Notes: generated by a model from the letters alone, not told the origin. A DNA stretch of 64,000 nucleotides from Octopus sinensis (GCF_006345805.1 NC_043014.1:24304001-24368000); one strand, 5' to 3'; numbered from the stretch's first letter, positions 1-64,000 are shown. A program made the numbers and translations.

Positions 1-49
1 CAGGATCCTTAAGCTTCTTCTGGCAACCATTTAGCTGATCCTGATGTCG

Positions 50-265
50 TTATATATATAGTTATATATATATATATAATATATATGTATAGATATGTAT
101 ATATATATGTATATATTATGTATGTATATATATATGTATATATATTGTATATATATATGTATATTATATGTATATATATGATGTATATATATATATTGAT
201 ATATATAATAGTATGTGTTATATATATATGTATTACACACATCCATATATATATATACATCCATA
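50..265. repeat. Compound (TA)/(TG) microsatellite; one of many
   Basis: Similar tracts at 1065-1190, 4075-4500, 4628-4680, 5990-6335, 25400-25560 and 26800-27200; (TTC)n at 5195-5350 and (GGT)n at 5625-5780. Confidence 0.95.
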
Positions 266-429
266 TATCTACATGTAAATTTAAAATAATAAGGGTGAAA
301 AATTAAATATTAATTTGATTTATATTAATTGAAAACCAGTGGTGTAGCATATAAGACCATTGCGGATCTTCTAGCAAAATGGATGTCCACTGTTAATGGT
401 TCATTCCTGTTATATAATAGTTCCACTTT

Positions 430-692
430 TAAACTGAAAGCATCTGACATTACAATAGAGAGATGTTTTTGTTTCACTTTTAACACGTAATACTGAAATA
501 GTGGAGAAGATATGATATTGCTGTGGGTTCGCCCTAGGCAAGAAGTTAAAAAAAGTTTTTGCCCATGACACTACATCGACAATAAGTAAGGCGTGTGTAA
601 AATGTGAGTGAAATTGGTTGTATAGTTCTCAAGTTTTAGGGATTTACACAGACAGACAGACACACATTCTCAGTTATATATATATATATATA
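430..692 (-). mobile_element. Helitron 5' module, same family as 37336
   Basis: Reverse complement matches 37345-37440 and 38337-38545. Confidence 0.75.
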
Positions 693-1062
693 TATTAATA
701 TGTAAAGTCATTGATACTCATGAGAGATAATAATGTTAGTGGCCACAAGCTTAAAACCATATAAGCAAAATTAATAGATATATATAGGAGTCAAATATAC
801 TTTTTGTGGCTTCAGAGTATTTTTGACTCCTATCTTTAGCAAAGCTAGTGCTTCACAGTGCCCTTGTCTTTGCACGGATTTTTGTCAGTGAACAGGTCAC
901 GGTCTTAAAGCGACGAAAATATTTTGACAAATTAAACTTAAATGTTGAAGTGAATCGAACGGCTTTTGTGTGTTTCTTAAATGGCTTACAAACACCTTCC
1001 ACACTGCAATTGTTTTTTTTCAGCACACGATCTCAGATCAAATCACTTGCTATGCAGGAACA

Positions 1063-1113
<51 letters not shown>

Positions 1114-1479
1114 TAATAAGTGTGTATATACACACACACACACACACACACATATATATGCATATATATATATATATATATATATCATATTATTTATCAT
1201 CGTTGGGTAAACATATATCATTAAGATAGTTAGGGACAAGAAGAATAAAGATCAGATGATTGATACCATAGGAAATAGCTAATACTTTAGATATTGGTCA
1301 GATAGAGTTTCAAGACTATAGGCACAGGGACAAATTAGTGAAGTTTTATAGTAATACAGAGAAACAAAACATAATCAATAACTTTCTATATCTCATTTTA
1401 TATGAAATAAGTTAGTTAAATTTTTAAAAGATTGGTGTGAACAATGGATCAATAATTTTTGTTTATTAATAAGTTCGAG

Positions 1480-1900
1480 ACATACACTTTAGATTTCTAG
1501 TGCCTCCATGCAACACAAAGTAAAACTTTATAAGGAAGTGTGGTATGTATAATCAACCACATAATAGAGTAATTAATATTTCTGTTAAGTGTCCAAATGA
1601 ATTTTGCAAATGATGTATTATGTAATTTGTGTTTGTTATGTGATTATTCCTTCTGGATTTGAATTTTGACACTGCTGTACTAATATAATAGTATACTTTA
1701 TCAGGTGTTTGAATGGAATAGTTATGTGCTAAGTTTGCTCTGAGATGCTAGTTATTAAATGGGCACTTATATTGGTTGTTACACTTACATATACTATTAT
1801 GTTTATTAACTAGTATCTTATTAATTGTATTATTAGTAAAATTATTTTTAAGAGAAAACACTGAATCAGTAGTAATATTTATGTCAGACCAAGATGTATT
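1480..1900 (-). mobile_element. Penelope-like GIY-YIG remnant
   Basis: CKCNNQYKCPFNN linker, then frameshifted SFAKFIWTL / ENINYSIMW / LLCCMEALEI. Confidence 0.55.
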
Positions 1901-2420
1901 GTTAACAAAGGAGCTGAAGTCAGACCTACCACTTGAATAATTAGAATCAACAGTGGATCCATCATACATAAAATGGATATCCATACAGTCTCCATTGCTC
2001 AAATTCCACACATTGTTTTTTCATGATTCTTGTAGGAATGCTGAAATGTTGCAATATCAAAGTTAACCCAGTGAACTTTTGACAAAAAGTACTTTTTAAT
2101 ACTTTTTTATATGTTAACCAGAAGAGGTAAGGCAATGCCTCTAGCCTTTCAGGCCTCTCCCAGATTTGTGAGATTGATATGACTGAAATCTGTTGGTCAG
2201 TTTCAGCAAGAAACATTTTAGAGAAAGAAATATGTCTTCTTTTTTGCATCTTTCTCATTCTCTCATTTTGCTCATCCTCCTTCTTTCTGCCTCTCCACCA
2301 TTTTCTTCCCTCATACTGTAAATAAAATTCTAGTCTCTTCTCATTATCAAACTCACACATATCTTGCAAATCCACTTTTTGATTAATTTTATTGTTATGT
2401 TATGTTGTGTTGCATTGCAG

Positions 2421-2495
2421 GGCATTGAACTGGTGTTGGAGTTGATTGACTATTATTCCTTAAGAGTGGTACAGGCCTATATGAAACACATTCAG
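2421..2495 (+). CDS. OPLAH: 5-oxoprolinase (ATP-hydrolysing), internal coding exon (window exon 1)
   Basis: GIELVLELIDYYSLRVVQAYMKHIQ matches the hydantoinase B/oxoprolinase segment [25 protein letters not shown]; ttgcag acceptor, gtaag donor, phase 0. Upstream exons lie outside the window. Confidence 0.93.
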
Positions 2496-3278
2496 GTAAG
2501 AGTATTTTTTTTTTATCTGTACTGTTTTCTGTTGACTTCTCAGTGTACAAAAAGTAGTCAGGACCATCTCCTTGTAAACTTGTTCTCTATCCCTATTACA
2601 GATTAACTTATGATTTTAAAAATTCTTGTGCATGTAACGTCATCATTCTCCCTCATTATTTAATGTCTGTCATGCTTGCATGGATCAAATGGAATTTTTG
2701 GAGGCAGAATTTCTATGGTAGAATTACCCCTCTTGTTGGCAACCCTCAACTGTTTCCAAGCAGAGTAATATTTCCCCATGCCCAGACAAATTTTTCATGG
2801 AAGACTGGAAGCAAACAACTTCACTTGTATAACGAAGATGCTCATTTACAACCATCATGTGATGTCTAGACAAGGGCATATACAAACACACACATACACA
2901 CATGCATGCATACATACATGTATGTATGTATGTATACATGCAACAGACTTCCATTTACTTCTACGAAATCCAATCACTGGGCTTTGTTTAGCCCAGGGCT
3001 TCAGTAGAAGAGGCTTACTCAAGGTGCAACACAGTGGGACTGAGCTCAAGACCACTTAGTTTAGAAGCAAACTTCTTGACCATACTTATGTGTGTGTGTG
3101 TGTGTGTGTGTGTGGTGTGTTGATGTTTGTGTGCATCTGATATATTAAAAAGAACATTAAATGTGTAGTCCTTTGGAAGTTATGCTTTGAATATTGAATC
3201 AAACAATCTTGTTACTACAATGGAATTGATTCTCCTTGAGTATTTAAGTGTGCATTTGTGTATGTGCAAATCACTCAG

Positions 3279-3332
<54 letters not shown>

Positions 3333-4504
3333 ATGTATGTATAATTGAAAAAATTGGATGAAAAAGAAGGGTTATGGTTGGATATTAATTTTTTAATTAC
3401 TACAATTGTTTCCATGCAACATAGTTCTCCAGATGTACAGATACTTGATTATGCAACTGTTTCCCCACATTATGAGATCTAGCTGTGTTTCCTCAGGTGA
3501 TATATAAATATCGTCTCCATAAGTTTATGATCCTTGGCTTCAAGAACATCCTCTCTGTCTGTCATGGCCTGAATTTAGTAGTAGCCACTAAGATTATCAG
3601 TGTGTGTTGTTGCTAAAGGGTCATTGGAAAACTGTTTTGAATGTGTAGGTGTAGGTGATGGTGATTCTAGCACTGTTAATGTAGTTGCGATTTTAAAGAG
3701 ATTGGCATTTTATTTCTTTGTACTGCTGATTTGCTCTTCATAGTAGGTTACACATGCAATTGTCCTTAGCTGACCTTTAAGATTCAATGCTCAGACACAT
3801 ATACACATGCACACTCACACACATACATATATATATATACACATGTGAATGTACATATGTGTGTGTCCAAGCATTGATTCTTAAAGAAGATAACCACTCT
3901 GAAATGCTTGTACCTCACAGTCTAGATAGGTGGTGCTGGAAACTGATTTAATTTAGGTATATTTACATTTGTCTACAGCGAAAAATTTTCCCCCATGACA
4001 AAACAGTGAAGGACTTGTTTACAAGTTGAAACGTACCACAACCATATGTGAACTGGTAATAACATTGTGTTAATATATGTATACATACATGCATACACAC
4101 ATACATATATATCTATACTCACTCACACATACTCATATATATAATGAATACTTATAAATATATATGCACATATATACATGTACATGCACACACACACACA
4201 TATCTGAATATACATGCATACAGCTATACATACATATAAACACACACATACACAATCATAGATATGTATATATATACACACACACGTATAAATATATGTA
4301 CATACATACACATACATAGATATGTGTATATTTATGTAAATAAAATAGAATGAAGTATTTAATAGACATGTATAAATGTGGATCAAATAAATAAATAAGG
4401 AAATGGGTGTAAAGTTTATGCATCTATATGTGCATATACATGTATGCATATACATATAAACATACATATATACACATACTCATGCATTTACAAATATATA
4501 TATA

Positions 4505-4624
4505 CAAGGCTTTGGTCGGCCCGAGACTATAGTAGAAGACACTGGCCCAGGTGCCACGCAGTGGGACTGAACCCGGAACCATGTGGTTGGTAAGCAAGCT
4601 ACTTACCACACAGCCACTCCTGCA

Positions 4625-4627
<3 letters not shown>
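4505..4627 (-). mobile_element. tRNA-SINE 5' head
   Basis: Closely similar to 22425-22546. Confidence 0.85.
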
Positions 4628-4682
<55 letters not shown>

Positions 4683-4764
4683 CATATGTGCAAATTTGTA
4701 TGTTTTGTTTTATGTATGTATTCTCATTCATAGAACTACATATAGTAGACATGCTCATATATAT

Positions 4765-5625
4765 ATTTCTTTACTACCCACAAGGGGCTACACACAGAGG
4801 GGACAAACAAGGACAGACAAAGGGATTAAGTCAATTATATCGACCCCAATGCGTAACTGGTACTTAAGAACCAGTTGGGTATCGTGGTGGATGTAAGCGA
4901 CTACGCTCTTCCCCTACAACTTCGGGCCCTGTGCCTGTAGCAGAAAAGATTATCTTTATTGGGAGGTGAGCTGGCAGAAACGTTAGCATGCTGGGCGAAA
5001 TGCCTAGCAGTATTTCGTCTGCCATTATGTTCTGAGTTCAAATTCCGCTGAGGTCAACTTTGCCTTTCATCCTTTCGGGGGTCGATTAATAAAGTACCAG
5101 TTACGCACTGGGGTCGTTGTAATCGACTTAATCCCTTTGTCTGTCCTTGCTTGTCTTCTCTGCGTTTAGCCCACTGTGGACAATAAAGAAATAAATACCT
5201 CTTCTTCTTCTCCTTCTTCCAATTCTTCTTCTTCTTCTTCTTTTCTTCTTCTTCTTTTTCTTCTTCTTTTTCTTCTTCTTCTTCTTTTTCTTCTTCTTTT
5301 TCTTCCTCTTCTCCTCCTCCTCCTTCTCCTTCTTCTTCGTCTTCTTCTTCGCATGCTGGGTGAAATTCTTAGTGATATTTCACCCGTTGCATTCTGAGTT
5401 CAAATTCCGTTGATGTCAACTTTGCCTTTCATCCTTTCGGGGGTCAATACAATAAGTACCAGTTACGCAATGGGCTCGATGTAATCGGCTCATCCCCACA
5501 TCCCCCACCCCAAGCTGCTCTTGTTGCAAAAATTTGAAATTATCATCATCATCATCATCATTGTTATTATTATCATCATCATCAAGTTGGAAAGCTGGCA
5601 GAATCATTAGCATGCCTGACGAAAT
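4765..5625. mobile_element. Cluster of second-family SINEs (MetaSINE-like core)
   Basis: GAGTTCAAATTC B box followed by tttgcctttcatcctttcgggg-tcgat..aagtaccag at 4960-5195(+) and 5350-5530(+); 3' half at 4765-4865(-); head at ~5590-5625; another fragment at ~34700-34840. The Meta-domain assignment is from recollection of the consensus. Confidence 0.7.
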
Positions 5626-6025
5626 GCTGGTGGTAGTGGTGGTGGTGGTGACGGTGGTGGTGCTGGGTGGTTGTGATGGTGGTGTTGGTGACGGTGGTGG
5701 TGGTGACTGCGGTGGTGGTGGTGCTGTGTGGTGTCGATGGTAGTTTTAGTGGTGGAGGTGGTGGTTGAGGTGGTGGTGATGGGTTGACCTTTATGTCAGG
5801 TCAGTCTCCAACACAAGGGCCACTTTGTATGGAGCACACCCATATCAATCTCTCTCTCCTTCTTCCCCGGCTCTCTCCCCCTCTCACCCCTCCATCCCTC
5901 ACTTATGCTCTATACATTCTCTATGCATTCACACACACCCGTACACACACACATTGAAACAGAAATACATATACCTAATATATTCATATACGCGTATATA
6001 TATACATATGTATATATACATATGC

Positions 6026-6067
<42 letters not shown>

Positions 6068-6185
6068 ATATATAGATTTATACATATGTATACATGTGTT
6101 TGTTTATATTATACATACACATCATGTATCGCTCTTTCTCTCTCTCATACTCTATCTATATACACATACATACATACATGCATAC

Positions 6186-6255
<70 letters not shown>

Positions 6256-6334
6256 ATATATATATATATACATACATATATATATATATACACACATACA
6301 TATATATATATATACATACATATATATATATATG

Positions 6335-6440
6335 ACTGGACTGGTGCAGCTTTCGGGCTCCCCAGACCCCAGTTGAACCGTCCAACCCATGCTAGCATGG
6401 AAAGCGGACGTTAAATGATGATGATGATGATGATGATGAT
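6335..6440 (+). mobile_element. Isolated RTE-type 3' tail
   Basis: ccgtccaacccatgctagcatggaaagcggacgttaaa(tga)n, same tail as 21300-21351. Related tails at ~33880-33980 (+) and ~41150-41290 (-). Confidence 0.75.
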
Positions 6441-6484
6441 ATATATATATATATATATATATACGTACATATATATATATACAC

Positions 6485-7689
6485 TAGCAGAATTGCCCGG
6501 CGTTGCTCGGGGCTGAATTGCTTGAAAGTACTGTTAATGATTGCACTGAATTATGATGATTATTCAGGCAAATATTGATATAAGCTTATGGTGAGAGATA
6601 AGGACTTAACGATCAAACGTGTGCCATTGCATTGTTTTGGGGGAACCAAATTTCTAATGAGCATTATAGGGGCACCAGCTTTAAGTTTGAGAAAGTGTGG
6701 TGGTAGTCCGGGGTGCTCAAAGGAATTGAGTACCTCTATTGGATAGTTGATGACGTCCTCTGGATCAGGAGTTGTATCGATAGACTGATATACATAGACT
6801 TCCCCAGGAATGAGTTTTAGCATTTCATCATTAATATGGTGAACAGTTTTATTCCTCGGGGCCAGTATAGCCTTTTTGCCAATCCATTCCATATTCTGAT
6901 AATTAGCTTGTAGATCTGGGAACACTGCATCTCTGAGATCAGAAGGCGTCTTAACAATGGTACAAATGGAATCGATGGCAATATTACCATTTTCATCCCC
7001 TGGTATTTTGCCTTCGCCAAGTGCAAGGAGGGTGTGAGGAAATGCTGCTGATGTGATATTACGTCGCATATGAGCACGCATATTGGTGTGAAGTTTGAGA
7101 GTTACTTCCGTTTATTTTTTAAAATATGCATTAAAATGGAAAAAAATGATGGTAAATTATTTGTAAAATCATAGACTCATCGTAGACGCGCGCTAATACC
7201 CAGAAGGGCTCGATATGAATGACGACTATAAGATACCCGGTTTTGGTTAAACTGCATCGCAAAATGTGGGAGTAGTTAGGAATCTAAATCGGAGTAGACA
7301 GACACACAACCTTTCTTTTATATATAAATATTTTCGTCCTAAAAAACTTTGTATAGAGTGAATGGTTACCTCTATGGAAATATATACACACACGTTATAC
7401 ATACATGTGTGCATAGATGAATATATAAATACATTTATATATCTATATACACTTTTGGGCGATCTCTGTGCTACTTAGAGATAACTTTAGATCTTATTTT
7501 CGTCCTAAAAGACTTTGTGCGGAGTGAATGGTTACGTGTATGGAAATATATACACACACATTATACATACATCTGTGTATAGATGAATATATAAATACAT
7601 TTAAATATCTATATACACTTTTGGGCGATTTTTCTGCTACTTGGATATAGGTCTTATATTCGTCCTAAAAATCTTTCCTGTCACACACT

Positions 7690-7734
<45 letters not shown>

Positions 7735-8586
7735 ACACGCACGGTAGTGAAATGTTACCTCTATGGAAATATATACACACACATTATACATACATCTGTG
7801 TATAGATGAATATATAAATACATTTAAATATCTATATACACTTTTGGTCGATCTTTCTGCTACTTGGATATAGGTCTTATATTCGTCGTAAAAAACTTTC
7901 CTGTCACACACTCACGCACACGCACACACACACACACACCTCCGCGCACCATCACACACACACACACACACCACACACACACACACACACTCACACACAC
8001 GCACGGTAGTGAAATGTTACCTCTATGGAAATATATACACACACATTATACATACATCTGTGTATAGATGAATATATAAATACATTTAAATATCTATATA
8101 CACTTTTGGTCGATCTTTCTGCTACTTGGATATAGGTCTTATATTCGTCGTAAAAAACTTTCCTGTCACACACTCACGCACACGCACACACACACACACA
8201 CGCACCATCACACACACACACACACACACACACACATGCACACACACACGCACGTTAGCTTACAATTTTATTTATATATTTGCGTGTCTATGTGTGTAAA
8301 GAGGAAGTGGGAGGCAGAGTGAAAGAATCACTCACTACAGAAAGTGAATTACTTTCATTTTATTCGTTGCACACTGTGTGTGTGCGTTTGCGTGTGCTGT
8401 ATCCCACACTAAGAGAAGCATTTGACTCATACACCACAATGTGAGTTTTCTCTAAATTTTGCTTAATTGGGGTTGAAATTTTAAAAAGTGGACCTGTCAC
8501 GACCCGATGCATTCTACTCTTAAAAATGCTAGGTAAATTGTAATTGAAGAAATCCTATGATAAAATCTGCCTTTTATAATAAGAGA
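6485..8586 (-). mobile_element. Composite non-autonomous Helitron with PIF1 helicase fragment and internal tandem repeats
   Basis: Minus-strand 5' A|TCTCTTATTATAAAAGGCAG at 8586; 3' hairpin cccgagcaacgccggg plus CTAG|T at 6485-6488; a second family 5' end at ~7327; ORF 6560-7081 carries PIF1 motifs (AILAPRN, GAPIMLIRNL, CNGTRL). Confidence 0.85.
7332..8180. repeat. Tandem array of 160-262-bp units inside the Helitron
   Basis: ttcgtc(c/g)taaaa at ~7332, 7499, 7659, 7881 and 8143; duplicated ORFs 7729/7991 at offset 262; later units carry (CA)n. Confidence 0.88.
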
Positions 8587-8629
8587 TATATACACTCATA
8601 TGTGCATATACATACATACGTATATGCAT

Positions 8630-9400
8630 ATATACGCACCTATAAAAGGATATGAAATAAGGGATGTAGAAATAAGAATTTCGGTATGTGAAGGGAGTGG
8701 GTGAATTATATGAAATGGACCTGCAATTGATAAATTTGGTGAGTTAAGTAAAATAAGAAACAACAGTAAAATATCTCTTATTGTCAGACAGGATGTTAAC
8801 TGTTCTCTGGTATAGAAGTATGTAAAAGCCATGATGCAAAGTTCAGGAGTGAGTGGTGTGTAAACATCTCCTACAACAGTGGATTGTAGATGCATTGGCA
8901 TTCAAAAATGTTGTCCAAACTGCATTGTGAAAAGGAGAAAGTGGGTTTCAAACTCTGGAAGATGTGAGGTAGCATGAGGTATAACAAGTGTATGCAAATA
9001 AAATACTTTATAGATTGTAGAGCTTGTAAACACACACACACACATGCATATATGCATGTATATAAAATATACATGAGCACATACATATACATGCGTACAT
9101 ACATGCACATACACACATGTATATACACACCTATAAAAATTATGAAATAAGGGATGTAGAAATAAGAAAAAGATGCAGAAATTTGACATGTGAAGGGAGT
9201 GGACTGAATTACATGGAATGAATCTAAAGTAGATAAATCAGGGGAGTTAAGTAAAATAATATATAACAGTGAATTGTCTCTTATTGACAAATGGGATGTT
9301 AGAATGTTCTCTGGTTTAGAAATAAGCCATGATATCCAAACTGTGTTGCGAGAAAGAGAAAGTGGGTTTCAACTGTTGAAGATATGAGGTATCATGGCAT
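8630..9400 (+). repeat. Diverged ~490-bp tandem duplication
   Basis: cacctataaaa...aagggatgtagaaataag at 8637 and 9128. Confidence 0.8.
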
Positions 9401-9559
9401 ATAGCAACTGTAACAAAGGTCAGGTCCTGTATATGTGGATACTAGTAAAAAAAATATATAGTGCTGGTACAGATGATGGTTTATTGGTGAGGCAATGGGT
9501 TGACATATGAACATCCCAGGGATAGTTGAAGGAATATTAGATTGTTAACTCGCTGGTAG

Positions 9560-10050
9560 CTTGAAAAATTTTAGAAGGAAATCAACTCCCACTTGGAGTT
9601 TAATAGTTTGAGTGGTAGAGTAAAGGTGTTAAATTTTTCTGCTAAGCAGAGTTGGCACTTGCTACTGATGGAACATGCTGGAGCTGATTCTATGATAGTC
9701 CAATTAATGCTATAGTTAGCTTCTTTGTTTCTTAAACTCCAAATATAAATTGAGAAAGTTGTTGCAGATTATTTGTCTTCATGTTTGAAGGTATTTGTAT
9801 GTTGAATATACTTCAATTTGAAAGTGTTCTCAGTAAGACCTATTTTGTATTTTTGCTGTCACTATTAGTAGCTGAAACTTCAGAGCAATAAACATTTTTT
9901 TAGGGCATTTACTGTAAAGAGAGCATGCACTGTTTTTAAGATGGTTGCATTGAAGTAAGGGTTCATTAGTAGTGGGTGGATTTAGTTTTTTTTCTATTCT
10001 AGCTAAAGAAGAGGCAAAATTGTCTATGCAGCTGTAACTAACTTTCATTA
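9560..10050 (-). mobile_element. Penelope-like linker plus GIY-YIG remnant
   Basis: KVSYSC...CNHLKNSACSL; IGLTENTFKLKY...SIYIWSL...NYSINWTII...CQLCLAEK...LLNSKWELIS. A second C-terminal piece (LLNSKWDLISSCPH) lies at ~11170-11290. Confidence 0.7.
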
Positions 10051-13000
10051 ATAACCTTATGAAACTTGTGGCTGCTAGGAAAATATTTGCTTACTAAGTT
10101 CAGGAAGGTTCTGTCAGTATTCTGTTGTGGTAGATGAAGCCTTGCTTGAAAGGGTTGAACAATAGCTAAGCACAAACACTTGTGCATTTTCAGTAGAACT
10201 TGTTCCTTCACAAAGCACTATCAATCATGGCCTCCATAAGCTTGGCTTTGCAAACCGATGCTCTCAAGAAACTTTTCATGTACTGACCAGTGACCAGGCT
10301 CAACTATATATGAACATTTACAAACAACTACTAGCAAATTCTTGAGATTCCCATTTTTGAACTGAATTGTAACTGGGGATGAAAAATGGATCTATTTTTG
10401 TAATCCCAATAAGAGAAACCAATGGCTTCATTCTAGCCAAGCTTCAGAACCTTTGCCAAACAAGGGTGATTTGAACAGAAGGCCATGTTGTGTGTTTGGT
10501 GCTCCAGCGCACACTGCCACTATGACCAAGAGTGAACTTGAGGGTGGTGGAAGTATTGCCTCCTCATCCTGCCTACAGTCCAGACCTTGCACCATCAGAT
10601 TAACACCTTTTCCAAGCCATGGCTTGATTCCTGCACAGATGAAGGTTCAACAATGAGGTTGAGGTTGAAAATGGGTGCAGAGAGTTTTTTTGTGGGGGGG
10701 GGGGTCTAAACCAGCCAAATGGTATGTGTAGAATTGAGATTCTGGTACAATGATGACACAAACAATATAATATGATGAGATAGATTTTGATGATTACATG
10801 GTTTTTATATGTAATTTGTTTGAGCAATTAGTAGATACTACTGTGAATTTTTGAAAATATTTAAATGTAATTTTCTTGGAGAGCATCCAAAATGAAACAT
10901 TGATATCTCATTTGTGAAATTCAGCTGAATATTTTAAGAAATATGACAATTTGAATGGTCAATGAATTGGCCAAAATTTTGCCTAATTTGCCTAATTAGG
11001 CAAGTAGCTATATTTGTGATGTCGTATCTTTGAAACTGAGGTGATAATCAGCTTCAAATTAATAGTAACCATGATATAGTAGTTGCCTATTTTCTTCAGG
11101 TTCTTAGAAAGAAAACTTGGGGAGTGGGGGCAGTGTTTTAAATATTTATGTAAAGCCATTAGATTGTTAACATGTTGGAAGCTTGAAGAATTTTAGAAGG
11201 GACTTCCTTACGTGGGGACATGAGGAAATCAAGTCCCATTTAGAATTTAACAGTTTGAGTGGTTGAGTAAGGGTGTTACATGCAACAACAGTCAATTTTG
11301 CAGTGTTTTCAGACCTAGTTAAATCTAAAACTACAAGCCACACCAACTTGAGCTTTAGCACATTTATACTAAGTAAGGAGGTAAATAAATCCTGCAATTT
11401 TGGGATATGACACCATTTCAATAAAATTTTAATAGTCTATTAAAATTTTATTGAAATGGTGTCATATCCCAAAATTGCAGGATTTATTTACCTCCTTACT
11501 TAGTATAAATATGCTAAAGCTCAAGTTGGTGTGGCTTGTAGCTATAAATGGCAAAATTTCATATCAAGATGTCACTTAAGTTGGATTTTCTATTTAGATA
11601 AAGATTATTATTTTTTTTTTTGCATTAGTCTTGGAAATGAAAAAATTTTGGAAAATTTACAATTCCTCGCTCTCTCCCTTTCTCTCTCTATCTCTTTATT
11701 TATTTTCCAGACCAATTTTCAACAGTTTTGTTTGCACCACACACTTAAAAATGATGGGAGAAACTTTTCGAAAAAAAAAAAAGAAAGAAAAAAATTTGGA
11801 AATATTTTAAAATATAGAGATGTGTAATTTAAGGGAGATTTAACTATTGTTTCTATCTCATCCCAAAACCATCTGATACCTTCCTTAGAATTGCATGTAG
11901 ACCTAGATTACAAAACAAACGAAATGTGAAAATTAATACCTTGTTTTAAGCATTAAAAATGTAAAATAAAGGCTTTAACATCTGTAAATCTGTAACTTAC
12001 AGCAAACTTGTTAGCTAGGGAGAAGAGAGAAAAAAAACTCAAAATTAATATGTAAACACTAACTGTATTCAAAATCAGAAAAAAAAATCACATCTGGCTT
12101 TGTGCAATGAATATAATCTTTACTGGTGGAATTTGACCAATATTTCTTGAAGAAAAACTAAATTTGTATGTACAAGAATATCTGCTAGATTTACCTAATA
12201 GCCCTCCATATGTTAAAATAGCAAGAGAGAAAAAAACAACATTCTCAGTTTAATACATTTTTTGTAAAAATTTATGTTTACTTAGTAATTAGTTTGCCCA
12301 TTTCTTGAAAACCTGGCTCAATTGCAATACTTGAAGTCTTGGATTTGTGTTCTGTTAGACCTCTTGCCACACACAAATACATTAGTTTGGCAAGTAGGAT
12401 CAATATACCACCCTCTTTAGTGACTTTGTGCTTCTTCGCCATATCACAACCAGAAATATCAACAACCATATAGAATTCGTGAGAAATTTTTTTTCATCTT
12501 GAAGAAAATACGTCCTTTTTTAAGTGAAAATTAATAATGAAATTTTAACTTTTATATTTCGTAACAATTATCTGACCTAAACCATCAATTTTTTTGTCAA
12601 AATAAAGCAAAACGCTTCTTCTTCATGACAGTATGATTTTAACACAACTTGAGTTATGGTACTCAAGTGCATTAAACTAGAATGTGGGCTACTCTTCAGC
12701 AGTTACAAAAAAATGGGACAAACTTTGTAAATGCATGGAAATACCAGAGTGTTTGAGGGACCCTGACATATGTAACTGAAGGATTTTAATTAAAACTATA
12801 TAAGAAGAAGGTTCACATCCATAACTTTCAAATGATATATAATTTTCCTTGGAAAATGAAAATGAAGCAAAAAGTGTGATTTTTTCAGGGTCAAACTCCA
12901 TTGTACAGTATTCTGTAGTGGTACCTACTATTAATACTTTTGACTCAATCTGATGTGTGTGTGTGCTTGCAATTAGAGTTTAGCCTCAAGTCAACTCTTA

Positions 13001-14623
13001 AAGACCTATGATCAAGCACATTACAACCATGACCATCCAAGTATTATTTACCGTGTCTTTTCCATGTCTAAAGCAGTGGAAGTGTTTAACGGAGAATTAA
13101 CTGGCTCCTATATGTAGCATATCAAGCAACTATATAGAGACATCTTCATTACTTATACACACACACACACACATATCATTCAACTACAGTAGTAGTTGAA
13201 TAATATTCTTAAGGCTGCAATTTACTCACATGCAGCATCTTTCAGAGCTTTTCGTTAATTCAGTTCTTAACCAAATTGAAAACTGTTAACATTTTTGAAG
13301 ATGACTAGTCCCTAGCTACATTTTGGCATAAAATAAATTGAGATTTGATCCAGTAGAAAAAAGTTTACATCAAAATTTGTAGCAATGTTATAGGAGAGTA
13401 AGTAATACCACCAATCAAGTTTAGATCTAAATAACTTTTTTTATTTTTAAAGTAAAATATATTTATCTTAGCTTCAATGATTCATAGTTTTGGTTCCATG
13501 CAACAAAACTTTGTATCAGAAAAGTTGTATCATAAAAAAAGATATAAGTAAGACAAAAAATTGGATTTAAGTATAACTAAAAAAACAAACTATATTTTAA
13601 TTAAGCTTAAATAATAGAGCTCAATTCAAGGAATTTCATGGTATCGATCTCATATAATGAAGTTTTAAAAGAAAAACGTTATGAGTGTTTTTTTCTGAAA
13701 TCTGAGGGTGATAATATACTTCTATACTTTTTTATGAATATAGTTCTATAAGAAGACTTTTAATATATGTCATTGGCATGATTGAGGTAAGGAAAAAATT
13801 ATAAATGACACTGCTAATTGGTACATTTGACACATTATTAATTAGCGTAATAGCATAGCCTGGGAAAAACATGGATGACATAGAAAAATGCAAGCAAGAG
13901 AAATAATATTCTTAAGATTATAAACCTAGAAAATTACAGGACAAGTTATTACACTTGGAAAAGTTCAGAACAACTTATTATATTTCTTGTAAAGTATAGA
14001 ACAAGAAAATTTTTACTTAAAATATTGCAGCTAAGGATAATATTTCAATATTAAAAATTATTTTACTTTAATTTACAAAGTAACATATAATTAAAAAAGG
14101 TAGCATCATTTTGTTAAAATATTGACACTAGAATACTTAAAAAATGAGAGCTGGAAGTACTAGTATGGCTAAAGTTTTATGCAAAGTAGAATAGTGTATA
14201 TGGTAGGCAAATTCATTATGTAAAAAATAGGCATTGGATCCAAGACTATAAATGTGAAAACTTGACAATAATTCAAGCAAATTTTACTGTGAATTTGTTG
14301 TTATAGTTAGATTCTATTGCAATATATAACTAATTTTTGTATTATTCTATTTATTGTACTAACTAATTATGTACTACTATTATTTTTTACAACCTGTTTT
14401 CAAATTCCTAATTATTAATTAATAATTAAAACAATGAAGTTTTTAAAGTGCAAAAAATATTTTTATTGAGTTATTTTTCATTTTTAATAGAAGTAACAAG
14501 TAATAACAGATAGAAGCAATAACTTGTAATTAAATTTTTAGTTTTAATAAAAGCTAATATTTTCTAAATCTAAATATTTTATTTGAAATTTTATCCTTAG
14601 CTGCAATATTTTAAGTAAGAATT

Positions 14624-14851
14624 CTGAGTTCGGTTCCAGGCAGTGATCTGAATGATGATAATAATAATAATAATAATAATACCAACAACAACAACAATAA
14701 TAACAACATCGAAAAACACCTTAGGAATGAGAACCCAGGTTCGAAATTTCCCCAAGACACCTGATGAAGGCTAGAGGGCATATCAGCTGAAATGTTGTGT
14801 TAACAACAAAGAAGATGAGGACAAATATCTGTCAAATGTAAATAATGTAAA
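14624..14851 (+). mobile_element. Short non-autonomous Penelope-like element with (AAT/AAC)n head
   Basis: ~230-bp insert splitting the right arm of the 13860-14990 foldback; contains the minimal hammerhead; possible taa-aatt target duplication. Confidence 0.5.
14756..14801 (+). ncRNA. Penelope-type minimal hammerhead motif, probably degenerate
   Basis: GACAC-CTGATGA-a-GGCT(agagggcatatc)AGCT-GAAA-TG-TT-GTGTT: stem I GACAC/GTGTT, core intact. The palindromic GAAACGUH helix III reads GAAATGTT, consistent with a CpG decay. Confidence 0.55.
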
Positions 14852-15993
14852 TAAAATTTTCTTGTTCTGTACTTTACCATATGTAATAAGTTGACCTGAA
14901 CTTTTCCAAGTGTAATAACTTGTCCTGTAATTTTCCAGGTTTATAATCTTAAGAATATTATTTCTCTTGCTCACATTTTTCCATGTGTATATATATATAT
15001 ATATTCGCATTTAATGACACTTATAGTTTTCCTTTTTGGTGAAGCTTTGCAAACTGCTGTCTACATTAATTTTATATATATAGATATATATAAATAATTG
15101 AGATTCAGTTGAATTAGATACTTACATTGAAGCGCCAAGTTAATGCGGTATTATCCGTACAACTCAAAGTAAGGTGAATAAAATCAAATTAAAATAAGCA
15201 ACAGGATATCAAGAGGTGATGCAGTATGACCGATTCAATAAATAAATAGAATGTTTTAATCAGTTAGACACATTAATATAATTTTACTCAAATTCTCTAA
15301 TAGAGCAAGAAGAGGGAGAAAGTCCATGTTGCTACTAATGTGACTTAGAATATATTACACTTCTAAGAACTGTATGAAGTTTGTTAGGGCCATAGCTTGT
15401 AAAGGATTGTGGTTCACTTTTATTAGCATCTTGCCCCTTTAAAGGGGCACAATCATTTACAAGCTATGACCCTTACAAACTTCATACAGTTCTTAGAAGT
15501 GTAGTATATTCTGAGTCACATTAATAGTAACATGGACTTTCTCCCTCTTCTTGCTCTATTAGAGAATTTGAGTAAAATTATATTAATATGTCTAACTGAT
15601 TAAAACATTCTATTTATTGATGCAACTGAGGATAGCCCTGTATTTAAACTGATGTAATGATTGCATTTTTCAATTAAATGGAGCCGCTTAATATCCTGTT
15701 GCTTATTTTAATATATACATATATAAATATATATATAAATTTAAATTTAACAATTAAGGATAACCTCTTAATAAGGAATCTTAAGAAATTATCAGGTAGA
15801 TAGCGTGAAAAACCTCATAAGAGAAAAATTTCGAAAATAATTCTTTCTTATTGAACATATTAATTTATATATAGAGGGCATTATTATACATACATGCCTC
15901 ACGCTAAGAGGGACATCAGTCATTTCTACCAAAACATTTTACTAATCATACCCAATGCAACTTTTCAAAGCAAGACATTTAAAAAATGAATTT

Positions 15994-16057
15994 AGTCTTG
16001 TATCACCTGTGATTTCGTACTTACCGCAGAATTGCGACCATACTCATCAGCAAGACT
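15994..16057 (-). ncRNA. Type I hammerhead ribozyme, copy 1
   Basis: Minus strand reads AGTCTTG-CTGATGA-GTA(tggtcgcaattctgcggtaag)TAC-GAAA-TCA(cagg)TGA-T-A-CAAGACT: 7-bp stem I, intact CUGAUGA and GAAA core, G10.1-C11.1 pair, stem III with A15.1-U16.1, AUA cleavage triplet (cut between 16001 and 16000). Confidence 0.88.
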
Positions 16058-16349
16058 GATTCTGAATATATCATAAATAAACGACCTGTACCGTTGAAGT
16101 CGAACAGCCATCTGCTCTCTTCCAACGAAGCACATGGAGAAGTTTACATATCATACATCCGGTAAATGGCGGGCTTCTTCGAATTGCATTTCGGATAGGA
16201 AAATTTTTTTCGGAATAAATTTAAATTTAACAATTAAGGATAACCTCTTAATAAGGAATCTTAACAAGAAATTATCAGGTAGATAGCGTGAAAAACCTCA
16301 TAAGAGAAAAATTTCGAAAATAATTCTTTCTTATTGAACATATTAATTT

Positions 16350-17162
16350 CTGATGTTCACAGCAAGTCAATATTTTTTTCTCTCCCTATCTTCCGTATCT
16401 CGCACAACTTACATACATTTGCCGCTAATCGTTTTTAAATGTTTGAACTTATACACTAACGAGCTTGCCTTCCCTATCTTATTCTTTCTCTACGAAATTT
16501 AATCCCTTAAGATACCCTCTATCTTTCTCTACGAAGTTTAATTCGATCTTCGCCACGCTTTCCCTATCTTTATCTTTCTCTACGAAGTTTAATTCGATCT
16601 TCGCCACGCTTTCCCTATCTTTATCTTTCTCTACGAAGTTTAATTCGATCTTCGCCACGCTTTCCCTATCTTTATCTTTCTCTACGAAGTTTAATCCGAT
16701 CTTCGCCATTCGCGGTATCTTCTTCAAAAACGAAATCGCCATTACCATTCCCAAATTCAAACTTCCTTCTTCTCCAAATCAGAGACTTCCGGTCAATCCA
16801 TCTAAAGGCACCTGGTCCCCGCCACCCCTATCATTCTTCCTGATCACTGATGTTCACAGCAAGTCAATATTTTTTTCTCTCCCTATCTTCCGTATCTCGC
16901 ACAACTTACATACATTTGCCGCTAATCATTTTTAAATGTTTGAACTTATACACTAACGAGCTTGCCTTCCCTATCTTATTCTTTCTCTACGAAATTTAAT
17001 CCCTTAAGGTACCCTCTATCTTTCTCTACGAAGTTTAATTCGATCTTCGCCATGCTTTCCCTATCTTTATCTTTCTCTACGAAGTTTAATTCGATCTTCG
17101 CCACGCTTTCCCTATCTTTATCTTTCTCTACGAAGTTTAATCCGATCTTCGCCATTCGCGGT
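16350..17162 (+). repeat. 497-bp tandem duplication with internal 51-bp minisatellite at the RTE 5' end
   Basis: Copies start at 16350 and 16847 (ORF offset 16465/16962 = 497); the 51-bp unit gives the 17-aa FSTKFNSIFATLSLSLS repeat; the second copy has one fewer unit. Confidence 0.9.
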
Positions 17163-20100
17163 GCTCCCGCCCTTTCCCACCCCCACCACCAATACCGGTG
17201 AACACTGTTCACACCATCTACACCGGATATTCCCTCCTCCCTCCTCCTCCACCACCATCACGTGTCTCTCCCTCCTACCCCTCCTCCTCACATGCTTTCA
17301 CTGTGTACTACACCTCCCCCCACCAAGACAAGCAACTAGCGCCACAGCTCATCAACCGCCCCACTGATCTTACGTTCCTCCTGTTTTGAATCTGTCACCG
17401 CCTCAACCGGCTATCTCCTTCCAGTCCCCCCCCTCGTGATATCCTATGTTTTTATCTCTTACGAACCTGTTCCAACCCCTCCCTGTCATCGTTCTTCCTT
17501 ACCCCAACCTTCCCTGCTGGTGCTTCCCTATATTACCTGCACCCCCCCACTTTCTCTCCCTCTCTTCTCACTGGTGGAACCTTTCTCAGCTGGACCCCCC
17601 CCCCCAACTCAACTCTAGAATATCTGTGTTTTTCCTCCTTCCTACACTGCCTAATTACGTTACTCAGTGACGATAACGCTTGCTTAGAATGCTAATTTCA
17701 ATAATTTCAGCCTTTCTGCCACATCTACATCATCAATGACCTTAACGCTTATGCCTACAACACTGCTAACACCAGCTCCTGCCCACGGCAGGTCCACAAT
17801 CTTAACATGCCTACAATGCTTGAATGTTGTCAGGTCGGAAGAGAGATCAGAAGAAAAATGCCACGGAAACCATCACCACCACAACAACCCTCTTCTTCTC
17901 AGGCACTGAATTGCCCCCCTCCCCCCCATATCTCCTTCCCAGTTTTCAGAGTTGGCACTATCAATATTGGTACATTGAAAGGCAGGTCTAGTGAGATTGT
18001 AGAGATGCTAGAGAGAAGACAGGTTGATCTATGCTGCATACAAGAGGTAAGATGGAGAGGTGCTTCAGCTAGGGTCCTCACAGGCAAGGCACTTAGGTAC
18101 AAACTCTTCTGGCAAGGTAACATGGAAGGTGTAGGGGGTGTAGGCATTCTCCTTGCGGAGAAATGGGTGGATAAGGTCATAGAGGTTGTCAGGGTTTGCG
18201 ATAGAGTGCTCAAGCTCAGGTTGGTCCTACAGAGTGGCACAGCTACGATTATCTCCGCCTATGCCCCACAAGCGGGACTACCAAATGATTTGTGGGTGGA
18301 GATTTTAATGGGCATGTTGGGCGGGAATCGGGTATCTTCACTGGGGTACACGGTGGCCATGGTATTGGCACCAGAAATGATGAGGGAACTAGACTGCTGG
18401 AATTCTGTGATGCATGTAACCTTTCAATCTGCAACACTAACTTCAAGAAGCCTGACTGCCACCTTATAACCTATCAGTCAGGAGACTCCGCTAGCCAAAT
18501 AGACTTCATCCTCACCAGACAGCGGGATGCAGGGTCACTCTTGAATACAAAGACCCTCCCGGGTGAAGAATGTATCCCTCAGCATAGACTAATCATCAGT
18601 GACTTTAAGCTTGAGGCCAGAAGGACTCCAAGAAACAAACCAATCCAGAAAAGAAGGATTTGGAGGCTAAAGAACCCTTCACATGGTCAGAAATTTAGGG
18701 ACATACTCATCAAGAAATTTGATGAGAGGGAGGAGGAGCTCCAGACGTCAGACATAGAAGGTAGCTGGGAATTCCTACAGGACAGCTTGCTGAGTGCCAC
18801 AGACCGAGTCTGTGGATGGTGCAAAGTCCCTTCCAGACCTAGAGTTACGTGGTGGTGGAATAGTGCAGTAGATAAAGCCATTAGTGCAAAGAGACGGGCC
18901 TGGAGGGATGGGGGCAGCAGGGAACTGTACCAGGCAGCCAAAAGGGAGGCTGGGCGGCAGGTATACATAGCCAAAGATGTAGCAGAAAAGAAGAAGTTTG
19001 CCAATGTCCAGCGACGTGAGGACCAAAGAGCTGAGGTATTTCGGATTGCCAGACAGTGTGTCAGAGAAAATAGTGATGTTACAGGAGAGAAATGTGTCCG
19101 CGTGGATGATGGGGCACTTGCTTTTACTGTTAGTGAAAAGAAAGAGGCTTGGAGAAGCCATTACGAAAGACTGCTGAACGAGGAGAATGAATGGGAGGAG
19201 GAGAGCCTGCCAACTGTTGACCCAGTAGAGGGACTAGCTACCCGAATAGACAGCTCCCTTGTAGATAAGGCAATTAAGGATATGAAACCAGGCAAAGCCC
19301 CTGGCCCATCAGGAATCACTGCTGAGATGCTTAAAACAGCTGCCTATGTGGGCTATGGCATAGTCACCCGCATTGTAAACCAGGTAGTTCACAATGGAGT
19401 CATACCCAATGACTGGCGTAGCAGCACCATAGTCAACTGCTACAAGGGTAAGGGTGATGCTCTAGATAGAAATAATTACAGGGGTATCAAACTGTTGGAC
19501 CAGGTGATGAAGGTCACAGAGAGGGTCATAACCCATCTCATTAGGGAGAGAATTTGCTTAGATGAAATGCAGTTCGGTTTTGTGCCAGGTAGAAGCACCA
19601 CTGATGCTATATTCCTGGTCCGACAACTGCAGAAGTACCTAGCTAAAGATAAACCCCTCTACATAGCCTTTGTGGACTTGGAGAAAGCCTTTGACAGGGT
19701 TCCCTGTTCCCTTATCTGGTGGTCGATGCGGAAACTGGAGATTGACGAATGGCTAATAAGGGCTGTACAGGCTCTATACAGAGAGGCTGCCAGCAAGGTT
19801 AGGATTGGCAACGAATATAGTGAAGAATTCCGGGTAGAAGTAGGTGTGCACCAGGGCTCAGCCCTCAGTCCCCTTCTATTCATCATAGTCCTCCAGGCAA
19901 TAACAGAGGAATTCAAAACAGGATGCCCCTGGGAGCTCCTCTATGCTGATGACCTGGCTCTCATAGCAGAATCACTACCGGAACTAGAAAAGAAATTTCA
20001 GGTGTGGAAGCAAGGGTTAGAATCAAAGGGCCTTAGAGTAAATGTAGCAAAGACCAAAGTAATAGTAAGCAGCAAGGCGTACTCAGCACACACCCCCTCG

Positions 20101-21351
20101 GGTAGGTGGCCCTGCTCAATCTGTAGGAAAGGTGCAGGTAGAAACTCCATAAGATGCACCCAATGTAAGCTATGGACGCACAAGAGGTGCAGCAACATTA
20201 AAGGGAAATTAACAGATAAGATAGCTTTCATGTGCGGCAGATGCACAGGGACAATAGACACCACAGACACTCAGAAAACAGATTCCATCACACTCCAGGG
20301 AGAGAAACTAGAAGTAGTTGATAGTTTCCGCTACCTGGGTGACCAAGTTAGTAGCGGAGGTGGATGCACAGAGAGTATCACCACTAGAATACGAATAGCC
20401 TGGGCAAAGTTCAGAAAGCTCCTACCCCTACTGGCGAAAAAGGGTCTCTCCCTCAGAGTGAAAGGTAGACTGTATGATGCATGTGTGCGAACTGCCATGC
20501 TTCACGGTAATGAAACATGGGCTATGACTGCAGAGGACATGCGTAGACTTGAAAGAAATGAAGCTAGCATGATCCGCTGGATATGTAATGTCAGTGTGCA
20601 CGCACGACAGAGTGTAAGCATCCTGAGAGAAATGCTGGATATAAGAAGCATCAGATGTGGTGTGCAAGAGCGACGCTTGCGATGGTATGGTCATGTGCTG
20701 CGGATGGATGAGGAGAGATGTGTGAAGAAGTGCCACTCCCAAACAGTTGAAGGTATCAGGGGGAGAGGTAGACCCAGGAAGACATGGGATGAGGCAGTCG
20801 AGCATGACCTCAGAACGTTGGGCCTCACTGAGGCAATGGCGAAGGACCGAGATCTCTGGAGATATGCTATGACTGCAAAGACCCGGGCTGCTTCCTGCAT
20901 CAGTTCCGCATAGCCCCTGCCCATTCAAAGTACCCCGGATCCCAGATTGTCCCGCTGTGCTTGAGGAGACCTGTTGAGTCAAGTACATGAACACTCCGAA
21001 CACCCCTCCCCACTGGTGCTCCCCTATATTTCTGCACCCTCCCCCCCACATAAAAAGCACCATCCGAACGTGGCCGATGCCAGCACTGCCCCGACTGGCT
21101 TCTGTGCAGGTGGCACATAAAAAGCACCAACCGACCGTGGCCGATGCCAGACCCCTCTGGCACCTGTGCAGGTGGCACGTAAGAAGCACCCACTACACTC
21201 GCGGAGTGGTTGGTGTTATGAAGGGCATCCAGCTGTAGAAACACTGCCAGACCAGACTGGAGCCTGGGGCAGCCCCTGACTCCCCAGACCCCGGTCGAAA
21301 CCGTCCAACCCGTGCTAGCGCGGAAAACGGACGTTAAACGATGATGATGAT
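16350..21351 (+). mobile_element. Near-full-length RTE-clade LINE, defective
   Basis: APE (GTINIGTL, CCIQEVRW, GDFNGH, SQIDFIL) in ORFs 17807-18469 and 18292-20913, joined by a deletion/frameshift near 18282; RT (GVHQGS, LLYADD, FRYLG); 3' tail ...ggacgttaaac(gat)n. Junctions show 7 bp of target (atatata) deleted and no TSD. Confidence 0.93.
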
Positions 21352-21471
21352 GAGGGCATTATTATACATACATGCCTCACGCTAAGAGGGACATCAGTCA
21401 TTTCTACCAAAAAATTTTACTAATCATACCCAATGCAACTTTTCAAAGCAAGACATTTAAAAAATGAATTT

Positions 21472-21535
21472 AGTCTTGTATCACCTGTGATTTCGTACTT
21501 ACCGCAGAATTGCGACCATACTCATCAGCAAGACT
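21472..21535 (-). ncRNA. Type I hammerhead ribozyme, copy 2
   Basis: Identical to 15994-16057 at offset 5478; predicted cut between 21479 and 21478. Confidence 0.88.
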
Positions 21536-21889
21536 GATTCTGAATATATCATAAATAAACGACCTGTACCGTCGAAGTCGAACAGCCATCTGCTCTCTTC
21601 CAACGAAGCACATGGAGAAGTTTACATATTATACATCCGGTAAATGGCGGGCTTCTTCGAATTGCATTTCGGATAGGAAAATTTTTTTCGGAATAAATTT
21701 AAATTTAACAATTAAGGATAACCTCTTAATAAGGAATCTTAACAAGAAATTATCAGGTAGATAGCGTGAAAAACCTCGTAAGAGAAAAATTTCGAAAATA
21801 GTTCTTTCTTATTGAACATATTAATTTATATATAGAGGGCATTATTATACATACATGCCTCACGCTAAGAGGGACATCAGTCATTTCTA

Positions 21890-21929
<40 letters not shown>

Positions 21930-22145
21930 ATATGTTACATTACTCAATAGTCAAGATAAAACTGTGAGTTTCAGATGCCGAAGTGGAAATTAACTTCGGC
22001 ATCTGAAACTCAGAGTTTTATCTTGACTATTGAGTAATGTAACATATTATTTTATAGAGAAATTTCCTCTATTCACATAATATTGAGGTCTCTTTCTTTC
22101 TTTTGTTATCGTACCGTTTTTACCAATATATATATATATATATAC

Positions 22146-22546
22146 TCTCTCTTTTACTCTTTTACTTGTTTCAGTCATTTGACTGCGGCCATGCTGGAGC
22201 ACCACCTTCAGTCGAGCAAATCGACCCCGGGACTTATTCTTTGTAAGCCCAGTACTTATTCTATCGGTCTCTTTTGCCAAACCGCTAAGTGACGGGGACG
22301 CAAACACACCAGCATCGGTTGTCAAGCAATGCTCGGGGGACAGACACAGACACACAAACACACACACATACATACATATATACGACAGGCTTCTTTCAGT
22401 TTCCGTCTACCAAATCCACTCACAAGGCATTGGTCGGCCCGGGGCTATAGCAGAAGACACTTGCCCAAGATGCCACGCAGTGGGACTGAACCCAGAACCA
22501 TGTGGTTGGTTAGCAAGCTACTTACCACACAGCCACTCCTGCGCCT
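22146..22546 (-). mobile_element. Full-length tRNA-derived SINE with central microsatellite
   Basis: A box TGGCTGTGTGG, B box GGTTCAGTCC, central (TG)n, tail atgactgaaacaagtaaaaga. Family copies at 2960-3090(-), 4505-4627(-), 29000-29300(-), 31960-32075(-), 33550-33700(+) and 54330-54690(+). Confidence 0.85.
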
Positions 22547-23413
22547 ATATATATATAATGATAAATCTCAGAGCGAGTTATAAACAGTAGCAGCAACACA
22601 TCGTGACGTATATTTGCCATTTGAATATGGCTAACCCCTAAGGGTGGATGCTACTGTAGTTTGTAGCCCCAGGAGGACACCTCCTCCAGCTGGCTATAGA
22701 CACACTTTCTGTGCCCTATATATATATATATGGTGTGCTATGTGAATTTATGGAAAGGTATCCCATAGAACTTAACAAATTTGTTGAGTTCTATGGGATA
22801 CCTTTCCATAAATTCACATAACACACCACATACAAGTATTATTTTCATATCTACCATCAAAATATGAAGAATCTTTATTAGAAATCAGTTTTTGGAATCC
22901 TCCAAAATAAAAAAGAAGAAATATAATTCAACCTTTTCACACACACACATACACATATATACTTGGAAATTGATGTGACGCATTCAATTAAATAATAAAT
23001 AATATATATATAAATTATTTATTATACACACACACACACACACACCATATCATCTTAAAAAAGGGCACATCGAATAATGTAGTCCTAGATACACTATGTC
23101 TGGTAAAAAAAATGGTTGCAACTGAGATACTTTTGATCGAAGGTTTCTTGTATCAGTGCTGTTCTCTAGGTTAAACAATCACAGTATGTACTTTTTTTTA
23201 AATATTCATCCAGAAAGGAACTTGAAAGAGTTGCAAATAGTCCTTTATTGATCAAAGTGAGTGGTGTATGATAGAATTGAATTAACCAGACCAAATGCTA
23301 AGCAACAACTAGTGCTATTAGATATCTTCTAACTGCTATTAGATGTCTTCTTAACTTTTTTGTTTTCTCCTTTATTTAAATTCCATTTGTGTGTGTTCTG
23401 CTTCCTCTTACAG

Positions 23414-23560
23414 AAAAATGCTGAAATTGCTGTCAGTGATATGCTTCATTCTATTGCCAAAGAGACAAGAAAACGTACTGGAAGCACTCAGCTGTTTGCT
23501 GAGGACTTTATGGATGATGGGTCATGTATTCGACTGCGAGTTAATATAAATGAGAGCAAG
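23414..23560 (+). CDS. OPLAH: 5-oxoprolinase exon 2
   Basis: KNAEIAVSDMLHSIAKETRKRTGSTQLFAEDFMDDGSCIRLRVNINESK (NAExAVxDML, EDxMDDGS motifs); ttacag/gtttgt; 147 nt; follows a 20,918-bp intron. Confidence 0.93.
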
Positions 23561-23609
23561 GTTTGTTATAATTTTGTTGCAGTGATGTGAACATAATATA
23601 TGTTCACAT

Positions 23610-23841
23610 CAGTGGTTCTCGATTGGGGTCCATATAAGATTTTGTTGTTAAAATTCATGTGCAATAAATTACTTCTACTTCTACAATATGCAAAATATTA
23701 AAATTTTTTTAATATCATTCCTAATAGCTATTATAAAAATATAGTGGGACTTTTTTATATACATTGAATGCCTATGAAGGTCCAGTAATGTAAAATAGGA
23801 ATCAAAGGAGTCCATAGGCAAAAAGTGGTTGAGAAGCACTG
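23610..23841. mobile_element. Old hAT-type MITE
   Basis: TIRs CAGTGGTTCTC/GAGAAGCACTG; 8-bp flanks gttcacat/atctacat match at 5 of 8. Confidence 0.6.
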
Positions 23842-24822
23842 ATCTACATAATTTTTACATTCATTTTCTCCATGTTGACATGGGCTAGACAACTGTTACT
23901 GCTTCTCAAGATACAGCTTATGGAATCCATGTATCTTCTGTAGTTCATTTTTCTTTATTTTGGTTTAATTTTCTACAATTGGATAGCTTTTCTATCACTA
24001 GCTACTTTATATTGTGGACTAGGTGATGCATTTTATTGGACTGACGGCATTGGATAATTACTTTTCTCTCCAGTACACAAGTCCTTGGTTTCAATGGCTG
24101 CTTCACAGTTTCATAATCATTAACACCTTTTAACCAGCATGGATTAACCATTAAACAATATAAGTATGTGCTTAAGGCATTGAGTGGATGAGAGAGCTAG
24201 TTTAGTTATCCAATGCTGGACTTCATGGGTACAAATGGTAAATTATAGTGTTTTTGTTGGGCTTTTTTACCTTTTAAGCATTGAAAATTTACATTTTTTT
24301 TTTTTACTGTTAGTTTTGTCAGTTACACCAATAATTCCCAAGCAAATTTTGACACAGAACCCATTGTACCATTTTCCAAAATTACTGAATACCAATATCT
24401 TAAAAATGATTTCCACCACCACCAACTTAATTTCAGTAAAACATTTAATAAAAAGAAAATTGTTTTAATGTGGAAATTAACCCATATGAAAATAAAACCA
24501 CAATTAATTTTTGAAAATGGAGAATAGCATTTATTTTATAAAGTATATGTTTATTAAGTTTTATTAAAAGACACCTTATTTTGTGGAATCCTAGATTATT
24601 TTTCATGGAGCCCCAGGATTCCTCAAAAACTACTTTGAAAGTCACTGAATTGGACAGTGGAAGAGTTGAAGAGTTGGGCTGTGTTTAGGCCATCAGCTGG
24701 TCTTAATCTAGCTCTTCTTATGATCAAGGGCTGATTACAATTGAATATTAATTGTCACAATTTATTATCATCATCCATACCCTAAATATTGAAACATTCT
24801 TAGAAATGTGTGTTTATTTCAG

Positions 24823-24957
24823 GGGACAGCAGTATTTGACTTCACTGGCACAACACACCAGGTACATGGCAACTGTAATGCTCCCCGGGCCATAACACTA
24901 TCAGCACTCATCTACTGTCTCCGCTGTATGGTTGGTCATAACATTCCATTGAATCAG
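24823..24957 (+). CDS. OPLAH: 5-oxoprolinase exon 3
   Basis: [45 protein letters not shown]; tttcag/gtaagg; 135 nt. Confidence 0.96.
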
Positions 24958-25516
24958 GTAAGGAAACAATTCTATAAAGAAACAACAGCTAAGGGGTATG
25001 TCCTGTTAACCCCCTTTTTTAAAAGCTTCTTTTTGTTATTATATGAGCATTTTTTAGAACCATAAATCTATCCTCAAATACTGTTCACACCCTATATTTA
25101 CTTTGTTCATGGTATTTTTATGTTTTTATTTAGCACTTTTTATGCATGTATGTATCTGTGTGCGTTTATATGAGTATATATGTCTCTATAAAAATGTGTA
25201 TATGCCGTGTGTGGACATGTGTGTGTGTGTGTACACTATGCTTGTATAATAAATACATGTGTGACTGTATCAGTATGTAGATTTGCTGGCATGTATGTTT
25301 GCACTTAAGTTTTATGGCACCATTTCACTCCAAAATGATCACCAAAACAATTTCTTTACTCTTGATCTACTTAATTCTCCTTTCCCCCTTTTTTTATATA
25401 CACATATGTGTATGTGCATGTATGTATGAATATATGTGCATGGATACATATGTATGTGTTTTTTTGTTTCTGTGTGTGTGTATATGTATATAAATATGTG
25501 TGTGCATGTTTATGTG

Positions 25517-25547
<31 letters not shown>

Positions 25548-25759
25548 GTGTGTATGCATGTTTATATAGGTGTATGTTTGTAGTTAAATTGCCTTACTTA
25601 CACAATAGACAACAAACTCTAAAATGTCAGTTTCAAAACTGCATTTAAGTGAGAAACTCCTGTCAGAGTCACCTTTTGTAAACACCTAATATCCTATAGA
25701 CATCTAATTATTAAAGTAGAAAAATTATCAGAAAAGCCATTTCTATTCATATTTTCATG

Positions 25760-25990
25760 TGTGTATAGGTAGTCTTGCCAAATATGTCTGGCATTTAAAA
25801 GAAAATGATACTCGTCCTTTCAATATCAGCTGGTTGATCTTTGAGAAAGCCACACCATATATGCACAGAGCATATAGATGCCTTATGAGATGCAACTTGT
25901 TCTTGACCAAAAAACTTTTTATGCTGTTCCAGGATAAATATGCATTGAACCAAAGACAGGAGCTTTTGAATTCCTGTAGACAGGTATAAA
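25760..25990 (+). mobile_element. Penelope-like GIY-YIG C-terminal remnant
   Basis: LAKYVWHLKEN..FNISW.IFEKA.PY...CNL.LT.K...LNQRQELLNSCR. Confidence 0.7.
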
Positions 25991-26246
25991 TTGTTGTCTG
26001 ATAAAATACCATATAGATGATAATAATAATATTTAACTTTCGCATTTGATTTTGTCTTTACCACCTAAAGGCAGGCATCATTTTGTATAATCTTGCCGTT
26101 ACTTGTTACATTTTTCAACCTTCAAGAAAACCTTTGACTGTTTACTAACTGTTCCTTTTAAATGCACCTTTTTGAGTCATTTGATTGTTACAGTGCAATT
26201 TAGCCCATTATGAAGTTGGTGGGTTCCCTCTGACAAATATCAAGGA

Positions 26247-26618
26247 GTGATGTTTGTAGAGGCCACAGCCCATGGAGAATTATCCCATAGATTTAGGAAA
26301 GCTCTGAAGGAGACCAGACTCAACATTAAGATTGCTGAAAGGCCAGGAAACTCTTTCAGATCACAACTATGTAGGATGTACCCCTTTGAGAATACCATAT
26401 GCACTAATGATAACTTAATGGTATGTAGGATTAACCCTGGCATTAACTGTAGAACTAGAAATGTAGTCTACAGCATAAGATGCATAGGTGCTTCTAAAGA
26501 CATGAACATGACATACATAGGGGAGACATCTAGGAGCATTATGGAAAAACTAAATGAACATTTGAGACTATATGACAACAAAAATCAGTCCTCCATATTC
26601 TACAGTGAGAGGAAGTAG
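26247..26618 (+). mobile_element. Penelope-like (Neptune-type) GIY-YIG remnant
   Basis: NCRTRNVVYSIRC...TYIGETSRSI.E..NEH, preceded by a Cys-containing linker. Confidence 0.75.
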
Positions 26619-28062
26619 AACAGTCTATAATTGCTGGAGGCAGCCTGGGTCAACTTGACATCTGCATTTTATCCAAGCACCCAAAGGACCTAACCCTCAG
26701 ACAAATACAGAAGTAAGTCCTCATAAATGAAACATCCCCAGTTCTAAATAGTAAATATACATAAGAAGTGATCATACCCCATACCCACAGTTTATATTTA
26801 TATACAGATAGAATATTTAGTGGGCTGTTATGTAGATGTGTGTGTGTGTATATGCACATGTATGTAGGCAAATGGATATGAATGTAAACAGATAGACATA
26901 CAGACGGGTAGGTACATAGGTTATATAAAGAGACAAGCACACATACTCACACACATAAGCAAATGAAGACTGAAACACATGACCATACACACACACTTCA
27001 CTTCACATAAGGAGACACACATCCATACATACAGACACAGTACATAGTTACAAAAGCCCATACACACACACACACACACACACACACTCAAATATGCACA
27101 CACAAGGAGACAGAGATACACACACGCACATATACAAACACACATACATACATAAAAACACATAAACACAAACACATGAATATGCAGAATACATACAAAA
27201 AGGTTGCAAGGCACAATGAACATTTTAGGAAAAATAAATAAGTAAATGAGTGGAAATCAAACTGGTGTGTGTATTAAATAATAAGGCACTAAAAGAGAAT
27301 GACTCTCCCCAGAGACAACAAAATATGCTTCAACACACAAGCTCACATAAAGAATCTTGCAAACCAAATCCAAAAACGAAATACATACACACACACAGAT
27401 GCCCATTTTTCCACCCTGAAGACAGGGACCAGTCTTACGATAATGTTTATATGCATCCACCACTGGTTGCATATCAATGATCTTTTGCATACTCCATCTC
27501 CCAACTTTTCAACTATTAGGTAATTCCAGAAACAGCTGTGAGACCATGATGTCACCTCTTAGTTTTTTTGTATTTCTTGTACTCCGTGTAAATTTGTTCT
27601 GTAAATATATGAATATCTATATGCTTATACACGAATGTTCATCTTCTGAATATTTTCAGTTTTTGTTTCTCTCTATATATATCCCTGTATATTAAGATGT
27701 ACATATGTATGTATATTTCATATTTTATATATCAAGCCCAAGTGTGTTTTCTATCCACTCATTGTAGACTACAAATAAAATATTTGTCAATCATTCTAAT
27801 CATCTTGTTATCTATATAGCTCTTTGTCTATCTTTCAATCTTTCCATTTTCTCTCTCTCACCCTCTCTTTCTCTCTCTCAGTTTGTAAATTCTGTTACGT
27901 TTGTATACCATTATGGGCAAAGACCTTCATTATAGAAAATTGTTTTTAATCTTTACTAGCAGAGATACCTGACGTTGCCCGGTTACATTCAATAGAAGAA
28001 TTAGATTTTTCTGTTATATATATATATATGGATACACACACACACACACACAAATATATGTA

Positions 28063-28564
28063 TCTCTTATTATAAAAGGCAGATTTTATCTGCCTCCCTT
28101 TGGGAGTTATACAAATCTACAATATAGGATTTCTTCAATTACAATTTACCTTGCATTTTTAAGAGTACAATGCATCGCGTCATGCCAGGTCCAGTTTTTA
28201 AAATTTAAACTCCAGTTAAGCAAAATTTACAGAAAACTCACATTCTGGTGTGTGTGTCAAATGCTTTTCTTAGTCTGGTTTACAGCACACGCAAACGCAC
28301 ACACACAGTGGGCAACGAATAAAATGAAAGTAATTGACTTACTGTAGTGAGTGATTCTTTTACACTGCCTCCCACTTCCTCTTTCCACACAGACACGCAA
28401 ATATATAAATAAAATTGTAAGCTAACGTGCGTGTGTGTGTGTGGGTGTGCGTGTGTGTGTGTGTGTGAGGGTGCGTGTGTGTGTGTGTGTGTGTGCGTGT
28501 GCGTGAGTGTGTGACAGGAAAGTTTTTTTACGACGAATATAACACCTATATCCAAGTAGTAGAA
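28063..28564 (+). mobile_element. Helitron 5' portion (same family as 8120-8586)
   Basis: A|TCTCTTATTATAAAAGGCAG start; reverse-complement match to 8120-8586; truncated by the 107-bp array. A separate minus-strand Helitron 3' end (CTAG 27956-27959 plus hairpin) lies just upstream. Confidence 0.8.
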
Positions 28565-28940
28565 AGATAAGACAGTAAGGTGTGATTTGAGGGAGATTTG
28601 GCTGCTATTTCTACCATGTCTAGCTGCCATGTAGGGGTCTCCCTCATAGGCTCATACATACATATATACATAGATAAGACAGTAAGGTGTGATTTGGGGG
28701 AAATTTGGCTGCTATTTCTACCAGGTCTAGCTGCCATGTAGGGGTCTCCCTCATAGGCTCATACATACATATATACATAGATAAGACAGTAAGGTGTGAT
28801 TTGGGGGAAATTTGGCTGCTATTTCTACCAGGTCTAGCTACCATGTAGAGGTCCCCCTCATTGGCTCATATATATATATACATACATAAGACAGTAAGGT
28901 GTGATTTGAGGGAGATTTGGCTGCTGTTTCTACCAGGTCT
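28565..28940 (+). repeat. ~107-bp tandem repeat, ~3.5 units
   Basis: agataagacagtaaggtgtgatttg... at 28565, 28672, 28779 and ~28885. Confidence 0.9.
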
Positions 28941-29305
28941 GTTAGGCCTTCTCATGTAAACTCAAGCTTTCTCATGCCTTCAACATATGACCAAAGCAGA
29001 GAATGTATTCTTTTATTCTTCTGCTTTTTCCAGCCATTGGTCTGTGGCCATGCTGGGGCAATGCCTTGAAGAATTGTAGTTTAATGAATCAACTCCAGTT
29101 TTATTTTTGTAAGCATTGTACTTATTCTATCTGTTTCCTTTGTCAAACCACTAGGTGACAGGGATGTAAACAAACCAACATTCGTTGTCAAGCAGTGGTG
29201 GAGGACAATCACAAGCACAGACACGCACACACACACACATACATGCATACACATATACACACATACATACATACATACATATATATATATGTGTGTATAT
29301 ATATA

Positions 29306-29622
29306 TTGCAGCGTGGAAGGTGTTTGTAAGCCATTTAAGAAACACACAAAAACCGTTACATTCACTTCAACATTTAAATTTAATTTGCCAAAATATTTTC
29401 GTCGCTTTCAGACCGCGACCTGTTCACTGACAAAAATATCATGCTAACAGGTCGCGGTCTCAAAGCGACGAAAATATTTTCACAAATTAAATTTAAATGT
29501 TGAAGTGAATCTAACGGTTTTTGTGTGTTTCTTAAATGGCTTATAAACACCTTCAACGCTGCAACTGTTTTCGTTCCAGCACACGATCTCAGATCAAGTC
29601 ACTTGCTATGCAAGTACATCTC
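29306..29622. mobile_element. Foldback MITE (GAGATGTACTTGC terminus)
   Basis: 119-bp arms 29306-29424 and 29446-29564; family copies at ~870-1066, 52994-53400 and 55870-56100. Confidence 0.78.
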
Positions 29623-29728
29623 TGTAACTATATATATATTTATATATATATATATATATGTATATTGGTAAAAACAGTAAGATAACAAAAGAAAGAAAGA
29701 GACCTCAATATTATGTAAATAGAGGAAA

Positions 29729-30123
29729 TCTTTATATATAAAAGTGAGGTTGTGTGTCTGTCTCCTACGATTTAGATTCCTAACTACTCCCACATTTTGC
29801 GGTGCAGTTTAACCAAAACCGGGTATCTTATAGTCGTGATTCATATCGAGACCGTCTGGGTATTAGCGCGCATCTACGATGAGTCTACGATTTAAAAAAA
29901 AATTTACCATCAATTTTTCCCATTTTTAATCCATTTTTGACATATATAAGGGAAGTAACTCTCTAAAATTTATTATTAAATCTCAGAACGTAAAAAGCTA
30001 CAGTAACACCCCTCCCCCTTTGTGGTTAGCCATATTGAGATGGCTATTATACTTTACATCTCTAAAAATGCTTATATAATTATTTCCCTTACAAACCCGA
30101 GCAACGCCGGGCGATACTGCTAG
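29729..30123 (+). mobile_element. Complete 395-bp non-autonomous Helitron
   Basis: A|TC 5' end, subterminal cccgagcaacgccggg hairpin, CTAG|T 3' end; same family as 6485-7327. Confidence 0.88.
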
Positions 30124-30189
30124 TATTAATATAAATACATGAAAGTACATGAAGTTTGTTAAAAAAAGGGGATCATGTATATACCTCCT

Positions 30190-31880
30190 GGCTGTTGAGA
30201 TTATAACACCTCGTTGTAAACAATGTTTCTTGTTTTTCCTTGTGGAGCATATACAAAAAGGTTTCTTTTGGTTCCTACTCTTGAGCAGCAAACATACAGT
30301 TGCCTATGCGAGAAGCAGGGCTCTTTCAAGAGAAGACCAGCTACAGAGAGGGTTTGACCCTGAGATTTGTTAATGGACATGGCAAAGCTGATACGAAGGG
30401 GGATTGCAGTCTTCTGAATGTAAATGAAATTTCTGCTCCTGATGGAGTAAGAGGAAATCTTGGAATGAAGACGTCATCACCTTTTCCACATCCAGAAAGA
30501 ATGATCGCCTCGATAACGTGTGATATCATTTTCTTTATCACCAGTCGTGTTCCATTGCAAATCTTGGTGGTCCCAGATTGCGGAGTAGCATTACAGGAGT
30601 TCCAACTTTAAGTGGTAATATGTGTGGAGGTAGTCGAGGAGGCTCCAGTGAATTGAGAAATTCAGGAGGATAGTTCACAACTTCATTTATATCTGGAATT
30701 GTATCAACAGACTTTTAAGTGTGTATAGTGCCGGGAAGAGAATGCATTAGCTGTTGATTACTTTTGTTAACAGCGACGTTTTTTGGAGCTAATATTGCTC
30801 TTTCACACAGCCAATTGTGATTTTGGTAGTTTTGTGTGAAGTTGGGAAAGACTTTGTTTTTGAGGTCATCTACAGAATTAACAACAGAGGAAAATGACCA
30901 CACTTCCATTTGTCCTGCAGCATCAAGAGGCATCTTGCCTTCACCAAGTGTCAAAAGGTCCTGTGCAAACTTTGTGGACAATTTGTCGCCGTGTAGCTGA
31001 GCTCTCATGTTAGTGTTGAGACTAAAGATTGTAACATGATGCCACAGGGTAGAGGACTTTAGGCATGCTTGAACTTCATCAGCTCTAGTGCCTTTCGGAA
31101 TGACAGGAAGCATTTGCCTGAAATCACCTGACAACAGAAGCGTTACACCTACCATTGGAGCCTGACAGTCTCGGATGTCTTTCAGGGCTCTATCTAATGC
31201 TTCCAAAGCTCCCTTGTGAGCCATAGTGCACTCATCCCAGACAATTAGATGACACATTTTAAGTACTTGTCCCTGATCTGAGCTTTTGTTGATGTTGCAT
31301 GAAGGCATTTCGGATGCTGCTAAATTGAGAGGGAGTTTAAAAGTTGAGTGTGCTGTCCTGCCACCAGGTAACAAAGTAGCTGCAATGCCAGTGGAGGCTA
31401 CAGCTACTGCAATGTCCTGATGCTACCTAACTTCTGCAAGGAGAAGCTTTGTAATAAATGTTTTTCCTGTCCCTCCAGGAGCATCGAGGAAGAAGATTCG
31501 TCCCTCGCGTTGGCGTACACTGTTAAGAATAGTTCTGTAGGCCTGCAGCTGGTCCGGAAGTAATTTAGGCTCATTTTCAACAATGTACTTTGAAAGCGCT
31601 TGAGTGTCATAGGTTGTTTCACGAATGACAACAGTGGGAAGGCTATTTGACCCTGACCTGAATGCTTGTGGCAGGCCATACGTCGACAATTCATTTCCAT
31701 CCACTTTAGCAATTCTGTCTTCAACGTCAATGAGTGTTTTGTTATAGATTTCATTGCTGATACCCTCCATGTCAGGATAGAGTAGTTGAGCTTGGCGCTG
31801 AAACGGACAATGTTTTTGAGATTCCGGTTCGAATGTAAGGCAGGTTTGAAAGTGTTCCCAACAGTTATTAGTTGTAGTGA
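30190..31880 (-). pseudogene. Helitron RepHel PIF1 helicase pseudogene
   Basis: Walker A LDAPGGTGKTF, in-frame TAG, ASTGIAATLLPGGRTAHS, LIVWDE, GDFRQ, AILAPKN, then frameshifted VFIPR...FRRLQ and CFSHRQLYVCCSRV; a Helitron 5' end at 32363 lies upstream beyond a SINE. Confidence 0.9.
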
Positions 31881-32661
31881 TAGAGTGTTTATGCCGAATA
31901 TGTACGTATGCATGTATATATATGTATGTATGCCTGTATATATGTACAAAATCCACTGAGAAGGCTTTTGTTGGTCTGAAGCTACAGCAGAAGACACATG
32001 CCAAGTCACCACACAGTGGGATTGAACCCAGGACCATGTGTTTGGAACGTAGTTTGTTACCACACAGCCACACCTGCCCCTATGTGTGTGTGTGTGTGTA
32101 TGCGTATGTGTGTATGGGTAGATATATTATGCATGTATATATGTGTACATATTACATGTACATCTATATATATACATATACACATAAAATACAAAATACA
32201 AAGTTATATCTTGATATCGCTAGTGATAACAATACTCAAAATATATAACAGACTGGAATTGTAGGCCCGTCTCTTGCAATTTTGATCAATTTTTATATTT
32301 TAGAATTGTATTAAAAAGGAACATGGGAACAGGCAGAGAAAATCTGCCTTTTATCATAAGAGATAGGAGCACTGAGTATATAGTTCTGTTTTCTAACATA
32401 TGACCTTACTCAGTCATCAGTACTTCTGTTTCTATTACAAGCTTATCAGATTTCAAGAAGTGATTTTTGCCAATGCATAATAATGCTAATTTTCTCATTA
32501 GTTTGTCAGTTTCTGCTTCTCAAGATGTCTGCTTATCTATATGTCTTTCTATCTTTACCTAAATAGATGGCTTGCCTGCTCATCAGTGTGATAAGCTATC
32601 ATTAACTCATGTTATTTTAAAACCCATATGATATTTTACAAATTGTTTAATACCATTACAG

Positions 32662-32811
32662 GGCTGCCTGGTACCAGTGAAGACAATCATACCCAAAGGT
32701 AGTATTCTTGACCCATCAGAAACAGCTGCAGTTGTTGGTGGTAATGTCCTCACCTCCCAGAGAATTGTAGATGTCATTCTAAAAGCTTTTCAAATATGTG
32801 CTGCTTCTCAG
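32662..32811 (+). CDS. OPLAH: 5-oxoprolinase exon 4
   Basis: Manual translation [50 protein letters not shown]; ttacag/gtaact; 150 nt; not in the ORF track. Confidence 0.96.
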
Positions 32812-33378
32812 GTAACTGCAATCATATGTATTGTGTTAAATTAGTAGTTTTTGTTTTTATAGTGTAGTGTAGCTGTTGTTTGTACACTGCCACTGTTATT
32901 TCTACACTATTGTTATACTTCTGTTTCTATGCTGTTATACTACTGTTTCTAAACTGAGTACTACTATTTCTACAGTAGTACTGGTGTTTCTACACTGTGT
33001 ATTGCTGTTTCTACACTACTGCTGCTATGCTGTGTATACTGCTGTTTCTATAACTTTATATATTTTTCCTTCACTCATATGCTGCTTACACTGCCATGTG
33101 TGTTTCTACACTCATCTACTGCAGTTTTTACACTGTCAGTTGCTGTTATAGCTACATTGTTGTTTCCTGCCAGTCATCTACTGCATGACTGGTATTTGTA
33201 CTGTTTGTACACTGCAGTATACTATTGTTTCTCCACTTGTAAATATTGGTGCTGTTTATAAACTTTTGTATTCAGTTACACAACAAAACAACTTTGCTTC
33301 ATTTGTTATGAAAAGACTTAACATACCACTTAAAACAGAATCCATTTATTTTTATAAAATGTTTTTAATCCTTTCAAG

Positions 33379-33453
33379 GGTTGTATGAACAACATAACGT
33401 TTGGAGACCAAGACATAGGGTACTACGAAACAATTGCTGGAGGTGCTGGGGCT
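33379..33453 (+). CDS. OPLAH: 5-oxoprolinase exon 5
   Basis: [25 protein letters not shown]; ttcaag/gtgagt; 75 nt. Confidence 0.96.
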
Positions 33454-36283
33454 GTGAGTAATTTAAAATCTCAAGATTGTTTTGCCTTGTTCTTTACTCA
33501 TTTTGTTCCACTTTTTCTGCTCTGTTAATATTTTAAACATTTTTTAGGTGCAAGCATAGCTGTGTGGTTAAGAAGTTTACTTCCCAACCATATGATTTTA
33601 GGTTCAGTCCTTCTGTGTGACACCTTGGACACAAGTATTTTATTATAGCCCTAAGTCAACCAGTCTTGTGAGTGAGTTTGGTGAACTGAAACTTAAATAA
33701 ACTCATTATATATGTTTGTGTGCATGTGCACACACACATTCATGTGTGTATGAGTGTGAGTACCCTTTTCTAGATACACATGATGGTTATAAATGAGCAT
33801 CATCATCATACAAGTGAGATTTTCCATTTCTAGTTTTCCATGAAAACACATCCAGTTATGGGAAAATATTACTTCGCTTGAAAACATGTGAGGGTTGGTA
33901 GCAGGAAGGGCATCCAGACAAAAAAATCTGCCTCAAACAAATTTCATGGAAAAGTGGACATCAAATGATGCTGATGACGATTCTTATTAGCATTGTTTCT
34001 CTGTACTAGAATATGACTATGAAGGTTTCAGATAATCTGGTATGTTGAATATTGCACACTTAATTTTGTTTCTAACAAACAACTATTTTTTTTTCTATAT
34101 TTATGTTGTTTAGCCTCTACTCGGCTCGGTTTCAACACATTCCAGCTGTGACCATGTAAATCTTTTTTCTTTCAATCATACATAGTATCTCTGGTACTAC
34201 ATTATCCAATATGTTCTCATATGTTTTTAAGATAGGCATAATTTAAAAGATATTTGGCTGCCATTTTTTGTTGATAGAGTTACCTCATAAAGGCACCCTC
34301 ATACTTGATTACTTATGCTGTTTTGTGGGTCAGAAGAGTAAATTAAATAGAAGTATTGTTAATGATAATAAAGGTAGGTTTACTAATTGCAAAAACTTGT
34401 TGATGAATAAGTTCTTTTTCCTTGGTGATTAAAAATGTCATCATACCTGTCAATCTTTTATCATTCCTAGTTTTCCTCCACTCTCTCCCTTTTGCATAAT
34501 TCTTAAGCAAGAATAGTTACCACATGTGTTAATTACTCCCATCCCTTGCTCTGATAAATGTTTTATTTTTGTGAATTCAAGTTACAGGATTGTAAATACA
34601 AGACTGTTTTGCAGTTGACTTGAGGCTTCTTGTATAGATATATTTCTAGGCATGTGTTGCAAGAAATTATCTAGAAATTATATTATATTTTTTCTATATC
34701 TACTACCATCGGTAGAATTATTAGAGCATTAGACAAAATTCTTTGCAATATTAATTACAACTTCTGAGTTCAAATTCTACTGAGATAACTTTTCCTTTCA
34801 TCTTCCTTGGTCAGTAAAATAAAGCACTTGTCCCAGATAGTATGTCAGTAGAATTGTTAAATGGACAAATATTTTGCAGTATTTGATCTGTGACAATACT
34901 GGTGACACATGTGACAATACAGGTGATACATGTGACAAAACTGGTGCCAAACAGTACTGGCCTTTACCTTTCACTTTGATTATATTGGTGGCATATGTAA
35001 ATACATGATCAACCCTGACAAGTAGAATAAATTTTTCCAATATTGCAGCAGGCAATCAAATATACGGTAGTTTTTCCAGATTTGTTGGTAATTAAGTTAG
35101 TAACGAATGAATAATGACAGAGATAGATAATTATGTCATGAATATTTACTAAAACATTGAGTGTAACTAAATGTACCTTTTGAACTTACTCCAGACAGTG
35201 CATCTATGACATCACCCAACACATTCTACTCCATTTAAAATGGTGTGGTTGAGGGACATTTGGCTACTTAAGTAGCAGCCAAATGTCCCTCAACCACACC
35301 ATTTTAAATGGAGTAGAATGTATTGGGTGATGTTGTCATAGATGCACTGTCTGGAAAAAGAAAAAATTTGGGATAATTGTGGCCAGAACATCTTTGATCA
35401 TAGATCTGATCCATTAGAGCTGACCTGGGCTGAAGGCAGTGCCAATATTGTGTGAGGAGCCTCTAAAAATTTTAACCAAGTCATCCTTATACCACACCTT
35501 ACCATCTGAAAAAGGAGAAAGGACCCATTGGCTAATGCAGTCATCAAATCAGTTTACAAGAAGATGGAATGATCACAACTGGAATGCTTGACTGGCATTG
35601 ACTGAGTGCTAAATGACGACAACAAGCATTTAAGGAAAATGTTTTTTGATACTATTGGACATAACTATGCAATTCAGGGAAGGAGTGGTGATGTATTGAA
35701 CTTCATTCTCATAAAATTAAATTTTATTCTTAACTAGAGAAAAAAGTAAAAATTTAAGTGGCAGTTTGTTAGCAACTTCAAAAAAGAAAAAAAGGAGTTG
35801 GGGTATAATTTCAAAAAATTAAGTATTAGTTTCACAAAAAAATTTAATCATTATATGTAGGTATATAGGACCATAACATTTCTGGAAGTACTGCTTCCAA
35901 TTTCCTTAAGAGGTTTTCAATATCTTTAGATACATAATCTAAAGTTCTGGAGTGGCTTGTTCTTGGAATAAAGGAGGAATTAGTGAATAAATGAAATGTA
36001 TTTGGCTTTTCACCAATGTGTGCTTGTGTGAATAGAGGAGACATAGACTCTACAAGCTCCATGGCCTTCTTTTCTAGCAGGTCAAGCAACCATTTAGAAC
36101 TTTCTTGTTATCTTGTAGTGCTCTCTTATTAGCTTATGATGCTTCCTCATTAGCTCTTGACTCTCCTGTTTGTTTGTGAAGCAACATAGATAGCTTAACT
36201 AACAGCTTAATCATTCAACTGCCCAACAACAAAAGTTGCTTAATAAAATTCTTTGTTCATATTACATTGATTATATTGTTTAG

Positions 36284-36366
36284 GGTCCAGGCTGGAATGG
36301 TCGAAGTGGAATCCACACCCATATGACTAACACAAGGATTACTGATCCAGAGATTCTAGAACGTAG
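36284..36366 (+). CDS. OPLAH: 5-oxoprolinase exon 6
   Basis: GPGWNGRSGIHTHMTNTRITDPEILER+AG; gtttag/gtaagc; 83 nt, phase 2 end. Confidence 0.96.
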
Positions 36367-37335
36367 GTAAGCCATATGTCAGTTTTTTAATCTTTTATTC
36401 CAAGAGGGAAAGACAATGCTCGTGACCCTTTATTTTTTCAGGACTTGCAAGACTGGTTGGTATTGTTTTATATGAATTAAAGCCCTTTGCACCCTATGGA
36501 GCATTGACCATCAACTACTTTTCTTAACTATTCTTGACTTTAGGTTGTCTTCACTTGCATCCCTGCTTTTTCCTTGAAGCTTCCTTTTGGATTTTGCTGC
36601 ACCACATCACATGTATCCTTGAAGGAATGCCTTCCTTTTCCCAGGTTGTGTTGGTTTTGAATTGTCATTGATGCTTCTTTAACTTTGCTTTTTTCTAAGT
36701 AGGGGTATTAATTTTATGCAAACCCATTTTTACCTCTGGCAAGAGGTGGTCCATATTAGTCTGGTTTCTTTTGTTTAATCTGTCCAGGGAGGCCCTACCA
36801 GGAATTTCACTCCATTGGTATAACTCCCAAGATCATTAAAGCACATGAGCTATGATACCACAACAAAAATTAGACATTTTGGTGGCAGATTAGCTGGAGC
36901 AGGTGAGTTATTCTGAAATCAGAGACCTTACCTGAATGTTTGTGACAGAGTGCTAAAAGCATCCAAGGAGAAGCTGATGGTGTTAAACAGAGTGATGGAT
37001 TTAAGTCTAGCACTCAAGAACTCAGAACACAAAGAGACAACAAATACTGCAAGGTATTTCCCAAGATGCTCTAACAATTGTACAAATCCACTACTTTATT
37101 TTAATCAATTCTGATAGGATTGATTAAAATAAGTTGACCCTAGCAGAATTTGAACTGGAAAAAAGTCCTGCAGAACTTTAGCAGCTCTACCAATTTGGTT
37201 CCATCCATTCTTTTTCAATCCTCTAACCTTAACATATATTTAATAAATCCTCCAACATATTTGGTAACCCTCCTACAAATCTGGTAATCTTCCAACGGAT
37301 CTGATAACCCATACAGATTTGCTAACACTCCAACA

Positions 37336-39871
37336 TCTCTATATATATAAAACTGAGAATGTGTGTTTGTCTGTGTGTTTCCCTAAAACTTGAGAATTAC
37401 TCAACCAATTTCATTCAAATTTTACACATGCTTTACTTAGGGTCCGGGGAGTGGGAGTTTTTGTGATGATTCAGGGAGTGTTGCAGGCAAGGAACATGCG
37501 GTAATGTGTTTATTTGTGTTTTGAATTTCGATGTTTAAATGTCTGAAAAAGAAGGAGAAAGAAATGAGGAAAAAAAACGTGTTGTGGGCTATTTTCAAAA
37601 GAAAAGAAAAGGAAGAAAAAAAAGAGAACTTGGAGACTGTTGATTTTGAACTTTGTATTGAGTCAAATGTTGAATGATTTGTGTTTTTCGAACTCTGTAT
37701 TATGTTTAAATGCATTTGATTGTTTTTCGAACTCTGTATATTATTTGTCAACCTTTGTTTTGGAATGTTTTGATTTTGTTTTGAAAAAAATTGTTAAATT
37801 ACGCAACCTGCGCCTGCTATGTCTCTTTCTTTGTTGTTGTGTTGGTTTCTGGCTGCGTCGTCGCGGCCTTCCCCCGCTTCCGTGGTGGATTTCCAGTTTG
37901 CTGAGCGTTGTTGTCGCGACTTAGGGCCCGTGGTGGAATCGAAAGGCCTAGGGTCCTGAGTGGCGGTGGCGCAACAATATGATATTTCTGTGGGCTCACC
38001 CTAGGCAAAAAGTTAAAAATTATATATCAGACCGAGTTCAAAATGTCTCTCACTGTCATTTTCCTTACTTACTTCTTCTCGCTTGTGATCTCTCACATTC
38101 ACTGTCTGTCTTTCTCCAGACCACGCTTGTCATTTTTGTCATTGCTTCTTGCCGACTCCACCATCTCCATCTCACTCCCTTATCCACTCCGCTCACACTT
38201 CTGGCTAGCTGGCTGTCCCGCGCCGACTGACCAACTAACTTAATGTCACTCGTATATATAACGTTGTCACAGCATTTTTATTTTTAACTTTTTGCCTAGG
38301 GCGAGCCCACAGCAATATCATATCTTCTCCACTACAATTCCCTAAAACTTGAGAACTACACAACCAATTTCATTCAAATTTTACACATGCCTTACTTAGG
38401 GTCCATGTAGTTTCATGGGCAAAAAAAAATGTTCAACTTCTTGCCTAGGGCGAGCCCATAGCAATATCATATCTTCTCCACTATTTCAGTATTACGTGTT
38501 AAAAGTGAAACAAAAACATTTCTCTATTTTATGTCAGATACTTTCACTTTAACAATAAAAATTAGAGATAATAGTGACAATTGAATTATATGTAGTAAGT
38601 AATAATTAAAATCAAACTAAAATATAATATAATCGTAACATAACAAAAGTAAAAATAGCAATTGGTATAAAATTGCATCAATGACTTGAACTTGAATAAG
38701 TGGTTTCACATGAATGGAAATAAATTAAAAATAAAATTAGCGTGCAGAAATGGAATAGTCCAGATGGAGGTGTGCACATACCGAAATACCGTTTATCCCG
38801 GCTTTTACATTAGATTATCTGCTAATTAGCTAGCATTAAGTATCTATATGAAGTTTGGCTGTATGTAATGTCTGTTTTCTCGAACAGCCGCTTCTACTGA
38901 GTACTGCTGTTGGTTTATTTCTAATACATAAAAGACTATAGCTTCAACTGCGTACTGCTTTTTGATTCACCGTAAGGTTTGTTGTTATTGTTATTACTGT
39001 TTAACTATTGTTATCACATTTATTGGTTCCTCGCTGTTGTGCTGCATTTGTTAAATAATTGTAAACTGTAACCTTCCCCCTTTGGGAGAAGGAGCTTTGG
39101 TTATTGTTTAAAAATTGAATTGTGTCCCTGTTTGGGGAAATTGACAATATTTTCACTGTTTACACGGAAGCATTTTTGTTAGAATGCCTTCGATAGAAGA
39201 AAGTCCAAAAATGAATTTCGCTGCAGCTGTCGGCGGGCTGAACTCATTAAAATTAAAATGGAAGAAATACAAACCTATTTTGGATTGATCACCAACAAAG
39301 ACGGTAAATCTAGGATAACACCACCAAACGAAATAAAAAATGAAATTAAAGAAAAGACTATTGTCTATAAAGTATACAATGTAAAGAAAAAAAAAAGATT
39401 TGAATACCTGGAGGAAAGCACCATTGAAAAGTGTCTTGGTGCGACTATGAAAGATATCTAACCAGAGGCGGTAAATTCGCCACAATAGAAGCAAAGTTCG
39501 AGTCAACAGAGTGTGCAAGGGAGTACTCGACTCGAACCTTGCAAAGTGGAAATATTTTATTTTTACCTTTATATCTGGGACGTAGGACGTCCTGGATAAA
39601 AATTTAAAATGTCCCCCCAGAAGTAGAGGTAGGCTGGATTGTAGCCACACTTCTATACAAGAGGGAGGACAAGATACAATTGATCGAAATTGCAAGAGAC
39701 GGGCCTACAATTCCAGTCTGTTATATATTTTCAGTATTATTATCACTAGCGATATCAAGATATAACTTTGTATTTTATATGTAGATGTATATATATAGAT
39801 GTACATGTAATATGTACACATATATACATGCACTAGCACTATGACCCGGCAACGACGGGTCATAATGCTAG
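37336..39871 (+). mobile_element. 2.5-kb non-autonomous Helitron (third end-type) with captured sequence
   Basis: A|TC start; hairpin tatgaccc-ggcaacgac-gggtcata; CTAG|T end. Flanks caaca|tatctactaa rebuild an uninterrupted unit of the surrounding ~20-bp minisatellite. Confidence 0.85.
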
Positions 39872-41348
39872 TATCTACTAATCCTCTAACACATCAACTA
39901 ACCTTCAACCTATCTGTTAACCCTCCAACATGTTTACTAACCTTCCAACATGTCTACTAACCATCTAACTTATCTAGCATAACTACTGATCCAATAACAG
40001 ATCTGTTACCCCCACCCCACACTACCCCATATATCTATCAACTCTCCAACATATCTACTAACCCTCTATTATATCTAATAACCATCCAGTATACCTACTA
40101 AACCTCCAGCATAGCTACTACCCCACTAGCAGGTTTGCTAACCTCCCCAACAGATCTACCAACCCAACATATTTACTAATCCTCTAACATACTGGATTTA
40201 ATTCTCCAGTACATGGCAAATCTATTCATTCTCCAACATATATCAACATCACATCTGCTTTTCCTTTCTGGCATGAGTTGGACAGATGCTCTTCCTATGT
40301 CAATCCTTTTAGGCCTATTTTCAACATGCAGGAATATGGTTTACCTATTCTAAAAACCAGTATACGCATATACCTTTCAACATATATCCTCCAGTATACA
40401 GTATCTGTTAATCCTCCTACATGCCTGATTCTGTATTAATTTGTCTTTATTTACACACTCTGTCTTACCTTAATTCCTAATTACTTTAAAATGATATAGG
40501 TTTAACATTAAAGTGATACTTAGAAAAAGCATGAAATTTAAATTTAGATAACTTTAAAAACAGAGTTAGTATGTTAGCTTGAAAGGTGGTCGTGGGCAAG
40601 TTGGTATCAAAAAGGTTATTGTAGCTTCAGACTGGCCAGCTTAGCAATATGGTCTTAACAACTGTATCAACATACTTCACACTCCCTTGTCAACAGTCCT
40701 TTACTTACTAGATGTTGTGTAACAACTTGACTTCATATGGTAATGGTTGTTGGAACTTACAACCCTTGGTAAACAAAAAACAGCTTCATTTGACTTGCTG
40801 ATGTATGTAAAAAGGATATGATCATTTACTCTATATGGTGGAATATAAGATTATTTTTTCCCCAAACAATTACATCAAGGTTGTTGGGCTTGCATTCGAT
40901 GAAAGTTTTTTGGTTGGAATGTTCCCCCGGTTTTCTTTGTGTTGGAAGATATTAATGTATTCAATATCAGAAAAATTTATCTCAAGCCAGCCTTTATTCT
41001 GGATGTGTGTGTGTGTTTTTCATGTAGTTGCTGGCTCAATGACAGTACATACACCAACTTCTGCACAAGGCCTTTAACATCTCTTATGCTGACCATATAT
41101 CAAACAAGTCACTATATGGATCTTTAGCACCTGTCAGCCAGACAATCAAACATCATCGTTGTCGTCATCATTTAATGTCCATGTTGCATGCTGGCATGGG
41201 TTGCATTCTTTGACAGTAACTGCTGTATCCAAGGACTGTATTGACTACAATGTCTGCTTTGGCATGCTTTTTATGGCTGGAAGCCCTTCCTAATGTCAAC
41301 AAAAACAGCTAATATTCACCGGACACTGTGAATTGTATTATATACATA

Positions 41349-41932
41349 TTAGAGGGAAACCACTATGTGGACACCCTTATGCTAGAAATAGATCCGCTAC
41401 GGTCTTACTACCAAGAAATGTTCTGAATTTTACTGAACCTTCAGTTTTTTTATATGCTAGACCACTGGTGTGAAATCGATGTTAATTAAATTAATATCTA
41501 ATTTCTCACCCTCATTTTAAATTTAAATTAATACATTCTCTAACCGGCAAAGGCCACTGCAGTAAAGTATTATCTGCAGCATCAGTTTTTCCGGTAATTT
41601 AGCACACCAAAACGAGGACATTTGAAATAGTAACCACGAGTGTAATGGGTAGGACTGTTTTACAAGTTTGACTTTGTGCGGACGTCCTAGTATGCAGACC
41701 TGCAAATTATATTCATCTGGACGGTCGCACCGATGATCTATGGACATTTATGTAATATGTTAATAGTGAAACATGTATGTGAATAATCCATATTTTTATT
41801 GCTTTTTCTTTTGTCTTGCTCAATTACGCTTTGGTTGTTTTGCTAAATTTTTCTTGAGAACATTTCTTAGTGGTAAGACCATAGCGGATCTATTTCTAGC
41901 ATAAGGGTGTCTACATAGTGGTTTCCCTCTAA
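41349..41932. mobile_element. 584-bp MITE with 76-bp TIRs and TA target duplication (Tc1/mariner-type)
   Basis: TIRs 41349-41424 and 41857-41932 with ~4 mismatches; TA on both sides. A related fragment lies at ~262-385(-). Confidence 0.82.
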
Positions 41933-41959
41933 TATATATATATATATACACACACACGA

Positions 41960-43399
41960 ACACATAAGAGGTGCAGCAATATCAAAGGGAGGCTAACTGG
42001 GAAGATAGTTTTTGTATGTGGCAAATGCTCAGGTGCTATAAACACTGAAAATGCGCTGAGACCAACTTCCGCCACATTCCAGGGAGGAAAACTAGAAGTA
42101 GTTGATAGCTTCTGTTACCTAGGGGACCAAGTCAGTAGCGGGAGTGGATGCTCTGAAAGTGTAGCTGCTAGAATAAGAATAGCCTGAGCAAAGTTCAGAG
42201 AGCTCCTATCTCTGCTGGTGACAAAGGGCCTCTCGCTCAGAGTAAAAGGTAGACTGTATGACGAATGTGTACGAACAGCCATGCTACATGGCAGGGAAAC
42301 ATGGGCCATGACTGCTGAGGACATGCATAAGCTTGCAAGGAATGAAGCCGGTATGCTCCGCTAGATGTGTAACGTCAGTGTGCATACACGACACAGTTTA
42401 AGTGCCCTTAGAGAAAAGTTGGGTTTAAGAAGCATCAGATGTGGCATGCATTAGAGACTACTGTGCTGGTATAGTCATGTGTTGCGAGTGAATGAGGACA
42501 GTTGTGTGAAAAAATGCCACAACCTAAAAGTTGAGGGAATCTGTGGAAGACATAGACCCAGGAAAACCTGGTATGAGATAGTGAAGCATGACTTTTGAAC
42601 ATTGGGCTTTACAGAGGCAATGACTAGTGACCAAGACCTTTGGAGATATGCTGTGCTTGAGAAGATCTGACAAGCCAAGTGAGACCATAGCCCATGGCCT
42701 ATGCCAGTGGGTATAACCATCCCACTTATGGATACCCCTCATCCATTGGACAATAAACTTTACTTCTGAAGACCTATTGAGGCTAGTGAAATGAAAATCA
42801 AAATTGCTGACATGGCCGATGACAGTACCGCCTGATTGGCCCTTGTGCCAGTGGAATGTTAAAAGCACATGCGAACATGGGGCATAACCAGCCCACTTAT
42901 GAGTACCCCTCATTCATCGGAGAATGAACTTTGCTTGCGAAGACCTATTGAGGCCAGTGGAATGTTAACAGCACATCCGAGTTGATCATTGCCAGGTCCA
43001 TGGATTGGCTCCCGTGCCGGTGATACATGTAAAGCACCATTCAAGCATAATTGTTGCTGGCGTAGCCTTACCGGCACATGTGCCTGTGGCATGTGAAAAA
43101 CAACATTTGAGCATGGTCGTTGCCAGTGCCGCCGGACTGGCTCCTGTGCAGGTAGCACATAAAAACATCTTTTGAGCATGGTCGTTGCCAGAACCGCTTG
43201 ACTGGCCCTCATGCCGGTGGCATGTAAAAGCACCCACTACACTCTCAGAGTGATTGGATTTAGAAAGGGCATCCAGCTGTAGAAACTCTGCCAGATCAGA
43301 TTAATCTTGGTGCAGCCTCTAGCTCACCAGACCTCAGTCAAACCGTCCAACCCATGCCAGCATGGAGAGCAGACGTTAAACGATGATGATGATGATGAT
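41960..43399 (+). mobile_element. 5'-truncated RTE LINE, decayed
   Basis: THKRCS...LEVVDSF...GLSLRVKGRLYD homology with stops; 3' UTR repeats; (gat)n tail ends 40 nt before exon 7. Confidence 0.88.
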
Positions 43400-43439
43400 A
43401 CATATTTATATATATAATTCTTGTTCCACTTGATTTCAG

Positions 43440-43600
43440 ATATCCTGTTGTATTACAGAACTTTTCTTTAAGTCCTGGGACTGGAGGAGCTGGAAAATTC
43501 AGAGGTGGCGATGGCATCACAAGAGAACTTTTATTCCGCAAAGACATTCAGGTGTCAGTTCTGACTGAAAGGCGAGTTTACCACCCCTATGGACTGAAAG
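43440..43600 (+). CDS. OPLAH: 5-oxoprolinase exon 7
   Basis: (R)[53 protein letters not shown]+G; tttcag/gtttgt; 161 nt; phases match neighbouring exons. Confidence 0.96.
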
Positions 43601-44336
43601 GTTTGTAACTTTTTATTAAGTTCGATAGACAGTCAGTTCAGATCCTGTTACATTGAATCTCCTCAAATGAACATCAGGACTGACTTGGGGTTAAATAACA
43701 TCATTACTTTGCTAACATGTTGAACTTTAGAAATGAGCAATGGAAATCTGATTGACTTCATCATCATTTTTCATTTTTGCCTTAATGTCCAATGTTTCTA
43801 TGCTAGAATAGGTTGGACAAGATTTTGAGGAAGTTGGCTTATATCTTGTTTGTCATCAAGTCTTTGTTGTTTCCTAAAGTGCTTACACCCCTCTTCTTTC
43901 ACTCAGTGAACCACAGACCAGCCATACCTGTTTGCATGGCAGGCATATAACTATTGACATTACCTATGCATTAAATAATGTGATCTTGTGTACACTGTTT
44001 CAATAACACACAGGATTGTCATGGCTATAACATCTTTGGTCATAGGTCTGCCCAATCATTTGGTCTTTATCACAAGACTGATGCACTGCCTATAGTTGCT
44101 CGACTTGCTAGAATTAACAACTAAATCTCCCTCAAATTATATTTGACCCCCTAAAAAAGAGAGGTCTGCATTCCATAATAAACTCCTAAAATAAACACGG
44201 TGTCTGTTAAAAAAAATGACCAGATGATTGTGGCCAGAATGCCCTGCTCAGTCAGGGATGTTACATAGGTGTAAACAATTTTTATTTTTAGCAAGTTTCT
44301 TTCTTTCAATGTTAATTATTGCATATCTCATTACAG

Positions 44337-44434
44337 GAGGTCAGCCAGGTCAGCGAGGAAGTAACTTATTGTTTTATAAAGATGGTCGAGTTGTAAATCT
44401 TGGTGGCAAGACATCTGTCCATGTGACAGCAGGA
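44337..44434 (+). CDS. OPLAH: 5-oxoprolinase exon 8
   Basis: (G)[32 protein letters not shown]; ttacag/gtaagt; 98 nt. Confidence 0.95.
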
Positions 44435-44551
44435 GTAAGTCATATGTTTTTAGTTTGTTTTAGCTATGCTGGACCACCACTTTTAGAACTTATTGTTCTT
44501 TTTTGTGTGTGTGTGTGTGTGCTTGTATATCCCTAGTGGGGAAGCTAGTGT

Positions 44552-46533
44552 TCATCATCATCATCGTTTAACATCCGCTTTCCATGCTAGCATGGGTTGG
44601 ACGATTTGACTGAGGGCTGGCGAACCAGATGGCTGCATCAGGCTTCAACCTTGATCTGGCAGAGTTTCTACAGCTGGATGCCCTTCCTAATGCCAACCAC
44701 TCCGAGAGTGTAGTGGGTGCTTTTACATGCCACTGGCACGGGGCCAGTCAGGTGGTACTGGCAACGACCTCGCTCGAATCATTTACACATGCCACCGGCA
44801 CAGGTGCCAGTAAGGTGATGCTTGTAACATCACGCTCGACTGGTGTCTTTTACGTGCCACCAGCACGGAGGCCAGATAGCCGCTCTGGCAACAATCATGC
44901 TCGGATGGTGCTCTTAATACCCTACTAGCATGGGGCTCAAGTGCCAGTTAGGCAACGCTGGTAATGATCACACTCAAATGGTGCCTTTTAAGTGCCACTG
45001 GCACGGAAGCTGGTTAGCCACTCTGTCAGTGATCACACTCGTATGGTGCTATTTGCACCCTGCTAGCACGGACGCCAGTCATCGAATTTCATTTTGATTT
45101 CACTTGTGTCAACAGATCTTCGCAAGCAGCGTTTTAGTGTCCAAAGAAGGAAAAGGTACACATAAGTGTGCTGGTTACGCCCCTGGCATAGGCCACAAGA
45201 TTATGGTCTCATTTGGCTGGTCGAGTCTTCTCACGCACGGCATATTTCCAAAAGTCTCAGTCACTAGTCATTTCCTTGGTAGGGCCTAAAGTTCAAAAGT
45301 TGTGCTTCACCACTTCATCCCCGGTCTTCCTGGGTCTACCTCTTCCACAGGTTCCCTCAACCGCTAGGGTGTGGCACTTTTTCACACAGCTATCCTCATC
45401 CATTCTCGTCACATGACCATACCAGTGCAGTCATCTCTTTTGCACACTACATCTGATGCTTCTTAGGTCCAACATTTCTCTCAAGGTACTTACACTCTGT
45501 CGAGTATGCACACTGACATTACACATCCATCAGATCATACTGGCTTCATTCCTTGCGAACTTACGCATGTCCTCAGCAGTCACAGCCCATGTTTCACTGC
45601 CATGTAACATGGCTGTTCGTACATATGCGTCATACAGTCTACCTTATACTCTGAGTGAGAGGCCCTTTGTCACCAGCAGAGGTAAGAGCTCTCTGAACTT
45701 TGCCCAAGCTATTCTTATTCTAGCAGCTACACTTTCAGTGCACCCTCCCCAGCTACTGACTTGGTCACCTAGGTAACGGAAGCTATCAACTACTTCTAGT
45801 TTTCCTCCCTGGAATGTGGCGGAAGTTGTTCTCTGCGCATTTTCAGTGTTTGTTGCTCCCGAGCATTTGCCACATACAAAAACTATCTTCCCAGTTCGCC
45901 TTCCTTTGATATTACTGCACCTCTTATGTATCCATAGCTTACACTGGGTACATCTTATAGAGTTTCTACCTATACCTCTACTACAGTTCGAGCAGAGCCA
46001 TCTACCTGAAGGGATTTGTGGTTTACCTGCCTTCCTACTCTGTATTGGTTTTAGCTAGGTTGACTCTAAGGCCCTTCGATTCTAATACTTGTTTCCACAC
46101 TTGAAACTTCTCCTCTAGTTCTGATAGTGACTCAGCAAATAGAGCAAGGTCATCAGCATAGAGGAGCTCCCAGGGGCATCCTGTCTTGAATTTCTCTGTT
46201 ATTGCCTGGAGGACTATGATAAATAGGAGTGGGCTGAGGACTGAACCCTAGTGGACCCCTACGTCTACCCTGAATTCTTCAGTGTACTTGTTGCCAACCC
46301 TCACCTTACTGACACCATCCCTGTACATGGCTTGCACAGCTCTCGCTAACCATTCGTCTATCCCTAGTTTCCTCAGTGACCGCCAGATAAGGGATCAGGG
46401 AACCCTGTCAAAGGCTTTCTCCATGGCAACAAAAGCCAGGTACAGGGGCTTATCTTTGGCTAGGTATTTCTCCTGCAGCTGTTTCACCAGAAATATAGCA
46501 TCAGTAGTACTTTTCCCTGGCACGAACCCAAAA
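44552..46533 (-). mobile_element. 5'-truncated RTE LINE, antisense, decayed
   Basis: Reverse complement of the RT (FGFVPGKSTTDA, YADD), the C-terminus and the (gat)n tail at 44552. Confidence 0.88.
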
Positions 46534-46619
46534 TGAATTCCTCAATTACAATTCAAATCTAAAATGTTGGGACTATCATGATAAACAGAAACTAACTAGA
46601 AATGTATATACTGAAGTTG

Positions 46620-49140
46620 TCATCATCATCGTTTAACGTCCATTTCCATGCTGGCATGGGTTGGACTGTTTGACTGGGGTCTGGGAAGCCAGGAGGCTGC
46701 ACCAGGCCCCAATCTGGTCTGGCAGTGTTTCTACAGCTGGATGCACTTCCTAACGCCAACCACTCTGACAGTGTAGTGGGTGCTTTTTACATGCCACTGG
46801 TACGGGCCAGAGGAACTGGAATCAACCACAATCAGATGGTGCATTTTACGTGCCAATGGCACGGAAGCCAGTCAAAGCAGCAGACATCAGCCACATTTGG
46901 ATGGTGTTTTTTACGTGCTACCGGCACGGGGCTCACAACTATAATTTCCATTTGATTTGATGTTGATGTACTTGACTCAATAGGTCTCCTCACGCATGGC
47001 ATGTCACCCTACGATCCAAGGTACTTTTGAGTGGGCTGGTTATGCGGCACACGTGTAGGTTGCTGCTGTGGACTCACTTTATTTGCTGGGTCTTCTCAGT
47101 TACAGCATACCTCCAGAGGTCTCGATCTTTTGACATTGACTCTGTGAGGCCCAATGTTCGAAGGTCATGTTTCGCCACCTCATCCCATGTCTTCCTGGGT
47201 CTCCCTCTACTCTGGATTCCTTCCACTGTTTGGGAGTGACACTTCTTCACATAGCTCTCCTCATCCATCCTCAGTACATGACCATACCAACACAAATGTC
47301 TCTCTTGCACGACACATCTGATGCTTCTTATGTCTAACATTTTTCTCAGGGTGCTTACGCTCTGTCATGTGTGCACACTGACATTACACATCCAGCGGAT
47401 CATGTTAGCTTAATTTCTTTCAAGCCTACGCATGTCTTTAGCAGTCACGGCCCATGTTTCACTGCTGTGAAGCATGGCAGTTCGCACACATACATCATAC
47501 AACCTACTTTTCACTCTGAGTGAGAGGCCCTTTGTCACCAGTAGGGGTAGAAGCTTTCTGAATTTTACCCAGGCTATTCTTATTCTAGTGGTAATACTCT
47601 GAGCATCCACCCCCACTACAGACTTGGTCACCTAGGTAGCGGAAGCTATCAACTACTTCTAGGTTCTTCCCCTGGTATGTGATGGAGTCTGTTTTCTGAA
47701 TATCTGTGGTAGGCAGAGATAATTCTAGCTGTGCTATTCTGCAGGACTAGCCTGAGCTTAAGCACTCTATTGCATACCCTGACAACCTCTATGACCTTAT
47801 CCACTCATTTCTCCACAAGGAGTATGCCTACACCCCCTACTCCATCCATGTTACCTTGCCAGAAGACTATACCTATGTGCCTTGCCTGTGAGGACCCTAG
47901 CTGAAACTCCTCTCCATCTTACCTCTTGTATGCAGCATACACCAACCCGTCTCCTTTCAAGCATCTCTACAATCTCACTAGACCTACCTTTCAGTGTGGT
48001 TACATTGACAGTGCCAACTCTGAGAACTGGGAAGGGAATGTGGGGTGAGGCTTGGCAAGGAGAGATGTTATTCAGCGCCTGAAAAGAAGAGGGGGTTGTC
48101 ATGTTTGCATTTTAGGCATGCTTCACCTGTTCTCACTTCTGACCTGACAACATTCAAGCGTGTTAAGATTGTTGCCTCTACTGGAGGTAGTAGCAGGTGT
48201 TAGTGGCATTGTAATCATAAGCATTATGGTCTTCGAATAATGTAAATTTAAGTGGTGTAGCAAAATATGGATATTCCAATGTTAGATTAGGTAGGGAGTC
48301 AGCTAAAACTGGCTGCGTTTGTCAAGGAAGAGGGGGATTGCAGGTATGATGGTGGGTACCACCAGCTGGAGAGGGTTCAGACAGAGAGAGAAGAAACAAG
48401 CTCATCCCTACATACACACAAGAGCACTCACACACAGGAACAAGCACACATGGACAGCCGAATAGCTTTCTCCATCACTTGATAAGGCCAAAGAAAATTC
48501 CTGGGTAGTTGATGCCATGTTTCTAGTTGGAACAAAAACAAAATGAAAGATAGCCATCAAGTGATGGAGAAAGCTATTCGGCTGTCCATGTGTGCTTGTT
48601 CCTGTGTGTGAGTGCTCTTGTGTGTATGTAGGGATGAGCTTGTTTCTTCTCTCTCTGTCTGAACCCTCTCCTGCCGTTGGTACCCACCGTCATACCAGCA
48701 ATCCCCCTCTTCCTTGACAAACGCAGCCAGTTTTAGCTGACTCCCTACCTAATCTAACATTGGAATATCCATAGGCAGATAACCTGGTTTCAGAGAGAAT
48801 GCTGGTAATATAAGGAACAGCACCAGTGAGGAGAAGAAATTGAAAGAAGAGACATCTGGTAATGGTAGTGACAGATTTCTGGACAGAACGAAATGTAAGA
48901 TAGCCAACTAAGTTGGTGGGCAACTGGGCTAGTTGTGTTTGTCCCATGAGAGAAAGAAAGAGTGCAGGTAATATATAGAGAACAGCCCAGTGAGGAGGAG
49001 AGGTTGAGAGAAGAGACATCAGATAATGGTGGTGGGAGGAGAGAGAGACAGCCAGTGTAGATGGTAGGAAGATATGGTGGGAGTGGGAAAGGACCAGTAT
49101 TGGTGGTGAGGTTAGGAAATGGCAGGTATACTGCGAACAA
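46620..49140 (-). mobile_element. Internally deleted RTE LINE, antisense
   Basis: Tail at 46620; C-terminal ORF pieces 47074-47631 joined at ~47720 to the APE N-terminus (47851-48102, VGTVNVTTLKGRSSEIVEMLERR); CT-rich 5' region homologous to 17160-17800. Confidence 0.85.
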
Positions 49141-50149
49141 ACAAAGTTTAGTTTGGGGACATAGTAAGATGGACGAAAATAATGGTAATAATAATGAAAA
49201 TAAACAGACCGAGAAACAAGTAATTATCTTAACAAAATTACATGAGAGATAAAATTATATTTTGAGGGGACATTTTCAATGGTTAGCTCATGAAAACTAG
49301 CTGTTAGTAAGTAATACATTTAAAGTGTTAATAGTGAATGAATGTAAAAAAAAGATCGAAAAACGAGAAAATCTTAGCTTAAATGTAAAAACCTCCCTGT
49401 ATATACATCTGATATATTAAGATTAAATTGTACATTTTCAGTATACAAATATTGTAATATTTATTTGTTATATGAATATTTGCAGATTAATTATTTAAAA
49501 CAAACAGTTTAAAGATGAATTTCAATAAGTACACATTCTATTTCCCTTTTATTTTCAAAAGTAACTGCTTGGGATCAGGAGAGAGCAGTATCAAAGCCAG
49601 GTATGCATTAGCAATTTTTGCACTGGCTGCGAACACACTCAATTGTTCCTGAGTAGTTGCAGTATATTGCTGATTATAACTATTTTGTTTCTAAATGTAA
49701 CCGCTTGGGATCAGGAGTGTGTAGTATCAAAGCCAGGTAGATATTAACAATTTTTTGCACTGGCTGTGAACACACTCAGTTCTTGAGCAGTTGCTGATTA
49801 TTACTTAAATTTATTATTTAATTTTTGTTGTGGATTTATCCTGTGTATAAAATATTTAATAAAATTGTATAATATATATATATATATAGATTTATGTAAA
49901 TATATGTAAAACTGGTTATTGATACTTTCAATTACTTTTGGGTAAACATGAGAAAAAATAGGACATTAAACTACACATCGTTTAATGGGTGCCCTAGTAA
50001 TACCATAATTAGAGAACTGATGAGTGTTAGAGAATGGAGATGGAGCAGAGCTCTGTACATACAAGCATTTACCAAGTTGGTTTTAGGATATCAATTCTGC
50101 TGTGGTGGACAAGTCTTCTTGTGCAAAGCAGAGCACCAGATATCCTAGT

Positions 50150-51310
50150 CTTTTGAAATCAGCCTTCGATACTTCATCCTATGTTTTCCTTTGTCTCCCT
50201 TTTCCACAAGTCCCCCCATCCACTTCAAGTGATTGGTACCTCTTTAGGCAACTATCCTCATCCATTTGCATAACATGACCAAACCAATGCAGTCTTCTAT
50301 ATATATACTAGCCCTGTAATACATGTACACAGAGACTGCACATCCAATAGAGCATATTAACTTCATCCCTCTTTAGTCTTTGTATGTCCTCTGCATTTAG
50401 GACCTATGTACCACTACCATGTAGCATTGTTCATAAACAAGCATCATGCAATCTTCATTCCTCTTGAAGAGAGAGAGACCTTTGGTTTCCAGCAGAGTTA
50501 GAAGCTCTTTGAATTTTCTCCAGCCTGTTCTTATTCTAGTAATTACACATTTGAAACATCTTCCTCCACTACTAATTAGGTCACTTAGGTAACAGAAATT
50601 ATCTACTACTTCTAGAGAGCCTCCAAAGCATTTGAAAAATCAATTCCTCATGCATCTGTAGACTTTACAAATTCTGTGCATCTTCCACATATGCAGACAC
50701 TACCTTCTTCCTCAGACATTCGAAGAAGTCTATTTCCTGTACATTCTTAGTTGTACCTGCAGACCTGCCACACACAACTACTTTATCTATTAACCTTCCT
50801 TTGATACAACTGCACCTCTTGTCTATCCATAGCTTGCATTGGATACCCCAAATTGAATGCCTGCCTTTCCTATATATGGAGCATAGCCATTTACCTGAAG
50901 CAGGCAGGGTCTTGCCTGTTTTCTTGTTTACTAGAACCATTGTCTTTGCTAAGCTAATCAAACGCCCTTCGATTCCAGGTTTTACTTCCACACCTAGAAT
51001 TCCTTGTCTAGTCTTGTTACAAATTCTATCAGAGCAAGATCACCAGCTTATAGTACTTCCCATGGGTAACCAGCCTTAAATTCCTCTGTTATGGCCTAGA
51101 GAATAATGAAGAGGAGGGGGTTGAAAACTGGACCCTGGTGAACACCTATCTGTATACTAAATTCATCATTGTTAATGCTTACTTTACTGACAGTACCTCT
51201 GTACATGGTCTGTACAGCTTGCACAAGCCATTAATCTAACCCTAGTTTCCTCAAAGAGCACTATATCACAGAATGAGGTACACTGTTGAAAAGTTTCTCC
51301 AGGTGGTGTA
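50150..51310 (-). mobile_element. Older RTE RT fragment, antisense
   Basis: Degenerate SGKWLCSI...QCKLWIDKRCS and LEVVDNFCYLSD homology. Confidence 0.75.
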
Positions 51311-51607
51311 TAATTTTCAGATAAATTCCATTTTTCTACTTTTTTATTTTAAATTTGTTACATTTTAACACTGAAACATGGTGGATAGCTATGCAATACA
51401 CAGACAAATACTCCAGGACAGACATCACCCCTCCCCCCTCTCTCTCAAATGCATGAAAGTTCAATCCCATCAGCATCATTCCCCCCTCTATCTGTTTGTC
51501 AGCCTCTCTCTCTTTCTCTCTCACTCTTCATCACTCCTACTTCTCCATTTCCTCTCTTCCTAATTTCAGTTGTAACACTCTTTTTTTCTTTTTTAATTCC
51601 TCTCCAG

Positions 51608-51814
51608 GATATGTTGAGCATAGTGACACCTGGTGGTGGAGGATATGGTGTGCCTTTAAGTGATTCTGTACAGTCCCATAATATTTCAAGCAGACATGGT
51701 TGTGGTAATGAGAATGAAGATAATGAAGTTGCAAAGAAGAAACTTTGTAAAGGACAGCAATATGCAACAAAGGGGAGTGTTTATAACTATAAACTTGCCC
51801 AAGAGTCTGCATAA
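51608..51814 (+). CDS. OPLAH: 5-oxoprolinase terminal coding exon
   Basis: DMLSIVTPGGGGYG...GSVYNYKLAQESA* matches the OPLAH C-terminus (TPGGGGYG, GSVYxY, AQEAV); ctccag acceptor; TAA at 51812-51814. Confidence 0.95.
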   Translation, partial: DMLSIVTPGGGGYGVPLSDSVQSHNISSRHGCGNENEDNEVAKKKLCKGQQYATKGSVYNYKLAQESA

Positions 51815-51840
51815 TTCTTTCTGTGCATTTGAATTGTATT

Positions 51841-51846
51841 AATAAA
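51841..51846 (+). promoter_or_regulatory. Candidate polyadenylation signal of OPLAH
   Basis: AATAAA 27 nt after the stop; an alternative AATAAA lies at 52182-52187. In AT-rich DNA this can be chance. Confidence 0.4.
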
Positions 51847-54329
51847 ATTCTTGTTATTATTGTTATCAATTATTTTCAAAAGATAACCGAACGGTTTTCT
51901 GCTAGCTCCTTGATTATAATATTTTCACATTTGATTCCCAATTCTAATAATTTCTTTGTATAATAGTGCTCATTTGCTTAGTAACTACTGCTTTCATTAT
52001 TTTATCACAGTCATAATCTCTCTTTTTTAAACAAACATCACGATAGTCCAACAACAGAGGGAGAAGCAGTTTGTCAAGTTTTACCTTCCCCTCAAAGTAA
52101 CATAGAAATTTCAATTCAGTAAGATTTGCAGTGTGTGTGAGAAAGAGAGTGGGGAAAGAGAACATTGCAAACAAAGAACGAAATAAACATGAAATGAAAA
52201 AAAATCATATAAATGAAAGGACGTTACTACAAATGTACATACCCCCGACTTTATTGCTTCATGACATCCAGAAAAATGAATACTTTTTAACAAAATTTTC
52301 TACAAACACCACTTAGATGTTGTAACTTCAGAGTATATAGGGATTTATGAGAAAGAATTTTTCCAAGGAGTTGGAAAGAGGACTTTTGGAAAATTCACAC
52401 AATCTGACTTTTTTCCCTCATAACTTTCAGGAAGATGGGTATCTTTTAATGAAAATTTATACAAATCCCTTTCAAACGGCATAGATTACAATTATAAAGA
52501 AATTTGTGGGAAAAATTATTTCAGGGATTTTCCTAATTTTTTTTTTAAACCACAGCCTTTGAAATGATGGGTAGGTGGGTGGGGGTGGGGTCTTCTTTGT
52601 ATGAAAAATGTTTTCTAAACTCTTTTTTTTTTTACACCCTGTCCCTTATCATCCCACTCCGGACTTATTTTGGCCAATATTTTTTTGCACTTCAAACCAT
52701 GGGAAGAGCATTTTTGGTAAAAATTTTCTTAAAAATTGTTAAGGTCAATTTGGCTGTTGTTTCTAGCATATCCAAAGACAACCCTCCTTGTTTCTTTATC
52801 ACTCTCGCATGTATTGATGTTTTTCAATATTTTCCCCCATTTATATGCTATAAAAAAGAAAATTTAAGAAATTTTGAATTTTTTGCAACCCCCACTCCCT
52901 TCCCCCAATTGTTTCTATTTAGAAATTTAAAATATTGGAGAGCCTAAGAAGGTCATTACTGACATTTCTCCACAGTGATTTAAAAAAATTATGGAGATGT
53001 ACTTGCATAGCAAGTGACTTGATCTGAGATCGTGTGCTGAAACAAAAACAATTGCAGCATAGATGTTTGTAAGCCATTCAAGAACACACAGAAACCATTA
53101 GTTTCACAGCACTACTTAAATACAGAAATCCAGAAGTATCTACATAACGATATGAAGGGGAGGGTTAGTTTTTAAGGTTAAGGTTAGGGTTAATGTTAAG
53201 GTGTCCTTACACATCCACACAGTGTACATTTAAAATGTTTTGTACTTAACACCTGTATTTAAGTAGTATGGTTAAGGGACCTCTATTTAAATAGTACCAG
53301 TTTCACTTCAACATTAAAATTTCATTTATGTCAAAATATTTTCTTGACAAAGCTTCACAAAAGTAATGCAGCATGAAGTTTTGTCAGTGAACAGCAAACA
53401 CTCACACATTCATTGCCTTTCATTTGTGTGTATATATGTGTGTGCATCAATGTGTCACTGTTGAAGTCACTCGTGCAACTTGTTTATGTATATATTGGCT
53501 TAGAGGTACAGAGTGTGTGGAAACTGAATAAGGTGCAAGTTTTGAGTACTTGTCGGTAACTTTTTTTTTCATTATCTTCTAATAGTAATTACCCAACTTT
53601 CGGTCAAACTAAAGCGTGTGACCCAGTCATAAAAACAAACAAAAAATAGTGTAATGGGTGTAAAACAACTTGCTCTAAACGAATATGCCAAAAAAAAAAT
53701 GTAGGGGAGAGGACTCGGAAAATTCACATCAGGAATGTTCCGAAAGCATCTGACCTGGGCACAAAAACAACAACAAAAAATAGTGTAATAGGTGTAAAAC
53801 AACTTGTTCTAAATGATTATCAAGAACATACACACACACACACACACAAAGAGAAATGGTTGGTTCGAGACATTGAACTGAATTTAAATAAGCAAGAAAG
53901 ATATTATCAAAGAAAATGCCATAGCCCCATTTTTATTATCTTCTATTGTTGTTGTTATTGAGTTGAATGTGTGTGTGTGGTGAAATTATTAATATCAATA
54001 TCAATACATTAACCAATACCATTGAAGTGAAATAATAGTTTCTATATTTTTGGTTTGGCACTGCTGAATTGAGTCAAAGACTATATAATACAAGTCAGCA
54101 GAAAAACAAATGCGATATCCATAACAGTAAAGAAATAAGACCTCCCCCAAACAGTAACCCTTGTGTTTAAAATCTCCCTAACAAAAAGAAGAGAGGTTAT
54201 TTGGCTATGGACTACATTGATCTTTTCATGTTGTGGTTTAGCTAAAAAGTTTGCTCAAATCAAGTAAACTTATGAACCAAAGGTAGCCTAGCCATGACCA
54301 TCTCAATGGTTTTCTTTCTTTTTGTCAGA

Positions 54330-54690
54330 CATGGCTATGTGGTTAAGATGGTTTCAAGTTCAGTTCCACTGCATGGCACTTTGTGCAAGTACCTTCTACT
54401 CTACCTGACCCCAGGCTGACCAGTGCCCAGTGAGAGAATTTGGTTGATAGAAACTGTGGAAGTTTGTTGTGTGTGTGTGTGTGTGTCTTTGTACCCCACC
54501 CTCACTACTTGATAACTGGCATTGGTTTGTTTACATCCCTGTAACTAAGCAGTTCAGCAAAAAAGTCCAACAGAATAAGTACCAGAGTTTTAAAAAATAA
54601 GCATTGGAGTTGATTTGTTTGAGTAAAATCCTTTAAGGCAAAGCCCTAGCATGGCTGCAGTCCAGTGACTGAAACAAGTAGAAGAGAGTG
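54330..54690 (+). mobile_element. Diverged tRNA-SINE
   Basis: Same head, microsatellite and tail architecture as 22146-22546. Confidence 0.75.
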
Positions 54691-55107
54691 GTGTACCAAA
54701 GATTACACCATTCAATGTGTTCTAATGCTCCTCTTGAGTCATTGCAAGTGAATATGTGCAATAAAGACACAAGTAGAGAAGACGCTCCAGAGTGATACCA
54801 TTCAGGGAAGGATCAAGCATAATTTTTAGAGAAGAGAGACAAGGGTAAGAAATGCCTGATTGAGATGGTGCAAACCTCAGCCAGGTCTGAAGATAATAAG
54901 TTGTAATTTTGTTGTTTATACCTAAAACATGGACTGCTTGTTTATACCCAAGAAATGGACTTGCTGTTTGTACTCAAGAAATGTGCAACGTACAGGTTAT
55001 AATTATTTCTATAACATAATAATTTAAATATATGTTAAAGAAAATTTGATTACACAAACTGTCTGCATAAAGAATTAAAAATCTGAAAAAGAGTGGCAAG
55101 TTTTGGA

Positions 55108-55828
55108 ATCTTTTCCTTTTGAACGGCAGTTTTCAACACAATTTCTAGTTAACTAAACACTTTTAAACTTCGTATACTGGTAGAATGTGTCAAAATAAAA
55201 CTTTTTTTTCTCTTGGCTTTCTTGAGAAAATTGTAATTTGTAAGTTTAACGTAGTTTAATTTTTTGAATTTTAACCAATCCTATCGCCTCTACTGAGCTA
55301 AAATCATTTGCTGCGTCTAAAACTGAGACAACATCCTGTCACTAACCCTCACCCTAAATTTTAGCCTTTCGTTTTTTTTTCTTAATTGTTAAATTAATTT
55401 AATTGTTACGCGTGTCTAAAATTATTCGTTTTGTTTTTGTTTTGAGTTTTTGCTTTTGTTTTAGCCTTTCGTTTTTTTTCTTAATTGTTAAATTTAAATT
55501 ATTTTCCATTGCTTTCGTTTTTTTTTTCTTTTTTCTTAATTGTTATCCTTAAATTAATTTAAAAATTAAGAAAAAAAAAGAAAGGCTAAAATTTAGGGTT
55601 AATGACAGGATGTCTGTTTTAGACGCAGCAAATGATTTTAGCTCATAGAGGCCATTGATTGGTTAAAATTCGAAAAATTAAACTACATTAAACTTACAAA
55701 TTACAATTTTCTCAAGAAAGCCAAGAGAAAAAATGCTTTATTTTGGCACATTCTACCAGTATACGAAATTTAAAAGTGTTTAGTTGACTAGAAATTGTGT
55801 TGAAAACTGCCGTTCAAAAGGAAAAGAT
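55108..55828. mobile_element. Foldback MITE with ~260-bp arms
   Basis: 55108-55370 is the reverse complement of 55580-55828 at roughly 90% identity; T-rich spacer. Confidence 0.8.
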
Positions 55829-56976
55829 CCCAAGTTTTGTAAATAGGGGTAGAGTAAGGTTGAATATTTAAGAGAATTTGCAGCGTGTAAGATGTTTGTA
55901 AGCAATTCCAGAACAACAAAAGCCATTACTTTCACTGTAAAATTTAAATTTCGTTTGTGTCTAAATATTTTCAGTCTTTGAAACCATGGCAAACCCCTGA
56001 CAAAAATTCGTGTTGCATCTCTTTTGTCAGTGAACAAGTCTCGGTTTCAAAGCGACAAAAATATTGACATTGAAATGAGATTTAAATGTTGCAGTGAACC
56101 AACCATTTCTCTGTGTGTGTGTGTGTTCTTGATAATCGTTTAGAACAAGTAGTTTTACACCAATTACAGTATTTTTTTTTTTGTGCCCAGGTCAGACGCT
56201 TTCGGAAATTTACGATGTGAATTTTCTGAGTCCTCTCCCCCACCCCCTTCTGCGAGCGTGCATTTTTTCTTTGTCATATTCATTTAGAGCAAGTTGTTTT
56301 ACACATATTACACTTTTCTTTTTTTGTGTGTGTGCCCGGGTCAGACGCTTTCGGAAATTCACGATGTTAATTTTCCGAGGCCTCTCCCCCACCCCCTTTC
56401 GCGAGCATTTTTCTTGTCATATTCATTTAGAGGAAGTTGTTTTACACCTATTACACTATTTTTTTTGTTTTTGTTTTTATGACCGGGTCAAACCGAGATT
56501 TGCCCCAACTTTCTAGGCTCTTCTCACAGCTATCCTGGATTAAAAAATTATACGGATATTTAAAAAAAATTTCATTCAATAAATAATAAATTAGATATAC
56601 ATTAATAGAATAATAAATAAATATTATATATACAATGCTAGCTGAAGCATATAAACTTTCGCTCACAAAAACTTATTCACACGACCGCAAGCCTTTCCAT
56701 CTCAAATCTTGCCTTTCTTACTTTCGTCTAAATCTCGTCTTCTCCCAGTGCCCGGTGTAGTTTTTGCCCCTCTGTTATCACCATGTCTCTCTCCCTCCCT
56801 CTCTCTCTCTCTCTCTCTTTCTCTGCGATGTCGTTTTCTCCCTCTGTTATCGCTGTCTCTCTCTCTCTCTCTCTCTCCCTCTCTCTATATATTTCACTTT
56901 CACTCGCTGCCACAGGCTTCTACCCACACATCCGCTCCCCCTCCCCTATAAAACCCTACGCACGAGGCTTGACCGC

Positions 56977-57091
56977 CCTTATTATTGCTTTCCTCCTGGC
57001 TATAACACACGAACTACGAACCGCAGGATGATGAATAATATCAGCTAAGTCATATTTAAGTTCACGACCTGTCCCTCTTTCATTGTTTTTG
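56977..57091 (+). repeat. 115-bp exact direct repeat (second copy 59990-60104) flanking the Tx1 LINE
   Basis: ccttattattg...cattgtttttg is identical at both sites, offset 3013. Confidence 0.95.
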
Positions 57092-59989
57092 AACAAGGCT
57101 ATTTTGAATTGTGAAGACTTCCGTACCCGGATTAAGGTATTTGTACAGAGGGCATTGTGTGGCACCATCATTAACAATAGATGGTGGCACTCCCTCAAAA
57201 GAGCCATTCGTTCAGAGTCCATTAGATTTAGCAACCAGCTAAGGTTAGATAGGTCTAGGATAGAGGACGATTTAGTTAAGAATCTAAACGAGGCAATGGA
57301 AGCTGGATCTGCATCCGGAGTGTTGGCGGCAAGGACGGTATTGTACCGTCACCTTAACTCCAAACACGAAGGTTGCAGAGTCAGAGCTAAGCTACGCGCT
57401 GGGAAACGAGAAGGTATTAACGTTGCCGGATGGGCCCGTCGAGTGGAGAGTCAGAGAGGTAACAAAGCCTCAATCAAATCTTTAACTGACGAACAGGGAC
57501 AAAAGATCTATGGACAGGAGGAGATGCAAAAGTTTCTTCACCAGCATTTCGCTCGCGTGTTCGGGGGTGGTGTGGCGCCGGAGCGGGGGAGGACCTTAAA
57601 GGACTTCCTGGCCGGCGGGCCGCGGCTCTCGGGGCGTGAGGCGGAGTGCTGTGAAGAAGCGATCACTCCCGCGGAGATAGAGGGGATGCTGGCCGAATGC
57701 GCCGGGAAGAAGTCGCCGGGGTTGGATGGTCTGCCCTACGAGTTTTACCAAAGTATGCAGGACTTGTTCGGGGGAATATTGGCAGGCGTCTACACGAACT
57801 GGCAGCAGAATGGGAGAATTCCCAGCTCTGTAAGCCGGGGAGTGGTGACGCTAATCCAGAAAGACCCGAGCAAGGGGGATAACATTAGTAACTACAGGCC
57901 CATAACTCTACTTAATGTAGAGTTAAAGATTTTGGCCAAGGTGTTGGCAAAAAGGTTGACGGTTGTCGTGGAGAAACTTGTAGGGAGAGCACAGACATGT
58001 GCAATTCCAGGCAGGTCGATCCAGGACAATCTTCACCTTATACGCTACACCTTAGACAGGGTGGGTAAATTAACCGGCAAGGGCGGGGTAATGGTCCATT
58101 TAGACCAAAGTAAAGCGTTCGATAGGGTAGACCATGGGTACCTGGCGACGGTCCTCGAAGCGGCTGGACTGGGCCCTGAATTTCGCGGGTGGATCTCCGC
58201 TATGTATAGCGGCATCAAGTCCACCGTCCAGATAAACGGTTACCTAACGGAACCGTTTTCGATTGAATGTTCAGTTCGTCAAGGGTGCCCCTTGTCACCA
58301 CTTTTGTACGTGTTGGCTCTTGAGCCATTGCTGCGAAAGTTGGAGAGGCTGGGAAGCAACTCGGATGAGATCGGAGGTGGGAGGACGGTTACTGCTTATG
58401 CGGATGACGTCACCCTCATCGTGTCCAATGAGGCCTAGCTACCTTGTGTGGAAGAGGCTATCAGAGGATACGAGGCGGTGGCAGGAGCAAAGGTTAACAA
58501 GGACAAGTCGGTTGGCTTGCGCCTCGGCACCTGGAGGAGCAAGTCGATATCGTCCAGCGTCGTGGGACACTGGACGGATGGCCCTGTTAAGTTGCTAGGA
58601 GTCTGGTTTGGGCCAGACTCCCAAACGGAGAGGAACTGGAGTGAGGTGACGAGCAAGGTGGAGGCCATAGTACGGACCTGGTCCGGAAGGTTTCTGTCCT
58701 TGAAAGGAAGGGCGGAGGTGGTACAGATGTTCATTGCATCTGTAATCACTTACCGCCTGACCGTTGTCCCTTGCCCCGATTCATGGCTTAGCAAGTTGGA
58801 GCGAATCCTTTTCCGCTTTTTGTGGAAGGGAGGAAAGCCACTTGTGAGGCGCTCCGTTTGCTGCCAGGAACCGTTAAAGGGTGGGTTAGGAATGCCTTGG
58901 TTGATGATGCGCAGACATGCGTTGAGGCTGAAGCATCTCTGGCACCACCTGGAGGGTGATAAGGTGTGGAGTCCGCTGGCAGGGGAATTTTTCCCGAGAC
59001 CGGCCTCCTTAGCGAATTTTAAACCCGGTCGCATCAAAAGATGGAAACTGACTTTATGGCAAAACGAGTGCCGACAGGCACTCACGCTGATCCACAAGGC
59101 CGGCTGCGGAAATACCACCTCGGTATTTTATAGAAGGCTGGTAGAGGCAAAGAACGACGACGTCCTAGGAGGGGCTCTGGGGTTTGACGAAGACCAGCTT
59201 ACCAACCTGTTTAAAAAGACTTTCAGGACGGGGTACTTGGATAATTTCCAAAGATCCCTGGCCTGGCAGTGCTATAGGAATGCTTTACCTGTTCGCGAGA
59301 AGTTATCGCGGCACGGAATTTCAGTGCCACCGACGTGTCCAAGGTGCGAGTTGGACGATGAAACCGTCCAGCACGCTTTTGTACACTGTCGGAAGTTGTC
59401 AGACTTGATAAGTTACGCAGAACACGTGTTATCGCATCTGGGACGAGTACAGCTGTCGGCTGAGTCTATGATTAAGATGATACCGCCAACTGGACTCTCG
59501 AAGGAAGGTGAGGCATGTTTTCACTGCACGGTTGCAGTAGTAAAAGAATGCATGTGGAGAACAAGAATGGAAGGAGTCGCGATAGGATCCTTTGTCTCGG
59601 GCCCCGGCTTGCTCACTTACTTCAGATATCATCTGAAGAGCAAAATGGGGCTGGAAAAGAGGATCTTACCACGGGGTGTGTATTAGAAAAGATGGAAGGA
59701 AGTGGAAAAAAAAGTGGGTGTCAGAAACCCAGCTTAACTATGGAGGGAGGAGAGGAAACAAAAGCTGCGGGGCCTTATAAATTGCCGGGGTTTAAAACTT
59801 CGGTAAGATCGAAAGGTTATGAAATGTTATAAGATTCTATTGGTCACGTAAAGGACAATTTATAGACGATTTTTTTTAATCCAAATGTTATGGAAAATTT
59901 TTAAATCGAACCTCTTAATTATTTGTTTTGCATGTATGTCATGTATTTGTACTTCTATGTAACGGCTGTATAATCGTAATAAAGAAATT
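57092..59989 (+). mobile_element. 5'-truncated L1/Tx1-type LINE (ORF2 RT plus zf-RVT), one in-frame stop
   Basis: ORFs 57083-58438 and 58448-59686 are in frame, separated by TAG 58436-58438. Motifs KSPGLDG, NYRPITLLN, DQSKAFD, VRQGCPLSP, AYADD, C-terminal CPRC...HAFVHC. No APE domain; AATAAA near the 3' end; no poly(A) tail. Confidence 0.92.
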
Positions 59990-62900
59990 CCTTATTATTG
60001 CTTTCCTCCTGGCTATAACACACGAACTACGAACCGCAGGATGATGAATAATATCAGCTAAGTCATATTTAAGTTCACGACCTGTCCCTCTTTCATTGTT
60101 TTTGCAAGTATTATTATCACCATCAAGCCTTATTATTGTGTCCCCCATATATTATCGTTATCCTTCGTCTCAAATGCTAGCTGAAGCATATAAACTTTCG
60201 CTCACAAAAACTTATTCACACGACCGCAAAAAAAAAACATCTCGTCTCAAATCTGGTCTTTCTGTCGCTTAATTCTCTAACCCATCTTTCCCAACTTCCA
60301 CTCATAGAAAATTATGCACACGACCGCAAACCTTTCCATCTCAAATCTTGCCTTTCTTACTGCCGCCTAAATCTCGTCTTCTCCCAGTCCGCAGGGACCT
60401 TCTCTTTGTGGCTGGTGATTTCAATGGGCATGTTGGACGACATGCTGGGGGCTTCCATGGCGTGCATGGAGGCTACGGTTATGGTTCCCGCAACGAGGAG
60501 GGAACCAGGCTGCTGGAGTTCTGTGATGCGAATAGTCTTATGATCTGCAACACTAACTTCAGGAAACCAACAAGCTACCTGGTCACCTACCGATCGGGCC
60601 GGCATACTAGCCAAATCGACTACATCCTCGCCAGAAAAAGGGAAAGATGGCTGCTTATAAATGCCAAAACCTTCCCAGGCGAAGAATGCACCCCACAACA
60701 TAGACTGGTAGTTAGTGACTTTAGGATCAGGACTAAGAGGGCGACTAGAAGACGACCAACATGGAGAAGAAGGGTCTGGAAGCTTAAAGACCCTGCGAAT
60801 GGACAGAGATTTAGAGATATGTTACTTGAAGCCTTTGACGAAGTGGAAGGGGGTATAGCTACACATGGGGTAGAAGACAACTGGACGTTTCTGAGGGACA
60901 ACCTGCTGAAAGCCGCTGACCAGATCTGTGGCTGGTGCAAAGTCCCCTTAAGACCCAAAATAACATGGTGGTGGAACAATATTGTTGATAGGGCTATTAG
61001 ACAAAAGAAACAGGCTTGGAAGGCCTGGAAGAACGGTGGTAGCAGGGAAGTGTATCAGACTGCCAGAAGGAAGCTAGGAGACAGGTCTATCTAGCCAGAG
61101 GGGAAGCAGATAAAAGAAAATTTGCCAATGTCCTGCGCCGTGAGGATGAAAGACTTGAGGTATTTCGTGTTGCAAGACAGTGTGTGAGAGAGAATCGAGA
61201 TGTGGTAGGAGAGAATGTGTTCGCATGGAGGATGGTTCACTTGCGCTAAATGAGGATGCAAAGAGAGAAGCTTGGAGACGCCACTATGAAAGGTTGCTGA
61301 ATGAGGAAAATGAATGGGATAAAGAGAGTCTGCCGAATGTTGACCCAACAGAGGGACCAGCTATCCGAGTTGATAGTTCCGTGGTAGCTAAGGCAATTAG
61401 AAGCATGAAGACAGGGAAAGCCCCAGGCCCATCAGGAATTACTGCAGAGATGCTCAAAATATCTGGTAGTGTCGGCTATAGCATAGTCACCCGTATAGTT
61501 AACCAGGTGATACACGAAGGAGTCATACCCAATGACTGGTGTAGCAGCATAATAGTCAACTGCTACAAAGGTAAAGGCGATGCCCTAGATACAAATAACT
61601 ACAGGGGCATCAAGCTGTTGGATCAGGTAATGAAGGTTACGGAGAGGGTTATAGCCCAGTTAATTAGAGAGAGAGTTAGCTTAGATGATATACAGTTTGG
61701 GTTCGTGCCAGGGAAAAGTACTACTGATGCTATATTCCTGGTAAGACAGCTGCAGGAGAAATACCTAGCCAAAGGTAAGCCCTTGTACCTGGCTCTTGTT
61801 GACTTAGAGAAAGCCTTTGACAGGGTCCCCCGATCCCTTATCTGGTGGTCAATGAGGAAACTAGGGATAGATGAATGGTTAGTGAGAGCTGTGCAAGCCA
61901 TGTACAGAGACGCAGCTAGTAAGGTGAGGGTTGGCAACGAGTACAGTGAAGAATTCCGGGTAGAGGTTGGGGTCCACCAAGGCTCAGTCCTCAGCCCCCT
62001 CCTATTTATCATAATCCTCCAGGCAATAACGGAAGAATTTAAGACAGGATGCCCCTGGGAGCTCCTATATGCTGATGACCTTGCTCTAATTGCTGAGTCA
62101 CTATCAGAACTGGAGGAGAAGTTTCAGGTGTGGAAACAAGGATTAGAATCGAAGGGCCTTAGAATCAACCTAGCCAAAACCAAAGTCCTAATAAGTAGGA
62201 AGGTGGACCAACCACAAACGACTTCAGGTAGATGGCCCTGCTCGATCTGTAAAAAAGGTGTAGGTAGAAACTCTATAAGGTGCACCAAGTGTAAGCTATG
62301 GACACATAAGAGGTGCAGCAATGTCAAAGGAAGGCTAACTAAGAAAATAGTTTTTGTCTGTGGCAGATGCTCAGGAGAAATGAACACTGGAAATGTGCAG
62401 AGACCAACTTCTACCACGTTCCAGGGAGACAAACTAGAAGTAGTTGATAGCTTCCGCTACCTAGGAGACCAAGTCAGTAGCGGGGGTGGGTGTGCTGAAA
62501 GTGTAACTGCAAGAGTAAGAATAGCCTGGGCAAAGTTTAGAGAGCTCTTACCCCTGCTGGTGACAAAAGGCCTCTCGCTAAGAGTAAAAGGCAGACTATA
62601 TGATGCGTGTGTACGTACAGCCATGCTACATGGTAGTGAAACATGGGCCGTGACAGCTGAGGATATGCGTAAGCTTGCAAGAAATGAAGCCAGTATGCTC
62701 CGATGGATGTGTAATGTCAGTGTTCATAATCGTCAGAGTGTAAGTACTTTGAGAGAAAAGTTGAACCTAAGAAGTGTCAGTTGTGGTGTGCAAGAGAGAC
62801 GGCTGCGCTGGTATGGTCATGTGACGAGAATGGCTGAGGATAGTTGTGTGCAAAAGTGCTACACCCTGGCAGTTGAGGGAACCTGTGGAAGAGGTAGACC

Positions 62901-63007
62901 CAGGAAAACCTGGGACGAGGTGGTGAAGCACGACCTTCGAACTTTAGGTCTCACCAAGGAAATGACTAGAGACTGAGTCCTATGGAAGTGTGCTGTGCAT
63001 GAGAGGA

Positions 63008-64000
63008 CCCGGCAGGACTAGTCAGGCCATATCCCGTGGCCCCTACCTGGGACGTAGTCGATCCACCTGTGCATACCTTCCTTCTTGTGACACTTGTGAA
63101 GACCTGCTGAGGCAAGTGAAAATCAATCAAAATAGATGAACATCAATGGAATTTGTATCTTGTGGTACCAGTGCCTATGGCACACAAGAAAACCATCCGA
63201 ACGTGGCCGTAGCCAGTACTGCATCGACTGGCCTCCGTGCTGTGGGAACATGGTGGCACATAAAAACACCATCCGAAGACCCGGCAAGACTAGTCAGGTC
63301 ATAACCCGTAGGCCCTACCTGGGACGTAGTCAGTCCACCTGTACATACCTTCCTTCTTGTGAAAATCAAATCAAATCAAAATAGATGAACATCAATGGAA
63401 TTTGTATCCTTGTGGTACCAGTGCCGGTGGCACACAAAAATCCATCCGAACGTGGCCGTAGTCAGTACCACTTGTGGTACCAGTGCCGGTGGCACACAAG
63501 AATCCATCCGAACGTGGCCGTAGTCAGTACCGCATCACTGGCCATCGTGCTGTGGGCACATAACAAACACCATCCGGTCGTGGCCGGTACCAGTGCCGGT
63601 GGCACACAAGAATCCATCCGAACATGGCCGTAGTCAGTACCGCATCACTGGCCATCGTGCTGTGGGCACATAACAAACACCATCCGGTCGTGGCCGTTCG
63701 CCAGCCTCATCTAGCACCTGTGTCGGTGGCACATAAAAACACCATCCGAAGACCCGGCAAGACTAGTCAGGCCATAACCCATGGCCCCTACCTGGGACGT
63801 AGTCAGTCCACCTGTGCATGCCTTCCTTCTTGTGACACTTGTGAAAACCTGTTGAGGCAAGTGAAAATCAAAACAAATCAAAATAGATGAACATCAATGG
63901 AATCTGCATCTTTGTGGTACCAGTGCCGGTGGCACACAAGAGAACCATCCGAACGTGGCCGTAGCCAGTTCCGCATCGACCGGCCTCCGTGCTGTGGCAC
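63008..64000 (+). repeat. Nested tandem repeats in the RTE 3' UTR
   Basis: gcaagactagtcagg...gggacgtagtc unit at ~63008, ~63280 and ~63757, with ~60-bp and ~109-bp sub-repeats (gtggtaccagtgccggtggcacacaag). Confidence 0.85.

What the first reader, a model, noticed from the sequence alone, without database searches (positions are those of the whole stretch)
15735..21892. Retrozyme-like ~483-bp tandem repeat with two identical, intact type I hammerhead ribozymes
Seen: a ~483-bp unit repeated ~2.4 times between (TA)n tracts. Each complete unit folds on the minus strand into a full type I hammerhead: 7-bp stem I extendable by GAAT/ATTC past a 1x2 loop, CUGAUGA, G-C-closed stem II, GAAA, 4-bp stem III, AUA cut site. 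Established: tandem short repeats with one type I hammerhead per unit define metazoan non-LTR retrozymes, which release monomer RNAs that circularise. Inference: this is an octopod retrozyme family whose uninterrupted arrays would give ~483-nt circular RNAs. No ORF exists, so it would be invisible to gene annotation. I cannot tell whether this family has been described.
Basis: partly seen in the sequence, partly recalled or inferred. Interest (0 to 1): 0.92.

Follow-up and report, generated by a model that had tools for sequence, protein, structure and literature searches.

The report
Hammerhead-ribozyme tandem repeat, split by a LINE
A 483-bp non-coding repeat carrying a well-formed self-cleaving hammerhead ribozyme sits 2.4 times in a (TA)n tract inside an intron of the 5-oxoprolinase gene. 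It looks like one LINE-disrupted copy of the known "retrozyme" class of animal circular-RNA mobile elements: a new member, not a new kind.

Summary
A 483-bp unit is present about 2.4 times between 15735 and 21892, with 97.5-99% identity between copies. It is bounded by TA-rich tracts. Its minus strand carries two identical type I hammerhead motifs, at 16057-15994 and 21535-21472.

A motif of this quality is expected 4e-5 times per window by chance. Rfam's Hammerhead_1 model aligns it end to end but scores only 16.5 bits against a gathering score of 34.

- Unit 2 is split by a 5.0-kb LINE (endonuclease, reverse transcriptase, PHD finger) on the opposite strand. The two cut sites are therefore 5,478 nt apart, and this locus cannot release a 483-nt monomer.
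- The stem III hairpin is marginal (-0.6 kcal/mol). Folding predicts that neighbouring units share an extended helix III, the double-hammerhead arrangement usual for animal tandem-repeat hammerheads.
- The array lies antisense in a 20.9-kb intron of a 5-oxoprolinase gene.

The anatomy fits metazoan non-LTR retrozymes. Genomic copy number, RNA circles, cleavage and the octopod origin could not be tested, because no collection at hand holds this genome. Verdict: a probable new member of a known kind, of moderate interest.

The parts
15710..15734 (.). Imperfect TA-rich tract at the left edge of the array (the 3' side in ribozyme orientation)
   Evidence: Read directly from the sequence. Homology to the unit starts at about 15733-15735.
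15735..16217 (-). Repeat unit 1, the only complete and uninterrupted 483-bp copy
   Evidence: Self-BLAST and alignment of the copies. GC content is 33%. The longest open frame is 62 codons.
15988..16062 (-). Hammerhead 1. The parts in order are: GAAU/AUUC extension, 1x2 loop, 7-bp stem I, CUGAUGA, stem II (4 bp, a 2x3 internal loop, 5 bp, loop AUUC), GAAA, helix III strand AUCACAGGUGAU, A17. The cut falls between 16001 and 16000.
   Evidence: Descriptor scan, helix probabilities, and a full-length Rfam Hammerhead_1 alignment at 16.5 bits.
16218..16349 (-). Unit 2, the part left of the LINE insertion
   Evidence: It shares a 3-nt indel with unit 3 that unit 1 lacks.
16350..21351 (+). LINE inserted into unit 2; not part of the repeat. 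It has a tandemly duplicated 5' region with 51-bp repeats, a frame-broken APE domain (17807-18469), an RT+PHD ORF (18292-20913), and a (GAT)n tail. 7-9 bp of the target (TATATAT, plus up to two further bases identical to the LINE's tail) were lost at the insertion site.
   Evidence: Pfam hits Exo_endo_phos, RVT_1 and PHD; repeats; junctions read against unit 1.
21352..21697 (-). Unit 2, the part right of the LINE. It contains hammerhead 2.
21466..21540 (-). Hammerhead 2, identical to hammerhead 1. The cut falls between 21479 and 21478, which is 5,478 nt upstream of cut 1 on the minus strand.
21698..21892 (-). Unit 3, a partial copy of 195 bp at the 5' end of the array in ribozyme orientation. 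It has no hammerhead.
21893..21924 (.). Pure (AT)16 tract at the right edge of the array
   Evidence: Tandem Repeats Finder and the sequence itself.
2418..2495 (+). Host 5-oxoprolinase exon upstream of the intron that holds the array
   Evidence: tblastn with 5-oxoprolinase fragments P0183 and P0198, where this stretch adjoins the next exon in the query.
23408..23551 (+). Next host 5-oxoprolinase exon. The array is therefore intronic and antisense to the host gene.
   Evidence: tblastn hits from about 30 proteins. Later exons lie at about 24823-24957, 32662-32811 and 33382-33456.

Best explanation
This is one genomic insertion of a non-autonomous, non-coding tandem-repeat retroelement of the retrozyme type. 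It is now disabled.

Proposed life cycle:
1. An intact array is transcribed on the ribozyme strand into a multimeric RNA. (Inferred.)
2. Each unit's type I hammerhead cuts after A17 in the AUA|C context. (Inferred from the motif.)
3. The unit's own stem III hairpin is very weak. The catalytic fold is therefore predicted to form between neighbouring units, which share an extended helix III of 5 bp, a tandem A-G/G-A mismatch and 5 bp, with core and cut site contributed by different copies. This is a double hammerhead, so cutting would be favoured in multimers and suppressed in the released monomer. (The fold is computed here; the activity is inferred.)
4. The 483-nt monomers, which carry 5'-OH and 2',3'-cyclic phosphate ends, are closed into circles by a host tRNA-type ligase. 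(From the literature, not shown here.)
5. A circle or multimer is copied more than once around by the reverse transcriptase of an autonomous element, most likely a Penelope-like element. The copy is integrated at a nick in a (TA)n tract, giving a head-to-tail array with arbitrary end points. (Inferred.)

At this locus a 2.4-unit array landed in a (TA)n tract, antisense in an intron of the 5-oxoprolinase gene. A LINE later inserted into unit 2 and pushed the two ribozymes 5.5 kb apart. Antisense transcription would now give a 5,478-nt fragment rather than a 483-nt monomer.
For: - Motif: exactly two hits in 128 kb of strand, both inside the repeat, with every conserved core position present. It meets the published filter CUGANGA / GAAAY / RUH (filter wording). 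The chance expectation is 3.9e-5 per window.
- Rfam Hammerhead_1 aligns across all 45 model positions in register.
- Stems I and II have pairing probabilities above 0.8-0.9.
- Two copies co-fold into the double hammerhead at -45.6 kcal/mol, against 2 x -18.9 for separate monomers. The helix III duplex is -13.2 kcal/mol, against -0.6 for the hairpin.
- In a 643-nt model tandem transcript the helix III between adjacent units has probability 0.87-0.98, against less than 0.01 for the hairpin. The minimum-energy fold contains a complete hammerhead built from two adjacent units.
- The array is head-to-tail, has 33% GC, has no ORF over 62 codons and has no protein relatives.
- TA-rich tracts lie on both sides. 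The literature reports (TA)n as a preferred target of some Penelope-like elements, which leaves target duplications indiscernible (PMC8557442).
- The ribozyme-strand circle folds better than dinucleotide shuffles (z = -3.7), while the other strand does not stand out (z = -1.5).
- Animal type I hammerheads in tandem repeats are known to have weak helix III and to act as dimers (PMC4209133; PMC7229834).
Against: - Only one locus exists in the window. Sensitive nhmmer and BLAST searches find no diverged copy.
- No copy was found in any collection at hand, though none of them holds this genome.
- The two ribozymes are identical, so there is no covariation evidence.
- Rfam scores lie far below the gathering thresholds.
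- The canonical monomer fold is 2.1 kcal/mol above the minimum-energy fold, and its stem III has probability 0.03.
- The z-score is not exceptional. 8 of 56 background strand-segments reach it, all at four loci where both strands score low (DNA-level inverted repeats); none of the other 48 do.
- The AUA cut triplet and the 27-nt stem II are unusual for animal hammerheads.
- No cleavage, expression or circle data exist.
Confidence: 0.68

Rival explanations
1. The unit is the terminal repeat (pLTR) region of an autonomous Penelope-like element. This array would then be a solo or internally deleted remnant of such an element, not a separate non-autonomous family that lives through small circular RNAs.
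For: - Penelope-like elements carry hammerheads in their pLTRs and form partial tandems (PMC4209133; PMC8557442).
- A 2026 preprint places animal retrozymes as sister to pLTRs.
- The element targets (TA)n, as some Penelope-like elements do.
- A probable Penelope-type GIY-YIG remnant lies 4.3 kb away at 26214-26615.
Against: - There is no RT or GIY-YIG coding sequence in or next to the array. The only ORF between units is an APE-type LINE on the opposite strand.
- The GIY-YIG remnant is on the other strand, lies beyond two host exons, and shares no sequence with the unit.
- The hammerhead has the 'canonical' layout: stem I is 7 bp to loop 1 and stem II is 4 bp to an internal loop. It does not have the minimal layout reported for pLTR ribozymes, which is a short helix I and a 7-8 bp helix II.
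Confidence: 0.17
2. This is a purely local tandem duplication (a minisatellite) of intronic DNA that happens to contain a hammerhead-like sequence. It would have no ribozyme activity and no mobility.
For: - It is a single locus.
- Rfam scores are below threshold.
- For stem lengths alone, about 1.5 such motifs per 2.5-Gb genome are expected by chance.
- The monomer stem III is unstable.
Against: - The expectation per window is 3.9e-5. None of 3e6 simulated contexts pass once the G10.1-C11.1 pair is required.
- Several features are not needed for a chance match: the 4-bp extension of stem I, the second 5-bp helix in stem II, and the self-complementary helix III that yields a double hammerhead only when units are tandem.
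- The array is bounded by TA-rich tracts on both sides, as expected of an insertion.
Confidence: 0.1
3. It is a hammerhead-bearing short element mobilised by a LINE, that is, a SINE-like element such as the schistosome Sm-alpha repeat. It would not depend on a Penelope-like element or on a circular RNA.
For: LINEs are abundant in the window. From my own knowledge, a SINE-like hammerhead repeat is known in schistosomes.
Against: - The unit shares no tail or other sequence with any LINE in the window.
- It has no poly-A or LINE-type microsatellite tail at the 3' end of the ribozyme strand.
- A more-than-unit tandem structure is not what LINE-mediated SINE insertion gives.
Confidence: 0.05

Closest known systems
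Metazoan non-LTR retrozymes, e.g. the Mytilus galloprovincialis 350-390 bp repeats (Cervera and de la Pena 2020, PMC7229834)
   Same: Both are head-to-tail AT-rich non-coding repeats of a few hundred bp, with one type I hammerhead per unit and no LTRs. The unit RNA is predicted to be self-paired.
   Different: - The unit is longer: 483 bp against the 170-400 nt reported in 2020, though within the 51-972 bp range of the 2026 preprint.
- The ribozyme shares only the catalytic core with the mussel one, whose sequence is in the supplement.
- Stem II is 27 nt with an internal loop, and the cut triplet is AUA rather than GUC.
- Copy number and RNA circles are not shown here.
Amphibian retrozymes: the axolotl repeats (PMC7229834) and, by my own recollection, newt satellite 2. 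Both have dimer-dependent hammerheads.
   Same: A weak helix III means the ribozyme is predicted to act as a double hammerhead between neighbouring units of a multimeric transcript.
   Different: Helix III here has 4-5 potential hairpin pairs rather than 1-2. There is no sequence similarity, and the host lineage differs.
Hammerheads in the pLTRs of Penelope-like elements (Cervera and de la Pena 2014, PMC4209133)
   Same: Both are type I topology hammerheads in tandemly arranged retroelement repeats. Insertion into microsatellites is also shared.
   Different: No RT/GIY-YIG ORF is associated with this array. The pLTR ribozymes are 'minimal', with helix I of 4-5 bp, helix II of 7-8 bp and almost no helix III, whereas this one has the canonical helix I / loop 1 / helix II layout.
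Cave-cricket pDo500 satellite, roughly 500-bp units with a hammerhead (my own recollection, not checked here)
   Same: A unit of about 500 bp in tandem, with one hammerhead per unit.
   Different: That is a long satellite array in an insect. This is a 2.4-unit interspersed array in an intron.
Plant LTR retrozymes (PMC4918200)
   Same: Both are non-autonomous, use hammerhead-processed RNA, and are proposed to have a circular RNA intermediate.
   Different: The plant elements have type III hammerheads inside LTRs, plus a PBS, a PPT and 4-bp target duplications. None of these is seen here.

Membership tests
Hammerhead ribozyme, type I | Conserved core: CUGANGA, GAAA, U16.1 and H17 (the published filter is CUGANGA / GAAAY / RUH) | tested here: met
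   The sequence reads CUGAUGA ... GAAA-U ... A-U-A|C in both copies. The filter wording comes from the PMC7229834 supplement.
Hammerhead ribozyme, type I | Three helices around the core with the open end at helix I, plus the G10.1-C11.1 and A15.1-U16.1 pairs | tested here: met
   Stem I is 7 bp plus a 4-bp extension. Stem II is 4+5 bp and G-C closed. Helix III is A-U plus 3-4 pairs. The stem III hairpin itself is weak, with probability 0.03.
Hammerhead ribozyme, type I | Score at or above the Rfam gathering threshold (RF00163, 34 bits) | tested here: not met
   There is no hit at gathering thresholds. The full-length alignment scores 16.5 bits with E = 0.13 in a 121-nt search. The alignment shows larger insertions than the model in stems II and III and AUA in place of GUC, which probably account for the shortfall.
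Hammerhead ribozyme, type I | Compensatory changes in the helices among homologues | tested here: inconclusive
   The two copies are identical over 111 nt. No other homologue could be retrieved.
Hammerhead ribozyme, type I | Mg2+-dependent site-specific self-cleavage | not testable with these tools
   This needs an in vitro transcription and cleavage assay.
Metazoan non-LTR retrozyme | Head-to-tail repeats of a few hundred bp, each with a type I hammerhead | tested here: met
   There are 2.4 units of 483 bp, and both units that include the ribozyme region carry it. Published size ranges are 150-450 bp and 51-972 bp.
Metazoan non-LTR retrozyme | Non-coding, no LTRs, low GC (below 50%) | tested here: met
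   The longest open frame is 62 codons, with no protein relatives. The array ends are not repeats of each other beyond the unit itself. GC is 33%. PBS and PPT motifs were not searched for specifically.
Metazoan non-LTR retrozyme | Many dispersed copies in the genome | not testable with these tools
   There is one locus in the 64-kb window. The protein, metagenome, viral and prokaryote collections do not hold this genome: the best host-gene identity is 81% and the best LINE identity is 53%. All searches for the unit were negative.
Metazoan non-LTR retrozyme | Target-site duplication, longer than 4 bp when present | tested here: inconclusive
   TA-rich tracts lie on both sides, so no discrete duplication can be delimited. 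The same difficulty is reported for (TA)n-targeting Penelope-like elements.
Metazoan non-LTR retrozyme | Highly self-paired unit RNA | tested here: inconclusive
   The circular fold is -115.9 kcal/mol with 67% of bases paired and z = -3.7 on the ribozyme strand, against z = -1.5 on the other strand. 8 of 56 background segments reach that z, all at four loci where both strands score low.
Metazoan non-LTR retrozyme | [quoted passage not shown] | not testable with these tools
   No RNA data are available. At this locus the cut sites are 5,478 nt apart, so any circles would have to come from other, intact arrays.
Metazoan non-LTR retrozyme | Co-occurrence with autonomous Penelope-like elements in the same genome | tested here: inconclusive
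   The ORF at 26214-26615 has a GIY-YIG-like motif (Pfam E = 0.015, below the cut-off). It has 816 relatives, and in several 800-1050 aa proteins the match sits at the C-terminus. Only one of the seven long relatives examined shows a weak RVT_1 hit.
Penelope-like element pLTR | The direct repeats flank an RT plus GIY-YIG ORF in the same orientation as the hammerhead | tested here: not met
   The sequence between the units is a LINE with APE, RVT_1 and PHD domains on the opposite strand. No GIY-YIG or Penelope-type RT lies within the array.

The most novel reading that the evidence does not exclude
This is the first glimpse of a cephalopod (if the source really is an octopod) retrozyme family. 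Its circles would be unusually long at 483 nt. Its hammerhead would have an extended, internally looped stem II and an AUA cut site, and would be active only as a double hammerhead between tandem units. The family would be mobilised by a (TA)n-targeting Penelope-like clade such as Naiad, which itself lacks hammerheads. That would mean the ribozyme repeat parasitises a ribozyme-less autonomous element rather than deriving from its terminal repeats.
Probability: 0.12. Interest if true: 0.6.

Novelty: new member of a known kind. Interest (0 to 1): 0.33.

Why it matters
If the unit is multi-copy and expressed, it would extend hammerhead-processed circular RNAs to a lineage for which the searchable literature reports none. 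It would also supply a natural hammerhead variant with a long stem II, an AUA site and obligate pairing between units.

The practical points are these:
- Such elements are invisible to gene annotation and to Rfam at curated thresholds, so they need descriptor-based searches.
- The (TA)n insertion site links the element to the targeting behaviour described for some Penelope-like elements.

As it stands, this is one broken copy of a class already known across invertebrates, so its value is mainly as a seed for a genome-wide search.

Tried and rejected
**Searches for further copies (all negative)**
- Rfam at gathering thresholds on the whole window found nothing. In E-value mode the only hits were weak: RAGATH-1-hammerhead at 17.6 bits and Hammerhead_1 at 16.5 bits. 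The snoRNA-like hits are noise.
- I joined all open frames of the unit of 33 or more codons into one pseudo-protein and searched the 5.8-billion protein collection, hoping that gene callers had made ORFs on other copies. There were no hits.
- I searched with the LINE ORF and with the host 5-oxoprolinase exons, to identify the species and reach its genome. The best identities were 53% and 81%, so the genome is not in the collection and no neighbouring loci could be fetched.
- Pattern scans for the ribozyme found nothing: metagenome contigs twice, viral contigs once, prokaryote genome contigs once. None of these collections is expected to hold animal DNA.
- nhmmer at maximum sensitivity and BLAST found no diverged copies in the rest of the window.
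- Literature searches for the ribozyme sequence, and for hammerhead or retrozyme together with octopus or cephalopod, found nothing relevant.

**Hypotheses rejected or weakened**
- pLTR hypothesis for this locus: rejected, because the intervening ORF is an APE-type LINE on the other strand.
- Fold stability as strong evidence: weakened by the background control.
- GIY-YIG ORF as a proven Penelope-like element: not settled. Pfam is weak and there is no PDB match.

Full report
**What is there**

A self-BLAST of the proposed unit shows one complete 483-bp copy at 15735-16217. A second copy is split into 16215-16349 and 21352-21695. A third, partial copy lies at 21693-21892. Identity is 97.5-99%. 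An alignment of the copies shows five substitutions and one 3-nt indel among them, none in the ribozyme region.

The array is bounded on the left by an imperfect TA-rich tract (about 15710-15734) and on the right by a pure (AT)16 (21892-21924). Tandem Repeats Finder does not report the array because unit 2 is interrupted by 5.0 kb.

**The ribozyme**

On the minus strand each unit that includes this region reads:

GAAU-C-AGUCUUG-CUGAUGA-[GUAU GG UCGCA AUUC UGCGG UAA GUAC]-GAAA-UCACAGGUGA-U-A|CAAGACU-AA-AUUC

My own descriptor requires CUGAUGA, a closed stem II, GAAA, a stem III that starts with A-U, a non-G base at the cut, and stem I. Run on both strands of the window, it finds exactly two hits, 16057-15994 and 21535-21472. 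They are identical over 111 nt. The cuts fall between 16001|16000 and 21479|21478.

The motif also satisfies the published filter CUGANGA / GAAAY / RUH (supplement of PMC7229834). Simulation with the window's dinucleotide statistics gives 3.9e-5 chance hits per window for the observed stem lengths, or about 1.5 per 2.5-Gb genome. None of 3e6 contexts pass when the G10.1-C11.1 pair is also required. The extra 4-bp extension of stem I and the second helix of stem II are not counted in that estimate.

Rfam does not call the motif at curated thresholds. The Hammerhead_1 model aligns over all 45 positions in register, but scores 16.5 bits against a gathering score of 34. The alignment shows 23-nt and 8-nt insertions in stems II and III where the model has 10 and 4, and AUA in place of GUC, which probably account for the shortfall.

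**How it would fold**

In an 83-nt context, stems I and II have pairing probabilities of 0.8-0.99. The stem III hairpin has only 0.03, and the canonical monomer fold (-16.8 kcal/mol) lies 2.1 kcal/mol above the minimum-energy fold.

Taken alone, the helix III segment gives a hairpin of -0.6 kcal/mol but a duplex between two copies of -13.2 kcal/mol. That duplex is 5 bp, a tandem A-G/G-A mismatch, and 5 bp. Two copies co-fold into the double hammerhead at -45.6 kcal/mol, against 2 x -18.9 for separate monomers.

In a 643-nt model transcript across two adjacent units, the helix III between units has probability 0.87-0.98 and the hairpin less than 0.01. The minimum-energy fold contains a complete hammerhead whose core, stem II and GAAA come from the downstream unit, and whose cut site and 3' strand of stem I come from the upstream unit.

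This is the behaviour described for most animal type I hammerheads in tandem repeats (PMC4209133) and for the amphibian retrozymes, which need to act as dimers (PMC7229834 abstract).

**The unit as an RNA**

The 483-nt monomer has 33% GC. As a circle on the ribozyme strand it folds to -115.9 kcal/mol, with 67% of bases paired and z = -3.7 against 200 dinucleotide shuffles. The opposite strand gives z = -1.5.

A control on 28 random 483-nt segments of the window, both strands, shows 8 of 56 strand-segments at or below -3.7. All 8 come from four loci where both strands score low, which points to DNA-level inverted repeats (one of them, at about 29.3-29.6 kb, is a confirmed palindrome). None of the other 48 reach it. 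I treat this as weak support only.

The unit has no open frame longer than 62 codons. Its six-frame products have no relatives among 5.8 billion proteins.

**What interrupts it**

The 5.0-kb insert at 16350-21351 is a LINE on the plus strand. Its features are:
- a 5' region duplicated in tandem, with 51-bp repeats;
- a frame-broken APE endonuclease at 17807-18469;
- an 873-codon ORF with RVT_1 and a PHD finger;
- a (GAT)n tail.

Compared with unit 1, 7-9 bp of the target (TATATAT, plus up to two further bases identical to the LINE's tail) are missing at the junction.

The insert is not a Penelope-like element and it lies antisense to the ribozyme. The array is therefore not the terminal repeat of the element it encloses. 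The consequence is that the two cut sites are 5,478 nt apart, so this locus cannot yield a 483-nt monomer.

**Where it sits**

tblastn with 5-oxoprolinase fragments maps plus-strand exons at 2418-2495, 23408-23551, about 24823-24957, 32662-32811, 33382-33456, about 36263-36367 and 43438-43590. The array therefore lies in the 20.9-kb intron between 2495 and 23408, antisense to the host gene. Host pre-mRNA would carry the complement of the ribozyme, not the ribozyme itself.

**Looking for relatives**

No other copy, even a diverged one, exists in the window. No collection at hand holds this genome. The nearest LINE and 5-oxoprolinase proteins are 53% and 81% identical. Pattern scans of metagenome, viral and prokaryote contigs found nothing.

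Copy number, covariation, the empty site and the 'octopod' attribution therefore remain untested. The searchable literature holds no report of a hammerhead or retrozyme in cephalopods, and none of this sequence.

**Comparison with what is known**

Metazoan non-LTR retrozymes are defined as short tandem repeats, each carrying a type I hammerhead. [quoted passage not shown] A 2026 preprint gives consensus lengths of 51-972 bp and places these elements next to the pLTRs of Penelope-like elements.

Some Penelope-like elements prefer (TA)n targets, which hides target duplications. Naiad elements, which are present in Octopus species, do this and lack hammerheads (PMC8557442).

The features testable here are met: the tandem arrangement, the ribozyme, no coding capacity, low GC and microsatellite flanks. 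Those that define an active family are untestable with these tools: copy number, RNA circles and cleavage.

A possible Penelope-type endonuclease remnant lies at 26214-26615, but its identity is not settled.

**Verdict**

The most likely reading is one disrupted insertion of a retrozyme-type hammerhead repeat (0.68). The rivals are:
- a solo pLTR-derived remnant of a Penelope-like element (0.17);
- a local duplication with a fortuitous motif (0.10);
- a LINE-mobilised SINE-like element (0.05).

It is a new member of a known kind, and interest is moderate to low. Its main use is as a query for a genome-wide search.

Noticed in passing
window 2418-2495, 23408-23551, ~24823-24957, 32662-32811, 33382-33456, ~36263-36367, 43438-43590 (+): Exons of a 5-oxoprolinase (OPLAH-like, Hydantoinase_B) gene run along the plus strand. 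The introns are long and full of transposable elements and microsatellites. The best external protein identity is only 81%, so the species is not in the protein collection.
   Followed up: partly
window 26214-26615 (+), also 25720-25986 (+): An ORF has a Cys-rich stretch followed by a GIY-YIG-like motif (VVYSIRC...TYIGETSRS...EH). Pfam GIY-YIG gives E = 0.015. It has 816 relatives in the representative library, some of 800-1050 aa with the match at the C-terminus, and one of those has a weak RVT_1 hit. It is probably a Penelope-like endonuclease remnant, flanked by CA/TA microsatellites.
   Followed up: partly
window 16350-21351 (+): A LINE with APE, RT and an internal PHD finger. Its 5' region is duplicated in tandem (16350-16846 against 16847 onward) and contains 51-bp repeats (16520-16708, 17017-17155). 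A 67-bp repeat lies in the 3' UTR (21047-21190), followed by a (GAT)n tail. The APE frame is broken near 18290, and 7-9 bp of the target are lost rather than duplicated.
   Followed up: partly
window 60273-62973 (+); fragments 45647-48111 (-), 50400-51076: Further copies and fragments of the same APE-RT-PHD LINE type. Matches to its 3' UTR also occur at about 43096-43393, 44554-44856, 46620-47039 and 63192-64000.
   Followed up: no
window 57035-59683 (+): A different LINE-type element, with RVT_1 followed by a zf-RVT domain, split into two frames.
   Followed up: no
window 6563-7111 (-) and 30718-32126 (-): PIF1-like helicase fragments (Pif1_2B and PIF1 domains), possibly Helitron-derived.
   Followed up: no
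window 15238-15411/15448-15621; 21914-21984/21993-22063; 29306-29424/29446-29564: Three long, nearly perfect palindromes with arms of 174, 71 and 119 nt (94-95% complementary). The right-hand and 29.3-kb ones directly abut TA-rich microsatellites; the left-hand one ends about 90 bp from the array's TA-rich tract. Two of them bracket the hammerhead array (about 113 bp to its left, and directly after the (AT)16 on its right). They are foldback or MITE-like, share no sequence with the repeat unit, and have no evident relation to it.
   Followed up: partly
whole window, e.g. 1-1200, 3280-3320, 4430-4900, 5780-6480, 25400-25560, 26830-27400: The window has a very high density of TA, CA and mixed microsatellites. 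These give many spurious long ORFs rich in Y, I, H, T and C.
   Followed up: no
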